Source of the DNA: Monocercomonoides exilis PA203
Taxonomy: Eukaryota; Protista; Preaxostyla
Reading direction: 5' to 3'
NCBI GenBank assembly: GCA_001643675.2
Contig: LSRY02000063.1
Coordinates: 1-64,000, forward strand
DNA length: 64,000 nucleotides
Each line of letters begins with the position of its first letter. The stretch's first letter is position 1. The notes under the pieces are model-generated. The model was not told the origin of the DNA. It saw only the letters and a program-made list of their open reading frames with translations, and searched no databases. Of the stretch, positions 1-64,000 are shown piece after piece. The position numbers and the translations under genes are program-made.

Positions 1-3000
1 GTTCGGCAAGGTTACTTTTGGTGTTCCCACTTTTTCGTTAAATAAATGAATAAAAAGCAAATAATAATAATAATAATAATATAAAAATATTATAAACAGA
101 TGATTTGAAAGCATGTTGAGTGAGTGGAAATTAAAAAAGAGACATAGCAGAAGAGCGATACATGAAACAATATCCTTCAAACAAGATACAAAAGCAGAAC
201 TGGTTGATCTGTGTGCTTTTGTCTATTTGAGAATAAGTGATTGTTGCTGAAGATGAAGGAGATGATGATGAAAATAACAAAAAAGAATCGAAGGTGCATG
301 AGAGACCAACGAAGAGAGTGACATTTCTCTTGTCTTGCTTCTTTGCTTTTCTCGCAAAAAGTCAGAAAAGTCAGATCCAGATTGGCTGCTCGTCCAATCG
401 GATTCCGTGTCCATCCAATTCAGCGAAGGCAAGAAAGATAGATGAAACAAAGAAGATTGAAGAACAAAACAGATGAAAATGGAAGGGAGTTGTCGAAGAA
501 GAAAAACAAAGAGATAGATGAAAAGAAGAAGACGATGAAGTTGGAGAAGAACAAAATTGACAACAATGACAGAACATATTGCCAATGCATAAAGAATATT
601 CTGATTCTTTCCCTTTCTCTTCTTCTTCTTCTTCTTCTCTGCTGCTCAATCACCACAAGTTGAATTGATTTTCCTCCCAGAATTCACAAGAGAGGAAGAA
701 GTGAAAGGTGGCTTAAAATCAACAGTGGCAGAAGATAGTCCACCCACTTTGTGTTTTTCATGCTCTTCCAAAGCAATTAGTGAAGATTGTGAGGAAGGAG
801 TTGATGATGTTTGAGGGGTGTTTGGAGACTGTTGTGTTGAAGAAGAAAAAAAATCTTTGCACATCAATTTTATTCTTCGACAGCTCATTATTCCTTTTTT
901 TCATGTTCCGAATGAAATTTTTGTTGCACCTGTGAATATGACGATTTGTGCATCCAAATCTCCTTCTGCTGCTGTGGTTGATTCTCTTTTTCCTCTGCTT
1001 TGCATTTCTCTCTCTCTCTCTCTCTCAATCATCCTCACAAAATTCGCTCATAACCCTTTTCACTCCTGCTGCTTCCAAGCATTCTCATTCAATGCTGACC
1101 CACACAAATAGAACTTGAAATGGAAATGAAGTCACTTCCATTTCAAGTTTCCATCTGATGCCTTCATTGTGCAATCACCAGCACAATTTTGTTCTTTCTT
1201 CACTTCAACAGCAATCCAATCCCAAATCGTCCTTCACAACGCATTTCTCCATCGCTTCCACCAAAAAGAAAAAATATCATTCATCCATCTTCCATCTCAC
1301 TTCATTTCTCCACTTTTCCAAAGCTCCTGGCATTCATCTGCTCATTTTTTCTTCCTTTGCCTCTTTCACCAAAGCAATTTGTCAAGAAAATCAGCCAGAA
1401 ACAAGGCGCATGAGACGTTGTCCATTGTTCTAGAATTGTTCTATTGAAATTAAAAATATGAAAATAGATAAAAGCAGATGTGGATTTCCATTCCAATTAA
1501 TAATCAAACAAATGGTTTTGTTTTCTTGAAATTGTTCGAAAAAATAAAAATTTGGCAAACATTTTATTCAAAACCCTCTCTTCCAATATTATCTTTGCTT
1601 TTGCTGAAAATGTCCATTTTCAAGTGTTTCAGCCCTTGGCAAATTTCTTTTGACTGAAATTGCATCTTTTTCTGCTCAAAGCATGCAAAATGCATCCACG
1701 ATTCATAAAATGCGAAATGCACACAAATGAATAAATAAATCCTGTGTGGATCATGTCTTTGATTGAAAATGTTCATTTCGGCCAGGATTCGCTTTTCAAA
1801 CTTCAATTCAGAAATCAATCATTGTTTCTGATGTTTGAAAGTTCAAAAATACAAATTCTCAATTAATTTAAAATATCACGCTGCGATGTGAAATTGTGAA
1901 TATTTCTCCAAAAGCTCTTTAATTCTTCGAACAAACAAATGTTTTGAAGAACAACCACTGACCAATTGTTAAATTTGAATGCGCAAGTAAATCTCTCTCA
2001 GATGATTCTAAATAAAATGCAACATCATAGAAACCACATTTTGTCGCTGCACACTTGTTGATAAATGAAAACTCAACATATCAAAATTGTTGTATTCTCA
2101 ATTAATATTATTCATATGATCAATATGAAAATTTTTATTCTTTTGAAAATATTGACATAAATGCAACTTCAAATAAAAATACAATTTTTCTTTTGAAATG
2201 AATATTTTTCAAAGTTTATAACCCATATTAAAAAAAGGAATTCAGGAAAAAAAGAAAAGGAGATTCCACTTGGGTGCAGGGTTCAATGCTGTCGGGAATA
2301 TGCTGTTTTGTCTGCATAATATATTTTCGGTGCATGTGCAATGGTGCTGCAAATGAAGAAATATGTCAGATGGGGGAATACAAGAAAGAAAGAATTGATG
2401 ATTATCTCGAGAGAAATTTGTCGGACATCTTTCAAGAGGACGTTTTTGCCAATAAAATTGGATTGGAAACAAACAACGATGGAAGAGAAGGTGGAACGAA
2501 AATAACGAAGAAATATGAAAAAGGAAGGATGGAGATTCAAAAGAAGAGAAGGACGAAAAACTCAAATTCGGAGAAGCCAGCCCAAATGAAATGGCTCGAG
2601 GAACAAACGTGTCTGATGAACGAAAAATGAGGAAACAACAAAGATTTGAGGGAGAAAGTTGGATTGAAGGGTGTTTGATGTTTGCCAATTCTTCAATAAA
2701 ACTCCACTCCCTGGGACTGGTGCCAAATGAAGGTCAAAGTGTATTGAATGCAGTGAAAGGATGTTTCGTCGAAGTGAGCAGATGCAAGATAGAGATTGGA
2801 GGAGAAATGCCACCATTTTGTTTGAGTGGAAGTTGTGGGCTGCTCACCAACATATCTCTCCGATTCCCTTTGAATTCACATTTTCAGAAATGCCCATCTC
2901 TCTTCTCTTCAAAACCATTTGAAGGGGTTCATTCAGAAAAATGTCATGTTTCAGTTTGTTCCTCTCATTTCTCCTCTTTTTGTGTGTCTTCGGCCCCATT

Positions 3001-6000
3001 CATCTCTTCACCCTCTATTCCTCTTGTATCTCTCTCACAACTCACTTTTTCAACATTTCAACAGCACCTGATGCATGTCCATCTCCAACAACTGCATTTT
3101 CACAAACCACATGTTTGATGAACAGTTGCTCCTTTTCATCAGTCTGTGATGTGTATGATGGAGGGATTGTCCCCTCTCAACAACCCCTTTGCCTCTCTGA
3201 CTGCCTCAAACACCTCGTTTACTTGCTGTTGTCGGACAATGAACGTTGAATTCATCGGGTCGAAAGATGCTAAACAGCATCCAGGGAGACAGAACGAAAC
3301 AACTGATGGAGGAAATATATTCACTTGGTGTGAATGGAGTGGATCGAATACAACTGGAGAAAGTGATTCGTATACTGATGGAGAATCTAGTGGCGGGGCA
3401 ATCTGCATGTATAATCTCAATTCTGGAGAACTTTCAGTTTCGAATTGTGCATTCAATGATTGCACCGCACACTTCCATGGAGGAGCTATCATGTGCCATT
3501 CAATCAAATCGATCGAGCTGGTGAGCAGTGTGTTCAATTCGTGCACAGCACAAAACTATGGTGGGGGAGGGGTATATACTTACCAAATAAGTTCATGTAC
3601 CCTTATCTGTGGGTGCAAATTCCAAATATGCAAAGCTCGCTTCGATGGGGAGGGTTGAGATTGGATAATTTTGGTGTATCTGGATCAGGGTGCATTGGGG
3701 AGAAGATGGAGAAGGAGGGAGCTCATGTATGTTTGACTGCTGTTTCGCAACATGTTCAATAACTGATACATGGGGTGGAGGGCTATATTGCTATAATGTT
3801 CCTGCTGCATTCAAAATGAGGAACATTCAGTTTATTTCATGTTCAGCAAATTCAATTGGAGGCGGAATGAGACTATTTCCGAACAGGCCAACACCACCTG
3901 ATGATGGAGTTTATTGTTATTTCTTGTTCTTCCATGAATGCAAATGCTTGGCTGATCCACCATTTGGACATGACGTTGAATATACAGATTATTACAAACA
4001 CTTTTTGGATTCTGGAAATCCATTTTACGAGTGCTATTCCACAAGCATTGATGATAAAAGATTATTTTATGAACACTATGATGGCACTAATTGGAACCAC
4101 AAGCACACAGAAAAAAGGATTGGATGAAGAGAGGGATTCTCAATCGGTTTGTGGCTGCGAGTGGTGGTGGCGAAGATGATCTGTGTGGATTGGATGAGTC
4201 AAGTGCATGCAGAACCATTGGCGTTGCCGTTCATCAAAGCAGGACACAGACAAGATTGATTGTCATCCCAATGGAAGGAGATCACAAAAGCGAAACAACA
4301 ACAATTGAGATTGGGACAAAGAAGATTTCTGTTGTTGGGACAGGCAAAGAGAGGAGTTCGATTGGAACAGGAGCACTTTCATCAACTTCGATTTCTCTGT
4401 TCAGTGTGACAAGTGGCCGTCTTCGTTTGATGCACTTGAAGATTGATTGTAACTCAACAACAAATCCTTCTTCGCCGAGTGTGGCTGTTGTGTCTGAAGG
4501 AAGCGGGTCACTCTCATTGGAGGATGTTGTGATCACCACGAGTAATACAGGAGAATATGTGATATCATCATCAGTGTTTGTGGTTCCACTATCGCAGCTG
4601 TCGATGGTTGGTGTGGAGATCAAAGATATGAATATCTCAAAACCATTGTTTTCTGAGCCAGAACATTCATCAGAAGAAAGTGTTTTGTCAAATGTGACAC
4701 TTCGGAATGTGAAGTTGAAGATTGGAGATGGAGTTGTGGTGGCAAAGAGTGTGAAGTCAGAAGAGACATTTGTGGTGAGCAACATAACAATTGAGGATTG
4801 TGAGTGTGAGGAGGGAAATGGAGGAGGAATGTATGTTGGATTGCAGGGAAGTGGGAATGTGGTAGCGAGTGGAACAAGTGTGATTGATGGATGCAAGGCA
4901 GGGAGTAATGGAGGAAACGGAGGGAGAGGAGGAGGATTATTTGTGGGGATGGAGAATGGGGAATGTGGATTGACAATTGGAGGGAATGTTGAGTTTTCGA
5001 AAGTGAAGGAGAATATGGCCTCATACGGGAAGGATGTGTGTGTTCATTGTGGGGATGGTGTGCTGTTAGAATCAAAAATAAATGCAACTTCATTTGCCTT
5101 TTTGATACAAGTGAAATTCCATCAGATGTGTTTAGGTTGAGTGGGAGTGAAAATGGAGATGAAAGTGAAGTGATTCCACTGTTTGTGTATTTGTGCACAA
5201 TGGGGACAACTATGATTGTTGATGGGAGTGGAGGGAATGGGAAGGATCACGATCATTGTGGATTTGAAGGGTTTGGGTGTTTGACAGTTGATTATTGTGC
5301 GAACTCAAGATTGAGTGAAAGTTCAAAAGAAATAGAGATTATCTCATCTTCGTCAATAACGAAGGAAATAACAGGACCATCATTTGGTGTTATAATTTCA
5401 GGCAGAATAGAATCTTTGGAAGAGGAGGAGAAAATACAGGTGAATGTGAGTGATGGAGGATCAGCCACACAAGAATGGCTTGTTGGATGTTCGAGTTCAC
5501 TGACAATGAGCAGACTTTCATTTGTTGTGAAAGGTCAGTTGGATCCAAGGAGAAAAGCATTCATTCATTCTACATCAACACTCAGTGTGACGAACTGTTC
5601 AGTCTCATTTGAAAGTGGGGCATTGACTGATGGAAAGATAGGATATAATGTGATAAGGATTGAGGGAGGAGAATTAATTATGAATGGATTTGTGATGGAA
5701 GGGTCAGTGACGATGAATGGGAAATCACCAATATCAATGAGTGATGGAGTGAAATTGGAGATTTTGAAGAGCAGAGTGAGTGGAGTGGAGGTGGAAGTTG
5801 CAGGTGGAAATGGAGGAGGAGGATGTTTGAATGTGGGGATGAATGAAGAAGGGGGAAGTGTTTGTATTGAAGAAAGCAATTTATCATCAAGATGTTCAGG
5901 TGGAAGTGAGATGAAAGGAGGAGGGATGATGATATCGGTGGGGAATGGAGGGAGCTTGGAAATGAATAATGTGAATTTATCTGAATGTGAAGTGCCATCA

Positions 6001-9000
6001 GAGGATAGCGAAGAGGGAGGAAGAGGATTGGGAGGAGGGATGTTTGCTGAACTTCCCCATCAAATGGGATCATTTGTGCTTGAAGGAATGATATTTGAGG
6101 GATGCAATGCCTGGAAAGGGAAGAATGTGTTTGTTTCAGGATGGAATCTGAGTGAGGTTGTGAACAAGGATCATTTCAAATGGGAGATGAGTTCAGAGGA
6201 GTTGAGATCGTTTGATGAGCTGTGTGGATGGGAGAGAGTGAGCACAAATGAGGAATATGTAATTCCATTGGTTGTGTATTTGTGGAGCAACTGGAGTGGG
6301 AATGGGTTTGTTTCGAAGGAGGGAGGAAGAGACTTCAGTGGGTGTGGATATTCAGAAGCACCATGTTCATCGATTGAGCACTTGATATCACTGAGATATG
6401 AACCACTTGGAGAAGGGGAATCACACATCAACATTGTTGGAACAGGAGCACTCAACAAAGGAATATCATTTCCATCAGCTCCTTCATTGACAGAAACTCC
6501 CATTGTGACGATCGAAGGAGAAAAGAAAGGGACAGTTTTGAAAGTGAGAGAAATGGATGGAAATGGAGAAGGTGAATCGATGGTTGTTTCGAATGTTCAT
6601 CTTTCATTCAAGAACATATCATTTTCTTTGTCAAATGAATTGGGGAGGCATTCATCATTCATTCAATCATCGTCTTCCTCTGCAATGCTTTCAGTTGTGA
6701 GCTGTTCGATTGATTGTTCTGAGGAAAGGAGAGAGATGAAGTATTGTGTTGCGAGAGTGGATGGAGGAAGTGTTGCAATTGTGGATTTGACGCTTTCTGA
6801 GTTGAGTGTGGCGAAAGGGTTTGTGGAGTTTGGAGCAGAAGTGGAAGTGATTTCAGTGGTGAATGTGTCGATATTGAACACAACAATATCAGGGGGGAAG
6901 CCTGATCACGCTGACTGAGAGATCACACAATTTCCAATTCACGAAAAGAGAAGTGGGAAGCACGAACACAGTTGTGAGAGTGAATGAGTCGACATTCGCA
7001 AACATTTCATGTGGAGAGAATGGAGCATGTGTTGTGAGTGTGGATTCGTTCGGGGTTGGTGTGGAGTGTGTGATGGAAAGGTGTGTGCTGACGAAGTGTG
7101 TGAGTGAGAGGAGCGAGGAAGGGGGAGGGGTGAAAGTGTGTCTGAAGAGTGGGGAATCAGAATTGAAAGTGAGAGGATGCTCGTTTGTGATGTGTGAATG
7201 CTCGACAGTGGATGGGAGAGGAGGAGGGATGATGATTGATGCAGTTGATCCGAATGCTGAATCTGTTGTAAAGGAAATGGCAGCCCTTGGGGTGAGACTG
7301 GAAAACATCCGATTTGTGATGAATGAGGCATTTGTGGGGAAGGATGTGTTCATCAAGTGCTATTCGATTGCAGGGCAGGTGAATGAAACGCTGTTTGTTC
7401 TGGACTTCAGCCAGGATGCTTTGAAGTCGAACAACTCGATTTGTGGGAGGGATGACGTTGACAAGGTTGATGTTGATCTGATTCCATTGATCACATTCTG
7501 TTATTCGGTGCAGGTGTTTTTGAGCGTGAATGGAAATGACAGCAGACAGTGTGGGGCACAGGATAAGCCATGCCAAAGCATTAACTGTGGAGTTCGGCAC
7601 ATTGAAAAGAGTGTTGCGAACATGATTCTGATTGATGGAGAATGTCTGATTGGGGGAGTGTGTGAGATTGGAGATTTGAATGTGAAATCATTGAAGAGAG
7701 TGCAGGCAACCATTCATTTGAACACAATGATTGAAGAAGATGAAATGAATGGAGGAAGTGTGATTGTGTTTGTTGATGAGTGTGTTGTGGAGAGATGTGG
7801 ATTTGTGTTTGGGGAGATGTTTGGGTGGGATGGGGAAAGCATTGTGAAAGAGAAGGATGGGAGATTGGAGATTTCGGAGTGCAGGTTCAGCTCAGCAACG
7901 ATGGATCTGGTGATGAAGAGCTGGATTGTGAGTGTTGAGCATGGAGAGCTGAAGATGACAGAAACAACATTTGATGGGATTCACACCACAGCACCACTTC
8001 TCTCGTTCACCAAAGAGGGAAAGGTTTCGATGAGTGAGATTGGAGTTTGGGATGTGATGAGTGAATGTGGTTTGATTTGTGTTGGAGGGAAGGTTGATAT
8101 GGAGATGAAGGAAGTGAATTTTGAGAATAACTCTGTTTGTGGGAATGAGAGTGTGATGAAGATGGAAGGAGCCGAAAAGAGAATGAGTGTGCTGAACTGT
8201 TCATTTGCTCAATGCCAGGGCACAAATGAAAGAGGGAGAATGGTGGAGATTTGTGAGTGTGTGGATGTGCTGATTGGATCATGCTTGTTTGATGGAGAAG
8301 AAGAAGGTGAGGAAGAAGGAAAGGAAGTGAATGAGATGAGAGAAAGAGATGATGAGATGTGCAGATGGAAAGGATCTCTTGTTGGTGTTGTGAAGAGTTC
8401 TGTTTTGATGAAAGATTCAACAATCATGAATTCACCTGATGGGGGAATAACAATGAGTGGAGGAAGCGTTTTGATTGAAGCAGGGAATTTCTCAAGCAAT
8501 AATCCATCGATTGAAGGATATCCATCAATGAGAAGAAATATCATCTGTTCAGATTCAGGAACATTGAATGTGGTGAGTTTGAAAGGAGGAGATGGAGTTT
8601 TACCAAACACATCACTTTGGATGTTGAATGAATGGTGCAGTTTTGAAGGGATTGTTTCTGAGAGAGATTCATCATTCTTTATTCCTGTGTTGGAGAGTGT
8701 GGAAGCAAAAGAAGAGACAGACAGAATGAAGCTGACAATCAAAGGAATGCTTCTTGTTCCATGCAATCTGTCATTCTCAGTTGTGAAGAGAAAAGGAGAA
8801 GAGAAAGAGATTGAAAAGCATAATTTTGACTCAAATGGGTTCTTGTCAGAAAGAGAAGTTGAAGGGAGTGTGGGAAAAGATCTCATCAGCAATTGTGGAG
8901 ATGAAATAGAAGTGAGTGCGTGCATTTTGTTTGGGAATGCAGAATCTCCGTCATCAACTCAGTCATTTATTCTGAAGAATGCAAGTGAAGCAAAACAAAA

Positions 9001-11719
9001 AGATGATGAAAAGATTGTTGAAGGAGGAAAAGAAGGAAAATCCTATTGGTTGTTGATTGTGATTGTGCTTGTTGTTATTCTGATGATAGTTCTGATTGTA
9101 TCTGTTGTTTTGGCTGTTCGATGGAGGAAAGCAAAGAATGAGAATAAAGATTTGAGAGAGATTGTGAATGATAATATCAGAAAAGATCCAAAGCTGATTG
9201 AGATGGTGACGATGGAGATGTCTCCAGAGGCACAATGGAGGAGGGCAGAAAGAGAAGCTGAGAAGAAGAATGAGGAGAGGATAAAGAAGAGAGTATATGA
9301 AAAAAGCTTGGGACATTCAGAGTCATCGGAGCATTTATTGAGTGAGAGTGGATCAACTGAATATATCCTTGGAAGAGATTCAGACAGGATTCCAGAGTGG
9401 ATGCTCGAGAAGGTTGAAGATGATGAAAAGAAGAAGAAGAAGAGACAAGAAAGAGAACGCCTTCTCCTTCCATTTCATCCACTTCATCCACAGACACTTC
9501 AGACACAGAATCCTCTTTTGTTCGAAGGGAAGATCTGTGCCCGACAACCTCATCGATGTCAAATCTGGTGGATGCAATCGCATGCTCATCTCCTCATGAA
9601 AAATTGATTGTTGATTTAAGGGATTCTTTATTCATGCTGCTTCATGGAAAGAACGAGAAGAAAGAGATGGCAATTGGCTCGTTGAATGAGAGGGAGCAGA
9701 CAGCTGCACAGATCCTGTTCTGGGTGGCCAATCTCGCACTCCACTCCTTTGATGAAATGGAAAATGGATTATCTTCTCTTGCCAACCTCAGCCCACACGT
9801 TATTCTTTTCTCTGAGCACATGGTGATCTGCATTGTTATGCATTCTGATCTCCTTTCATCAGATGATTCAGATTCCTCATCCATCTCTTCAACAACTGTT
9901 GTAACGTCAACAAGTGGTGATGATGAGGAGGATGATTCCCTTCCTTCATCAGCATTTGAGGATGAAAATGATTTCAAAAAGAGTGTCTGAGGTGGAAGGC
10001 ACCAGAGCTGCTGATCAACAAGAAGATGGGGGCAACAAAGGAATCAGTTGTGTTTTCGATTGGGATGATGCTGTGGGAGTGCCTGACGCTTCAGATCCCG
10101 TTTGGGGAGTATGAGGCGGAGGTGGCAGAGCAGAAGATTGCGAATGGGGAGAGACCGTGCTTGTCAGCTGTGGGCGAGAGCAGTTTTTGCGAAGTGATGA
10201 AAGCGTGCCTTTGGCAGGAGGCGAAAGACAGGGCCGAGCTGGAGAGTGTGAGGCGGGAGTGTGTCAGCCACTTTCCAGCAGGAAAGTTGATCATGACGAT
10301 GTCGGATGGCATCTACGACCGGAACAGGAGGATTGTTGTGAGGAGCGATGTTGAAAGTGGAGACGAGACATTGGAAGAGAAACAAACAGAAAAAAAGGAT
10401 TTGTGAAGGAGATGGAGAAATGAAGTTGAACGTTTTGTTTGAGAAAATAACTATTTGAAGGCTGACATGTTGATGTTTTGTGATTTGTTGAGATTTATAG
10501 TGTTTGGTTTCATAGAGAATGGATTTGTGAGTTTGCTATTGTTCTTCCAAATTTTTCGTTGTTCGAGGAGTGTTTGTTGTGATTTCATTTTTTGTATTCA
10601 TTTTCAGGATTGTTTTTTTATTTCTGTTCGATGGAGTTGATTCATTTCATTCAAAAATGAGGATTTCATTTCACATCTGACACGTTTTTTATTGATTTTT
10701 GTTTTGTTTTTGTTTTTGTTTTTGTTTTTGATTTTGTTTTTGTTTTTGATTGAAATATCCTTTTTTTATTCATTTGAAGTTTGTAATTCATATTTTTCTA
10801 ATAACTTTGTGTTGTTCAGTTTTATGTATTTTTCAGCAAGTTCCTTCAAGCACACAAGAAGAATTTGATGTTCAAATGAGATATTTGTTCAATGTTCATA
10901 ATCACCTTTTATTGATGGGATATTATCCTTTGTTGATTCTTCCTGCTTGACTTCAGCCTTTGAATCGATTCATTCCATCCAACAACTTTAAGCTCCAAAC
11001 CAGCCCCTTTCCCCTGATTTTTAGTAAATTTTTTCAGAACGTTTTTTGAGTTTTTTTTCCAGTATTTTTTTCATTTTTTTTTCAGCATACAAATTTTGAT
11101 TTTAAATGTTTTTATGTCAAAATAGCAAAGTGGAAAAGAATATAAAATATGCACTGAAAAATTAATTCATCAATTATGAAGTGGGTGATGTGTTATTTGT
11201 TTGAAAAAAGAAATTGAAAGACATGAATAAAGACGATCTATTTTCATTTCCAATTGTTTCAAAAGCACAGATAACAGTTCCTTTTCATCACTCTTCAAAG
11301 TGAATCATTATTTGGTTCTGTTTGATGTTTCTTCGGTGTCAATAATCTCAATGTTGAATGTGTTTTCCTTTGGTGACTCACAGTTTGATAATGATTGTTC
11401 AAATGGAAGCGATTTAAGTGTTTGACAAAACACAAAAAAATAGCTTTGCTATTGTTGTTTCGAATGAAGACTTGCTATTTTTCATTTTATCACATGCGCA
11501 TCATTTGAGTGAACTTTTTAATGGGACTTTTTTCACTTGTTGGTACTTTTAATGTTAAAAGCTGCCAATCAACAAAAAGTCCCCAATGAATTTCAACACA
11601 TACACAACACTTTTTAACTAGTTGCAGCAGATATTTTTGCAGTTTGTTTTAATATTTTGATTCATTACTCATTGAGAAATTTCATTTTTTTGTAAAATTC
11701 GAAAGGACATTTACCAGCC
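1..11719. repeat. Left arm of giant inverted duplication (runs to the window edge)
   Basis: Base 1 gttcggcaagg..ttttggtgttcccac is the reverse complement of 24390-24430. Identity continues to ...gaaaggacatttaccagcc (11719), mirrored by ggctggtaaatgtcctttc at 12690. The ORF track shows the same peptides on opposite strands. Confidence 0.97.
2286..10406 (+). pseudogene. Frameshifted copy of the 2.7k-aa receptor-kinase-like surface protein (pseudogene or uncorrected sequencing errors)
   Basis: ORFs at 2274, 2591, 3146, 3690, 4091, 5038, 6953, 9556 and 10026 tile the 14000..22141 protein. Breaks near 2520, 3050, 3175, 3650, 3700, 4118, 5100, 6895, 9430 and 9980 are all 1-2 bp indels in homopolymer or dinucleotide runs relative to the right arm. 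Confidence 0.9.
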
Positions 11720-11906
11720 GACTAGGCAACTCCATGAAATTGGGTTCATGTTTTGAATAGTTTTTACAAAGATCTATCAATCTTTAAAATCTTTTTTTTG
11801 ACATACACCTTTTTCGTGATATTTTCACATTTCGTTTTTTTAATAACATGCAAGAACAAAACCCATTATTTCTTTGTTTATATAATGAAACGAAAAAAAT
11901 AAAAAT

Positions 11907-12160
11907 ATGATATGGGTTATTCTTTTTGAAAAGTTGCAACTGCATAATTTTCAAATAAATCATAAATTCCATATTTTGCTCAAATTTTGGTTGACATTCA
12001 CCAAACAGCACTAATATGGAATCTGTTTCTGGATAATGCTATTTCATTCATTCTGAAAAAGATTCGTGAGTGGAAACAGAAATTTGAGCAAAATATGAAA
12101 ATTTTGATAAATTTGCAATTTAACATTTGCGACTTTTCAAAAAGAATAACCCATATTATC
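11907..12160. repeat. Imperfect ~80-bp inverted repeat inside the spacer of the giant duplication
   Basis: atatgggttattctttttgaaaagttgcaa...atattttgctcaaattt (11907-11988) pairs with aaatttgagcaaaatat...ttgcgacttttcaaaaagaataacccatat (12080-12157). Confidence 0.8.
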
Positions 12161-12689
12161 TTTTTTGCAATTAAGCAGATAATGCAAGTGTGAAATTCGA
12201 ATTGTATTCATTCATTTCTTTGCTGAAAGGCTAATAATTGTGATGTGACTTGCAGCTTGCACAACTTATTTTTTTAACGATATATGATCAAGGGTAAAAC
12301 TTGGAAGAATGCCCAACAGTTTGCGATTTCTTCAAATTCCATGTTTTTTGCTTAGTTGGATTGATATTGTTGTTTACTCACATTCAAGATGGAAAATATG
12401 AAAATTCAAGTTATTTCATTGATAAAGTGTGATCTTTTTTATTGATTTTTAATGATCAAAAAAAATGAATAAAATGGGTTGATTCTTGAATTTTCTTTTG
12501 AAGTTACAAAACATAATGTTATCATATTTGTTTCGTTTGCAAATGGATATGAAAATTCAATTCATTAAGAAAATTGAAAAAGTTTGCAAATGTTGAAAGC
12601 AAAACAAAGTTTTCATGATTTTGCGCAAAAAAGCTTGAATGTCCGGATATATCCCCTTTAATCACAAATTCTATGGGAGACACCCGGTT

Positions 12690-15600
12690 GGCTGGTAAAT
12701 GTCCTTTCGAATTTTACAAAAAAATGAAATTTCTCAATGAGTAATGAATCAAAATATTAAAACAAACTGCAAAAATATCTGCTGCAACTAGTTAAAAAGT
12801 GTTGTGTATGTGTTGAAATTCATTGGGGACTTTTTGTTGATTGGCAGCTTTTAACATTAAAAGTACCAACAAGTGAAAAAAGTCCCATTAAAAAGTTCAC
12901 TCAAATGATGCGCATGTGATAAAATGAAAAATAGCAAGTCTTCATTCGAAACAACAATAGCAAAGCTATTTTTTTGTGTTTTGTCAAACACTTAAATCGC
13001 TTCCATTTGAACAATCATTATCAAACTGTGAGTCACCAAAGGAAAACACATTCAACATTGAGATTATTGACACCGAAGAAACATCAAACAGAACCAAATA
13101 ATGATTCACTTTGAAGAGTGATGAAAAGGAACTGTTATCTGTGCTTTTGAAACAATTGGAAATGAAAATAGATCGTCTTTATTCATGTCTTTCAATTTCT
13201 TTTTTCAAACAAATAACACATCACCCACTTCATAATTGATGAATTAATTTTTCAGTGCATATTTTATATTCTTTTCCACTTTGCTATTTTGACATAAAAA
13301 CATTTAAAATCAAAATTTGTATGCTGAAAAAAAAATGAAAAAAATACTGGAAAAAAACTCAAAAAACGTTCTGAAAAAATTTACTAAAAATCAGGGGAAA
13401 GGGGCTGGTTTGGAGCTTAAAGTTGTTGGATGGAATGAATCGATTCAAAGGCTGAAGTCAAGCAGGAAGAATCAACAAAGGATAATATCCCATCAATAAA
13501 AGGTGATTATGAACATTGAACAAATATCTCATTTGAACATCAAATTCTTCTTGTGTGCTTGAAGGAACTTGCTGAAAAATACATAAAACTGAACAACACA
13601 AAGTTATTAGAAAAATATGAATTACAAACTTCAAATGAATAAAAAAGGATATTTCAATCAAAAACAAAAACAAAATCAAAAACAAAAACAAAAACAAAAA
13701 CAAAACAAAAATCAATAAAAAACGTGTCAGATGTGAAATGAAATCCTCATTTTTGAATGAAATGAATCAACTCCATCGAACAGAAATAAAAAAACAATCC
13801 TGAAAATGAATACAAAAATGAAATCACAACAAACACTCCTCGAACAACGAAAAATTTGGAAGAACAATAGCAAACTCACAAATCCATTCTCTATGAAACC
13901 AAACACTATAAATCTCAACAAATCACAAAACATCAACATGTCAGCCTTCAAATAGTTATTTTCTCAAACAAAACGTTCAACTTCATTTCTCCATCTCCTT
14001 CACAAATCCTTTTTTTCTGTTTGTTTCTCTTCCAATGTCTCGTCTCCACTTTCAACATCGCTCCTCACAACAATCCTCCTGTTCCGGTCGTAGATGCCAT
14101 CCGACATCGTCATGATCAACTTTCCTGCTGGAAAGTGGCTGACACACTCCCGCCTCACACTCTCCAGCTCGGCCCTGTCTTTCGCCTCCTGCCAAAGGCA
14201 CGCTTTCATCACTTCGCAAAAACTGCTCTCGCCCACAGCTGACAAGCACGGTCTCTCCCCATTCGCAATCTTCTGCTCTGCCACCTCCGCCTCATACTCC
14301 CCAAACGGGATCTGAAGCGTCAGGCACTCCCACAGCATCATCCCAATCGAAAACACAACTGATTCCTTTGTTGCCCCCATCTTCTTGTTGATCAGCAGCT
14401 CTGGTGCCTTCCACCTCAGACACTCTTTTTTGAAATCATTTTCATCCTCAAATGCTGATGAAGGAAGGGAATCATCCTCCTCATCATCACCACTTGTTGA
14501 CGTTACAACAGTTGTTGAAGAGATGGATGAGGAATCTGAATCATCTGATGAAAGGAGATCAGAATGCATAACAATGCAGATCACCATGTGCTCAGAGAAA
14601 AGAATAACGTGTGGGCTGAGATTGGCAAGAGAAGATAATCCATTTTCCATTTCATCAAAGGAGTGGAGTGCGAGATTGGCCACCCAGAACAGGATCTGTG
14701 CAGCTGTCTGCTCCCTCTCATTCAACGAGCCAATTGCCATCTCTTTCTTCTCGTTCTTTCCATGAAGCAGCATGAATAAAGAATCCCTTAAATCAACAAT
14801 CAATTTTTCATGAGGAGATGAGCATGCGATTGCATCCACCAGATTTGACATCGATGAGGTTGTCGGGCACAGATCTTCCCTTCGAACAAAAGAGGATTCT
14901 GTGTCTGAAGTGTCTGTGGATGAAGTGGATGAAATGGAAGGAGAAGGCGTTCTCTTTCTTGTCTCTTCTTCTTCTTCTTTTTCATCATCTTCAACCTTCT
15001 CGAGCATCCACTCTGGAATCCTGTCTGAATCTCTTCCAAGGATATATTCAGTTGATCCACTCTCACTCAATAAATGCTCCGATGACTCTGAATGTCCCAA
15101 GCTTTTTTCATATACTCTCTTCTTTATCCTCTCCTCATTCTTCTTCTCAGCTTCTCTTTCTGCCCTCCTCCATTGTGCCTCTGGAGACATCTCCATCGTC
15201 ACCATCTCAATCAGCTTTGGATCTTTTCTGATATTATCATTCACAATCTCTCTCAAATCTTTATTCTCATTCTTTGCTTTCCTCCATCGAACAGCCAAAA
15301 CAACAGATACAATCAGAACTATCATCAGAATAACAACAAGCACAATCACAATCAACAACCAATAGGATTTTCCTTCTTTTCCTCCTTCAACAATCTTTTC
15401 ATCATCTTTTTGTTTTGCTTCACTTGCATTCTTCAGAATAAATGACTGAGTTGATGACGGAGATTCTGCATTCCCAAACAAAATGCACGCACTCACTTCT
15501 ATTTCATCTCCACAATTGCTGATGAGATCTTTTCCCACACTCCCTTCAACTTCTCTTTCTGACAAGAACCCATTTGAGTCAAAATTATGCTTTTCAATCT

Positions 15601-18600
15601 CTTTCTCTTCTCCTTTTCTCTTCACAACTGAGAATGACAGATTGCATGGAACAAGAAGCATTCCTTTGATTGTCAGCTTCATTCTGTCTGTCTCTTCTTT
15701 TGCTTCCACACTCTCCAACACAGGAATAAAGAATGATGAATCTCTCTCAGAAACAATCCCTTCAAAACTGCACCATTCATTCAACATCCAAAGTGATGTG
15801 TTTGGTAAAACTCCATCTCCTCCTTTCAAACTCACCACATTCAATGTTCCTGAATCTGAACAGATGATATTTCTTCTCATTGATGGATATCCTTCAATCG
15901 ATGGATTATTGCTTGAGAAATTCCCTGCTTCAATCAAAACGCTTCCTCCACTCATTGTTATTCCCCCATCAGGTGAATTCATGATTGTTGAATCTTTCAT
16001 CAAAACAGAACTCTTCACAACACCAACAAGAGATCCTTTCCATCTGCACATCTCATCATCTCTTTCTCTCATCTCATTCACTTCCTTTCCTTCTTCCTCA
16101 CCTTCTTCTTCTCCATCAAACAAGCATGATCCAATCAGCACATCCACACACTCACAAATCTCCACCATTCTCCCTCTTTCATTTGTGCCCTGGCATTGAG
16201 CAAATGAACAGTTCAGCACACTCATTCTCTTTTCGGCTCCTTCCATCTTCATCAAACTCTCATTCCCACAAACTGAGTTATTCTCAAAATTCACTTCCTT
16301 CATCTCCATATCAACCTTCCCTCCAACACAAATCAAACCACATTCACTCATCACATCCCAAACTCCAATCTCACTCATCGAAACCTTTCCCTCTTTGGTG
16401 AACTTGAGAAGTGGTGCTGTGGTGTGAATCCCATCAAATGTTGTTTCTGTCATCTTCAGCTCTCCATGCTCAACACTCACAATCCTGCTCTTCATCACCA
16501 GATCCATCGTTGCTGAGCTGAACCTGCACTCCGAAATCTCCAATCTCCCATCCTTCTCTTTCACAATGCTTTCCCCATCCCACCCAAACATCTCCCCAAA
16601 CACAAATCCACATCTCTCCACAACACACTCATCAACAAACACAATCACACTTCCTCCATTCATTTCATCTTCTTCAATCATTGTGTTCAAATGAATGGTT
16701 GCCTGCACTCTCTTCAATGATTTCACATTCAAATCTCCAATCTCACACACTCCCCCAATCAGACATTCTCCATCAATCAGAATCATGTTCGCAACACTCT
16801 TTTCAATGTGCCGAACTCCACAGTTAATGCTTTGGCATGGCTTATCCTGTGCCCCACACTGTCTGCTGTCATTTCCATTCACGCTCAAAAACACCTGCAC
16901 CGAATAACAGAATGTGATCAATGGAATCAGATCAACATCAACCTTGTCAACGTCATCCCTCCCACAAATCGAGTTGTTCGACTTCAAAGCATCCTGGCTG
17001 AAGTCCAGAACAAACAGCGTTTCATTCACCTGCCCTGCAATCGAATAGCACTTGATGAACACATCCTTCCCCACAAATGCCTCATTCATCACAAATCGGA
17101 TGTTTTCCAGTCTCACCCCAAGGGCTGCCATTTCCTTTACAACAGATTCAGCATTCGGATCAACTGCATCAATCATCATCCCTCCTCCTCTCCCATCCAC
17201 TGTCGAGCATTCACACATCACAAACGAGCATCCTCTCACTTTCAATTCTGATTCCCCACTCTTCAGACACACTTTCACCCCTCCCCCTTCCTCGCTCCTC
17301 TCACTCACACACTTCGTCAGCACACACCTTTCCATCACACACTCCACACCAACCCCGAACGAATCCACACTCACAACACATGCTCCATTCTCTCCACATG
17401 AAATGTTTGCGAATGTCGACTCATTCACTCTCACAACTGTGTTCGTGCTTCCCACTTCTCTTTTCGTGAATTGGAAATTGTGTGATCTCTCAGTCAGCGT
17501 GATCAGGCTTCCCCCTGATATTGTTGTGTTCAATATCGACACATTCACCACTGAAATCACTTCCACTTCTGCTCCAAACTCCACAAACCCTTTCGCCACA
17601 CTCAACTCAGAAAGCGTCAAATCCACAATTGCAACACTTCCTCCATCCACTCTCGCAACACAATACTTCATCTCTCTCCTTTCCTCAGAACAATCAATCG
17701 AACAGCTCACAACTGAAAGCATTGCAGAGGAAGACGATGATTGAATGAATGATGAATGCCTCCCCAATTCATTTGACAAAGAAAATGATATGTTCTTGAA
17801 TGAAAGATGAACATTCGAAACAACCATCGATTCACCTTCTCCATTTCCATCCATTTCTCTCACTTTCAAAACTGTCCCTTTCTTTTCTCCTTCGATCGTC
17901 ACAATGGGAGTTTCTGTCAATGAAGGAGCTGATGGAAATGATATTCCTTTGTTGAGTGCTCCTGTTCCAACAATGTTGATGTGTGATTCCCCTTCTCCAA
18001 GTGGTTCATATCTCAGTGATATCAAGTGCTCAATCGATGAACATGGTGCTTCTGAATATCCACACCCACTGAAGTCTCTTCCTCCCTCCTTCGAAACAAA
18101 CCCATTCCCACTCCAGTTGCTCCACAAATACACAACCAATGGAATTACATATTCCTCATTTGTGCTCACTCTCTCCCATCCACACAGCTCATCAAACGAT
18201 CTCAACTCCTCTGAACTCATCTCCCATTTGAAATGATCCTTGTTCACAACCTCACTCAGATTCCATCCTGAAACAAACACATTCTTCCCTTTCCAGGCAT
18301 TGCATCCCTCAAATATCATTCCTTCAAGCACAAATGATCCCATTTGATGGGGAAGTTCAGCAAACATCCCTCCTCCCAATCCTCTTCCTCCCTCTTCGCT
18401 ATCCTCTGATGGCACTTCACATTCAGATAAATTCACATTATTCATTTCCAAGCTCCCTCCATTCCCCACCGATATCATCATCCCTCCTCCTTTCATCTCA
18501 CTTCCACCTGAACATCTTGATGATAAATTGCTTTCTTCAATACAAACACTTCCCCCTTCTTCATTCATCCCCACATTCAAACATCCTCCTCCTCCATTTC

Positions 18601-21600
18601 CACCTGCAACTTCCACCTCCACTCCACTCACTCTGCTCTTCAAAATCTCCAATTTCACTCCATCACTCATTGATATTGGTGATTTCCCATTCATCGTCAC
18701 TGACCCTTCCATCACAAATCCATTCATAATTAATTCTCCTCCCTCAATCCTTATCACATTATATCCTATCTTTCCATCAGTCAATGCCCCACTTTCAAAT
18801 GAGACTGAACAGTTCGTCACACTGAGTGTTGATGTAGAATGAATGAATGCTTTTCTCCTTGGATCCAACTGACCTTTCACAACAAATGAAAGTCTGCTCA
18901 TTGTCAGTGAACTCGAACATCCAACAAGCCATTCTTGTGTGGCTGATCCTCCATCACTCACATTCACCTGTATTTTCTCCTCCTCTTCCAAAGATTCTAT
19001 TCTGCCTGAAATTATAACACCAAATGATGGTCCTGTTATTTCCTTCGTTATTGACGAAGATGAGATAATCTCTATTTCTTTTGAACTTTCACTCAATCTT
19101 GAGTTCGCACAATAATCAACTGTCAAACACCCAAACCCTTCAAATCCACAATGATCGTGATCCTTCCCATTCCCTCCACTCCCATCAACAATCATAGTTG
19201 TCCCCATTGTGCACAAATACACAAACAGTGGAATCACTTCACTTTCATCTCCATTTTCACTCCCACTCAACCTAAACACATCTGATGGAATTTCACTTGT
19301 ATCAAAAAAGGCAAATGAAGTTGCATTTATTTTTGATTCTAACAGCACACCATCCCCACAATGAACACACACATCCTTCCCGTATGAGGCCATATTCTCC
19401 TTCACTTTCGAAAACTCAACATTCCCTCCAATTGTCAATCCACATTCCCCATTCTCCATCCCCACAAATAATCCTCCTCCTCTCCCTCCGTTTCCTCCAT
19501 TACTCCCTGCCTTGCATCCATCAATCACACTTGTTCCACTCGCTACCACATTCCCACTTCCCTGCAATCCAACATACATTCCTCCTCCATTTCCCTCCTC
19601 ACACTCACAATCCTCAATTGTTATGTTGCTCACCACAAATGTCTCTTCTGACTTCACACTCTTTGCCACCACAACTCCATCTCCAATCTTCAACTTCACA
19701 TTCCGAAGTGTCACATTTGACAAAACACTTTCTTCTGATGAATGTTCTGGCTCAGAAAACAATGGTTTTGAGATATTCATATCTTTGATCTCCACACCAA
19801 CCATCGACAGCTGCGATAGTGGAACCACAAACACTGATGATGATATCACATATTCTCCTGTATTACTCGTGGTGATCACAACATCCTCCAATGAGAGTGA
19901 CCCGCTTCCTTCAGACACAACAGCCACACTCGGCGAAGAAGGATTTGTTGTTGAGTTACAATCAATCTTCAAGTGCATCAAACGAAGACGGCCACTTGTC
20001 ACACTGAACAGAGAAATCGAAGTTGATGAAAGTGCTCCTGTTCCAATCGAACTCCTCTCTTTGCCTGTCCCAACAACAGAAATCTTCTTTGTCCCAATCT
20101 CAATTGTTGTTGTTTCGCTTTTGTGATCTCCTTCCATTGGGATGACAATCAATCTTGTCTGTGTCCTGCTTTGATGAACGGCAACGCCAATGGTTCTGCA
20201 TGCACTTGACTCATCCAATCCACACAGATCATCTTCGCCACCACCACTCGCAGCCACAAACCGATTGAGAATCCCTCTCTTCATCCAATCCTTTTTTTCT
20301 GTGTGCTTGTGGTTCCAATTAGTGCCATCATAGTGTTCATAAAATAATCTTTTATCATCAATGCTTGTGGAATAGCACTCGTAAAATGGATTTCCAGAAT
20401 CCAAAAAGTGTTTGTAATAATCTGTATATTCAACGTCATGTCCAAATGGTGGATCAGCCAAGCATTTGCATTCATGGAAGAACAAGAAATAACAATAAAC
20501 TCCATCATCAGGTGGTGTTGGCCTGTTCGGAAATAGTCTCATTCCGCCTCCAATTGAATTTGCTGAACATGAAATAAACTGAATGTTCCTCATTTTGAAT
20601 GCAGCAGGAACATTATAGCAATATAGCCCTCCACCCCATGTATCAGTTATTGAACATGTTGCGAAACAGCAGTCAAACATACATGAGCTCCCTCCTTCTC
20701 CATCTTCTCCCCCAATGCACCCTGATCCAGATACACCAAAATTATCCAATCTCAACCCTCCCCCATCGAAGCGAGCTTTGCATATTTGGAATTTGCACCC
20801 ACAGATAAGGGTACATGAACTTATTTGGTAAGTATATACCCCTCCCCCACCATAGTTTTGTGCTGTGCACGAATTGAACACACTGCTCACCAGCTCGATC
20901 GATTTGATTGAATGGCACATGATAGCTCCTCCATGGAAGTGTGCGGTGCAATCATTGAATGCACAATTCGAAACTGAAAGTTCTCCAGAATTGAGATTAT
21001 ACATGCAGATTGCCCCGCCACTAGATTCTCCATCAGTATACGAATCACTTTCTCCAGTTGTATTCGATCCACTCCATTCACACCAAGTGAATATATTTCC
21101 TCCATCAGTTGTTTCGTTCTGTCTCCCTGGATGCTGTTTAGCATCTTTCGACCCGATGAATTCAACGTTCATTGTCCGACAACAGCAAGTAAACGAGGTG
21201 TTTGAGGCAGTCAGAGAGGCAAAGGGGTTGTTGAGAGAGGGGACAATCCCTCCATCATACACATCACAGACTGATGAAAAGGAGCAACTGTTCATCAAAC
21301 ATGTGGTTTGTGAAAATGCAGTTGTTGGAGATGGACATGCATCAGGTGCTGTTGAAATGTTGAAAAAAGTGAGTTGTGAGAGAGATACAAGAGGAATAGA
21401 GGGTGAAGAGATGAATGGGGCCGAAGACACACAAAAAGAGGAGAAATGAGAGGAACAAACTGAAACATGACATTTTTCTGAATGAACCCCTTCAAATGGT
21501 TTTGAAGAGAAGAGAGATGGGCATTTCTGAAAATGTGAATTCAAAGGGAATCGGAGAGATATGTTGGTGAGCAGCCCACAACTTCCACTCAAACAAAATG

Positions 21601-24430
21601 GTGGCATTTCTCCTCCAATCTCTATCTTGCATCTGCTCACTTCGACGAAACATCCTTTCACTGCATTCAATACACTTTGACCTTCATTTGGCACCAGTCC
21701 CAGGGAGTGGAGTTTTATTGAAGAATTGGCAAACATCAAACACCCTTCAATCCAACTTTCTCCCTCAAATCTTTGTTGTTTCCTCATTTTTCGTTCATCA
21801 GACACGTTTGTTCCTCGAGCCATTTCATTTGGGCTGGCTTCTCCGAATTTGAGTTTTTCGTCCTTCTCTTCTTTTGAATCTCCATCCTTCCTTTTTTCAT
21901 ATTTCTTCGTTATTTTCGTTCCACCTTCTCTTCCATCGTTGTTTGTTTCCAATCCAATTTTATTGGCAAAAACGTCCTCTTGAAAGATGTCCGACAAATT
22001 TCTCTCGAGATAATCATCAATTCTTTCTTTCTTGTATTCCCCCATCTGACATATTTCTTCATTTGCAGCACCATTGCACATGCACCGAAAATATATTATG
22101 CAGACAAAACAGCATATTCCCGACAGCATTGAACCCTGCACCCAAGTGGAATCTCCTTTTCTTTTTTTCCTGAATTCCTTTTTTTAATATGGGTTATAAA
22201 CTTTGAAAAATATTCATTTCAAAAGAAAAATTGTATTTTTATTTGAAGTTGCATTTATGTCAATATTTTTCAAAAGAATAAAAATTTTCATATTGATCAT
22301 ATGAATAATATTAATTGAGAATACAACAATTTTGATATGTTGAGTTTTCATTTATCAACAAGTGTGCAGCGACAAAATGTGGTTTCTATGATGTTGCATT
22401 TTATTTAGAATCATCTGAGAGAGATTTACTTGCGCATTCAAATTTAACAATTGGTCAGTGGTTGTTCTTCAAAACATTTGTTTGTTCGAAGAATTAAAGA
22501 GCTTTTGGAGAAATATTCACAATTTCACATCGCAGCGTGATATTTTAAATTAATTGAGAATTTGTATTTTTGAACTTTCAAACATCAGAAACAATGATTG
22601 ATTTCTGAATTGAAGTTTGAAAAGCGAATCCTGGCCGAAATGAACATTTTCAATCAAAGACATGATCCACACAGGATTTATTTATTCATTTGTGTGCATT
22701 TCGCATTTTATGAATCGTGGATGCATTTTGCATGCTTTGAGCAGAAAAAGATGCAATTTCAGTCAAAAGAAATTTGCCAAGGGCTGAAACACTTGAAAAT
22801 GGACATTTTCAGCAAAAGCAAAGATAATATTGGAAGAGAGGGGTTTTGAATAAAATGTTTGCCAAATTTTTATTTTTTCGAACAATTTCAAGAAAACAAA
22901 ACCATTTGTTTGATTATTAATTGGAATGGAAATCCACATCTGCTTTTATCTATTTTCATATTTTTAATTTCAATAGAACAATTCTAGAACAATGGACAAC
23001 GTCTCATGCGCCTTGTTTCTGGCTGATTTTCTTGACAAATTGCTTTTGGTGAAAGAGGCAAAGGAAGAAAAATGAGCAGATGAATGCCAGGAGCTTTGGA
23101 AAAGTGGAGAAATGAAGTGAGATGGAAGATGGATGAATGATATTTTTTCTTTTTGGTGGAAGCGATGGAGAAATGCGTTGGGCGTGAAGGACGATTTGGG
23201 ATTGGATTGCTGTTGAAGTGAAGAAAGAACAAAAATTGTGCTGGTGATTGCACAATGAAGGCATCAGATGGAAACTTGAAATGGAAGTGACTTCATTTCC
23301 ATTTCAAGTTCTATTTGTGTGGGTCAGCATTGAATGAGAATGCTTGGAAGCAGCAGGAGTGAAAAGGGTTATGAGCGAATTTTTGTGAGGATGATTGAGA
23401 GAGAGAGAGAGAGAGAGAAATGCAAAGCAGAGGAAAAAGAGAATCAACCACAGCAGCAGAAGGAGATTTGGATGCACAAATCGTCATATTCACAGGTGCA
23501 ACAAAAATTTCATTCGGAACATGAAAAAAAGGAATAATGAGCTGTCGAAGAATAAAATTGATGTGCAAAGATTTTTTTTCTTCTTCAACACAACAGTCTC
23601 CAAACACCCCTCAAACATCATCAACTCCTTCCTCACAATCTTCACTAATTGCTTTGGAAGAGCATGAAAAACACAAAGTGGGTGGACTATCTTCTGCCAC
23701 TGTTGATTTTAAGCCACCTTTCACTTCTTCCTCTCTTGTGAATTCTGGGAGGAAAATCAATTCAACTTGTGGTGATTGAGCAGCAGAGAAGAAGAAGAAG
23801 AAGAAGAGAAAGGGAAAGAATCAGAATATTCTTTATGCATTGGCAATATGTTCTGTCATTGTTGTCAATTTTGTTCTTCTCCAACTTCATCGTCTTCTTC
23901 TTTTCATCTATCTCTTTGTTTTTCTTCTTCGACAACTCCCTTCCATTTTCATCTGTTTTGTTCTTCAATCTTCTTTGTTTCATCTATCTTTCTTGCCTTC
24001 GCTGAATTGGATGGACACGGAATCCGATTGGACGAGCAGCCAATCTGGATCTGACTTTTCTGACTCTTTTGCGAGAAAAGCAAAGAAGCAAGACAAGAGA
24101 AATGTCACTCTCTTCGTTGGTCTCTCATGCACCTTCGATTCTTTTTTGTTATTTTCATCATCATCTCCTTCATCTTCAGCAACAATCACTTATTCTCAAA
24201 TAGACAAAAGCACACAGATCAACCAGTTCTGCTTTTGTATCTTGTTTGAAGGATATTGTTTCGTATGTATCGCTCTTCTGCTATGTCTCTTTTTTAATTT
24301 CCACTCACTCAACATGCTTTCAAATCATCTGTTTATAATATTTTTATATTATTATTATTATTATTATTTGCTTTTTATTCATTTATTTAACGAAAAAAGT
24401 GGGAACACCAAAAGTAACCTTTTGCCGAAC
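12690..24430. repeat. Right arm of giant inverted duplication
   Basis: Reverse complement of 1-11719, differing mostly in homopolymer lengths plus a handful of substitutions. Confidence 0.97.
14000..22129 (-). CDS. ~2709-aa type I membrane protein: signal peptide, Gly/Cys-rich parallel beta-helix-like ectodomain, TM helix, degenerate tyrosine-kinase-like C-terminal domain
   Basis: Uninterrupted ORF with first ATG at 22129 (MLSGICCFVCIIYF). Repeated FxxCxA..GGAI/GGG motifs and DxxxCGxxxxPCxSI modules; TM YWLLIVIVLVVILMIVLIVSVVLAV followed by RWRK; kinase subdomain VIII-XI-like LRWKAPELL..ESVVFSIGMMLWECLTLQIPFGE. Confidence 0.9.
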   Translation of the reverse strand: MLSGICCFVCIIYFRCMCNGAANEEICQMGEYKKERIDDYLERNLSDIFQEDVFANKIGLETNNDGREGGTKITKKYEKRKDGDSKEEKDEKLKFGEASPNEMARGTNVSDERKMRKQQRFEGESWIEGCLMFANSSIKLHSLGLVPNEGQSVLNAVKGCFVEVSRCKIEIGGEMPPFCLSGSCGLLTNISLRFPLNSHFQKCPSLFSSKPFEGVHSEKCHVSVCSSHFSSFCVSSAPFISSPSIPLVSLSQLTFFNISTAPDACPSPTTAFSQTTCLMNSCSFSSVCDVYDGGIVPSLNNPFASLTASNTSFTCCCRTMNVEFIGSKDAKQHPGRQNETTDGGNIFTWCEWSGSNTTGESDSYTDGESSGGAICMYNLNSGELSVSNCAFNDCTAHFHGGAIMCHSIKSIELVSSVFNSCTAQNYGGGGVYTYQISSCTLICGCKFQICKARFDGGGLRLDNFGVSGSGCIGGEDGEGGSSCMFDCCFATCSITDTWGGGLYCYNVPAAFKMRNIQFISCSANSIGGGMRLFPNRPTPPDDGVYCYFLFFHECKCLADPPFGHDVEYTDYYKHFLDSGNPFYECYSTSIDDKRLFYEHYDGTNWNHKHTEKKDWMKRGILNRFVAASGGGEDDLCGLDESSACRTIGVAVHQSRTQTRLIVIPMEGDHKSETTTIEIGTKKISVVGTGKERSSIGTGALSSTSISLFSVTSGRLRLMHLKIDCNSTTNPSSPSVAVVSEGSGSLSLEDVVITTSNTGEYVISSSVFVVPLSQLSMVGVEIKDMNISKPLFSEPEHSSEESVLSNVTLRNVKLKIGDGVVVAKSVKSEETFVVSNITIEDCECEEGNGGGMYVGLQGSGNVVASGTSVIDGCKAGSNGGNGGRGGGLFVGMENGECGLTIGGNVEFSKVKENMASYGKDVCVHCGDGVLLESKINATSFAFFDTSEIPSDVFRLSGSENGDESEVIPLFVYLCTMGTTMIVDGSGGNGKDHDHCGFEGFGCLTVDYCANSRLSESSKEIEIISSSSITKEITGPSFGVIISGRIESLEEEEKIQVNVSDGGSATQEWLVGCSSSLTMSRLSFVVKGQLDPRRKAFIHSTSTLSVTNCSVSFESGALTDGKIGYNVIRIEGGELIMNGFVMEGSVTMNGKSPISMSDGVKLEILKSRVSGVEVEVAGGNGGGGCLNVGMNEEGGSVCIEESNLSSRCSGGSEMKGGGMMISVGNGGSLEMNNVNLSECEVPSEDSEEGGRGLGGGMFAELPHQMGSFVLEGMIFEGCNAWKGKNVFVSGWNLSEVVNKDHFKWEMSSEELRSFDELCGWERVSTNEEYVIPLVVYLWSNWSGNGFVSKEGGRDFSGCGYSEAPCSSIEHLISLRYEPLGEGESHINIVGTGALNKGISFPSAPSLTETPIVTIEGEKKGTVLKVREMDGNGEGESMVVSNVHLSFKNISFSLSNELGRHSSFIQSSSSSAMLSVVSCSIDCSEERREMKYCVARVDGGSVAIVDLTLSELSVAKGFVEFGAEVEVISVVNVSILNTTISGGSLITLTERSHNFQFTKREVGSTNTVVRVNESTFANISCGENGACVVSVDSFGVGVECVMERCVLTKCVSERSEEGGGVKVCLKSGESELKVRGCSFVMCECSTVDGRGGGMMIDAVDPNAESVVKEMAALGVRLENIRFVMNEAFVGKDVFIKCYSIAGQVNETLFVLDFSQDALKSNNSICGRDDVDKVDVDLIPLITFCYSVQVFLSVNGNDSRQCGAQDKPCQSINCGVRHIEKSVANMILIDGECLIGGVCEIGDLNVKSLKRVQATIHLNTMIEEDEMNGGSVIVFVDECVVERCGFVFGEMFGWDGESIVKEKDGRLEISECRFSSATMDLVMKSRIVSVEHGELKMTETTFDGIHTTAPLLKFTKEGKVSMSEIGVWDVMSECGLICVGGKVDMEMKEVNFENNSVCGNESLMKMEGAEKRMSVLNCSFAQCQGTNERGRMVEICECVDVLIGSCLFDGEEEGEEEGKEVNEMRERDDEMCRWKGSLVGVVKSSVLMKDSTIMNSPDGGITMSGGSVLIEAGNFSSNNPSIEGYPSMRRNIICSDSGTLNVVSLKGGDGVLPNTSLWMLNEWCSFEGIVSERDSSFFIPVLESVEAKEETDRMKLTIKGMLLVPCNLSFSVVKRKGEEKEIEKHNFDSNGFLSEREVEGSVGKDLISNCGDEIEVSACILFGNAESPSSTQSFILKNASEAKQKDDEKIVEGGKEGKSYWLLIVIVLVVILMIVLIVSVVLAVRWRKAKNENKDLREIVNDNIRKDPKLIEMVTMEMSPEAQWRRAEREAEKKNEERIKKRVYEKSLGHSESSEHLLSESGSTEYILGRDSDRIPEWMLEKVEDDEKEEEEETRKRTPSPSISSTSSTDTSDTESSFVRREDLCPTTSSMSNLVDAIACSSPHEKLIVDLRDSLFMLLHGKNEKKEMAIGSLNEREQTAAQILFWVANLALHSFDEMENGLSSLANLSPHVILFSEHMVICIVMHSDLLSSDDSDSSSISSTTVVTSTSGDDEEDDSLPSSAFEDENDFKKECLRWKAPELLINKKMGATKESVVFSIGMMLWECLTLQIPFGEYEAEVAEQKIANGERPCLSAVGESSFCEVMKACLWQEAKDRAELESVRRECVSHFPAGKLIMTMSDGIYDRNRRIVVRSDVESGDETLEEKQTEKKDL

Positions 24431-24747
24431 TCTTAAATTTTTAATATAAATTATAATTGTTTTATTGCACGTGTAGATAAAATGCAATGTGGTTATAACC
24501 AGTTTGCAGTTTGGGAATAAACTAATTTTTGAAATTCTTTTTATTTTTCTTATTTTTCTTATTTGATGCAAATTTGTACCAGCATTAATAGTTTATAATT
24601 TTATTTATTACTCATATGCTGTGATGCTCAATTCTTTTCTTTTCCTTATTGATTGGAACTTAATATAAAAGCAAAGATTATTAACATTTGAAACTTATAA
24701 TTTAAAAAAAAAGTGAAATGAATTTTTTTTTTTGAAGAAATGAGCCC

Positions 24748-27700
24748 TCAACTCGAGCTGATGTTATAATAAGAGGTCAGCAACTGCTGCTGTTCTGTAG
24801 AGAGCGCAGCGCATGTCTGTGTCCATGCGCTTTGCGACCGGCAGACCCCAGCTATTTTCGACAGGACCTCGTAAAGACGCGTCTTCGCTTCGGCAGCAAT
24901 CGGATCTGAGGCAGGCGGATACGGCGATCCCATCGTCGGCACAACAGGATTCAGCGAAAGCAGCGCAGAAAGCAGCAGCGGAAGGTCCGCAGCAAACGGC
25001 GTGTAGTTGCTGGCCTTGATCATCTCGCATAGCCCCACCGCCGCCGACGTCACGGTGTACTTCCCCAGGTTCAGCGAGCGGTGCTCCACAGCCGCCAGGA
25101 AAGAGCGTGCCAGCGACGGACACTGCTGCAGGAACGACAGCGTCGGCAGCGAGCCAGGCGCAGCCAGCGCGGCCGCCACAGGCTGCGGGAAGGACGCCCC
25201 GACGCGGCAGAGGCAGTCTGCGCAGTGTGCAGCATACGCAAAGGCCGGGTGGTCGGGCGTGGCTGGCTCGTCCTCCCGCGACGGCACAGCCGAGTGCGGC
25301 AGCGGGATCGGCGCAATGGAGGTGGGCGTGGACGTGATGATCGGCGCTGCATACAGCATCATCGGCACCAGCGCATGCAGCATCTGCGGCAGAAACGGCG
25401 CCAGCGACGACGCATTCATGCACCCCACAATTATCTCGCTCGCACACCGCACAGCCGCCGTGGACACCGAGAAATGGCTCAGCGCATGGTCTGACACACG
25501 CTCAAAGTTCAGCGCAGGCGTGGGCGGCGGCTGGCCTGCAGCACACACACCAGCAATTCATCAAACAATTTTCGGTTGAAACAATAATAATAACAATCAA
25601 AAATAAAAAAACAAAACAAACCAGCAGCAACAATGTGTCCAGGGATCATCCGCAGCAGAACAAGCGGAAAGAGATCAGCCAGCAGCGACTGAGGCGCGGC
25701 AGAGATACCCAGCAGCGAGGCACACTCGCTTGTGCGGAACAGCTCGTCAGGCAGCTTCGTCGTGAGCGTCACCGGCACATACACCGCCAGGTTCATCAGC
25801 GTCTGCAGCGCCGACCGCAGCAGAAACGGCGCCCGCGACCGGCACGCCGCCATCAGCGCCACGGCAAACGGGCTCTGGATAAACAGCGCATTCAGCAGCT
25901 TCTCTGCCGGCGTCGTCTTGATGAACGAGCTCAGCACGTTGAACGCCGCCGTCGCCGACACCGCCTCGCTCTCTTCGTAGTTGTCCCCGTCGAAGTCCAA
26001 GTTCCACGTCTGCTGCACCGTCTTCCCCCGCGCCCGCTGCTCCGCCTCGTACCGCGTCTGCTCCGTCTTCTCCTCCCCAAGCACCATCCCGATGATCCCC
26101 GTGCAGTACTTGAAGATGTCCACCGAGTAGCTCTCCAGCGCCGCCCCTGTGATGTTGTGCACCAGGTTCGCAATCGACATCAGGATCTGCGGAACAAGAA
26201 TCTCGTCCTTCTGCGGCAGGTTGTACAGCTTCTTCAGCAGCTGCCCCATCAGCGCACTCAGCACCTCCGCCGACCGGAACAGCGCCCCCGCCGCATTCAC
26301 AATCGCATCAATCACCTCACACAGCGTCCGCACATTCCGCTTCTGGTACTTGTCGAACGCCACAAACACATTCTGCAGCAGCGTCACCACATACGGCCGG
26401 ATCCGGCTGTGCGCCTCTTCCACAACATAAATGATCGATGTGCACGCCGACCGCTGCACCTGTTTATTCCCCACGCAAACCCATCCACAAATAAATGAGA
26501 GAGAAAATGAATGAATGAATAAGAGAATGATAAAATTTGTTTCAATGAAAAATAAAAATAAAAATAAATCAAACCACTTTGAATGTGTCGAGCATCCCGT
26601 TCACAAACACCCCCAGCGCCTTCGTCAGCATCTGCCTGTCTGCTGCCCGGTGGATCGGGCGCCCAGCCTTCTCCATCTCCGCCTCCTCCTCGTGGTACCC
26701 GTTCTTCACATCCTCTGCGTCCAGAGGCCCGCACAGCCACCGCGCATACCGCCCCAGCGCCCAGTGGCAGATCATCCGGATCAGCGGGTGCTTGTCCTGC
26801 GCCAGGCTCTCCAGCCACGGCACCAGCGTCGGCACAATGCTCGCCATCGCCCTGTCCGTCGAGCAGTACTTCCCCAGCAGCCCCGTGCAGAACACCGCGC
26901 TCTCCCGCTCCAGCCACTTCTCCTCCCCTTCCATCTGCAGCAGCCGCCCAATCACTCCCGTCGCCGCCTGCACCACCTCCTCCGGGAAGTACCAGCTCAG
27001 CAGCTCAAACGCATTCCCGCAGTTCTTCCGCGGCGTCGCCGTGCTCGCCATCTGCTCCGCAATCGCATCGTCCTCCAGGTCTTCCTCGTCCCTCTTCTTC
27101 TGCAGCGCTGCCTCTGCCCCTGTCGTGTCGGCCACTATCGTCGGCGCAATGCTCTTGTCGTCGTCCACCCGGCTTTGGTCTGTGCTCAGCGAGTTTTGGA
27201 ACTCAAACAGATCCACATCGCTGTACTGCATCAGCTCTATCAGCTTCGGGATGAGACTTGAAATGGAACACATACACACAAACACACACACAAAATATCA
27301 GAATAATCAATAAAAAATTGAATGAAAATGAATTGAATGAATTTATTTCCTTTTTCTTTCAAAACTGATAAAAAGAGAGAAAGAATCACACATTGGAATC
27401 GCTTGCTTCACTTGTTCGTTTTTGATGAGAACATTTCCCTTCTCCCCTTCCTCCGTCCACGGCACCTCCACAAACGTCCGCACAAAGTCCACTGCCTCCG
27501 CCACCACATCCGCATTGCCCGACGAAAGATGGCTGATCGCAAACTGCAGCAGCGGCGTCAAATACGGCAGCAGTGGGTGTGTCAGCGGCGCCCCAGGCGA
27601 TGTGCACACACACGGAAAGCTCACAAGCGCGCTGAACGATTTGAACACCTCTTCAATCACAGCCGCCTCGCTGTGCCCGGCACACGCAAACAGACACTGC

Positions 27701-29140
27701 AGCACACACCCCACAAAAACAGCATTCATTCATTCATTCATTCAACCAATCACAACATTTTGGTGAATAAACACATGCACAGTTGAAGAGATGAAGAATT
27801 CACAATTCAATATGAAATTGAAAATGAATAAAAAAAAAAGGAAAGGAAAGGAAAGGAAAGGAAAAGGAAAAGAAAGATAGATGATGGATATGAAAATTGA
27901 ATAGTTCTTAATGAAAGAGGAAGAGAGAGAGAGAAAGAAAGAAATGCATCACCTTCAGATATGGTTCCAGTTTGCCTCCTTCCATAAACGTAATCGGCGA
28001 GTCTGTCGAAAACGCACGCACCATCTGCAGCACATCGCAGATGATGCGCACAGGCGTGGGGATTGGCGCCTGCGACGTGGTTGTCACGTAGGTCGGGTTC
28101 GCAAACGGCAGCAGCAAGTCAATCAGCTGCGACACTTCGCTGAACAAGCCACGCAAAATAAATCATCATTCCCCAAAAACAAAAACAAAAAATAAAATTA
28201 AAATAAAACCAAAAGATCTGTGCACACTTCTTCGTAAACTGCGATTTGATGATTTTCTCGTTGTCTTCAATGAGAACTGAAAGACACTTCGCTGCTCCTT
28301 CTGCAAACGTTTTCATGTCTCCCTTTTTCGTCACCTCCAGCAGCTGCCCAATCAACGGAAGCAGCTGCACATATCCTGAAAGGCAAAAGCAAAAGCAAAA
28401 ACAAAAGCAAAAAGAAAAATGAAAATGAATAAAGAAAGAAAAGAAAGAAAAGAAAGAAAGAAAGAAAAGAAAGAAAAGAAAGAAAGAAAGAAAAGAAAGA
28501 AAAGAAAGAAAAGAAAGAAAAGAAAGAAAAGAAAGAAAAGAAAGAAAGAAAGAAAAGAAAGAAAAGAAAGAAAAGAAAGAAAAGAAAGAAAAGAAAGAAA
28601 AGAAAGAAAAGAAAGAAAAGAAAGAAAAGAAAGAAAAGAAAGAAAAGAAAGAAAAGAAAGAAAAGAAAAGGCAAACCTCTTTTAACAAATGAAGAAATCA
28701 GAGATGCCAGCGTAGATCGCAGCACCGAGTTCTCATCCCCAATACACCCCAACACTTGTCGAAAAACTTCATTTTTCATTTCTTCTGAAAAATGATAATT
28801 CTTATCTTCAACAACTTGTTTCAAGAAAGTGACCGCGTACTGCCGGTGGTAGAACACCAGTGACTTGTCGCAAATAACCGCCGCAAGATACACCGGGTAG
28901 TTCGGCACAGCCTTCGCGTATTCTTTCAGTTTCTAAATCCCAAATCATTGTTCACATCAACAAACATCTCAACAATCAGCCGGCACCACAAAAGCGGGCG
29001 CCAGCCTGTGTGCATACGCTCTCCGACGTGTTCACCAGCCCGTTCGCCTCCTTCGAGAAGTTCACCACCGTCTGCTTTATTTCTTCATAAGCCGAAGGAT
29101 TTATCTGGCTCTGCTGCGCAGCGACGCCCCAACCATTCAT
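24748..29140 (-). CDS. TNPO1: Transportin-1 / importin beta-2 (karyopherin), 8 exons
   Basis: Motifs WLERESAVFCTGLLG, QDKHPLIRMICHWALGRYARW, LDTFKVVQRSACTSI and AFDKYQKRNVRTL match transportin HEAT repeats, with an acidic loop (EEDLEDD). GT-AG introns at 28933-29017, 28376-28676, 28140-28227, 27697-27952, 27257-27391, 26460-26574 and 25536-25621 join the frames. Start MNGWGVAAQQ at 29140, TGA at 24748. Confidence 0.9.
28431..28670. repeat. (AAAGAAAAG)n microsatellite in transportin intron 2
   Basis: Tandem 9-bp purine units visible directly. Confidence 0.95.
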
Positions 29141-29466
29141 CAAACAAAATCACACTCAAAAAAGCATTTCTGAAAGCAACAAAAACGCAATACCATTCAA
29201 CAAAATCGCTCAGAAAAGCTGATTTCCAAATGAAAATTACAAATTATAAATGCTTCGATCATCCACTTTTTCAACATCAACAAAGCAAAATCCAAAAATA
29301 ATATTTTTTCATTGTTATATGTGTTTTTCTCTCTCCAAAAAAAAAAAATATTCAAAGAGAGAATTTGCCAATCCTTTCCTGTGAAAGATTATTGTTTTGA
29401 TGAAAACTATATTTCTTTTTTTTTCTGTTTAAAATTTGATATTGTTTCAGAAAACGCAAAAATTCA

Positions 29467-29844
29467 ATGAAAAACAGCGAGAAAGAATTGATGAATGCAA
29501 GTGATTTCAAAGAATCTTCCACTGTTTTCTCAAAGGAATTGTTCATTGGTTCTGTTTTTATAACTGAAGAAATGAAAATGTCAATGGGGAATGTGTTTGT
29601 GTTGAAAAAACATGAGAATGGAACGGAGGGGGAAAAAGTTAGAAAGCATTCCTTTGGAGACGATTTGAGAAGATGGTTGAAGAAAAGGAATGTGAAAAGG
29701 AAGAAAACAACAAAAAGTCGCTTGTTTGTCTTTGAGAATGTCTTCTTCGATTCCATTCCAGATGCTTCTGCATCTCAAAAAGACTGGCTCATAATAGCGC
29801 ATCCTTCCAAAAAAAGGAAACAAAATTGGCATGACTGTGGATGA
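29467..29844 (+). pseudogene. Degenerate fragment of the lineage-specific helical protein family (paralogous to 33833-35336)
   Basis: VFSKELF..ITEEMKMSMGNVFVLKK resembles VLMKELFNKINKMMEEEKISIGNSILLLK; the frame shifts afterwards. Confidence 0.5.
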
Positions 29845-30213
29845 CAAACTCGCTAAAAAGCAAAACAAATGCATTTTTTTATTTCTTGACAGCTGTTTAT
29901 CAGCTCTTCAAGATTGTTGAAAGGTTGGTGCTTTGGAGCTGATTGAAAAAGCTATTTATCCACATGGCCAGTTCCAATTCCACAACAAAACGATTCCAGA
30001 TGTCAAGTTGTTTTGCTCGACTCATTGTGTCATTTTCAGCTGAACTGAAAAGAACACAAAAATGAAGAATGAGGTACTTTTTGTTGATTGTTTTCATTTT
30101 TCAAATGAAATGAAATTCCGCTCAGGGAAAAAAAAATAAAATAAAAAACGGACGATTCAGAAGGGAAACATGCTGAAATGGCAAAAGTAAATTGCTTTCC
30201 GAAGCAACCAAAA

Positions 30214-31667
30214 TTATCTGGAGAAACTCTTCAAAAGAATTTGATTATCTCGACTTGAACAGAAAAAGCTCAAAAAAGCATCCTCAAATCCTTCCTCCTC
30301 CAGATTCTCAAACAGATCCTTCTTCGCAATCTTTCTTTTCTCTTCGTCACTTTGTTCCTTTGGAGTCGCACTCAAACTCTCAAAAATGTCACAAATTGTT
30401 TTTGTGCATTTCTCTTTCATTCCGATTCTTATTGTTGATTGCTGCATTTCTTGGAGAAAGACATCGACTGCTCCACCTTTCAGCAGATCGCCCACGTATC
30501 CAGCATCTTTGCTCACCATGTATCGAAATAGCCCAAAGCATTCGCTGAACACTTCTCGGCAGCTTTCCTTTGCTGAAGTGATTGTTTTTGCCACACAACG
30601 AACAAATTCAGCACATTCAGCACAGTGCATCCTGCTGTTCGAAAAGAAAGACCAAAGCGTGCCAAACCACCTCCGAATCATCCTCACCTCTTTCCTCTTT
30701 TTCACTCTTCTTTCTGTTTTCTCCCAATCGACTCCATTCTTCAGTTCTTCCAGCTCTCTTGCTGCCTCCCTCATCAAATCCAGCTCCTTCACAATCACTT
30801 TTTCCAGTTCTCTCTCTTTTCCAATTCTCTTCACAAAAAACAGCCAGGCCGATTGTGATGCAAGATGGGTGAGGTTGCGATGCTCTTCGTGGTATTCGAT
30901 GATTTCTGCCATCTCGCTCACATATCTCTCTTTTTCAATGGGCTTATCAAAGTTTTCACAACAGATGGAGTTATCCATTTCACATATTTTTATTTTGAAA
31001 AAAGAAAAGAAAAAGAAAGAAAGAAAAGAAAAAGAAAAGAAAAAGAAAAATCGGAATATTCATACCGCAAAATCAGGAATGCAACTCAAAGCCAGCAACG
31101 CCATCTCCACCTCTTTTTGTCTTTCCTCGCTTTCCTCCTTGCTCAGCGCAACTTCCAGAAGGCAGGGCTGGCAAACCAGAAGGAGTTCGGGCTCGAAAGA
31201 AAAATAAAACTGAAAAAGGGACAGGTGGCATTCGCAAACATCCACAAGCAGCTTTTTGTTTTTTCTCTCGTTTTTCTTTTCTTCCTCAACAGCCATCTTC
31301 GCAAGCCTTTTGCTCAGCTGCGATTCGTCGAAACCAAAAGATGCAATGCTCTCCATCATTTTACAGCGTCCCATCTGCTTCAACAACAAAATCGCCTTTT
31401 CCAAAGACAGTTCCTCATCTTCAATCATTTGGCCTATTTCGTTGAACATCTCCGCAGAATAGAGTGTTTCCAGATTCCGCTCATCCATTTCTGAAATGGC
31501 CTCATTCAGCACCTCGAGCACTTCGATTTCATCATCATCACAGCTGCTTTTCACCGAAGAAAAAATATCTGAAATAAAAAATGAATTAAAAAGAAAATGA
31601 AAAACACTGCCAAGTGAACAGCAAATAATGCTCAATGCAAATCTGGAAACTGGTCGGCCAAATGCAT
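30214..31667 (-). CDS. Lineage-specific alpha-helical (ARM-like) repeat family protein
   Basis: ORFs 31060..31635 and 30214..30978 are joined by GT-AG intron 30943-31065 (PDFA|PIEKERY). Motifs KEVEMALLALS and IIEYHEEHRNLTHLASQSAW are shared with 33833-35336. The 5' exon (MHLADQFP) is tentative. Confidence 0.75.
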
Positions 31668-33832
31668 GTGCTCAATTTCCTTTTTTCTCCACCTTCCAAA
31701 AAACGAAAAATAATGCTTTTTGTCAAAACAAGGAAAAAAAATGGTTCAAATGAAAAAATAAAATAAACTGTTTCCATGGAATTTGTGAAATATTGACTAT
31801 TCACTTTGTGAAAGAGAACATTGTGTTGGTTGATGATGAAATGAATTCTTTCAAAATGAAGAAATATTTGCTCAGTTGTTTCAGGATAAATCAGATGAAA
31901 TTGCTGGTGAATCTTCAAAATGAATCAGACCATGTTTGTCAAAAAAGAAGAAGAAAATCTTTTGAGCAGCATCTCGAAAATCCATTATTCCACAAATCTT
32001 GAGAGTTCGACCATTTTTGGTTCGACGAACATTGAAAATAAAAAGCAGCTGAGCAAACAGCATTTGAACACGAAAAGTCTCCCTTTTCTGCAGGTCCCTT
32101 CTTCTTTCTCCTCTCCTTATTTCTCTCCCCAAGCTCGCATCCACTTCCACCTTCGCTTCTGCCTCTGTCTTTCTCCCACTTCCTCCATAGACCTCCATTC
32201 AACAAGCTTGGAATCTCTGCTTTTATCAAATTCAAACATTCCATATTCCCCATCTCACAAGCAAGTTGGCCTTGGTTCTTCCAACTGCATTCTCAATCAG
32301 AATTCCAAATGGGCAGCCCCACACTCAGCATCCAAGAACATAACCATTTTTGGATCTTGAGAAAGAATGCTCAGTTTCATGATTTTCCCTTGTCAGCAGA
32401 TAAATATTCACAAATGGCAATGTCTTGCTTGATTTTGTGCCTGTCGTTGTTTCACAGGATTCCGAAGCAAACAAATCACATGTGATGTTGGTGTGTTGTT
32501 TGGCCATTCTAACTGCTTTTCCTTTTTTCCTTTTTTTTTTTCTGATGAAATGAAATGAATATCAAAGCGGAAAACAGAAATGGAAGATTGAGATGGTTGT
32601 AGCAAATGAATGGAGCTTGCTGAACCCTTCAAAAACTGCTTCATAGCAGAGGCAAGGAAGACTCATAATAAGCACATGCAGTTGCGCTCTGCTCTTTTGA
32701 AAGAAGACACAGCAATCAGTGGAAGCACAGAAGGCGTTGAAAAACAGAAAATCAATTTTATTTCCTGAAAGCGAGTCAACAACGGAGCAGTTGCATCGCT
32801 GTGCAACCTCAAACAAGAAGCACTTCTTCTCCAAACTGATATTAATTTTTTTTCAAAAGAACACACATTTCCCTTCTTTTTGTAAAAGCAGAAGATTGTT
32901 CAATCCCTTTTGCGATTAACTCCCTTTTCACATGCTTCCCAGCGCTTTTTTCTCCTTCTGCCTTTTGTTCCCACCAAGCATCCTGCTTTTGATGCTGCCA
33001 TCCGCTTTCATCATTCAAAAATATTTCTTCATTCATTTTTTACAGGAGCTGTCCAATTATTCGCATTCGTCTTTTTCCTCTTTGTCCAAATGCTTTTCTG
33101 CTGAATTTGTTTTTCAGCACCAGAATCTTTGAATGTCAAAAACATGCAATTCTTATCTGCTGATTGCCACTCCGCATTCAGCTCTCCTGTGGTGCTCTGT
33201 TTCTCGAAGATAAGATTTCCTCATTCATAATATTCGGCACATTCTCTGATTTTGTGAGGATGAAAACCGTGGAGAAATACCATGATGAAAAAGGGCAATA
33301 AAAAAAATTCAAACAAAAAGTGATGGAAGTTCGCTGTTTCAGAAAAAGAATATTATTTGCGGTTCATATTTGAAAATCTTCTCACAAAAACTTCCTTCTT
33401 TTCATTTTTATTCTTATTATTTTTTTCAACCTCTGCATCATATAATACTTCTTATTCTGCGAGGAATGTTCATTTGGCTTTTCTCAGATCTTGTTGATCT
33501 AATATTTCCGTCTTCCGCACACCATAATTTAAAGCAGCCATAACATTTTCTATCAAAAGACAAAGCGTTGATTTATCTCTTGAATTGCAAGCCAGAAATG
33601 CTTATGGACAAAAGAATTGTGTGGATGCTGCGAATATTTATTTTTCATCTATTTTGTCACATTAAACGTGTGCACAATCGATGTGAATGATAAATTGCGG
33701 ATGCTATCTGGGTGGACCGCTTTGGCGAAATGCAGGGAATGAATGCCTGCCAAAAATTTGGTGGTTTGTGATCATAGTTATTTTCAGGATCATGATGATG
33801 GCGTTTCTTTCCTTTTTTCTTTGTTTTTGAAG

Positions 33833-35336
33833 AATTGTTATCCGAGCTGGAAAATTGCGATGAAGACGTACAAAAACAGAAGATTGAAGAAATGATTGGG
33901 GCAATGGACGACATGGACAGAGAAGAACTCAATTCTGTTTTAATGAAAGAGCTATTCAACAAAATCAACAAAATGATGGAGGAAGAGAAAATATCAATTG
34001 GAAATTCAATTTTGCTGTTGAAGTCCGTGGGATATTGCAGAGTGTTGAAATATTTATATAGCACGCGCTTTGATGAATCTTTGTTGCGCGAACGATTCGA
34101 GAAGATGATAAATGATGAAAATGAGAAGAAAAAGGAAGAAAAGGATGAAAAGCTTCTTGATGATCTTTGCGAATGCTTTCTTTTGCTTCATGAGAATATT
34201 TCAAGAGAATTTGCTTCAATATGTGCCCGTTATCTTCTGAAAGTTGCACTGAAGAGAGAAGAAAGCGATGATATTCAAAGTGAAGTGGAAATGGCTTTGC
34301 TTACGTTGAGCAAAATTGACTTTGAAGTTGTTTGGATTTGACTTTTTTTTGATTTTTTTTGATTTTTTTTGATTTTTTTTGATTTTTTTTGATTTTTTTT
34401 GATTTTTTTTGATTTTTTTGATTTTTTTTGATTTTTTTTGATTTTTTTGATTTTTTTGATTTTTTTTGATTTTTTTGATTTTTTTGATTTTTTTTGATTT
34501 TTTTTGATTTTTTTGATTTTTTTTGATTTTTTTTGATTTTTTTTGATTTTTTTTGTTATGATATATTTTGATAGAACGTTGAAAAAGAGCTGTATTTGAA
34601 GGAAATCAAAGAAATCATCAAATATCAGAAAGAACATCATAACCTGACACGACTTGCTTATCAGTCTGCTTGGCAATTTTTTTTACACAGATTAGTGAGT
34701 GATGGAAGCTTGGAGGAAGAGATTGAGAATGAGCTGGATTTTGTGAAAGAGGCAACAAGAGAATTGGAAGAGCTTTCAAATGGAGTGGATTGGAAGAAAA
34801 AAGAAAAGACGAAAAAGGAAAAGGAAAACATTTTCGTGATTGAAAGATGGTGCGATGCAATTAATAAATTGATAGATGTTGAACGAAGTTTAAATGTGGA
34901 AGAGTACATAAAGCTGATTCGTTGCCTTGTGGCTCTGTGCAGAGCAGCAAGAGGGAACGAACAGGAAATAATGGAAGGATGCATGAATGCTTTTCAATTT
35001 ATGTCATTCTCTGAAACTGTTGGTGTTGGCGTATTTTTGAAGGAAGGAGTTGTTGATCTGGTTTCAGAGGAAATGAAAGGGCAAACATGGAAAGACTTTT
35101 CGGTTTCATATTGCTTGCGATTTTTTGAAAGGCTTTCAAATGGATTGAAAAGAAAGACAGACTATGAAGACAAAGAAAAAGAAAGGAAGGAGACGAAAAG
35201 ACGGATGTTTGAGAAGATGGAAGAAGAAGGATACGAAGGTTTCATTACAAGCGCTTACGAAATTATCCCTTTCATGAACGAAAGCTATTTTTCTCATTTG
35301 CCTTTTCTTATTGAAGATTATGTTGTAAATTTGTAA
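33833..35336 (+). CDS. Lineage-specific alpha-helical repeat family protein (5' exon not resolved)
   Basis: ORFs 33835..34341 and 34596..35336 are joined in frame by GT-AG intron 34330-34574 (DFEV|NVEKELY). Motifs SEVEMALLTLS and IIKYQKEHHNLTRLAYQSAWQF; same intron position as the 30.2-31.6 kb paralogue. Confidence 0.8.
34342..34555. repeat. (GAT7-8)n microsatellite filling an intron
   Basis: About 20 tandem gattttttt(t) units. Confidence 0.95.
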
Positions 35337-36183
35337 AAAAAAAAAAAAAAAAGAATAAGAGATTTTATTGTTATTATAATAAATATTATTATTTGCAATT
35401 GCAAGTCAACATTTTTCTTTTTGAATCATTTCACAATTTGGCAAACACTCTTTTGTGACTTTCACAAAAATCGATGGATTTTGTATCCTCATTCATTTTT
35501 TGCAAGAAATATAAAACAGATTTTCATTGAAAGCACTTTGCCAGAATTAATATTATGTTTGTTAATAAATTCGAAAATACAGATCTTTTTGGCTGTGTCA
35601 ATCGAAGCAAAGAAACAAAAGTTTTATTTGATTCTCAAAAAAGAGAAAAGAATGAATATCGAAAGATAATCCAACATTCTAATTATTTCTATGATTTCAA
35701 AATTAATATTTGTCAAATCTTTTGTTCAATTGCATTTTGCATATTTTCACAGTTTCATGTTGAGTCGAATTGTCTGCCATTTGCGAAGAAGGGACTTGAC
35801 TTATCAGCAAACATCGATCTGAAAAAACTACAATTACATTTGTTCTAAATTGTTTTCCTCCAAAAACATGAATTCGTTTAATCAAAAAAGGAAGGGCTTC
35901 ATTTTTTCATTTTCGGTGTAAGTTGAAGACTTTTTCAATAAGCAAAGATTTTATATAATATCTTGCTTTTTATTGAATTTTCTAATGCAAATTGTTAAAC
36001 ATCTTGCATTTAATTTTTTCAAAACAAATGAAAACGAAATCAAAAAGCACTTAATTTTAGTGACATTTCATATTAAAGATAAGAAAAAATACATCCAAAA
36101 GCAATTGTTAAAATATAAAAAAAGATCCATTAAAGATCTTCACTTATTTGTACATTAACTTCAAGCAAAAACGGCAAATTGTA

Positions 36184-36669
36184 TTATCTTGGAAAGTTTG
36201 GCGGAGGAAGTCGTTTGGGAATTGGAGGGGGGCGATTTTTCGGAATTGGAGGAGGCCCTGCCTTTGGAAGTGGAGGTGGCATTTTTGGATGTCCAATAGG
36301 TTGCTTTGGAGCTGAGCTTGGTGATGAAGCAATTGGTGGAGGTCCGCGATATGATGCAGGCGATGGTGAAGTTGAAGGTTGATGCATTGCAGGTGACGGA
36401 ATTGGTGAATTGCTTGCAACTGGAGGTGTCCTTTGAGGAAATGGATCTGGAGAAGCTTGAGGAAATGAAGGAACTGTTGAAGCAGTTGGTGCATTAACAA
36501 GAGGATATCCTGGTGGATAAGAACATATTCTCATTCCGCTAGGAAGCCCTGAACGAAAAACTTTTTCTGGGATTGGTGTTGAAGGCATCGTCAAAGGAAC
36601 AAGACCAATATTAAAGGTCCAACGACCACTTTGTGGAGTGTCTACAGTATTTTTAAATCCAGTGGCCAT
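36184..36669 (-). CDS. Small proline-rich protein, possible WIP/verprolin-like motif
   Basis: 161-aa ORF from ATG 36669; C-terminal PPPLPKAGPPPIPKNRPPPIPKRLPPP SH3-ligand-type repeats. Confidence 0.65.
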   Translation of the reverse strand: MATGFKNTVDTPQSGRWTFNIGLVPLTMPSTPIPEKVFRSGLPSGMRICSYPPGYPLVNAPTASTVPSFPQASPDPFPQRTPPVASNSPIPSPAMHQPSTSPSPASYRGPPPIASSPSSAPKQPIGHPKMPPPLPKAGPPPIPKNRPPPIPKRLPPPNFPR

Positions 36670-38415
36670 CAATCAGAATATCTTTTTATGATTGAAATAA
36701 AAAAAAATAACCTTTTGTATGATCTGTAACCTAAATATTTTTTGGAAAACTGTGTTCAGGAATTTTTTCACAACATTTGGAATACTGAAAATTGCTACTC
36801 AATTTAAAAAAATAAAAATAAAAATAAAAAAAAAACCTGAACAATAATTCATATTTTTATCTTTCAACACAAAAAATGTTTTTTCCTATCTCCAAAACTT
36901 TGAAGTTTTTGATAATTTTTTGAATAAAAATGTCTTGATTAAAGACCCAACATGTTTAAAGGGGGAAGCATTCGAAAATTAAAAAGTTGATATTGCATAT
37001 TTTCTTTATCGATTTTTGAGGAAATTAAAGAAAAAAAATGAGCTTTTCTTTTTTTCTTTTTTTTTCGTAATATTCTCCTTCAGAATCTAAGATTTGTTAA
37101 GTCTAATCAATTGTTTTTCATCTATTAATTTGATTTCAGATGATAATGATAAGTAAAATGAAGAAGGTGAAGAAGAAGAGGCTGAGGATATGCAGATGAA
37201 GGTCAAAAAGCAGCACTTTTCATTTACTCTGTCAGATTGATTTTTAATAAAAAATGTTGCAGTTAAAAGAGCTGATGGCGGCAACAGATATGATAAGCTA
37301 AATGAGAACAAAAGATCAAATAAGTGCCCTCATAATGATGCACCACTAAATATAATGTGATTTCTGAGGTATGCGAATCTTCGAACTGATATATATGAAG
37401 AAGATCTTGACTTTGTTTTTGGTGAATGTGAGGCAACAAGATACAATGCTTCATCAATTAGCTGCAAAAGAATCCAACGCAATTGGTGAATATAAGGCGC
37501 ATGAGAGCAATGGTTGCTGATATGATATTCGTAATGTCTTTGGGACTGATGGAACTTCTTTTGTATGACTTATCCTGATAATCCACTTGCAGGTGTTAAA
37601 TATCTATGTATCAATTGATGTTGTTTCTCCTTTTATTACGAAAGATCAGATAATTTTTCATAAGGATATAACCTTTTAAGTATATTGCTCTTTCTTGCAA
37701 TTGATTAAAAAAATAGGATTATCGGTTATTGTATTCATACGATAAAAAAGCAATTCTTTCAATGTTCCACATCCAATCAAAAATTAATAAAAGTAAAATG
37801 GCCATTACTGAACAAAGAATTCAACAAATTTATTAAAAAGTTTGCATCTGTCATTGCAACGAGCATTCAAAGAATTTAAATTTTTAATTTACTGCAAGAG
37901 AGTTTCATCAAAATAAATCTTGAGACAATCCATTTCTTGATCGCAAACGCAATTTTCACAATTAAATAGCTAAATGTTATTCTTCTGCAACTTTGTTTAT
38001 TTTTGTCATTGGATGGTTAATGCATTTGTTCGATTAATCCTTTTTTGTTAGCAAGTTTTCATTTCTTTCATCTTCAATAAGACATCACTTCATAGTAATT
38101 TATTAAAAAAATTCCCAAGGAAACAAGATTTTACGGTAATTTCCATATTTGTATTTTCTTTTATGCATTCGTCATTAATGTTTGAAAAAAAATAAATTCA
38201 CGTGAATCAATTCAATAATTCAAGATTTTTCTCTAAATCCAACAAATTAATTTTGTACTTTCAAAATTTATAAAATTTATAAAAGAATAATAAAAATAGA
38301 ATTAGATTATATAATAATTTTAAAAGAGATTGTCACTGAAATTACTATTTATTTAATTCAAATAGTTTTTTTCCAACAGAAATAAAAAAAAAAAAGACCA
38401 AACATTGAATAAATT

Positions 38416-39810
38416 TTAAGAACTCGAAACCCAAATTTGGGGCTGGCCTTTGTAAATCTTGACGCTCAGGCCATGTTCAGAAACAGTTTGAGTTGCTCCT
38501 GAATACAGCTCCCTCACTTTTTCTCCTTGTTTGAACGGCAAGTATGTAACATTTCGAGAGATGATGTCATCGTACTTGTTGGTTGTGCACACCAATGTCT
38601 TTCCGCGAGAAAAAGCATAAAAAACATCATCAACGTAACGTTCAACATGAGACTCCTTTGGACTGATTTTCTGCCTCTGCTTAGAAGCCACAGAAATGAA
38701 ACGGTACAATTCGTGGTTCTTGTTCCATCCGGCTTTCCACATCGGCTCTCTGTTATTTGGATCGTCTCCTCCGTTGAATCCTTGCTCGGTTCCATAATAA
38801 ATCAGCGGAATAGACCCGCCAAGAATGTTGAACGCCAATGCATTTTTAAGAGACTTCCAGTCTCCGTTTATGTTAAGCCAGCGTTTGTTGTCGTGGTTGT
38901 CGATAAAACCACCGAGCAGTGACACATCAACTCCAGCATTTGCATATTCATTAAAGCGCTGGCGTAATTGATAGCATGACTGCCCATACGCATAGACATT
39001 CATCAAAGTATAGTACATTGGATATGAAAGCTGTCCTGGCATAATTCTCGTGTAGCCTTTTAGATAATCAACATTTCCATCAAATACCTCTCCCAGCATA
39101 TAAACATTTGGCACGCTTTTCACAAGTTCTGCCCAAAAATCTTTTGGTACGTGCTTTATTGTGTCAATTCGAATTCCGTCTAATGAATATTCATTGATGA
39201 TCCATTTGCACCATCTTATCAATTCATCCCTCACCCAAGGATTTTCATGTTTCAAATCGGGCATATTTGATAATCTGCAATTTTCAACTTCCCATTGATT
39301 GTCCCAGTGGTATATGTCGCATTTATCATGGTAGTGTTCAGGCTTGTTGAAGGGGCTAATTTTTGAAACATCATCTCCAACAGCTACATGATTAAAAACT
39401 AAATCGACCATCACCCAAATATCCTTTTGTTTGCATGCATTCACAAGGTGCTTCAAAGAGCTTGAATTTCCAAAATGTGTATTCAATGCGTAAAAGTCTG
39501 TTGCGGCATATCCATGGTAATTTTTTGGAGGATTTGCAACAATGGGAGATATCCAAATGGCGTTTGCTCCGAGATCTTTAATGTAATCGAGATGCTTTTC
39601 AATTCCTTCCCATGTTCCTCCGCAATAATCGTGGAGATCACAAGAAACACTTTGATTGTTTGACAGAGAGAATCTATCTGTTATTATTTGATAAATAATT
39701 CTTGATTTCCATTCCTCATTTGTTTTTCCAAAAGTTATCTTTTTTGACGTGCTATTCATGTGCAGAAGGAGAGCCACAAATAGCATTAAATTATTCCCAA
39801 CAAAAATCAT
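38416..39810 (-). CDS. Secreted GH13 alpha-amylase (Taka-amylase-like), intronless
   Basis: IYQIITDRF, YCGGTWEGIEKHLDYIKDLG, YHGY, DLVFNH; catalytic GIRIDTIKHV, GEVFD and FIDNHD; hydrophobic N-terminus. Confidence 0.95.
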   Translation of the reverse strand: MIFVGNNLMLFVALLLHMNSTSKKITFGKTNEEWKSRIIYQIITDRFSLSNNQSVSCDLHDYCGGTWEGIEKHLDYIKDLGANAIWISPIVANPPKNYHGYAATDFYALNTHFGNSSSLKHLVNACKQKDIWVMVDLVFNHVAVGDDVSKISPFNKPEHYHDKCDIYHWDNQWEVENCRLSNMPDLKHENPWVRDELIRWCKWIINEYSLDGIRIDTIKHVPKDFWAELVKSVPNVYMLGEVFDGNVDYLKGYTRIMPGQLSYPMYYTLMNVYAYGQSCYQLRQRFNEYANAGVDVSLLGGFIDNHDNKRWLNINGDWKSLKNALAFNILGGSIPLIYYGTEQGFNGGDDPNNREPMWKAGWNKNHELYRFISVASKQRQKISPKESHVERYVDDVFYAFSRGKTLVCTTNKYDDIISRNVTYLPFKQGEKVRELYSGATQTVSEHGLSVKIYKGQPQIWVSSS

Positions 39811-40282
39811 TTTTCCTATGCAATTTGAAATTTTTTATAATACTCTTGATCATAAAATCCAATTTCTCTTGACAAACAAAAATATGTTTTAATGAATGAA
39901 AAAATAAAAGAGAAATGCCACAGAAGTCATTGATTTAACTAAACCTTTGCGACAGACCGACATTTTCCAAAATGTTCGACAAGTCGACCGACAATGCAAA
40001 AATATTTCTGTAACAATTGAATTTATTTTCATTTTTTTTATTCGTTTTTTCTTTTCATGGTATCAAAATTTTTTGATTAATAAATAGAAAAACAAACAAA
40101 TCAACGATTATCTTTTTTTTGATGGAAATGACTAATTTTTAACATTTTGCTAATATGAATTTGATTTTTCATGGTTTCGAAATTAAAAAATTATCATTAG
40201 TCCATAAAAAATAACTTATTATCCTTTTTAACAAAAGATTTTCTATTTTTCATTTGTTTCAAAAATTCATTTTTTCGACAAT

Positions 40283-40333
40283 GATCAGTCGGTCGAATAG
40301 ATCAGTCAGTCGAACAGATCAGTCGGTCGAACG
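40283..40333. repeat. 3 x 17-bp subterminal tandem repeat (GATCAGTCGGTCGAAYA), putative transposase-binding array
   Basis: gatcagtcggtcgaata/gatcagtcagtcgaaca/gatcagtcggtcgaacg. The core is the reverse complement of TCGACCGAC, which occurs near both element ends (39984, 48391). Confidence 0.8.
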
Positions 40334-40359
40334 GAAAAATTGATTATTTGATAGATATC

Positions 40360-43300
40360 ATGATACAATTAACAACATATGAGGATTTTTTAAGAAGCTT
40401 GCCTTTGGAATTACAAAACAGTGCAAAATCAAAAGAAATCGTTTGAATTTAACATAATTCAAGTTTTGACAGAAACTTTTTCATTTCTTTTTTTTTCAAA
40501 AGAGTGCTGTATTAAGCAAAAAAATAGAAGAGCTGAAAAAATGTGATTGTTCATTTGTTGAGTTGGAATGTTCAAAATCAACAAATTTTGGAAAATGTTT
40601 GATTTTTTCAAGTTTTGATCAAAAATTATATCATTTCATTTGTTTTGATTATTATCCAGTTTACAGGCATCCTAATAACACTGGAGAAGATATAGGAAAA
40701 GTTCACTTTGAAATTCAAAAAAATTCAGTTTGGATAGCTAATACGCCTGTGAAAAATGATGGAACATTGAAAAAAGATGGACATATTTATTATTTGTGTC
40801 CAAACAGCAAAGAAGGAGTTAATTGTGGAGTTTCCGGAAGAAAAGGATGTGATCGAATAATTAATCATCAATGTCCCCTTATGACAAATTCATCAATCGT
40901 CAAATTTATGAAACAGAATCATCCTCTCAAACAAGCAACTTATTACTCAAACAAAAAAGAAGTTCCATTTCATTTTCAATATGATTTATTGAAAAAACAA
41001 TTTTTGAGGTTAATTGGACATTGTAACATTGCATTTTTGTCCGCTTATTCATCTGAGTTAAACAGTTTCATTTCTTCTCTTATACAGATTTCTCAACAAA
41101 ATCCATCATTTTCTCCAGAAACCATATTTCCAACATTGAATTACAGAAAACTATCAGCAATAATACATGACGAAGTGGAAGGTGCAATTAAAGAAAGGGA
41201 TGCTGCAATTTTCAATTCTTCAGTCGGTATTATGATTGACGGTGGAGTTATCGCGGGCAAAAAGTACACAGCTGTTACTGTGGTTCCGTTGAATCCAGGT
41301 GCAAAGCCAATGTTTTATAAATTAGTAAAAGCGTACTACACTTCCTTTGATTATTCGCAACTTGCAGTCAAAATTATGACCGAAATAAAAGATTTACACG
41401 GAGAAGTTCGGTGTTTTTGCACAGACGGCTTGCTTCCTCAGAAGCTTGCAATTCAGAGCCTTTCAGAAGAAACCACAACAGCAAAATCTTTGTCATTTTT
41501 CAAAGGAACACCACCAATTTTTATTTATTGTTGCAACCATTTATTAAACTTAGTTGTTTCTCATTTTTTCAACAACAACGAATTCTTTCGAACACAGAAA
41601 GATGCAATTATTTCATTTACGAAACAAGCGAAGGTGATTTCCCGAAGGCAACCCTCAACACCAAAATGCCCTTCATTCATTGAAACAAGATGGCTTTGCA
41701 TTTTTGATATTTGTTTTTTTATTAGAAAACATTTTCATGATGATATTTTTTCTGAATTACAGGAATTGATTTTTTTCGAAAATGTGATCAAATGTGAACT
41801 ACTATTATTTCCCTTAAGAGAACTTCAGTTACAGTTCGAAAAAGATGAAACGAAGTTAGGAGATGTATTCCCTCTGCTGGTGAAAGCATTTGCTCGCTTC
41901 TCATGGATGCAGGACCTTGAAGAATTCTCAGAAGAAAACTGGCAATCTGGTTTATGTGATATTATAATCCTTTTGTTTAATTTTTTTTGCAGGCGATAGG
42001 GGAAACCTGATCTCTTTGGCCTTTTCATTGACTCCTGGAGGGAGAAATAACTATCAAATGGGTTCTTTTTCTGAGTCTTACAACCAAGAATTGAAAAGGC
42101 TGAAAGCGAAATACGAACTTGTTTTTCGTCGTGAATCATTGGATCAAACAACGAAACACTCTGAATCAAAAACAAATCAACAAAACTTGATTCAAAAAAC
42201 TTCTGAAAAAAGGAATCCATTTTACACATTTGAGCAATCAAAACATATGCCATCCGCTTCTATTTCGTCTTCGTCCTTCGAATCCTTTTTCGATTCCTCC
42301 CCTTCGTCTTCATCTTTTTCTGATTCTTCATCAAGTTCGCCTTCAAATTCTTCATCGTGTTCTCCTTCAAATTCAACATCATATTCATCTATGAACGTAG
42401 GACAAATTTCATCAAATCAAGTTATCGATTATGATCCGAGAACTTTTATCTTCGAAAAACGAAATGACCGAAAAAAAGAATTATTTTCAAAAACCTCAAA
42501 ACAAATCTTTGAGTCCAGAAGTCCAATTGATAGCGATATTTTTCCAAATAAATAGTCATTCGTTTTGCCTTCTTCTTCGTCAACATACTCATCTAACCCT
42601 TTCACAATTGATTCGTTTTATTCAGCACTTCAGTCACTTAATCCATCACTCTATGATAACTCAAATAAAGACTCATCCATCATTCCTCCGTCAAATCAGT
42701 CTTCTTCAGCCAAAGTTTTTGAAAAAAAAGAAAGCTCATTTCCAGGATACTCTCGAATTGTTCAACTTCTTCAAATAATTGAAGAAAACTCTTCAACAAA
42801 ATGTGAAGAATCTTCTTTGAAACATGAGGAGAAAACAGATGAAACAGATGAAGATGAATATGGACTATTGCAAGCCGAAAGCGATTCTGAAGAAGATGAA
42901 TATACTGAAAAATCTGAGACCTCTTCGTCAACAATGAAAGAAAATGTTATTCACAACACTCGATACAAAAGGCGAAAAGAAAATGAAGATTGTTCTGAAG
43001 AAAAAGGAAAAAATGATACGGATGATTTGGATGATGATGAAGAAAAGAAAAATGAAGAATATGAAGATGATATTGTTTTCATCTGTTCAAATGAACAAAT
43101 TGAAATTGGAACTCAAAAAAATTTGGAGCAAAAAGTTAAAGAAACAAGAAACATACAAGAGAAAATTGATATGGACTGGTTCATAAGAATGAAAAGTGGA
43201 TTTCATTGTTATATATCAAAAGTGTTTCTAAACCAAACAGAAAACTTCAAGGAAAAGCTAGAAGCTTTGTATTCGTCATTTCTTCTTGATTGTCATCAAT

Positions 43301-43512
43301 CATATCTGCAAAATAATTTATTTGTGTTGTTTTCAGAAATAAGCAAATCTGGGATATTTCATTCGATATTTTCGAATGTTTGCTTCGCCTTGGTTACTTT
43401 TCCGTGTAGCGAAGCTTCTTGTGAGCGCCTCTTTTCTCGACTTCGACGTATTGTTGGTGATAGAAGACACTCTCTTTCTTTAGAAACTCTCAATAATTTA
43501 CTTTTTCTTTAG
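40360..43512 (+). CDS. hAT transposase (~1000 aa, 2 introns; one homopolymer frameshift ~41990 and one in-frame TAG at 42553)
   Basis: IMIDGG (D1), FCTDG (D2), YCCNHLLNL (CxxH), ETRW, and C-terminal dimerisation domain FPCSEASCERLFSRLRRIVGDRRHSL. Introns 40441-40502 and 40597-40659 give a continuous frame from ATG 40360. Confidence 0.88.
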
Positions 43513-44159
43513 CTTTTTTTTTTCATTTTTGTTCAATTAACGTGCTCCTTTGTTATGAATCATATTACGCTTTTAAATAAAAAGCTAAATCTTTTATTGA
43601 AAATTTGACAATTATCACTTTTTGCTTCACATCTCCACTTGTTCATAAACAAACATTTTTTTCTGATGTTGAAGTCGAATTTATTTTTCGATATGATGCA
43701 TTTTCAAACAAAAATTGTGAACATTCTCTTATTTGCTCGTTCACGAACAACATCTTTCTGCAAAAACATATGTTAACAATTTATGACGTCACACGTATGC
43801 TGACTTCCTCAAAAATTTTTCCAAATATCTATCTTCCATCTTCTCTTTAGTAAAACTTTTGATCATTCCAGCAAAAAAAGTTATAATCCTTCAACTGATT
43901 GAATAACTTCTAATTTTCTTAACTTCTCTAATATATTATTTCAAGATGTCTCAGGTTGAACATCTCGTGCGTATTCCATGAATCCGTTTTGCACGCTTCC
44001 GCTTTTATTTTGCTTTAATTTGCTATTTCCTCCAAGCTAATTGCATCTGATACAGTAAGAATTGTCATCCCTTTTGTGAAATGAACAATAAATTCTCTTT
44101 TTTGATCCTTCAAGCTCAATCTTCTTTCAGAATAATGCTGTACACATGATTTCTCAATC

Positions 44160-47100
44160 TCTTTCATTTAACTTCTTTCAATCTTAATCATATCTGCCCT
44201 TTCTCCTTTTTCAATCTTGTCTCCTGCAATCACAGCGTCGTTCTCACCAAACTGTATCTAAAGTGTCAGGCACTCCCACAGCTGCATTCCTTCATAAAAA
44301 GCCGCTGACTCCTTTGTTGCTCCCATGCTCTTGTTGATCATCGGCTCTGGCGCCTTCCACAGCATGGACTCTTTTCTGTTGTCCTCTTCATCCTCAAAGG
44401 CAGACGAAGGTGGTGGTGATTTTGAGAATCTCTCGCTCTTCACAGAAACATCAGAGGAAGAGGTGACAATTGTCGAGGTGGAGGAAAAAGTGGATGAAGT
44501 GTCTGAGTCTGAGGAGCAGTCGGAGTGGAGGGCAATGCAGATGACCATGTGCTCAGAAAACAGCACGATGTGAGGACTGAAATTGGCAAGAGATGAAAGA
44601 GGATTGTTCATTTCATCAAATGAGTGGAGTGCCAAATTGACCACCCAGAACAGGATCTGAGCAGCCGAGACTTCTCGCTCCTGAAGAGTGCCAATCGCCA
44701 TCTCTTTCTTCGCATTCCTTCCATGAAGCAGCATGAACAGCGAATCCCTCAAGTCCACAATCAGCTTCTCATGAGGCGAGGAGCAGGCCATTGCATCCAC
44801 CAGATTCGACATGGACGAAGTGGTTGGGCACAGATCCTCTCCTCAAACAAATGTCGTATCTGTATCTGAAGTATCTGTGGATTAAATGGATGGTGATGGT
44901 GTTCTTTTCCTTGCCTCTTCTTCAATATTCTCCAACATCCATTCTGGGATCTTGTCTGAGTCTCTTCCCAGAATGTATTCAGTGGAGCCACATTCACTCA
45001 GCAAATGCTCTGATGACTCTGAGTGTCCCAAACTTTTCTCGTACACCCTCTTCTTGATCCTCTCTTCATTCTTCTTCTCTGCCTCTCTTTCGGCTCTCCT
45101 CCACTGCTCCTCAGGAGACATCTCCATCGTCACCATCTCAAACGCCTTCGGATCATTCTTCATTGTATCATTCACAATCTCTCTCAAATCTTTCGCTTCA
45201 TTCTTTGCTTTTCTCCAACAAATTGAAACAATAACAGATTTAAACAAAACAACAAATATCGGACAAATAATAGTCCATAATGATTTCCGCTCTTTCTCTC
45301 CTTCAACAATTCTTTCATCTTCTTTTTCAACACTTTCACTCCTGTTCCTCAGCACAGCTGCTGAAGTGAAGGAAGAAGCATCTGCTTTCCCAAACACAAT
45401 CCATACACACACTTCTGTCTCTTCTCTAACTTTCTCTAATTCTGAAGACGAAATAATTGAATGGATCTCATTCTCCGAAATATAACCTTCTTCATCAATT
45501 TGCTTTCTCACTATTTCTTCTTCATCCCCTTTTTTCATGCTTATCTTCACAGACAAATCACATGGCAGAAGCAGCTTCCCATGAATGATCAACTCCAGTT
45601 CGCCTGTTGATTGTGTTGCATTCTTCACATCTTCAAGAACAGGAATAAAGAAGGGAGATGCTCTTTCAGCTGCTATCCCTCCCAATCTGCATCCCTCATC
45701 CAATATCCAAAGCGATGAGTTATCTTTCAGTCCATCTCCTCCTTTCACGCTCGCGACATTCAGTTCGCAATTCCCTGCGCAGATCACAAACCTTCGAGCT
45801 GATGGATATCCCTCAATCGATGGGTTGCAGTTCTCAAACTTTCCATTTTCAATCCTCACACTCCCTCCACTCACCCACAACCCACCTCCCTTGCTATTTC
45901 TGATTGTTGTTTCCTTCATCTCCACTTTGCTCTTCTCAACACCAACCAATGACCCATTCCATTTGCACAATCCCTCTTTTCTATTGTTTTCTTCATTGAC
46001 AAACTCATTTTCTTCTTCTCCATCAAACACACAATTCACAATTCTCACATCCTTTGACTGTCTAATCTGCATCATGCTTCCCTTGTCTACCGAATTCGCG
46101 CATTTTCCAAACGAGCAGTTCAGCACATTCACCTCTTGTTCAGCATCTTCCATCCCAATCACACGCCCCTTTGACATCAGAGTCATATTTTCAACTGCCA
46201 TCTCTTTCATCTCCACTTTCGCTTTCCCTCCAACACTCACAATATCTCCCTCACATTTGATATTCGATATTCTTGCTTCATCTATTGTTATATTCGATTC
46301 TTTATTGAACGAAAGCATTGATCTTGTTGAATGCAAGTCCCTGAATGTTGTGTCTGAAATCTTCAGCTCTACGCTTTCCACGCTCACAACCGAACTGTTC
46401 AACTTCGTCTCAGCGGTTGCTACTGAAGAGTAGAATTCATATTTATGGATCTCCATTGACCCGTTCTTCACTTTCATTATGTAGCTGTGAGTCGCCACAA
46501 ATGTATCTTCAAACTCGAACGAGCATCTCTCCGCAGCGCTTTCATTTATAAACTCCATGATGCAATCCTTTTCATCTTGTTTCGCTATATCCAATTTCAG
46601 CATCACAACCACCTGAGACTTTTTGTAAAAATTCACATTCAGATCCCGGATGGTGCATTCGCCCGAAACAACTCCTTCTCCGTCAATCAGAATCGTATTC
46701 ATCACTCCTTCCTGAATGTGATCAACCGCGCAGTTGAAACTGCTGCATGGACTGCTCTGTGCCCAGCATCGTCTGCCATCACTTACCGTTCCATTCACAA
46801 ACACATGAAGTCCATAATAATATGTTATCAACAGAATCAGATCAACATCTCCCTCACCCTCTATATCTCTCCCACAGATCGAGTTGTTCGAGTTCTGCGA
46901 TTCCTGATTGTTGTTCAACGCAAACAGTGTTTCATTGATCTGATGAGCGATCGAGTGGCATCTGACAAATATATCTTTTCCTGCATGAGCCTCATTCATC
47001 ATAAACAGGATGTTATCAATCTTGAATTTCAGAGGAGGATCCTGACTTTCATTTTCATAATTCGCATTTGGATTAGTCCCATCAATAAACAGCCCTCCAC

Positions 47101-47300
47101 TACGCTCTGATTCCGTCGAGCACTTGCAAATCAAAAAAGAGCTATCATTTATTTTTCAAAAATGATTCTTAGATCTTCACCACAACTTTCATCCCTCCTT
47201 TTTCTGTGCTATAAGCACTTTTGTAACTGTTCATTGCACACTCATCAAAAATGCGTTTTATGGAATTATCAAATGAGCCCTAAGCACTTACTCCATCCTT
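44160..47300 (-). pseudogene. Cargo: 5'-decayed copy of the receptor-kinase-like surface protein family inside hAT-1
   Basis: ORFs 44882..47134 (750 aa) and 44258..44812 align to the C-terminal ~1070 aa of the 2.7k-aa protein (NPSIEGYPS, EMVTMEMSPEEQWRRAEREAEKKNEERIKKRV, ACSSPHEKLIVDLRDSLF, WKAPE). Frameshift ~44885, TAG at 44258. Confidence 0.9.
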
Positions 47301-49129
47301 GTTTCATTCATTCATGTGCACGAAAATTAACGGTCATTAACTTTTAACACAGGGATTCAATTTTTTGTTTGGCTGTTTTTTTCAATATTCTGAGTTGATA
47401 AAACGCTCATTCCTTTTTCAAGTGCAATCTCATTTATCGAAATCATGCATCTCCTCCTTTTCCAACAATCTGATTAATTCGAAACAAAAATACAAATATC
47501 ACAGTTCAACTCATATAAAAACCTTTCACATATCACAATTATATTAGTCGCTTTTCAAAACTTCAATTCAATGTTGAAACAAACTTTTTGAACGCATTAA
47601 ATTCTGAGTAACAAGGTTGGAAAATAACTATATTTTTTTAATTGGATTTTTTGCATTCGAAAAGATTTGTTGAGTTCAAAGTCTATATATAATTCTTGCT
47701 TTTTGTTTTATTATCATCGAGATGACAAGAAACTTTATTTGAAAAGAGTTTTCAAACTTCAAAAACATTAGTTTATTTAGCAGTTAAAAAAAAAATCATT
47801 TTTCTGAAATATCTTTGAAAGTTCATTTTTTTAAACACAAAAACAAAAATTAAAATATTCAACAATTTGATAGAGAGTAATATTGATTTCAAAAACGTTA
47901 TTTGTGCATTCTTTATTCTCAAACTAATCTTTGAAATAATGCGGAAAATATTAAATCGAGAAATTCCAATATTACAGCGTGCTGATTTCTTGAAGTTGGA
48001 AAAAGGTAAATCTGAAGTTTAATTCATTTGTAAAATAAAGAACAAAAAGTTAATGATCAATTTATTTCGCTTTATTACTTTTAAGCCAGTTTGAAGATTC
48101 AAAAAGTTAAAATCTCACACATTTGTTTAGAATGCTTATAATTTGAAAATGCCATTCATCTGATACGAGTGAACTCAAAAATTCAGCCAGAAAGGATTAT
48201 TTCTCCAACAATAAAAAGATCAATTTTGTAATTATGGTGCTTTTATACGATAAAAATGAATACTTGAAACAGGTTATTTTTATATTTTAAAATTAAAAAT
48301 TAATAATGACAAAAATATTAAAAAGTCACCAAAATTTCCTAATACTGTGAAAAAATCGAAAAAATGCGATCTCGACATTGCACATCATCTTCGACCGACA
48401 CATAAATCAAAAAAATCTCTTGTCGCAAAGGCTAAGATTTAACTTCACTCGAAAAATATAATTTTAAAAAACTCAAATTTGTTAGCATTATATGTTTTTT
48501 TCTCAGAACTAACAAAAAAATGAAAGGTGAAGAGTTTTTGTTAATTTTTCACAAACGAAAATAAACATCTGCATCGCATGCCTTCTGACGTGAACATTTT
48601 TGGAGTGACGTGACGTGACCAGAAAAAAACTTTTTCAATTATTTAAAAGAATATTACTTTCATTAAAAAAGAAAATGCAGGTTATAATTGAATTTTATTC
48701 ACAATTTATTCTTTTTAACATTGGAATTTTATAATAAATATGTTTTGATTTTTCTTTGATAATCATTTGCAAATATTAATTCCATAATGGGTTGTCTCGT
48801 GATCAATTTTTTTATGGAATGAATACCATTGCACTTACGTCGCTGCATGTCACAGAAATGATTTAAGTCAATAGTCCATTTTTTCAAATGAATGTGGTTT
48901 TAACTTATTTAATGTCTTTGACAAAATTTTCATCTAATAAATATTTTTGTATTTATTGTTTGAGAATAATTCTTGTTTTTTCAAATTCACTTTTATTTTA
49001 TCTCACTCATTTGAATCATAAAAGCATGTAATTCACATAGAAGTGAAGTATACGAACGATACACTTATGTTAATTCAATCAATGGTAAAAGTTTTGAGGT
49101 GAAACGAAAAATGCCAACTGCAGGGAGGC

Positions 49130-50443
49130 ATGGATAGCTACTACGGGAATGTGCGTGGTGTGGTGGGTGTTTGGCAGCTAGTAGGATATTTAAAAAAGTG
49201 CAGAACAGTGGCAGGGCAGGTTGCAATGGCGATGGAATTGAAATTATTGGCGTTTGCTACGATATTTGAAAATGGAAATGTGAAGTTGGGGAGGAATGGA
49301 GGATGCGTGCTGGTGGTTGATGAAAGGGAGTGCAGGGTGAAGAAAACGAGAATAGTGAATTCGTTTAAGGGAGGGATTGGGCAGCGCGGGGGCATAGTGG
49401 TGGTGGTGGACAGCGTGGAGTTTGGGGACAACAACCCGCTGATCGAGGGGTATCCGTCGGTGCGGCGGAACATGGTGTGCAGCGGGGGATTGGTAGTGGA
49501 GGTGCAGGGCATCCGGAACGGGGAGTGTGCGTGGGAGAGCGGGTCGTGGTGGATCATGGAGGAGGGGTGTGTGGTGGAGGGTGCGAGTGGAGGGGCAGGC
49601 GGGGGCGAGCGGGTGAGGACATACCTGTTTGAGAGCACAGGGCAGAACACAGAGCGGTGGGGATACGGGAGGATCGGGCGAGAGGTGATTGAGAAGAGCG
49701 GGGCAGAAGAGGAGGTGCTGGTCTGGGTGGTGAATTTGAGAGAGGAGCTGGCTGTGGAGGAGTGGGTAAAAGGAAAATGAAAGGAAGTGAGGGTTGGGAA
49801 GGATAAAGAAAAAGGAGGATAGTTCTCTGCGACTGCAGCGAATGCGCTGGAGGGGAAAGGGGAAGGTGCAGGCGGGAGGCTGAGTCTTCATGAGTGGTGT
49901 AGGCAGCCAATCATCCTTTTTATTGGGATGAGTGAGGTGGGGATGGTGATGGCGGCGATTGAGCGGTGCTGTGTGTAGCCACGGCGGCAGGTGGAGTCTG
50001 GGGAAAATATTCTGGGGCAGAACCGAGAGAAGCATGAAGCGGCGTTAGAGCCGGTGAGGATGTTCGGGACAGATGGGTCCTAGATGGTGGTGCTGCTGAG
50101 TGCGCTTGTGCAGGACAAGGAGGTCGTATTAAAAGAGCTGAAGATCAAAACGGAGAGTGAAGGTGCTGAAGGTGTCGAATGAAGAGATGAGAAGAAAGTG
50201 AGGATGAAGCAAAGGAGATTCATGATTGAAATGAAAGAAAAGAAGGAGGTGGAAGAGAAGAGAGAGGATAAAAGGCAGAAGATAGAGGAGAAAGAGAGGG
50301 AGAGGAGAGGAGAGAAGAAGGGAAAGAAAAAGCAGAAGATAAAGAGGAGGAAGTGGAAATGGATGATGAAGATGAAGAGGAAGGAGAGGAAGAAGCAGAG
50401 AGAGGGCTGTGGAGAAATATGCTGCGACAGTGATTTTTTTTAA
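49130..50443 (+). pseudogene. Degenerate GC-rich fragment of the same surface-protein family
   Basis: NSFKGGI..EFGDNNPLIEGYPSVRRNMVCS..WWIMEEGC corresponds to NSPDGGI..FSSNNPSIEGYPSMRRNIICS..LWMLNEWC; downstream frames are broken. Confidence 0.7.
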
Positions 50444-50827
50444 ACATAATTATAATAAAGTATTTTTAATTAATATTCATGGATAACAATCTCTCAAGTC
50501 AATTATAAACCGAACAACATATCAAATATATATATATATATATTTGCAAAAAAAAACAATTGTTTAATTGAAAGGATAAAATTGTCTTTTGAGAATTGAA
50601 AAAATGCAATATGAAAATCATAATAATGATGTCAATTTTTGAAAAAACTTATTAAGCTTAAAAAATATGAAAAGTATTTATTTTTATAAAAATGACAAAT
50701 AATAATAATGAGAAAAAGAAAACAAAACTTCAAATAGGGTAATTTTTTTATTAGTACTCATTTTTTTCATAAGAACACAAAATTTTCGAAATGAAAAAAC
50801 AAAATTAATAAAAAAAAATAAAAAATT

Positions 50828-52290
50828 CTAATCAAATTTGCGTATGACTTTTCTTTTTCCCTCACCTCGCTCAATTTTATCAGATGATTCTTTCTCCATA
50901 TCGTTCTCATCTTGAAGTATTTTGAATTTTCTTTGCAGCTTTTTTGTGAAATTCATTGTTTCATCATATTCTTCATCAGAAATGTTTTCTAATTTATTTT
51001 TCATTTCGCTTTTCTTTTTCAAATAATCATCCCACTCTTTTGGCACCTTTTCTTCTGTTATTTCTTTGCCGCAGAAGTCAAATCGATTTTTATGTGAAGG
51101 AAGAGGATAAGTCGATGCTAGAGGAAGCTTCATTGTGAACAACTCCAATGATTCTTTCAGCATGCTTCTGCACTTAATTGCTCTTTTTGTGACTGAAGGG
51201 AATGGAGCTGAATGAATTGATTGCTGCAGTGCTTCAATCAGAACTGTTCTCTTCGCTGCTGAAGACGACGACGAAGGCGCTTTGCATTGAGATCTCATCT
51301 CAGACTTCATGACTGCGAATACGCCTCGGTCCAGTGGCTAACAGATGTGTGTGCTGTGAGGGACGAATGTCACAACATCCACATTTTCTTTTTTGAACTC
51401 TCGCCAGATTGTTGGATCTGCTCGAGAAATGTGGGAGTCGATTAGAAACAAGCAGTGCGATTCGTCGAGTGACATGCGTTGCCTTCTTTCTTTGATCAAA
51501 GGGAGAAGAATTGTGAGTGCATATTTTCTGAACGAAAAAGATTCCATCCATCCGCATTTGTTTGCAAAATCTCAAGATTTGAAGATTGAAAAGGCTTCAA
51601 GTCATCAGGAAGTTTGAGAATCGGCCTCAGAATCACTGAAGGAAGTGATTGACCATCAGCTGCAACCTCCGCAATCAGTGTGGAATTCGCCATTCGCTCC
51701 GCAAATTTAGCGAAACCGGGTTTTGCATTTGCAGGATGAACAAAATTCCAATTGGAGCTACCGGGGACCCTGAGTGATGACTCGTCTACGTTGAAAATCG
51801 GTGCATTGTTGTTATTATTGTTCTAATGAAATCCATTGAGCATATCATACCAGGACTTCAGAACTTGTTGGCATGAGACGGCAAGTCTGTTTGCATCAAC
51901 AATTTTCGGCTTTGATGTCTTCAGCTCGGTATGTTTTTTTGATGAAATCGTAGGCAACTGACACAGAAACTTTAACATCTGGTGTGTTTTCTGGTCAAAA
52001 ATTATTTTCAACATTTTCAATCGAATTAAAATTTATTAATGCATTTCAATGAATATTTATGCAAACCAGTTCACGCATTTTCTTGATTGTTAAGCTTGCT
52101 CCAGACAGTGATTCTATTTTTATTTCGTCCAGCACTGTTTGCTCCTTTTCGCCAATGACCACAGCAGGTCTTCTAATGTTTGAAACAAATCTGCCTTGCC
52201 GAACAGCCTTCACCTCACGCTTGATTTGAATTTTGCTGAATTTTTCGTTGTCGTATGTATCCACCATACGAACAGTTCCATCGTTGACTA
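50828..52290 (-). pseudogene. pogo/Tigger-like (DDE_1, CENP-B-type HTH) transposase remnant, main part
   Basis: RRPAVVIGEKEQTVLDEI..SLTIKKMRE (HTH-like), IFNVDESS, LFLIDSHISR and FVPHSTHIC*PLDRGVF are characteristic DDE_1 motifs; frameshifts and stops present. Confidence 0.85.
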
Positions 52291-52582
52291 TAGGCCTTTG
52301 CAACATACTGACTTTGTCAAATTGATTCGACAATTTGACCGACGATGAAATTCAAAACTCTTTTTAGAATCATTTATTTGGAAAATTAAAAAAAAATGAA
52401 TAACATTTAATTTCAAATATTTTTTTTGCTCTATTTATTTTGAGAATTATAAAAATGAATAATAAAACATGAAAATGCTAAAATAGTTTTTTTATTGTCA
52501 AATCAACAGATCTTTTCAACTTGATCATGTCTAGATCAATCTGTCTGTTGAGATCAGTCGGTTTGTCGAGATCATTTGAATA

Positions 52583-55562
52583 ATGAGTGACATAACTCAA
52601 AATGACTTTATTGAAGAAGTGCCGATAGAATTACAAAGATCCTTGTCAGCGAAAAATATTGTTTGGCAATCTTATTTTATCCCAGCGTGTTTAGTTATTT
52701 ATTTTATAATATTATTCATCTTTGTAGCTTGAAGCGTTTGAAAGAAAAGTTGAGGAATTGAAAAACAATGAATGCTCATTTGTTGAATTAGAAAGAACAA
52801 ATATGTCAAGCAGTGGAAATTGTATGTCTTTCATTTAACTTTTTTTTAATTTGCATATATCTTTTCAAAAATTAGTCTGCAAACACCCAAATAACACTGG
52901 AGAAGAAATTGGAAAGATTCACTTTGAAATATGCGATGGAAAGCTTTGGTTGGCATATACTCCTGTCAAGATGGATGGATTGTTAAAAAAAGATGGACAC
53001 ATATATTTCTTGAGTCCAAACAGCAAACACGGTATAAACTGTGCCATCTCCGGAAGAAAAGGATGTGACAAAGTTACAAATCATCGATGCGCATTGACGA
53101 CTGCATCTTCTATTTTGCCATACTTCAAGTTTCATCCATCTTCAACTTGATTTTCTGAAGTTCCTTCAAAGAAAATTGTTCCAACTCATTTTCAATTTGA
53201 TTCATTAATTGAACAATTTTTGCATTTAATTGGTTACTGCAATATTGCGTTTCTTTCTGCTTACTCCAACGAATTCAACAAATTTATTTTTTCTTTATTA
53301 TCACTTCTCAACAAAATCCAACTCTTTCACCGACAACCATATTTCCTGCTCTCACATATAGAAAGCTGACAGCACTTATTCAAGAAGAAGGAAAGAAAGA
53401 AATTGCCAATAGAAATACAAAGATTTATAATTCAATGGTTGGCGTCATGATGGATGGAGGTGTTGTTGCAGGAAAAAAATACACTGTCATCACTATTGTT
53501 CCGTTGCAGACAAAGGCATCTCCATTTTTCAGGAAAATTGAAAAGGCATGCTTCACAACTTCCGATTATTTTCATCTAGCAAAAGAAATTATTGGAGAAA
53601 TAGCTGATTTGAAAGGAGAGGTGTGCTGCTTTTGTACTGAGGGCTTGCTGCCACAAAAACTCGCAATTCAAAGCTTCACAGATCAGACAAATTCGAGCTC
53701 AATCACAGAAACACGGAAAAAAATTTCTCCTCTATTTGTTTACTGCTGCAACCATTTAATTAATTGAATTGTCACGCGCATTTTTAAAGATAATTCATTT
53801 TTCGTGCAATTAAAAGAAGAAATAACGTCATTTTCAAAAATTTCAAGTAACGAGTCCACGAAAAATCCATTTTTACAGAAATGCCCTTCGTTCATTGAAA
53901 CAAGATGGCTATATCCTTTTGACATGTGTTTTTTATTTCATAAAATATAAACAATATCTCATTTACAGACTATTTCTGCAAAGAAAAAATAGATGACGTG
54001 ATCCGATGTGAATTATTACTGATACCTCTGAAACAACTGCAATTGTTCTTTGAAAAAGACTATACAAAGCTTGGAATTGTGTTTCTAATTATCCTTAAAT
54101 CTATTGCGCAATACATGTGGTTGCAAGATCTTGAGGAATTTTCTTCCCCCGATTGGCAATATGGAGTTTGCTTTATTGTAATCCAACTGTTCAATTCATT
54201 TTTAGGGAAAGAACGAGGAGATCAAATCGCTTTGGCTCATTCCTTCACTCCGATTGGTACACTTGACTATAGAAACGGTTTGTTTTTAAAATCTTATTCA
54301 ACAGAGTTCATGATATTGAAAGAAAAAATACAGATCTTTCAAATGTTCATCAGTGTTTTCAAAGGATTCAGATCAAACTCAAATTCAAAGGATGCGTTGC
54401 GATTCATATATTCAATCCACAAAAGATATGATGCCAAGTAACCGGAACTTTCTTTGTCCTTCGAAAAAGGTTTCAGATTCTATATCTTTAAAGAATCAAC
54501 CGAAAAAGTTACAAGCAATTTCTCGTGTCATGGAAGGAAAGAACAGCAAAGATCAATTTTGGTAGACAAACAATTAGCTCTTTCATTTTTTTCGAAGAAT
54601 GAAAAAACTAATTTTCCGACTAATTTTCCTCACCCAATATTCTCTTCTTCATTATCAGTTGAGACTTTTTATTCTGCTCTTCAACTAATAAACCCAGAAA
54701 ATGATAGAATAGTAGAAGCAATTACCGAAACACAAGTTCAATTTCAGCCGCTTCCAAAAGATTTGCACTCTGCATCATCGGCTTCGCCAATCGATAGCCA
54801 AACAACAGTTTGCTGCATTTATTAACTCTTTTGACAGAAAATTCACTTATTGAAAAAGAAGCAATTTTGAATGAAGAGAAAAGCCTCGATGAAATTGATT
54901 TTGATGAAACAGGCATTTTTCAAGCAGAAAACGATTCGGCGGATGATGAATATGAGGAATGCTCTAACATTTCTGAACGAAGCGAACAGAATTTTTCAAT
55001 TTATGAAACAAGAAATAAACACTCACATATCGAAGAAAGTGATTCACAATCAAATTCAAACGAAAAAAAGGAAGATGAATGTTCAGATAATGAAAAAAGC
55101 CTTTCAAAAGATGATTATGATGTTGAAGAACTCGGTGAAAATGAATTTATTATCACAGACTGCACGAAGACAACAGAACAAATTAAGAAAGCACTTTCAA
55201 AAATCCAACAATCTATTTGCATGGACTGGTTTTTCCGATTGAAGTCAGTATTCAATGATTATTTGTCCAAAATATCTTGTTTGAAAGCTTCTAGTCATAT
55301 TGAGAACATTAGAGCTTTATTTTCATCAATGTTACTGGATAATACTCAAAACGTGGATCATACTAATACTCAAATTTTCTATTCTGAAATTTTAAAGCAA
55401 GAATCAATATCCACAATTTTTGCAAACATTTGTTATTCGTTGACGATGTTTCCGTGCCGCGAAGAATCTTGTGAAAGAATTTTCTCTAGCTTGAGACGAA
55501 TTGTTGGAGATAGAAGGTTCTCGCTTGAACCAGAAACACTCAACGCATTGCTTTTATTGTAG
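52583..55562 (+). pseudogene. Degenerate hAT transposase, paralogue of 40360-43512
   Basis: HPNNTGEEIGKIHFEI, MMDGG, FCTEG, YCCNH, ETRW, SCERIFSSLRRIVGDRR; introns 52661-52727 and 52822-52875; several stops and frameshifts. Confidence 0.9.
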
Positions 55563-56450
55563 AAGTTTATATTTTTAACAATAAAACATTCGACTGCTAT
55601 AGCTATCTTTTTTCATTTCAGTGAAGAATTCTGAATATATTTGAATTCAAATGAAATTTCTTGACAAACAATGAGGTTTGTTGAACAAAGTTTGCAATTG
55701 AAATTTCACTGAACTGTTTTTGAAACAAACTTTCGATATTTATCATTAATAGAAGAATCTTATTGTGAATATGTGGAATTGTGAGTTACAAATACGAGGA
55801 ATGTCAAATATTCTTTCAAACTTCCAATCAAAAACAATATTTCAGTGCACAAATATGTTCGTTCTATTTAATTTATTTTTCTACTCCGTTTTCAGATGCT
55901 TGTTATACACATAAATCCATTTAACAACGTTTGTTAAACTTTTATTTTGTGTTCGAACGTTTTTCATTCTGCAGAATGAAGAGCGATGTTCATAACTGAT
56001 AATAATTACTATTCATCTAAAATTTTCTGAGAAATAGTATTTTTTCATATCGCCAATCAAAAGAAAGTTTGTTTGCAACATAATGGTCTATTGTTCATCC
56101 AGTTTAATAGTTCAAGTGGATTCAACTTTGAGATAATGCTTCAATTGTTTATTAAGGAATCAGCATTTGTGAAATAATTGTTTATATATGTGAATGCAAT
56201 TAAATATAGATTCTTATTGGAAATCACGAATAAAAAATATTGTATATAGATGAGTTCAAAAGAAATAATGAAATTTATCTCCATTGTTCGATAACTCTCA
56301 CGAAAAAAGATAATTCACAGGATATATTATGTTAATGCGAAGTGAGTATTGGTTTTTGTATCAATTAATTAATTAATTATTAAATAAATAAGAAAGCAAA
56401 AAAATGTAGAAAAATTTTCTAAATTGCAGTTAAAAAATGACAAAACTCCT

Positions 56451-57620
56451 TTAACATTTTGCAATATAATAAAATAACCACACAATCTCAAAGCTTGAAA
56501 CGACCTCAAGAAGCTTCAGACAAGTTTCTGATATTTTCTGCCTTTTTCTTGAAGCAATCTTTTTCCGCTTCATCTTCACCTCATACTCCCCATACGGTAC
56601 TTGAAGAGTCAGGCCCTCCCACAGCATCATCCCAATCAGGAACACAACAAACTCCTTCGTTGCACACATCTTCTTGTTAATCTGCAGCTCGTGTGCCTTC
56701 CACCTCAGACACTCTTTTTTGAAATTATCATCCTCCTCAAACGCTGATATAGGAGTTGAAGAATCTGTGAATCTCCCTCTCATCAGTGAGATATTGGAGG
56801 AAGAAGAAACAATTGTCAATGAAGAGATTGATGATGAACCCCTGTCCGAAGAACAACAAGAATGCAAGAAAACGCGGATCACCATTTTCTGAGAAGAAAA
56901 TAGTGCGAAAATCCGTATTGTTGAGCTTTGGCAATTCCATTATCTTATCAAACGAGTGAAGCGTTCTATAAATCATTCAGAGCATGATCTGTTCAGCTGT
57001 TACTTTTATCTTTTCCTGTGACCAAATTACCATATCTTTTGAAATGTTCTCAATCAGGAAGAGAATGTTGTAAATAACTCAAATTAACAATCAGCTTATT
57101 CAATTTAAAAAAAAAGGCACCACATTGATAAGGCTTTCAAATGATACAGTTGTAAAATTTTATTTCTTGATAAAAATTAAAATTTGTTAGAATAAAGAAA
57201 AAATGAAGAAGACACTTGGAAAAAAAAAATCATATCGCACCATTTCATTATTTTTTTTTTCATCTGCTTTTTCATGCAACCAGCATAAAATATTATCTAA
57301 ATCGTGTAAATTTTGACTTCTGTATTTCTGCTCTTTGCCAACGAGCAATCAGAAAAATCGGAAATAACTTTAATCTTATCCAAAAATTATTCATAAAAAA
57401 AACTAATACTTTTCAGTTTCCTTCGACACTCTTCTTTTTTCTCTTCCTCGTTTAAAATCAAAAAGATGAATCGATTTCATAATGACAAAAATATGATAAT
57501 GAACAACAATACAAACAATTGCAATAATTTAATATATGAAATGATTATTTATCCATGAAATCTCTCCAATCGCTCTTTTCTGTTTTTTTTCCTTCAATTT
57601 AACATCATTCGAACGTGAGG
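56451..57620 (-). pseudogene. Cargo: decayed TM + kinase-like tail of the receptor family inside hAT-2
   Basis: SAFEEDDNFKKECLRWKAHELQINKKMCATKEFVVFLIGMMLWEGLTLQVPYGEYE; upstream remnants TLHSFDK and KLIVNL, plus a hydrophobic TM-like remnant near 57480-57540. Confidence 0.85.
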
Positions 57621-58080
57621 AAAGTTGAGCTTGCTAAAGAAATCAATCAACTTTGATTCTTCAATTTTTTCATCATTGTTGACAAGTGAAAATCAAATCA
57701 GGAATTTCACCTTTTGTAGTTTGAAATCAATAGAAATAACGAAAGTTGAAAACTACATTTATAATGACAAAACCAAAATGATACAAAAACAGATACAATA
57801 AGAAACAAGGATTTGTTTACAAATAAATTCTCCTTTTTTCAAAAAACAAACTATGATAGCTGAAACTTCTTTTCATATATATGTGAGAACTGCGGTTAAC
57901 AACATATTTAAATTGATAGGTCATAGTTGAAATGAAAAACAATATTGATCAATCCCATATCAACATGATCAATCTCTTATTAATAATATTGTTATGAAAA
58001 TAATCGAAAAGTTTTTATAGAAACAATTAAACAAGAAATAGATAAATTTGATTCACTGTTATTTTATTATTTTTTCATTT

Positions 58081-58114
<34 letters not shown>

Positions 58115-58182
58115 ACATATCGACACTAGTTGATTTTTCGACCGACACAAAACACAAAAAATATAATTGTCGCAAAGGCTCA

Positions 58183-58259
58183 GTTAACTATGTGCGCCAT
58201 TCTCTCCAGCGGATTCCGAAATTGCCTGTATTTGTCAAAATTTTTATGTAAAGTGACAT
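58183..58259 (-). pseudogene. Displaced 5' end of the pogo-like transposase
   Basis: Reads ..FDKYRQFRNPLERMAHIVN and joins DGTVRMVDTY at 52282 in frame once hAT-2 and one TSD copy are removed. Confidence 0.8.
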
Positions 58260-58675
58260 AAGATCAAAAATGTGACCCATGGAAGTTAATTCATTATCAT
58301 TCCGTTTCCATAATTATTATAAAAATTTGAAACAAGCATGAAAATGTTCGTTTGTTAATTGCAAACTTATAAATGAGAAGAAATGTTTTGAAGCAAAAAA
58401 TTATACATCCAAGTATTTGATCAAAATTAAAATTTTTGTTATTCAGTGAAAAAGGGTTTTTCTTGATTTAACTGTTTTGCAATTGTTGATTTATGAAATT
58501 TTCATAGTATGTTTCGATTATTTTTTGAGAATATTTTTTCGATAATAAGAATTCTTGTATTGTATAAAATGGGTATTTTTCATTGCTCATAATGAACATC
58601 AATGTTTCATAGAAGCTAATAAAAATAATTAAAGTCAAAATAAAAAAAATTATTTTCAAAATTGATGGTTTGTGA

Positions 58676-61600
58676 TAGGCCTGTGTGGCATGACAAATCA
58701 TAAAAGTCGTGTTGGTCAAATTACATCAGATAATTCCATTTTTAAATTTATTTTTGCACAATACAGTGAAAAGTGAATATTCATTTATTTTTTTGTCAGA
58801 CATAATTATGAACCTTCATTTTTTATACGATTCTTCTTTTTTTGAACCATAAATAAAACATTTTTTGAAAATTTTTAGTATGGATATTATTTCACATTGT
58901 GAAAATGCAATCAAGCAACGAAAAATCTCCTCGAATGAACAAACGTTACTGAAAGTTAATTACACATCATAATTGATGAAATCGAAGGAGATTAGCTTCT
59001 GTCAGCATTCCAATCATGAAAACAAAAAGTTTGCAAACAAACATAATTTTTAACGTGAAATATAACGATTTTTCTTTTCCACATTATTGAATAAATGTCC
59101 ATATTCAAGTGGTTTTTTAAAACAAGCGTTTGAAAAGACATAGGAGCAGACAACTTTTTTCTGTCAGCTGATGCAGTATAAAAGCAACAGAATGGATTTC
59201 AAAAAGAAGTGACAATGAGTGTATATCTTAAAGTTGCAATTTTAAAAGAGAAAACTCGCAAATAAACATCAAAAATTGTGTTTTCCGGGAGAATTGAATA
59301 CTCTCGAGCGAAAACAGAAGAATTTCTATTAATACTCATTTGAAAGGGAATGCAGAATTAAATTTTTCTTCATACACATTTACAGGATACAGAACACAAT
59401 TAAAAGATGGGAAGATTGGCTTTGGAAATAGAATAATTCTGAAGTTGATTGATGATTGTTCTTCATATGTGATCTCATCCTCTGTTTTTGAGGCAGACAA
59501 GCCAAATATTGCTAAATATGGAAATGACCTGTTTGTTGAATCACCAAACTTGACAAAGAGCATCAAAAACACCTCCCTTCCATTTGTGACTGGGTATCTG
59601 CCCAATTTTTCCTTGGATTCTATGAGAGGCTTTGATGGGAGTGACGCAACGAACGCCATTCCATTGGTTTATTTCTGGCGAACATTTGGACCAGATATAT
59701 TTATTGGGAGCGAAGGTTGTGATGTGTGTATTTGCGGATTGTCAGATTATCCTTGCCTGTCAATCGACCATTCATTAACGAGATTGCCTGAAGGAAACGA
59801 AAGGAATATCAAGATCAATGGAAAAGGAATTCTTCAAAAGAGTGTCAATCTCGGTGTGGTGACGATAAAATCGGATAATAGCCTCATTTGCTCCTTGGAA
59901 TGTCGTGCTTCGCTTGAAGGATCAGAATAAGCAGCAATAAAGATTTCTGGGATCACAAATTTCGAACTGATACAGTTTGTGATTCCATCTTCATTTGCAA
60001 GTGGAGTGAATGTTTTGATGCAGGTTGGCTCAAGCGAGGGATTGTTGACTGAGAAAGACTGCTCATTCACCAAAAAACGAGATGACAGTGAAGAAGTAAC
60101 TCATTATGGACTGATCAAAGCAGAAGGAGGGACAGTTGTGTTGGACTTTGTGACAATGCAATCACTATGCTTTTCAAAAGATTTTGTTTCGGTGCTTTCA
60201 CCAACAATTCTGAATATCAAAAATCTGACAATGAAGAATGTTGAGCTGGAAGGGGAAAGCTGATTGAGCATATCAAAGAGTTCAAAAAGAAAGAATAATG
60301 AAGAGGAACAAGATGTTATCGTTGAGTGGAGTTCATAGGAAGAAATCACCCAGAACACAACAAAAAAAAGAACTTTTAAACCAGAGTGAGCATCCGCTTG
60401 TTCGAGTCCCCGTTCTCTGTACTTATCCATCTCGATACTACAATCCAACACCACCCCGCCATCTTCGTTTCCTATGCAAACTTCCAGAGGGAGTGCCTGA
60501 TCTTCCTCTTCGACTTATCATTTTCACACTCTGGAAGTTTTGCAAAACACCACACCTGCAGCAGTCTCTTCCTCTCCTTTGTCCATCCTGCTTCGTTTTC
60601 CATCTCTCCTGCTGCACACACAGCGCAACTCAACTCCTCCATGCTCGCCATCAAGTATAATCCCTTGACTGTCTTCAACTGCTCTATCTTGCATCTTGTT
60701 TCACTTTCTTATCATTTCTCCTCTCCACCGCTGTCAACAACATAGCACTCATACATATTTTCCTTCAGGGGCTTTTGCTTTCAATCTGCTCCAGAGCGCC
60801 TCTGCATCCAGATTAGCTTCGTTTCATTTGGTGTTTTCATCGTGCGGAATCATATGCCTCCCCTCTTTAGCCAAAGGAGATCTCGCTTTTTCCGACTCAT
60901 ATTTCTTCGATTGAACTTATACAGGTCCCAGCACCTCCTTCGGCTCGTCTGTGCTATTTGTGTCTTCCCCATCCACATTTATAGTCCTGTTCAACTGCAA
61001 CTGCTTGCGACGTGATCAATTCTCTGGCAGCGAAGCAAAAAAACAGATACTCCAAGGAAACGTTGTTCTCGTGAGGAATGCACACGAACTCTCGTTGGTG
61101 GCGTGAATTATTGAAGATCTCACATCGAATGCTCTTCAAAAACAAAAAGGGAAAGCAGCCACAGCATTTCCTCGTTTATCTGTGCAACACAACAGCAGTC
61201 ATCATCAATCTCAATTTGGCAAGAGCAAATGATGGTGCTTTGTCTATCTCTATAAGTGCTGTCAACATCAAAGATTCAACTTTTTGTGGGCAACATCCCC
61301 TCTGGACGAAACAGCACTTCGTAAAGCAGACAATCGTCTTCCCTCCTGAAAATCACCTACTCCGATTTTAACTCGCTGACTATAGCGAACTTGATAGGAT
61401 TCATTCACACATCAATGATTTATTTGTTCTCATTTTCTTTAATAAAAGAAATTTGTTTTTTCAATTCTGGCTTGAATTAAATATTGATATATATTTTTGA
61501 CAATAAAAGATATATGATTTTCATTTGTTTTTCGTTGTTGATTAAAAATAGTTCTGAGAACGTTGAATTTGTGTGATTTTTGAAAACTTGACAAATAAGA

Positions 61601-62299
61601 CAATGATGTTAAACTGCACATGTTTGGCAAGACTTAATAAGAAAATTAAAGCGATACAGTGTAAATTTGAAAAACATTTAGAGCTCTTTGCTTTTGAGGT
61701 GTCAATAAACAAAAACTGTTAATGAAAATGGTGAATTCTCATCACAGGATATTTTTTCATCAGTTTTTTCAAAAATAGAAAAATGAAAACTGAAACAAGA
61801 ACAGAAAAAACGCAAACGTTTATCATCAAACACTTCGATAACTGTTAAAATCATTTGAAGCAATCAAATAATATAAATACAGTATTTTGAGATCAATAAA
61901 TGACAAATGAGAACATGTCACAGAAACAAATGAAAAGCATTGGCTTTTATGTTTCCACTCAATAAAATGCGCATATCAAAAAATGACAAAATGTCAAAAT
62001 GACTGATCTGACTTGTCAGTGACAGATCTGAAAAGTGACAAAACAACAATATTACAATTTGATCTATTTGTCACTTACAAAAAAATGATTAGAAAGTGTT
62101 TTAATTTTCATGGAAAGTTGAGTAAAATAAGATATAAAAACATAGATATGTTTATAAATGTTTAAAACGAAAAAATAAACAATTGTTTTAATTTTCACCA
62201 TAAAAAATTTGAGTTACAAAAAAAATTGACAAATTGAAAAAATTGTGTCTGTCACTTTTGAGTTTTATCCGATTTTTCGTGTCATGTCACACAGGATTA
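58676..62299 (-). mobile_element. Candidate non-autonomous hAT-like element (TIR pair, no preserved TSD)
   Basis: TAGGCCTGTGTGGCATGACA at 58676 versus TGTCATGTCACACAGGATTA ending at 62299 (17/20). Dense TGAC/GATCAGTC-like motifs at 61980-62080. Flanks GTTTGTGA and GCATCAAA do not match. Confidence 0.5.
59340..60350 (+). pseudogene. Fragment of a large Cys-module surface protein (same broad family)
   Basis: NIAKYGNDLFV, NAIPLVYFW and DVCICGLSDYPCLSID parallel NMASYGKDVCV, VIPLVVYLW and DFSGCGYSEAPCSSIE; in-frame stops at 59930 and 60263. Confidence 0.75.
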
Positions 62300-62653
62300 G
62301 CATCAAATAAAAGAGTCAGAATGAAAAACGATTTTTACAAAAATGTTAATACTTTGTTGAATTGGTGTAAATGTTTCAGAAAAACTATAATTTTAATAAA
62401 ATTTAGTTTAATTAATCAGGATTAATTTTTTGAAATGCATACGTTAAACATCTGCCTTTCTTCTTTAAATGAAAATTTATTTCACTCTGCCAAAAATTTC
62501 AATTTTAAAAAAACTTGAAAATTTTATATTATGGTAAATCAAAAGAAAAATTTTTCTTTTGCAACAACGAGCTATCGCGTTGTATAATATTTTGTATCTA
62601 TTTGGTCAAATTATTTTGAAAATCACTTTTTGTTCCTTTTATATATTTCGGGA

Positions 62654-64000
62654 ATGAATTCAGATGTGATTGTTGGAATAAATGATACTCACTTGAAAGA
62701 GGGAGCTTCTCTTGGAAATCCGCCAACTAAAATTATTTTATATTCTCGTCGTTGGTATATCCTTATAATATACTCGTTGAACTGTTTTCTTCTTTCAATG
62801 GAATTCTCAATATTCAATGCAGTTCCCAAATCATCAATGGAATATTATTCTCAAGCCAACTTAACAATGGAACTTATTAACCTTTGTTTATCATATTGTA
62901 TGTAATTGTTCTTTTTGTCCGATGGATTTAGTTTGAATTTTTGAATTAAAGCCACTTTATTTTCTTCTCCATTCATTCTTCTAACAATCTTTTTGGATAG
63001 CAAGTTTCACAATTTACGTTTGATAACTTTGCTATCATCGTGGAGCTTACTTTTATCTGATCTTGTTAGAATGCTACCAACTTGGATCCCTTCACTCCTT
63101 CCAAACGCTTTTGTGATAATGGTTATTGGGCAAGTTCTTAACCAAATAGGAGGATCATTTGCTTATCCGACACCTTCACTGGTAAGTGCAACATGGTTTT
63201 CAGCAAAAGAGAGAGCTATTATAACAGCTATTGGAACAGAATCCAACTATCTTGGTGTGGCTGTGGGATTTCTTGTTTATCCCCTCTTAATTACAAAAGG
63301 AAGCGATATTCCTGTGGTTCTTCTCTATCTTCTCATTGCGCAGGCGATATGCACACTATCATTAACAGTGTATTTCCCTGCGCGGCCTCCTACACCACCG
63401 TCTTTCTCAGAAGCATTGAAGCATGAGGAGTTGGAAAAAAACAGAAAAGAATCGTCCGCTTCATCTCATAATCTTTCTGCACCCACACCAGCATCTGCTC
63501 TTCCTTCCGCAACTGCAGCATCTCCAACTGCATCTTCCTCTTCGTCCTCCTCCTCTCTGCTCGATTCTCCTCCTGCGCTTCCACTTCCTTCGTCTCAACT
63601 TGCTTTCACTGAAACTGCAAAGCCGTCATTCTATCTCACGAAAGTTAAGCCAATCATCAGAGTTTTGTGCAAGCCAGCGATTGTCCTTCTGATTGTTGCG
63701 ATTTCGTTGGAAAGCGCTGCCGCACAGGCTTTTGCTGACAACGTCACCTATTTCTACACAGTCCTCGATTTCTCCGAATTTCAGGGCGGCATTTTTGCCT
63801 TTGTGAACTCAATTGCTTCTGTCGCAGGCACTTTTTGTGCGTCGTTTGTGGCTGAAAGGCTGCACAGGAAGCACAAGTGGATTCTGATGGCGATCTTCAT
63901 TTTGACTGACCTGTCGTACGTGTTCTTCTTGTTCGCTCTGCCTCTGCCAAAATTCGAGCCATCTTCAGCTTTTGCTCTTTCTTCTCAGCGCAAAATGGGA
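62654..64000 (+). CDS. MFS transporter, FLVCR/SLC49-like (3' end outside the window)
   Basis: YSRRWYILIIYSL; intron 62898-62951; GQVLNQIGGSFAYPTPSLVSATWFSAKERAIITAIG..NYLGVAVGF. Confidence 0.85.

Follow-up and report, generated by a model that had tools for sequence, protein, structure and literature searches.

A fragment of a gene from the largest surface-receptor family of the gut protist Monocercomonoides exilis is carried as cargo inside transposase-encoding hAT elements, and we consider, with a probability of roughly three in four, that it was captured once, long ago, and has since undergone repeated conversion with members of the receptor family, the cargo being a passenger kept recognisable by that conversion and not a gene spread by the transposon. 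The window, i.e. the whole stretch of DNA analysed (64,000 nucleotides of contig LSRY02000063.1), contains two such elements, E1 (39940-48435) and E2 (52291-58182), which are defective copies of a hAT family that is otherwise still autonomous.

The two window elements had been predicted to be hAT elements with 15-bp terminal inverted repeats (TIRs) and 8-bp target-site duplications (TSDs), and this was borne out. E1 has a left TIR, taaaCCTTTGCGACA, at 39940-39954 (+ strand) and a right TIR at 48421-48435 (- strand; reverse complement ttagCCTTTGCGACA), and is flanked by the TSD gatttaac at 39932-39939 and 48436-48443, identical at all 8 positions. E2 has its left TIR, taggCCTTTGCAACA, at 52291-52305 (+ strand) and its right TIR at 58168-58182 (- strand; reverse complement tgagCCTTTGCGACA), with the TSDs gttgacta (52283-52290) and gttaacta (58183-58190) matching at 7 of 8 positions. 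The TIR of the family, found at both ends of E1, E2, and the two-ended genomic copies, is the 15-bp sequence TARGCCTTTGCGACA. When its core CCTTTGCGACA was searched for in the window with at most one mismatch, exactly four sites were found, which were the four termini of E1 and E2 in the correct orientations, compared with 0.82 expected by chance and with 0 of 100 shuffles giving four or more; the 12-mer GCCTTTGCGACA of the TIR occurred 153 times in the genome, compared with 2 for a control. The left subterminal region of E1 (39955-40090, + strand) carries conserved GTCGACCGACA and CGAC[AC] motifs, the latter numbering 5 in the first 150 bp of E1 versus 0.13 per 150 bp inside; these motifs were enriched 20-40-fold in the terminal 150 bp, with their position conserved across subfamilies. 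Elsewhere in the genome, the TSDs matched at 8/8 positions in ten more two-ended copies and in the short element L051, and at 7/8 in L031. In 12 TSDs compared by eye with the hAT target preference nTnnnnAn, which is a small sample, T2 was present in about 5 and A7 in about 8. E1 and E2 were collinear in their transposase regions (40375-43536 and 52595-55586) and in their receptor-tail regions (44189-44734 and 56532-57066), the latter lying at equal distances from the left end, which supports the proposed common layout of a (+) transposase convergent with (-) receptor-family sequence.

The transposase of E1 (40563-43512, + strand) is broken by one frameshift and one stop into three open reading frame (ORF) pieces of 478, 179, and 315 aa, and shares 93-96% amino acid identity with genomic copies having intact ORFs of 984-1016 aa. 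That of E2 (52595-55586, + strand) remains as ORF pieces of 110-250 aa with 90% nucleotide identity to L015-L019, in which the ORFs are intact at 923-924 aa. A Pfam search identified Dimer_Tnp_hAT (PF05699) at the C-terminus of the (+) ORFs in both elements, with scores of 25.3 bits for E1 and 24.1 bits for L017 (cut-off, 21.4) and, just below it, 19.7-19.9 bits for E2 and L036; no domain beyond this dimerisation domain was found by Pfam in the transposases. The residues invariant across 12 transposases were D267, D329, C364-x-x-H367, R417-W418, and E984 in SEASCER, a pattern that presumably fits the hAT signature of an RNase-H-like DDE core with CxxH and RW motifs. In PDB searches, neither one transposase sequence nor a profile of 12 sequences matched Hermes or another chain.

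The parent receptor family is represented in the window by R1 (14003-22141, - strand), an intact reference receptor of 2713 aa with a beta-helix ectodomain, a visible transmembrane segment, and a partial PK_Tyr_Ser-Thr C-lobe (match limited to profile positions 163-256 of 258; E value, 1.6e-8), and by R2 (2274-10403, + strand), a frameshifted, near-identical inverted copy that forms a convergent pair with R1; both are outside the hAT elements. Other window ORFs at 24-37 kb gave no Pfam match. The cargo of E1 (44039-47155, - strand) is a 3' fragment of a gene of this beta-helix receptor type with a kinase-like tail, corresponding to residues ~1634-2683 of R1 and thus to ~3 kb of an 8.1-kb gene. 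It contains an in-frame stop at 44882-44884 and more stops in the tail, the annotated gene model on it spans 44885-47002, and its Beta_helix score of 24.3 bits is slightly under the Pfam cut-off. Beyond the cargo lies an AT-rich right arm without receptor homology (47156-48420), which is specific to the long-cargo form (form B) and has about 5-6 copies in the genome. The cargo of E2 (56529-57306, - strand) is a decayed remnant of the receptor tail, with stops and gaps, corresponding to residues ~2455-2634 of R1. The expectation of six receptor-family copies or fragments in the window was roughly right, and the cargo was indeed located inside the mobile unit, with the TSDs outside it in E1, E2, and further genomic loci. 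The idea that this cargo is a multi-kb receptor gene did not hold: only the 3' part of such a gene is present, interrupted by in-frame stops and usually ~1.1 kb long (~3 kb in E1).

To place these elements in the genome, which holds at least 306 transposase candidates, we examined a sample of 21 transposase-bearing copies and 3 short elements; the TIR search listed further TIR pairs of 5.1-5.4 and 7.7-9.7 kb beyond this sample. Receptor sequence was present at the same place and in the same convergent orientation in all 18 of the sampled copies whose transposase is at least 57% identical to that of E1 (a count that takes in C51 and C10 by coordinates). Thirteen copies were two-ended with an 8-bp TSD outside the cargo, and the TSDs differed between loci; the loci with cargo inside the TSDs were L031, L032, L034, L035, L036, C52, C17a, C2, C58, C91, C20a, C69, E1, and E2. 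The receptor fragment has moved with the element through many separate transpositions. The usual cargo comprises the transmembrane segment and the cytoplasmic kinase-like tail of parent genes of 8-12 kb, and its position is constant even between subfamilies with only 55-57% transposase identity. One to nine in-frame stops were present in the cargo of every copy except C21, including copies with an intact transposase; almost all copies thus carry the cargo as a pseudogene, whereas the transposase is often intact (900-1016 aa). Among the copies examined, subfamilies at a greater distance (52-54% transposase identity) lacked cargo, as did short non-autonomous relatives with the same TIR: tblastx against the window showed no receptor homology in the interiors of the 52% subfamily, of the 54% subfamily (9.2 kb), or of the short elements (3.6-4.5 kb), and Pfam gave nothing for their extra ORFs. 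In the transposase tree, the cargo-bearing copies were all on one side of a branch (84/82). In the short cargo form, the E1 and E2 subfamilies share homologous right arms, indicating that the short form is ancestral. Form B (E1, L031, and C80) has ~3 kb of cargo, and C21 is a one-ended chimera that adjoins 5.7 kb of receptor ORF, with no right TIR within 20 kb.

The sequence of the cargo is decoupled from the history of the element, as assessed by pairwise identities and identities to genomic receptors. The amino acid identity of the cargo was 65-81% regardless of the transposase identity (55-98%), and in elements 98-99% identical elsewhere the cargo differed by 12-26%, with a third-codon-position bias and in-frame indels. 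In E1, the tract 44210-46560 (- strand), which we regard as replaced by gene conversion, differed by 19.8% (460/2326) from that of the sister copy L031, compared with 1.6-1.9% in the flanks (66/4252 and 36/1873). It forms one uninterrupted block of 2.35 kb with abrupt boundaries, in which third positions account for 52-63% of the differences (p ~1e-11 to 1e-12) and the indels are mostly multiples of 3, with in-frame indels of 6-15 nt; the cargo 5' of it (46475-47155) is 93-100% identical. Similar mosaicism was observed in C2/C17a/C58, C91/C20a, and L032/L034; apart from the cargo, L032, L034, and L035 share 98-100% identity. The decoupling of cargo and element, with a tract divergence concentrated at third positions, points to one old capture with repeated gene conversion. 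At the amino acid level, the cargo has 80-88% identity to more than 100 intact receptors of the genome. The best donor among the 40 scored of ~1,190 candidates matched the E1 tract at 82% and the L031 tract at 84% of nucleotides; these values give no support to one recent conversion with an extant gene of the assembly as donor, and many short patches or lost donors must be assumed.

We propose that the ancestor of one hAT clade transduplicated the 3' end of one gene of the giant beta-helix receptor family annotated as "protein tyrosine kinase", so that a piece of ~1.1 kb, encoding the transmembrane segment and the cytoplasmic kinase-like tail, would have come to lie downstream of the transposase in convergent orientation. 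This cargo may then have been overwritten again and again from functional receptor paralogues, through ectopic gene conversion or template switching; the most plausible occasion is the homology-directed gap repair that follows hAT excision. The same process could have extended the cargo into the ectodomain in form B and could have made the C21 chimera. Retroposition was considered as a capture route and rejected: a poly(A) run does occur close to the right end (58085-58112 in E2, and present in form A too), but neither its strand nor its side is that expected of the tail of a cargo mRNA.

Pure neutrality leaves unexplained that a pseudogene fragment is retained across deep subfamily divergence. 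It is conceivable, though unlikely, that the fragment serves as a mobile homology handle, allowing two-way exchange with more than 1,000 receptors, moving tail and ectodomain variants between loci, and seeding rearrangements like C21, or that read-through from the convergent transposase yields antisense RNA against the conserved receptor tail that modulates the whole family. If either were true, the transposons would help to diversify or regulate the main surface-receptor repertoire. We regard as improbable that the cargo is a functional second transposon gene under selection, such as a shortened pseudokinase tail that is anchored in the membrane and serves as a decoy or regulator. Its position is kept throughout the examined copies of a clade whose transposase identities range over 55-98%, it retains ORF stretches of 205-383 aa (750 aa in E1), gene models exist on the cargo of E1, L031, and C80, and right-arm sequence specific to E1/L031 occurs in RNA-library contigs with 0-2 mismatches. 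However, all copies but one carry the in-frame stops, even beside an intact transposase, the start codon is unconserved, the fragment boundaries vary among subfamilies, and a low-dN-like pattern is expected anyway with import from functional paralogues. The RNA contigs (Logan, one study) are short, mostly paralogue-derived pieces that are uninformative on strand or copy, and they leave the transposase part without cover.

Repeated independent capture of a receptor fragment at one site in different sublineages is likewise hardly probable. It could account for cargo trees that are incongruent with the transposase relationships, for fragment boundaries that shift by tens of residues among subfamilies, and for the unrelated right arms of forms A and B. 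In the original prediction, such incongruence was to signal independent later insertions; the incongruence was found, but is attributed to overwriting of a cargo whose position is conserved and not to such insertions. Moreover, the orientation and approximate breakpoints are alike in all copies, the E1 and E2 subfamilies have homologous right arms adjoining the cargo, and the E1/L031 tract is internal to the cargo, next to a 93-100% identical 5' side, indicating replacement within an existing cargo. An artefact of assembly or polishing (ONT and Pilon) in a family of more than 1,000 members is very improbable as the source of the mosaic, even though ten rounds of Pilon polishing were applied and a patchwork would likewise give no single donor above 84% for either tract. 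The contiguity, sharp edges, and in-frame indels of the 2.35 kb block do not fit such an artefact, the mosaicism recurs in four independent element groups, and the reads of each paralogue would be expected to align best with the locus assembled for it; in addition, the cargo proteins of L031 and C80 (MONOS_9687 and MONOS_11157) are identical in NCBI and EukProt, the latter apparently being the older 454-based set.

That the family mobilises whole receptor genes and thereby drove the expansion of the receptor family is largely refuted: although the cargo is inside the mobile unit and C21 adjoins a long receptor ORF, C21 lacks a right TIR within 20 kb, the two-ended elements hold at most ~3 kb of an 8-12 kb gene, so that duplication of a whole gene by a cargo consisting of a 3' fragment only is impossible, receptor-tail candidates numbered ~1,200-1,460 at first look (more than 1,000 loci; mostly intact ORFs of 2,200-4,200 aa among those scored) versus tens of cargo-bearing hATs, and 0 of 91 sampled intact receptors were inside a listed hAT copy, with about 2 within 5 kb.

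The source of the cargo is a family named protein tyrosine kinases, which together with "unclassified repeats" occupies up to one third of the genome (PMC8767320), and the present analysis removes the claim that transposons drove the expansion of this family. Because the backbone dates each copy, the 10-fold excess divergence of the cargo gauges the rate of ectopic conversion in the receptor family. For annotation, at least three "uncharacterized protein" models (that of the window, MONOS_9687, and MONOS_11157) are transposon cargo. That DNA transposons capture gene fragments is well established in plants and, where hAT elements are concerned, in some fungi; our literature search brought up no such case from metamonads or M. 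exilis.

The Pack-TYPE transposons of plants, including Pack-MULE, Pack-CACTA, and Pack-hAT (PMC8903248, PMC6379663), similarly hold host-gene fragments between the ends of TIR DNA transposons and move them along, the capture being thought to occur via template switching in repair. They are by definition non-autonomous and often multi-gene mosaics, whereas the M. exilis elements carry one fragment clade-wide, including in autonomous copies. Cargo-bearing copies encode a transposase of 900-1016 aa, and they are therefore not Pack-TYPE elements in the strict sense; they are a case of transduplication, with host coding sequence inside the TIRs and TSD, an intact parent family outside, and co-transposition. 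The Kaonashi (KI-)MULEs of Arabidopsis, reportedly described by Hoen et al. in 2006, are said to carry a ULP1-protease-like gene that is expressed and apparently selected. As in these elements, a captured host gene fragment has been propagated and kept while a DNA-transposon lineage diversified, but in M. exilis almost every copy of the cargo is disrupted. The nearest precedent is the transduplication of histone H3 by complete hATs in the Dothideomycete fungi Pseudocercospora fijiensis and Pyrenophora tritici-repentis (PMC6710886, PMC3538342). There the cargo is a whole single-copy housekeeping gene, decay proceeds by RIP, and overwriting by paralogues has no counterpart as far as the abstract describes the case; the cargo of M. 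exilis, which is a metamonad protist, derives from the 3' end of a member of a family of more than 1,000 genes and decays by ordinary stops. In both systems, a transposase-encoding hAT amplifies captured host coding sequence within its TIRs, and the copies are mostly inactivated.

The 11-mer CCTTTGCGACA was found, with up to one mismatch allowed, at four sites in the 64-kb window, namely 39944 (+), 48421 (-), 52295 (+) and 58168 (-), which are the four termini named in the original prediction, and shuffled versions of the window gave a mean of 0.82 matches and never reached four. Of the two hAT elements thus delimited, E1 (39940-48435) has a perfect 8-bp duplication, gatttaac, at both flanks, and E2 (52291-58182) is flanked by gttgacta and gttaacta, which match at 7 of 8 positions. 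The Pfam hAT dimerisation domain was located at the end of the plus-strand ORF series in both, so that the presence of two hAT elements with TIRs and 8-bp TSDs was confirmed. The elements are collinear, the transposase and a minus-strand segment lying equally far from the left end in each. The transposase is split into three pieces (478, 179 and 315 aa) in E1 and into at least four in E2, indicating that both copies are defective. An intact alpha-amylase gene (Pfam Alpha-amylase, E 1e-55) occupies 38416-39810 (-), which leaves 130 bp between it and the left end of E1.

When the N-terminus of the E1 transposase was used as the query against the assembly (82.3 Mb, 101 contigs), at least 306 candidates were obtained, and the 92 scored fell into identity tiers of 93-96, 77-84, 64-67, 57, 54, 52 and about 36-47%, many candidates having open frames of 900-1060 aa. 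The TIR 12-mer occurred 153 times in the genome, compared with 2 for the control. All subfamilies share a conserved GTCGACCGACA-type motif, located 35-55 bp inwards from each end, and CGAC[AC] was enriched 20-40 times in the terminal 150 bp.

The DNA around 19 further copies was fetched to check its content. Within the E1 subfamily, the 8.5-kb copy L031 has the layout of E1 (form B, with a receptor-derived cargo of about 3 kb and its own right arm), and four 6.0-kb copies (L032, L034, L035 and L036) have a cargo of about 1.1 kb that consists of the transmembrane segment and the cytoplasmic kinase-like tail of the receptor (form A). A further form-A copy of 10.6 kb (C52:362400-373060; L033/L039) has a perfect TSD and is split by an approximately 4.5-kb nested insertion, in which a 906-aa plus-strand ORF is partly receptor-like (78% nucleotide identity to nt 6088-6989 of R1, the intact receptor gene of the window). 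The one-ended copy C21:142654-152400 (loci L037 and L038) has a left TIR and a broken transposase followed by 5.7 kb of receptor sequence, in which two long ORFs (1121 and 788 aa) lie on the minus strand; 20 kb of sequence contained no right TIR. This copy probably arose by recombination of hAT cargo with a genomic receptor gene. Outside this subfamily, form B was found in the 77% tier (C80) and tail cargo in the 64-67% tier (C69 and C15) and in the 57% tier, which is that of E2 and includes five copies of 6.0-6.5 kb with 82-90% nucleotide identity to it (C17a, C2, C58, C91 and C20a). Two more copies of the 57% tier, C51 and C10, were assigned by coordinates only, from a tail match at the expected offset and strand. 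A long poly(A) run was observed on the plus strand at 58085-58112, some 70 bp inwards from the right TIR, and also in the right arm of elements of form A and of the 57% subfamily, its position being conserved across subfamilies and its length variable.

As a result, receptor sequence was present at the same place and in the same convergent orientation in every one of the 18 copies examined at a transposase identity of 57% or more (16 fetched, with C51 and C10 by coordinates), as well as in E1 and E2. Matching 8-bp TSDs, all mutually different, lay outside the cargo in 11 fetched two-ended copies, E1 and E2. The expectation that TIR pairs throughout the genome would enclose receptor sequence thus held for the examined copies with at least 57% identity and not for the 54% subfamily, the 52% copy or three short elements with the same TIRs, the last of which also lacked transposase. 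In the transposase tree, the cargo-bearing copies were all on one side of a branch with a support of 84/82. The right arm of form A is partly homologous to that of the 57% subfamily, indicating that the short form is the ancestral layout; form B, with only 5-6 copies in the genome, is derived.

Among the relatives without receptor sequence, elements of the 54% subfamily (about 9.2 kb; C8:59043-68036, C20:1288797-1298169 and C36:1063170-1072405; loci L025-L027, L045 and L046) were observed to have about 5 kb of other sequence behind the transposase, 87-95% identical between two copies, with ORFs of 200-290 aa; neither Pfam matches nor homology to the receptors were found in this sequence, which may represent a different cargo. 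The short elements L051 (C33:989960-993653), L052 (C25:828799-832872) and L053 (C1:2388745-2393276) are 3.6-4.5 kb long, have the TIRs and subterminal sequence of the hAT family and are about 70% identical among themselves; the TSD of L051 is perfect, and L053 has none.

The parent of the cargo was identified by alignment of E1 44039-47155 (-) to residues 1634-2683 of the 2713-aa protein of R1 (14003-22141 (-)), which combines a beta-helix ectodomain with a transmembrane segment and, at the C-terminus, a region that matches PK_Tyr_Ser-Thr in its C-lobe only. The E1 cargo therefore corresponds to the last approximately 3 kb of a gene of 8.1 kb. Its reading frame is interrupted by a stop at 44882-44884, four stops lie inside the tail alignment, and in E2 only decayed remnants were found (56529-57306). 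The tail alignment showed 1-9 in-frame stops in every cargo copy except C21, even in elements with an intact transposase ORF; the fragment boundaries varied by tens of residues among subfamilies, and comparison of the subfamilies gave no conserved start. Gene models lie on the cargo of E1 (44885-47002, 706 aa), L031 (MONOS_9687) and C80 (MONOS_11157), and every protein match came from M. exilis. RNA contigs of a single study left the transposase part 42436-44235 uncovered and covered the conserved tail by pieces matching at 95-99% that fit paralogues; two parts of the right arm (47134-47356 and 47843-48075) had matches with 0-2 mismatches, which is at most a hint of expression. To judge from its sequence, the cargo is not maintained as a gene. 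Thus, the predicted cargo-carrying hAT family is real, and what it carries is a fragment with stops rather than a receptor gene.

The cargo also diverged independently of the elements that carry it. Comparison of E1 with L031 gave 66 mismatches in 4252 positions (1.6%) over 39940-44209 and 36 in 1873 (1.9%) over 46561-48435, compared with 460 in 2326 (19.8%) over the intervening 44210-46560. In this tract, third codon positions hold 52-63% of the mismatches (p about 1e-11 to 1e-12), and indel lengths are mostly multiples of three, a pattern that marks two functional paralogues and not neutral decay. Similarly, C2, C17a and C58 were 98-99% identical overall versus 74-89% in the cargo, C91 and C20a were 98-100% versus 72-87%, and L032 and L034 showed one patch at 59.5% identity. 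It is unlikely that such mosaics are polishing artefacts of the assembly, because the divergent tract is contiguous, the pattern was seen in four groups, and the NCBI and EukProt sets give the same cargo proteins for L031 and C80. Between elements, the cargo proteins were 65-81% identical, whether the transposases of these elements were 98% or 55% identical, and more than 100 intact receptors of the genome were 80-88% identical to the cargo, as close to it as sister cargo. Probably, the fragment was captured once, and its sequence was then replaced repeatedly through ectopic conversion or template switching with members of the receptor family. No donor above 84% nucleotide identity was found among the scored candidates for the tract of either E1 or L031; therefore, patchwork conversion or unsampled donors must be assumed.

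In M. exilis PA203, "protein tyrosine kinases" are among the largest gene families and overlap 28.9 Mb of "unclassified repeats", and DNA transposons make up 3.72 Mb (PMC8767320); the term hAT is absent from that paper, which mentions transposons three times, never with regard to cargo. Receptor-tail queries gave 1,189-1,457 first-look candidates, and the approximately 100 scored per query were 75-90% identical, mostly in open frames of 2,200-4,200 aa. Receptor genes were often observed as pairs of near-identical copies in inverted, convergent (tail-to-tail) arrangement, separated by a few kb, and usually one partner had a much shorter open frame (for example, C32:695649/698657, C9:716099/720287, C58:236585/245457, C21:848321/853637 and C26:835595/841114). 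In the window, the frameshifted copy R2 (2274-10403 (+)) is 98-100% identical to R1 over most of its length. At 23800-27300, a GC-rich segment (49-53% versus about 35% elsewhere) contains overlapping ORFs of 200-320 aa in both orientations, none of which matched Pfam.

The proposal that the hAT elements had driven the expansion of this family was not borne out. Two-ended elements hold at most about 3 kb of these 8-12-kb genes, none of 91 intact receptors lay inside the listed hAT copies and about two lay within 5 kb (lists compared by eye), and cargo-bearing hATs number in the tens, versus more than 1,000 receptor loci. The enlargement of the receptor family is not attributable to this transposon.

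With respect to known systems, the mechanism is similar to that of plant Pack-TYPE elements, which are, however, non-autonomous by definition (PMC8903248), and the M. exilis hAT is therefore not a member of that class. The closest case is that of Dothideomycete fungi, in which a complete hAT captured and amplified histone H3 (PMC6710886). The host lineage and the parent family are new in the present case, as is, most notably, the repeated overwriting of the cargo.
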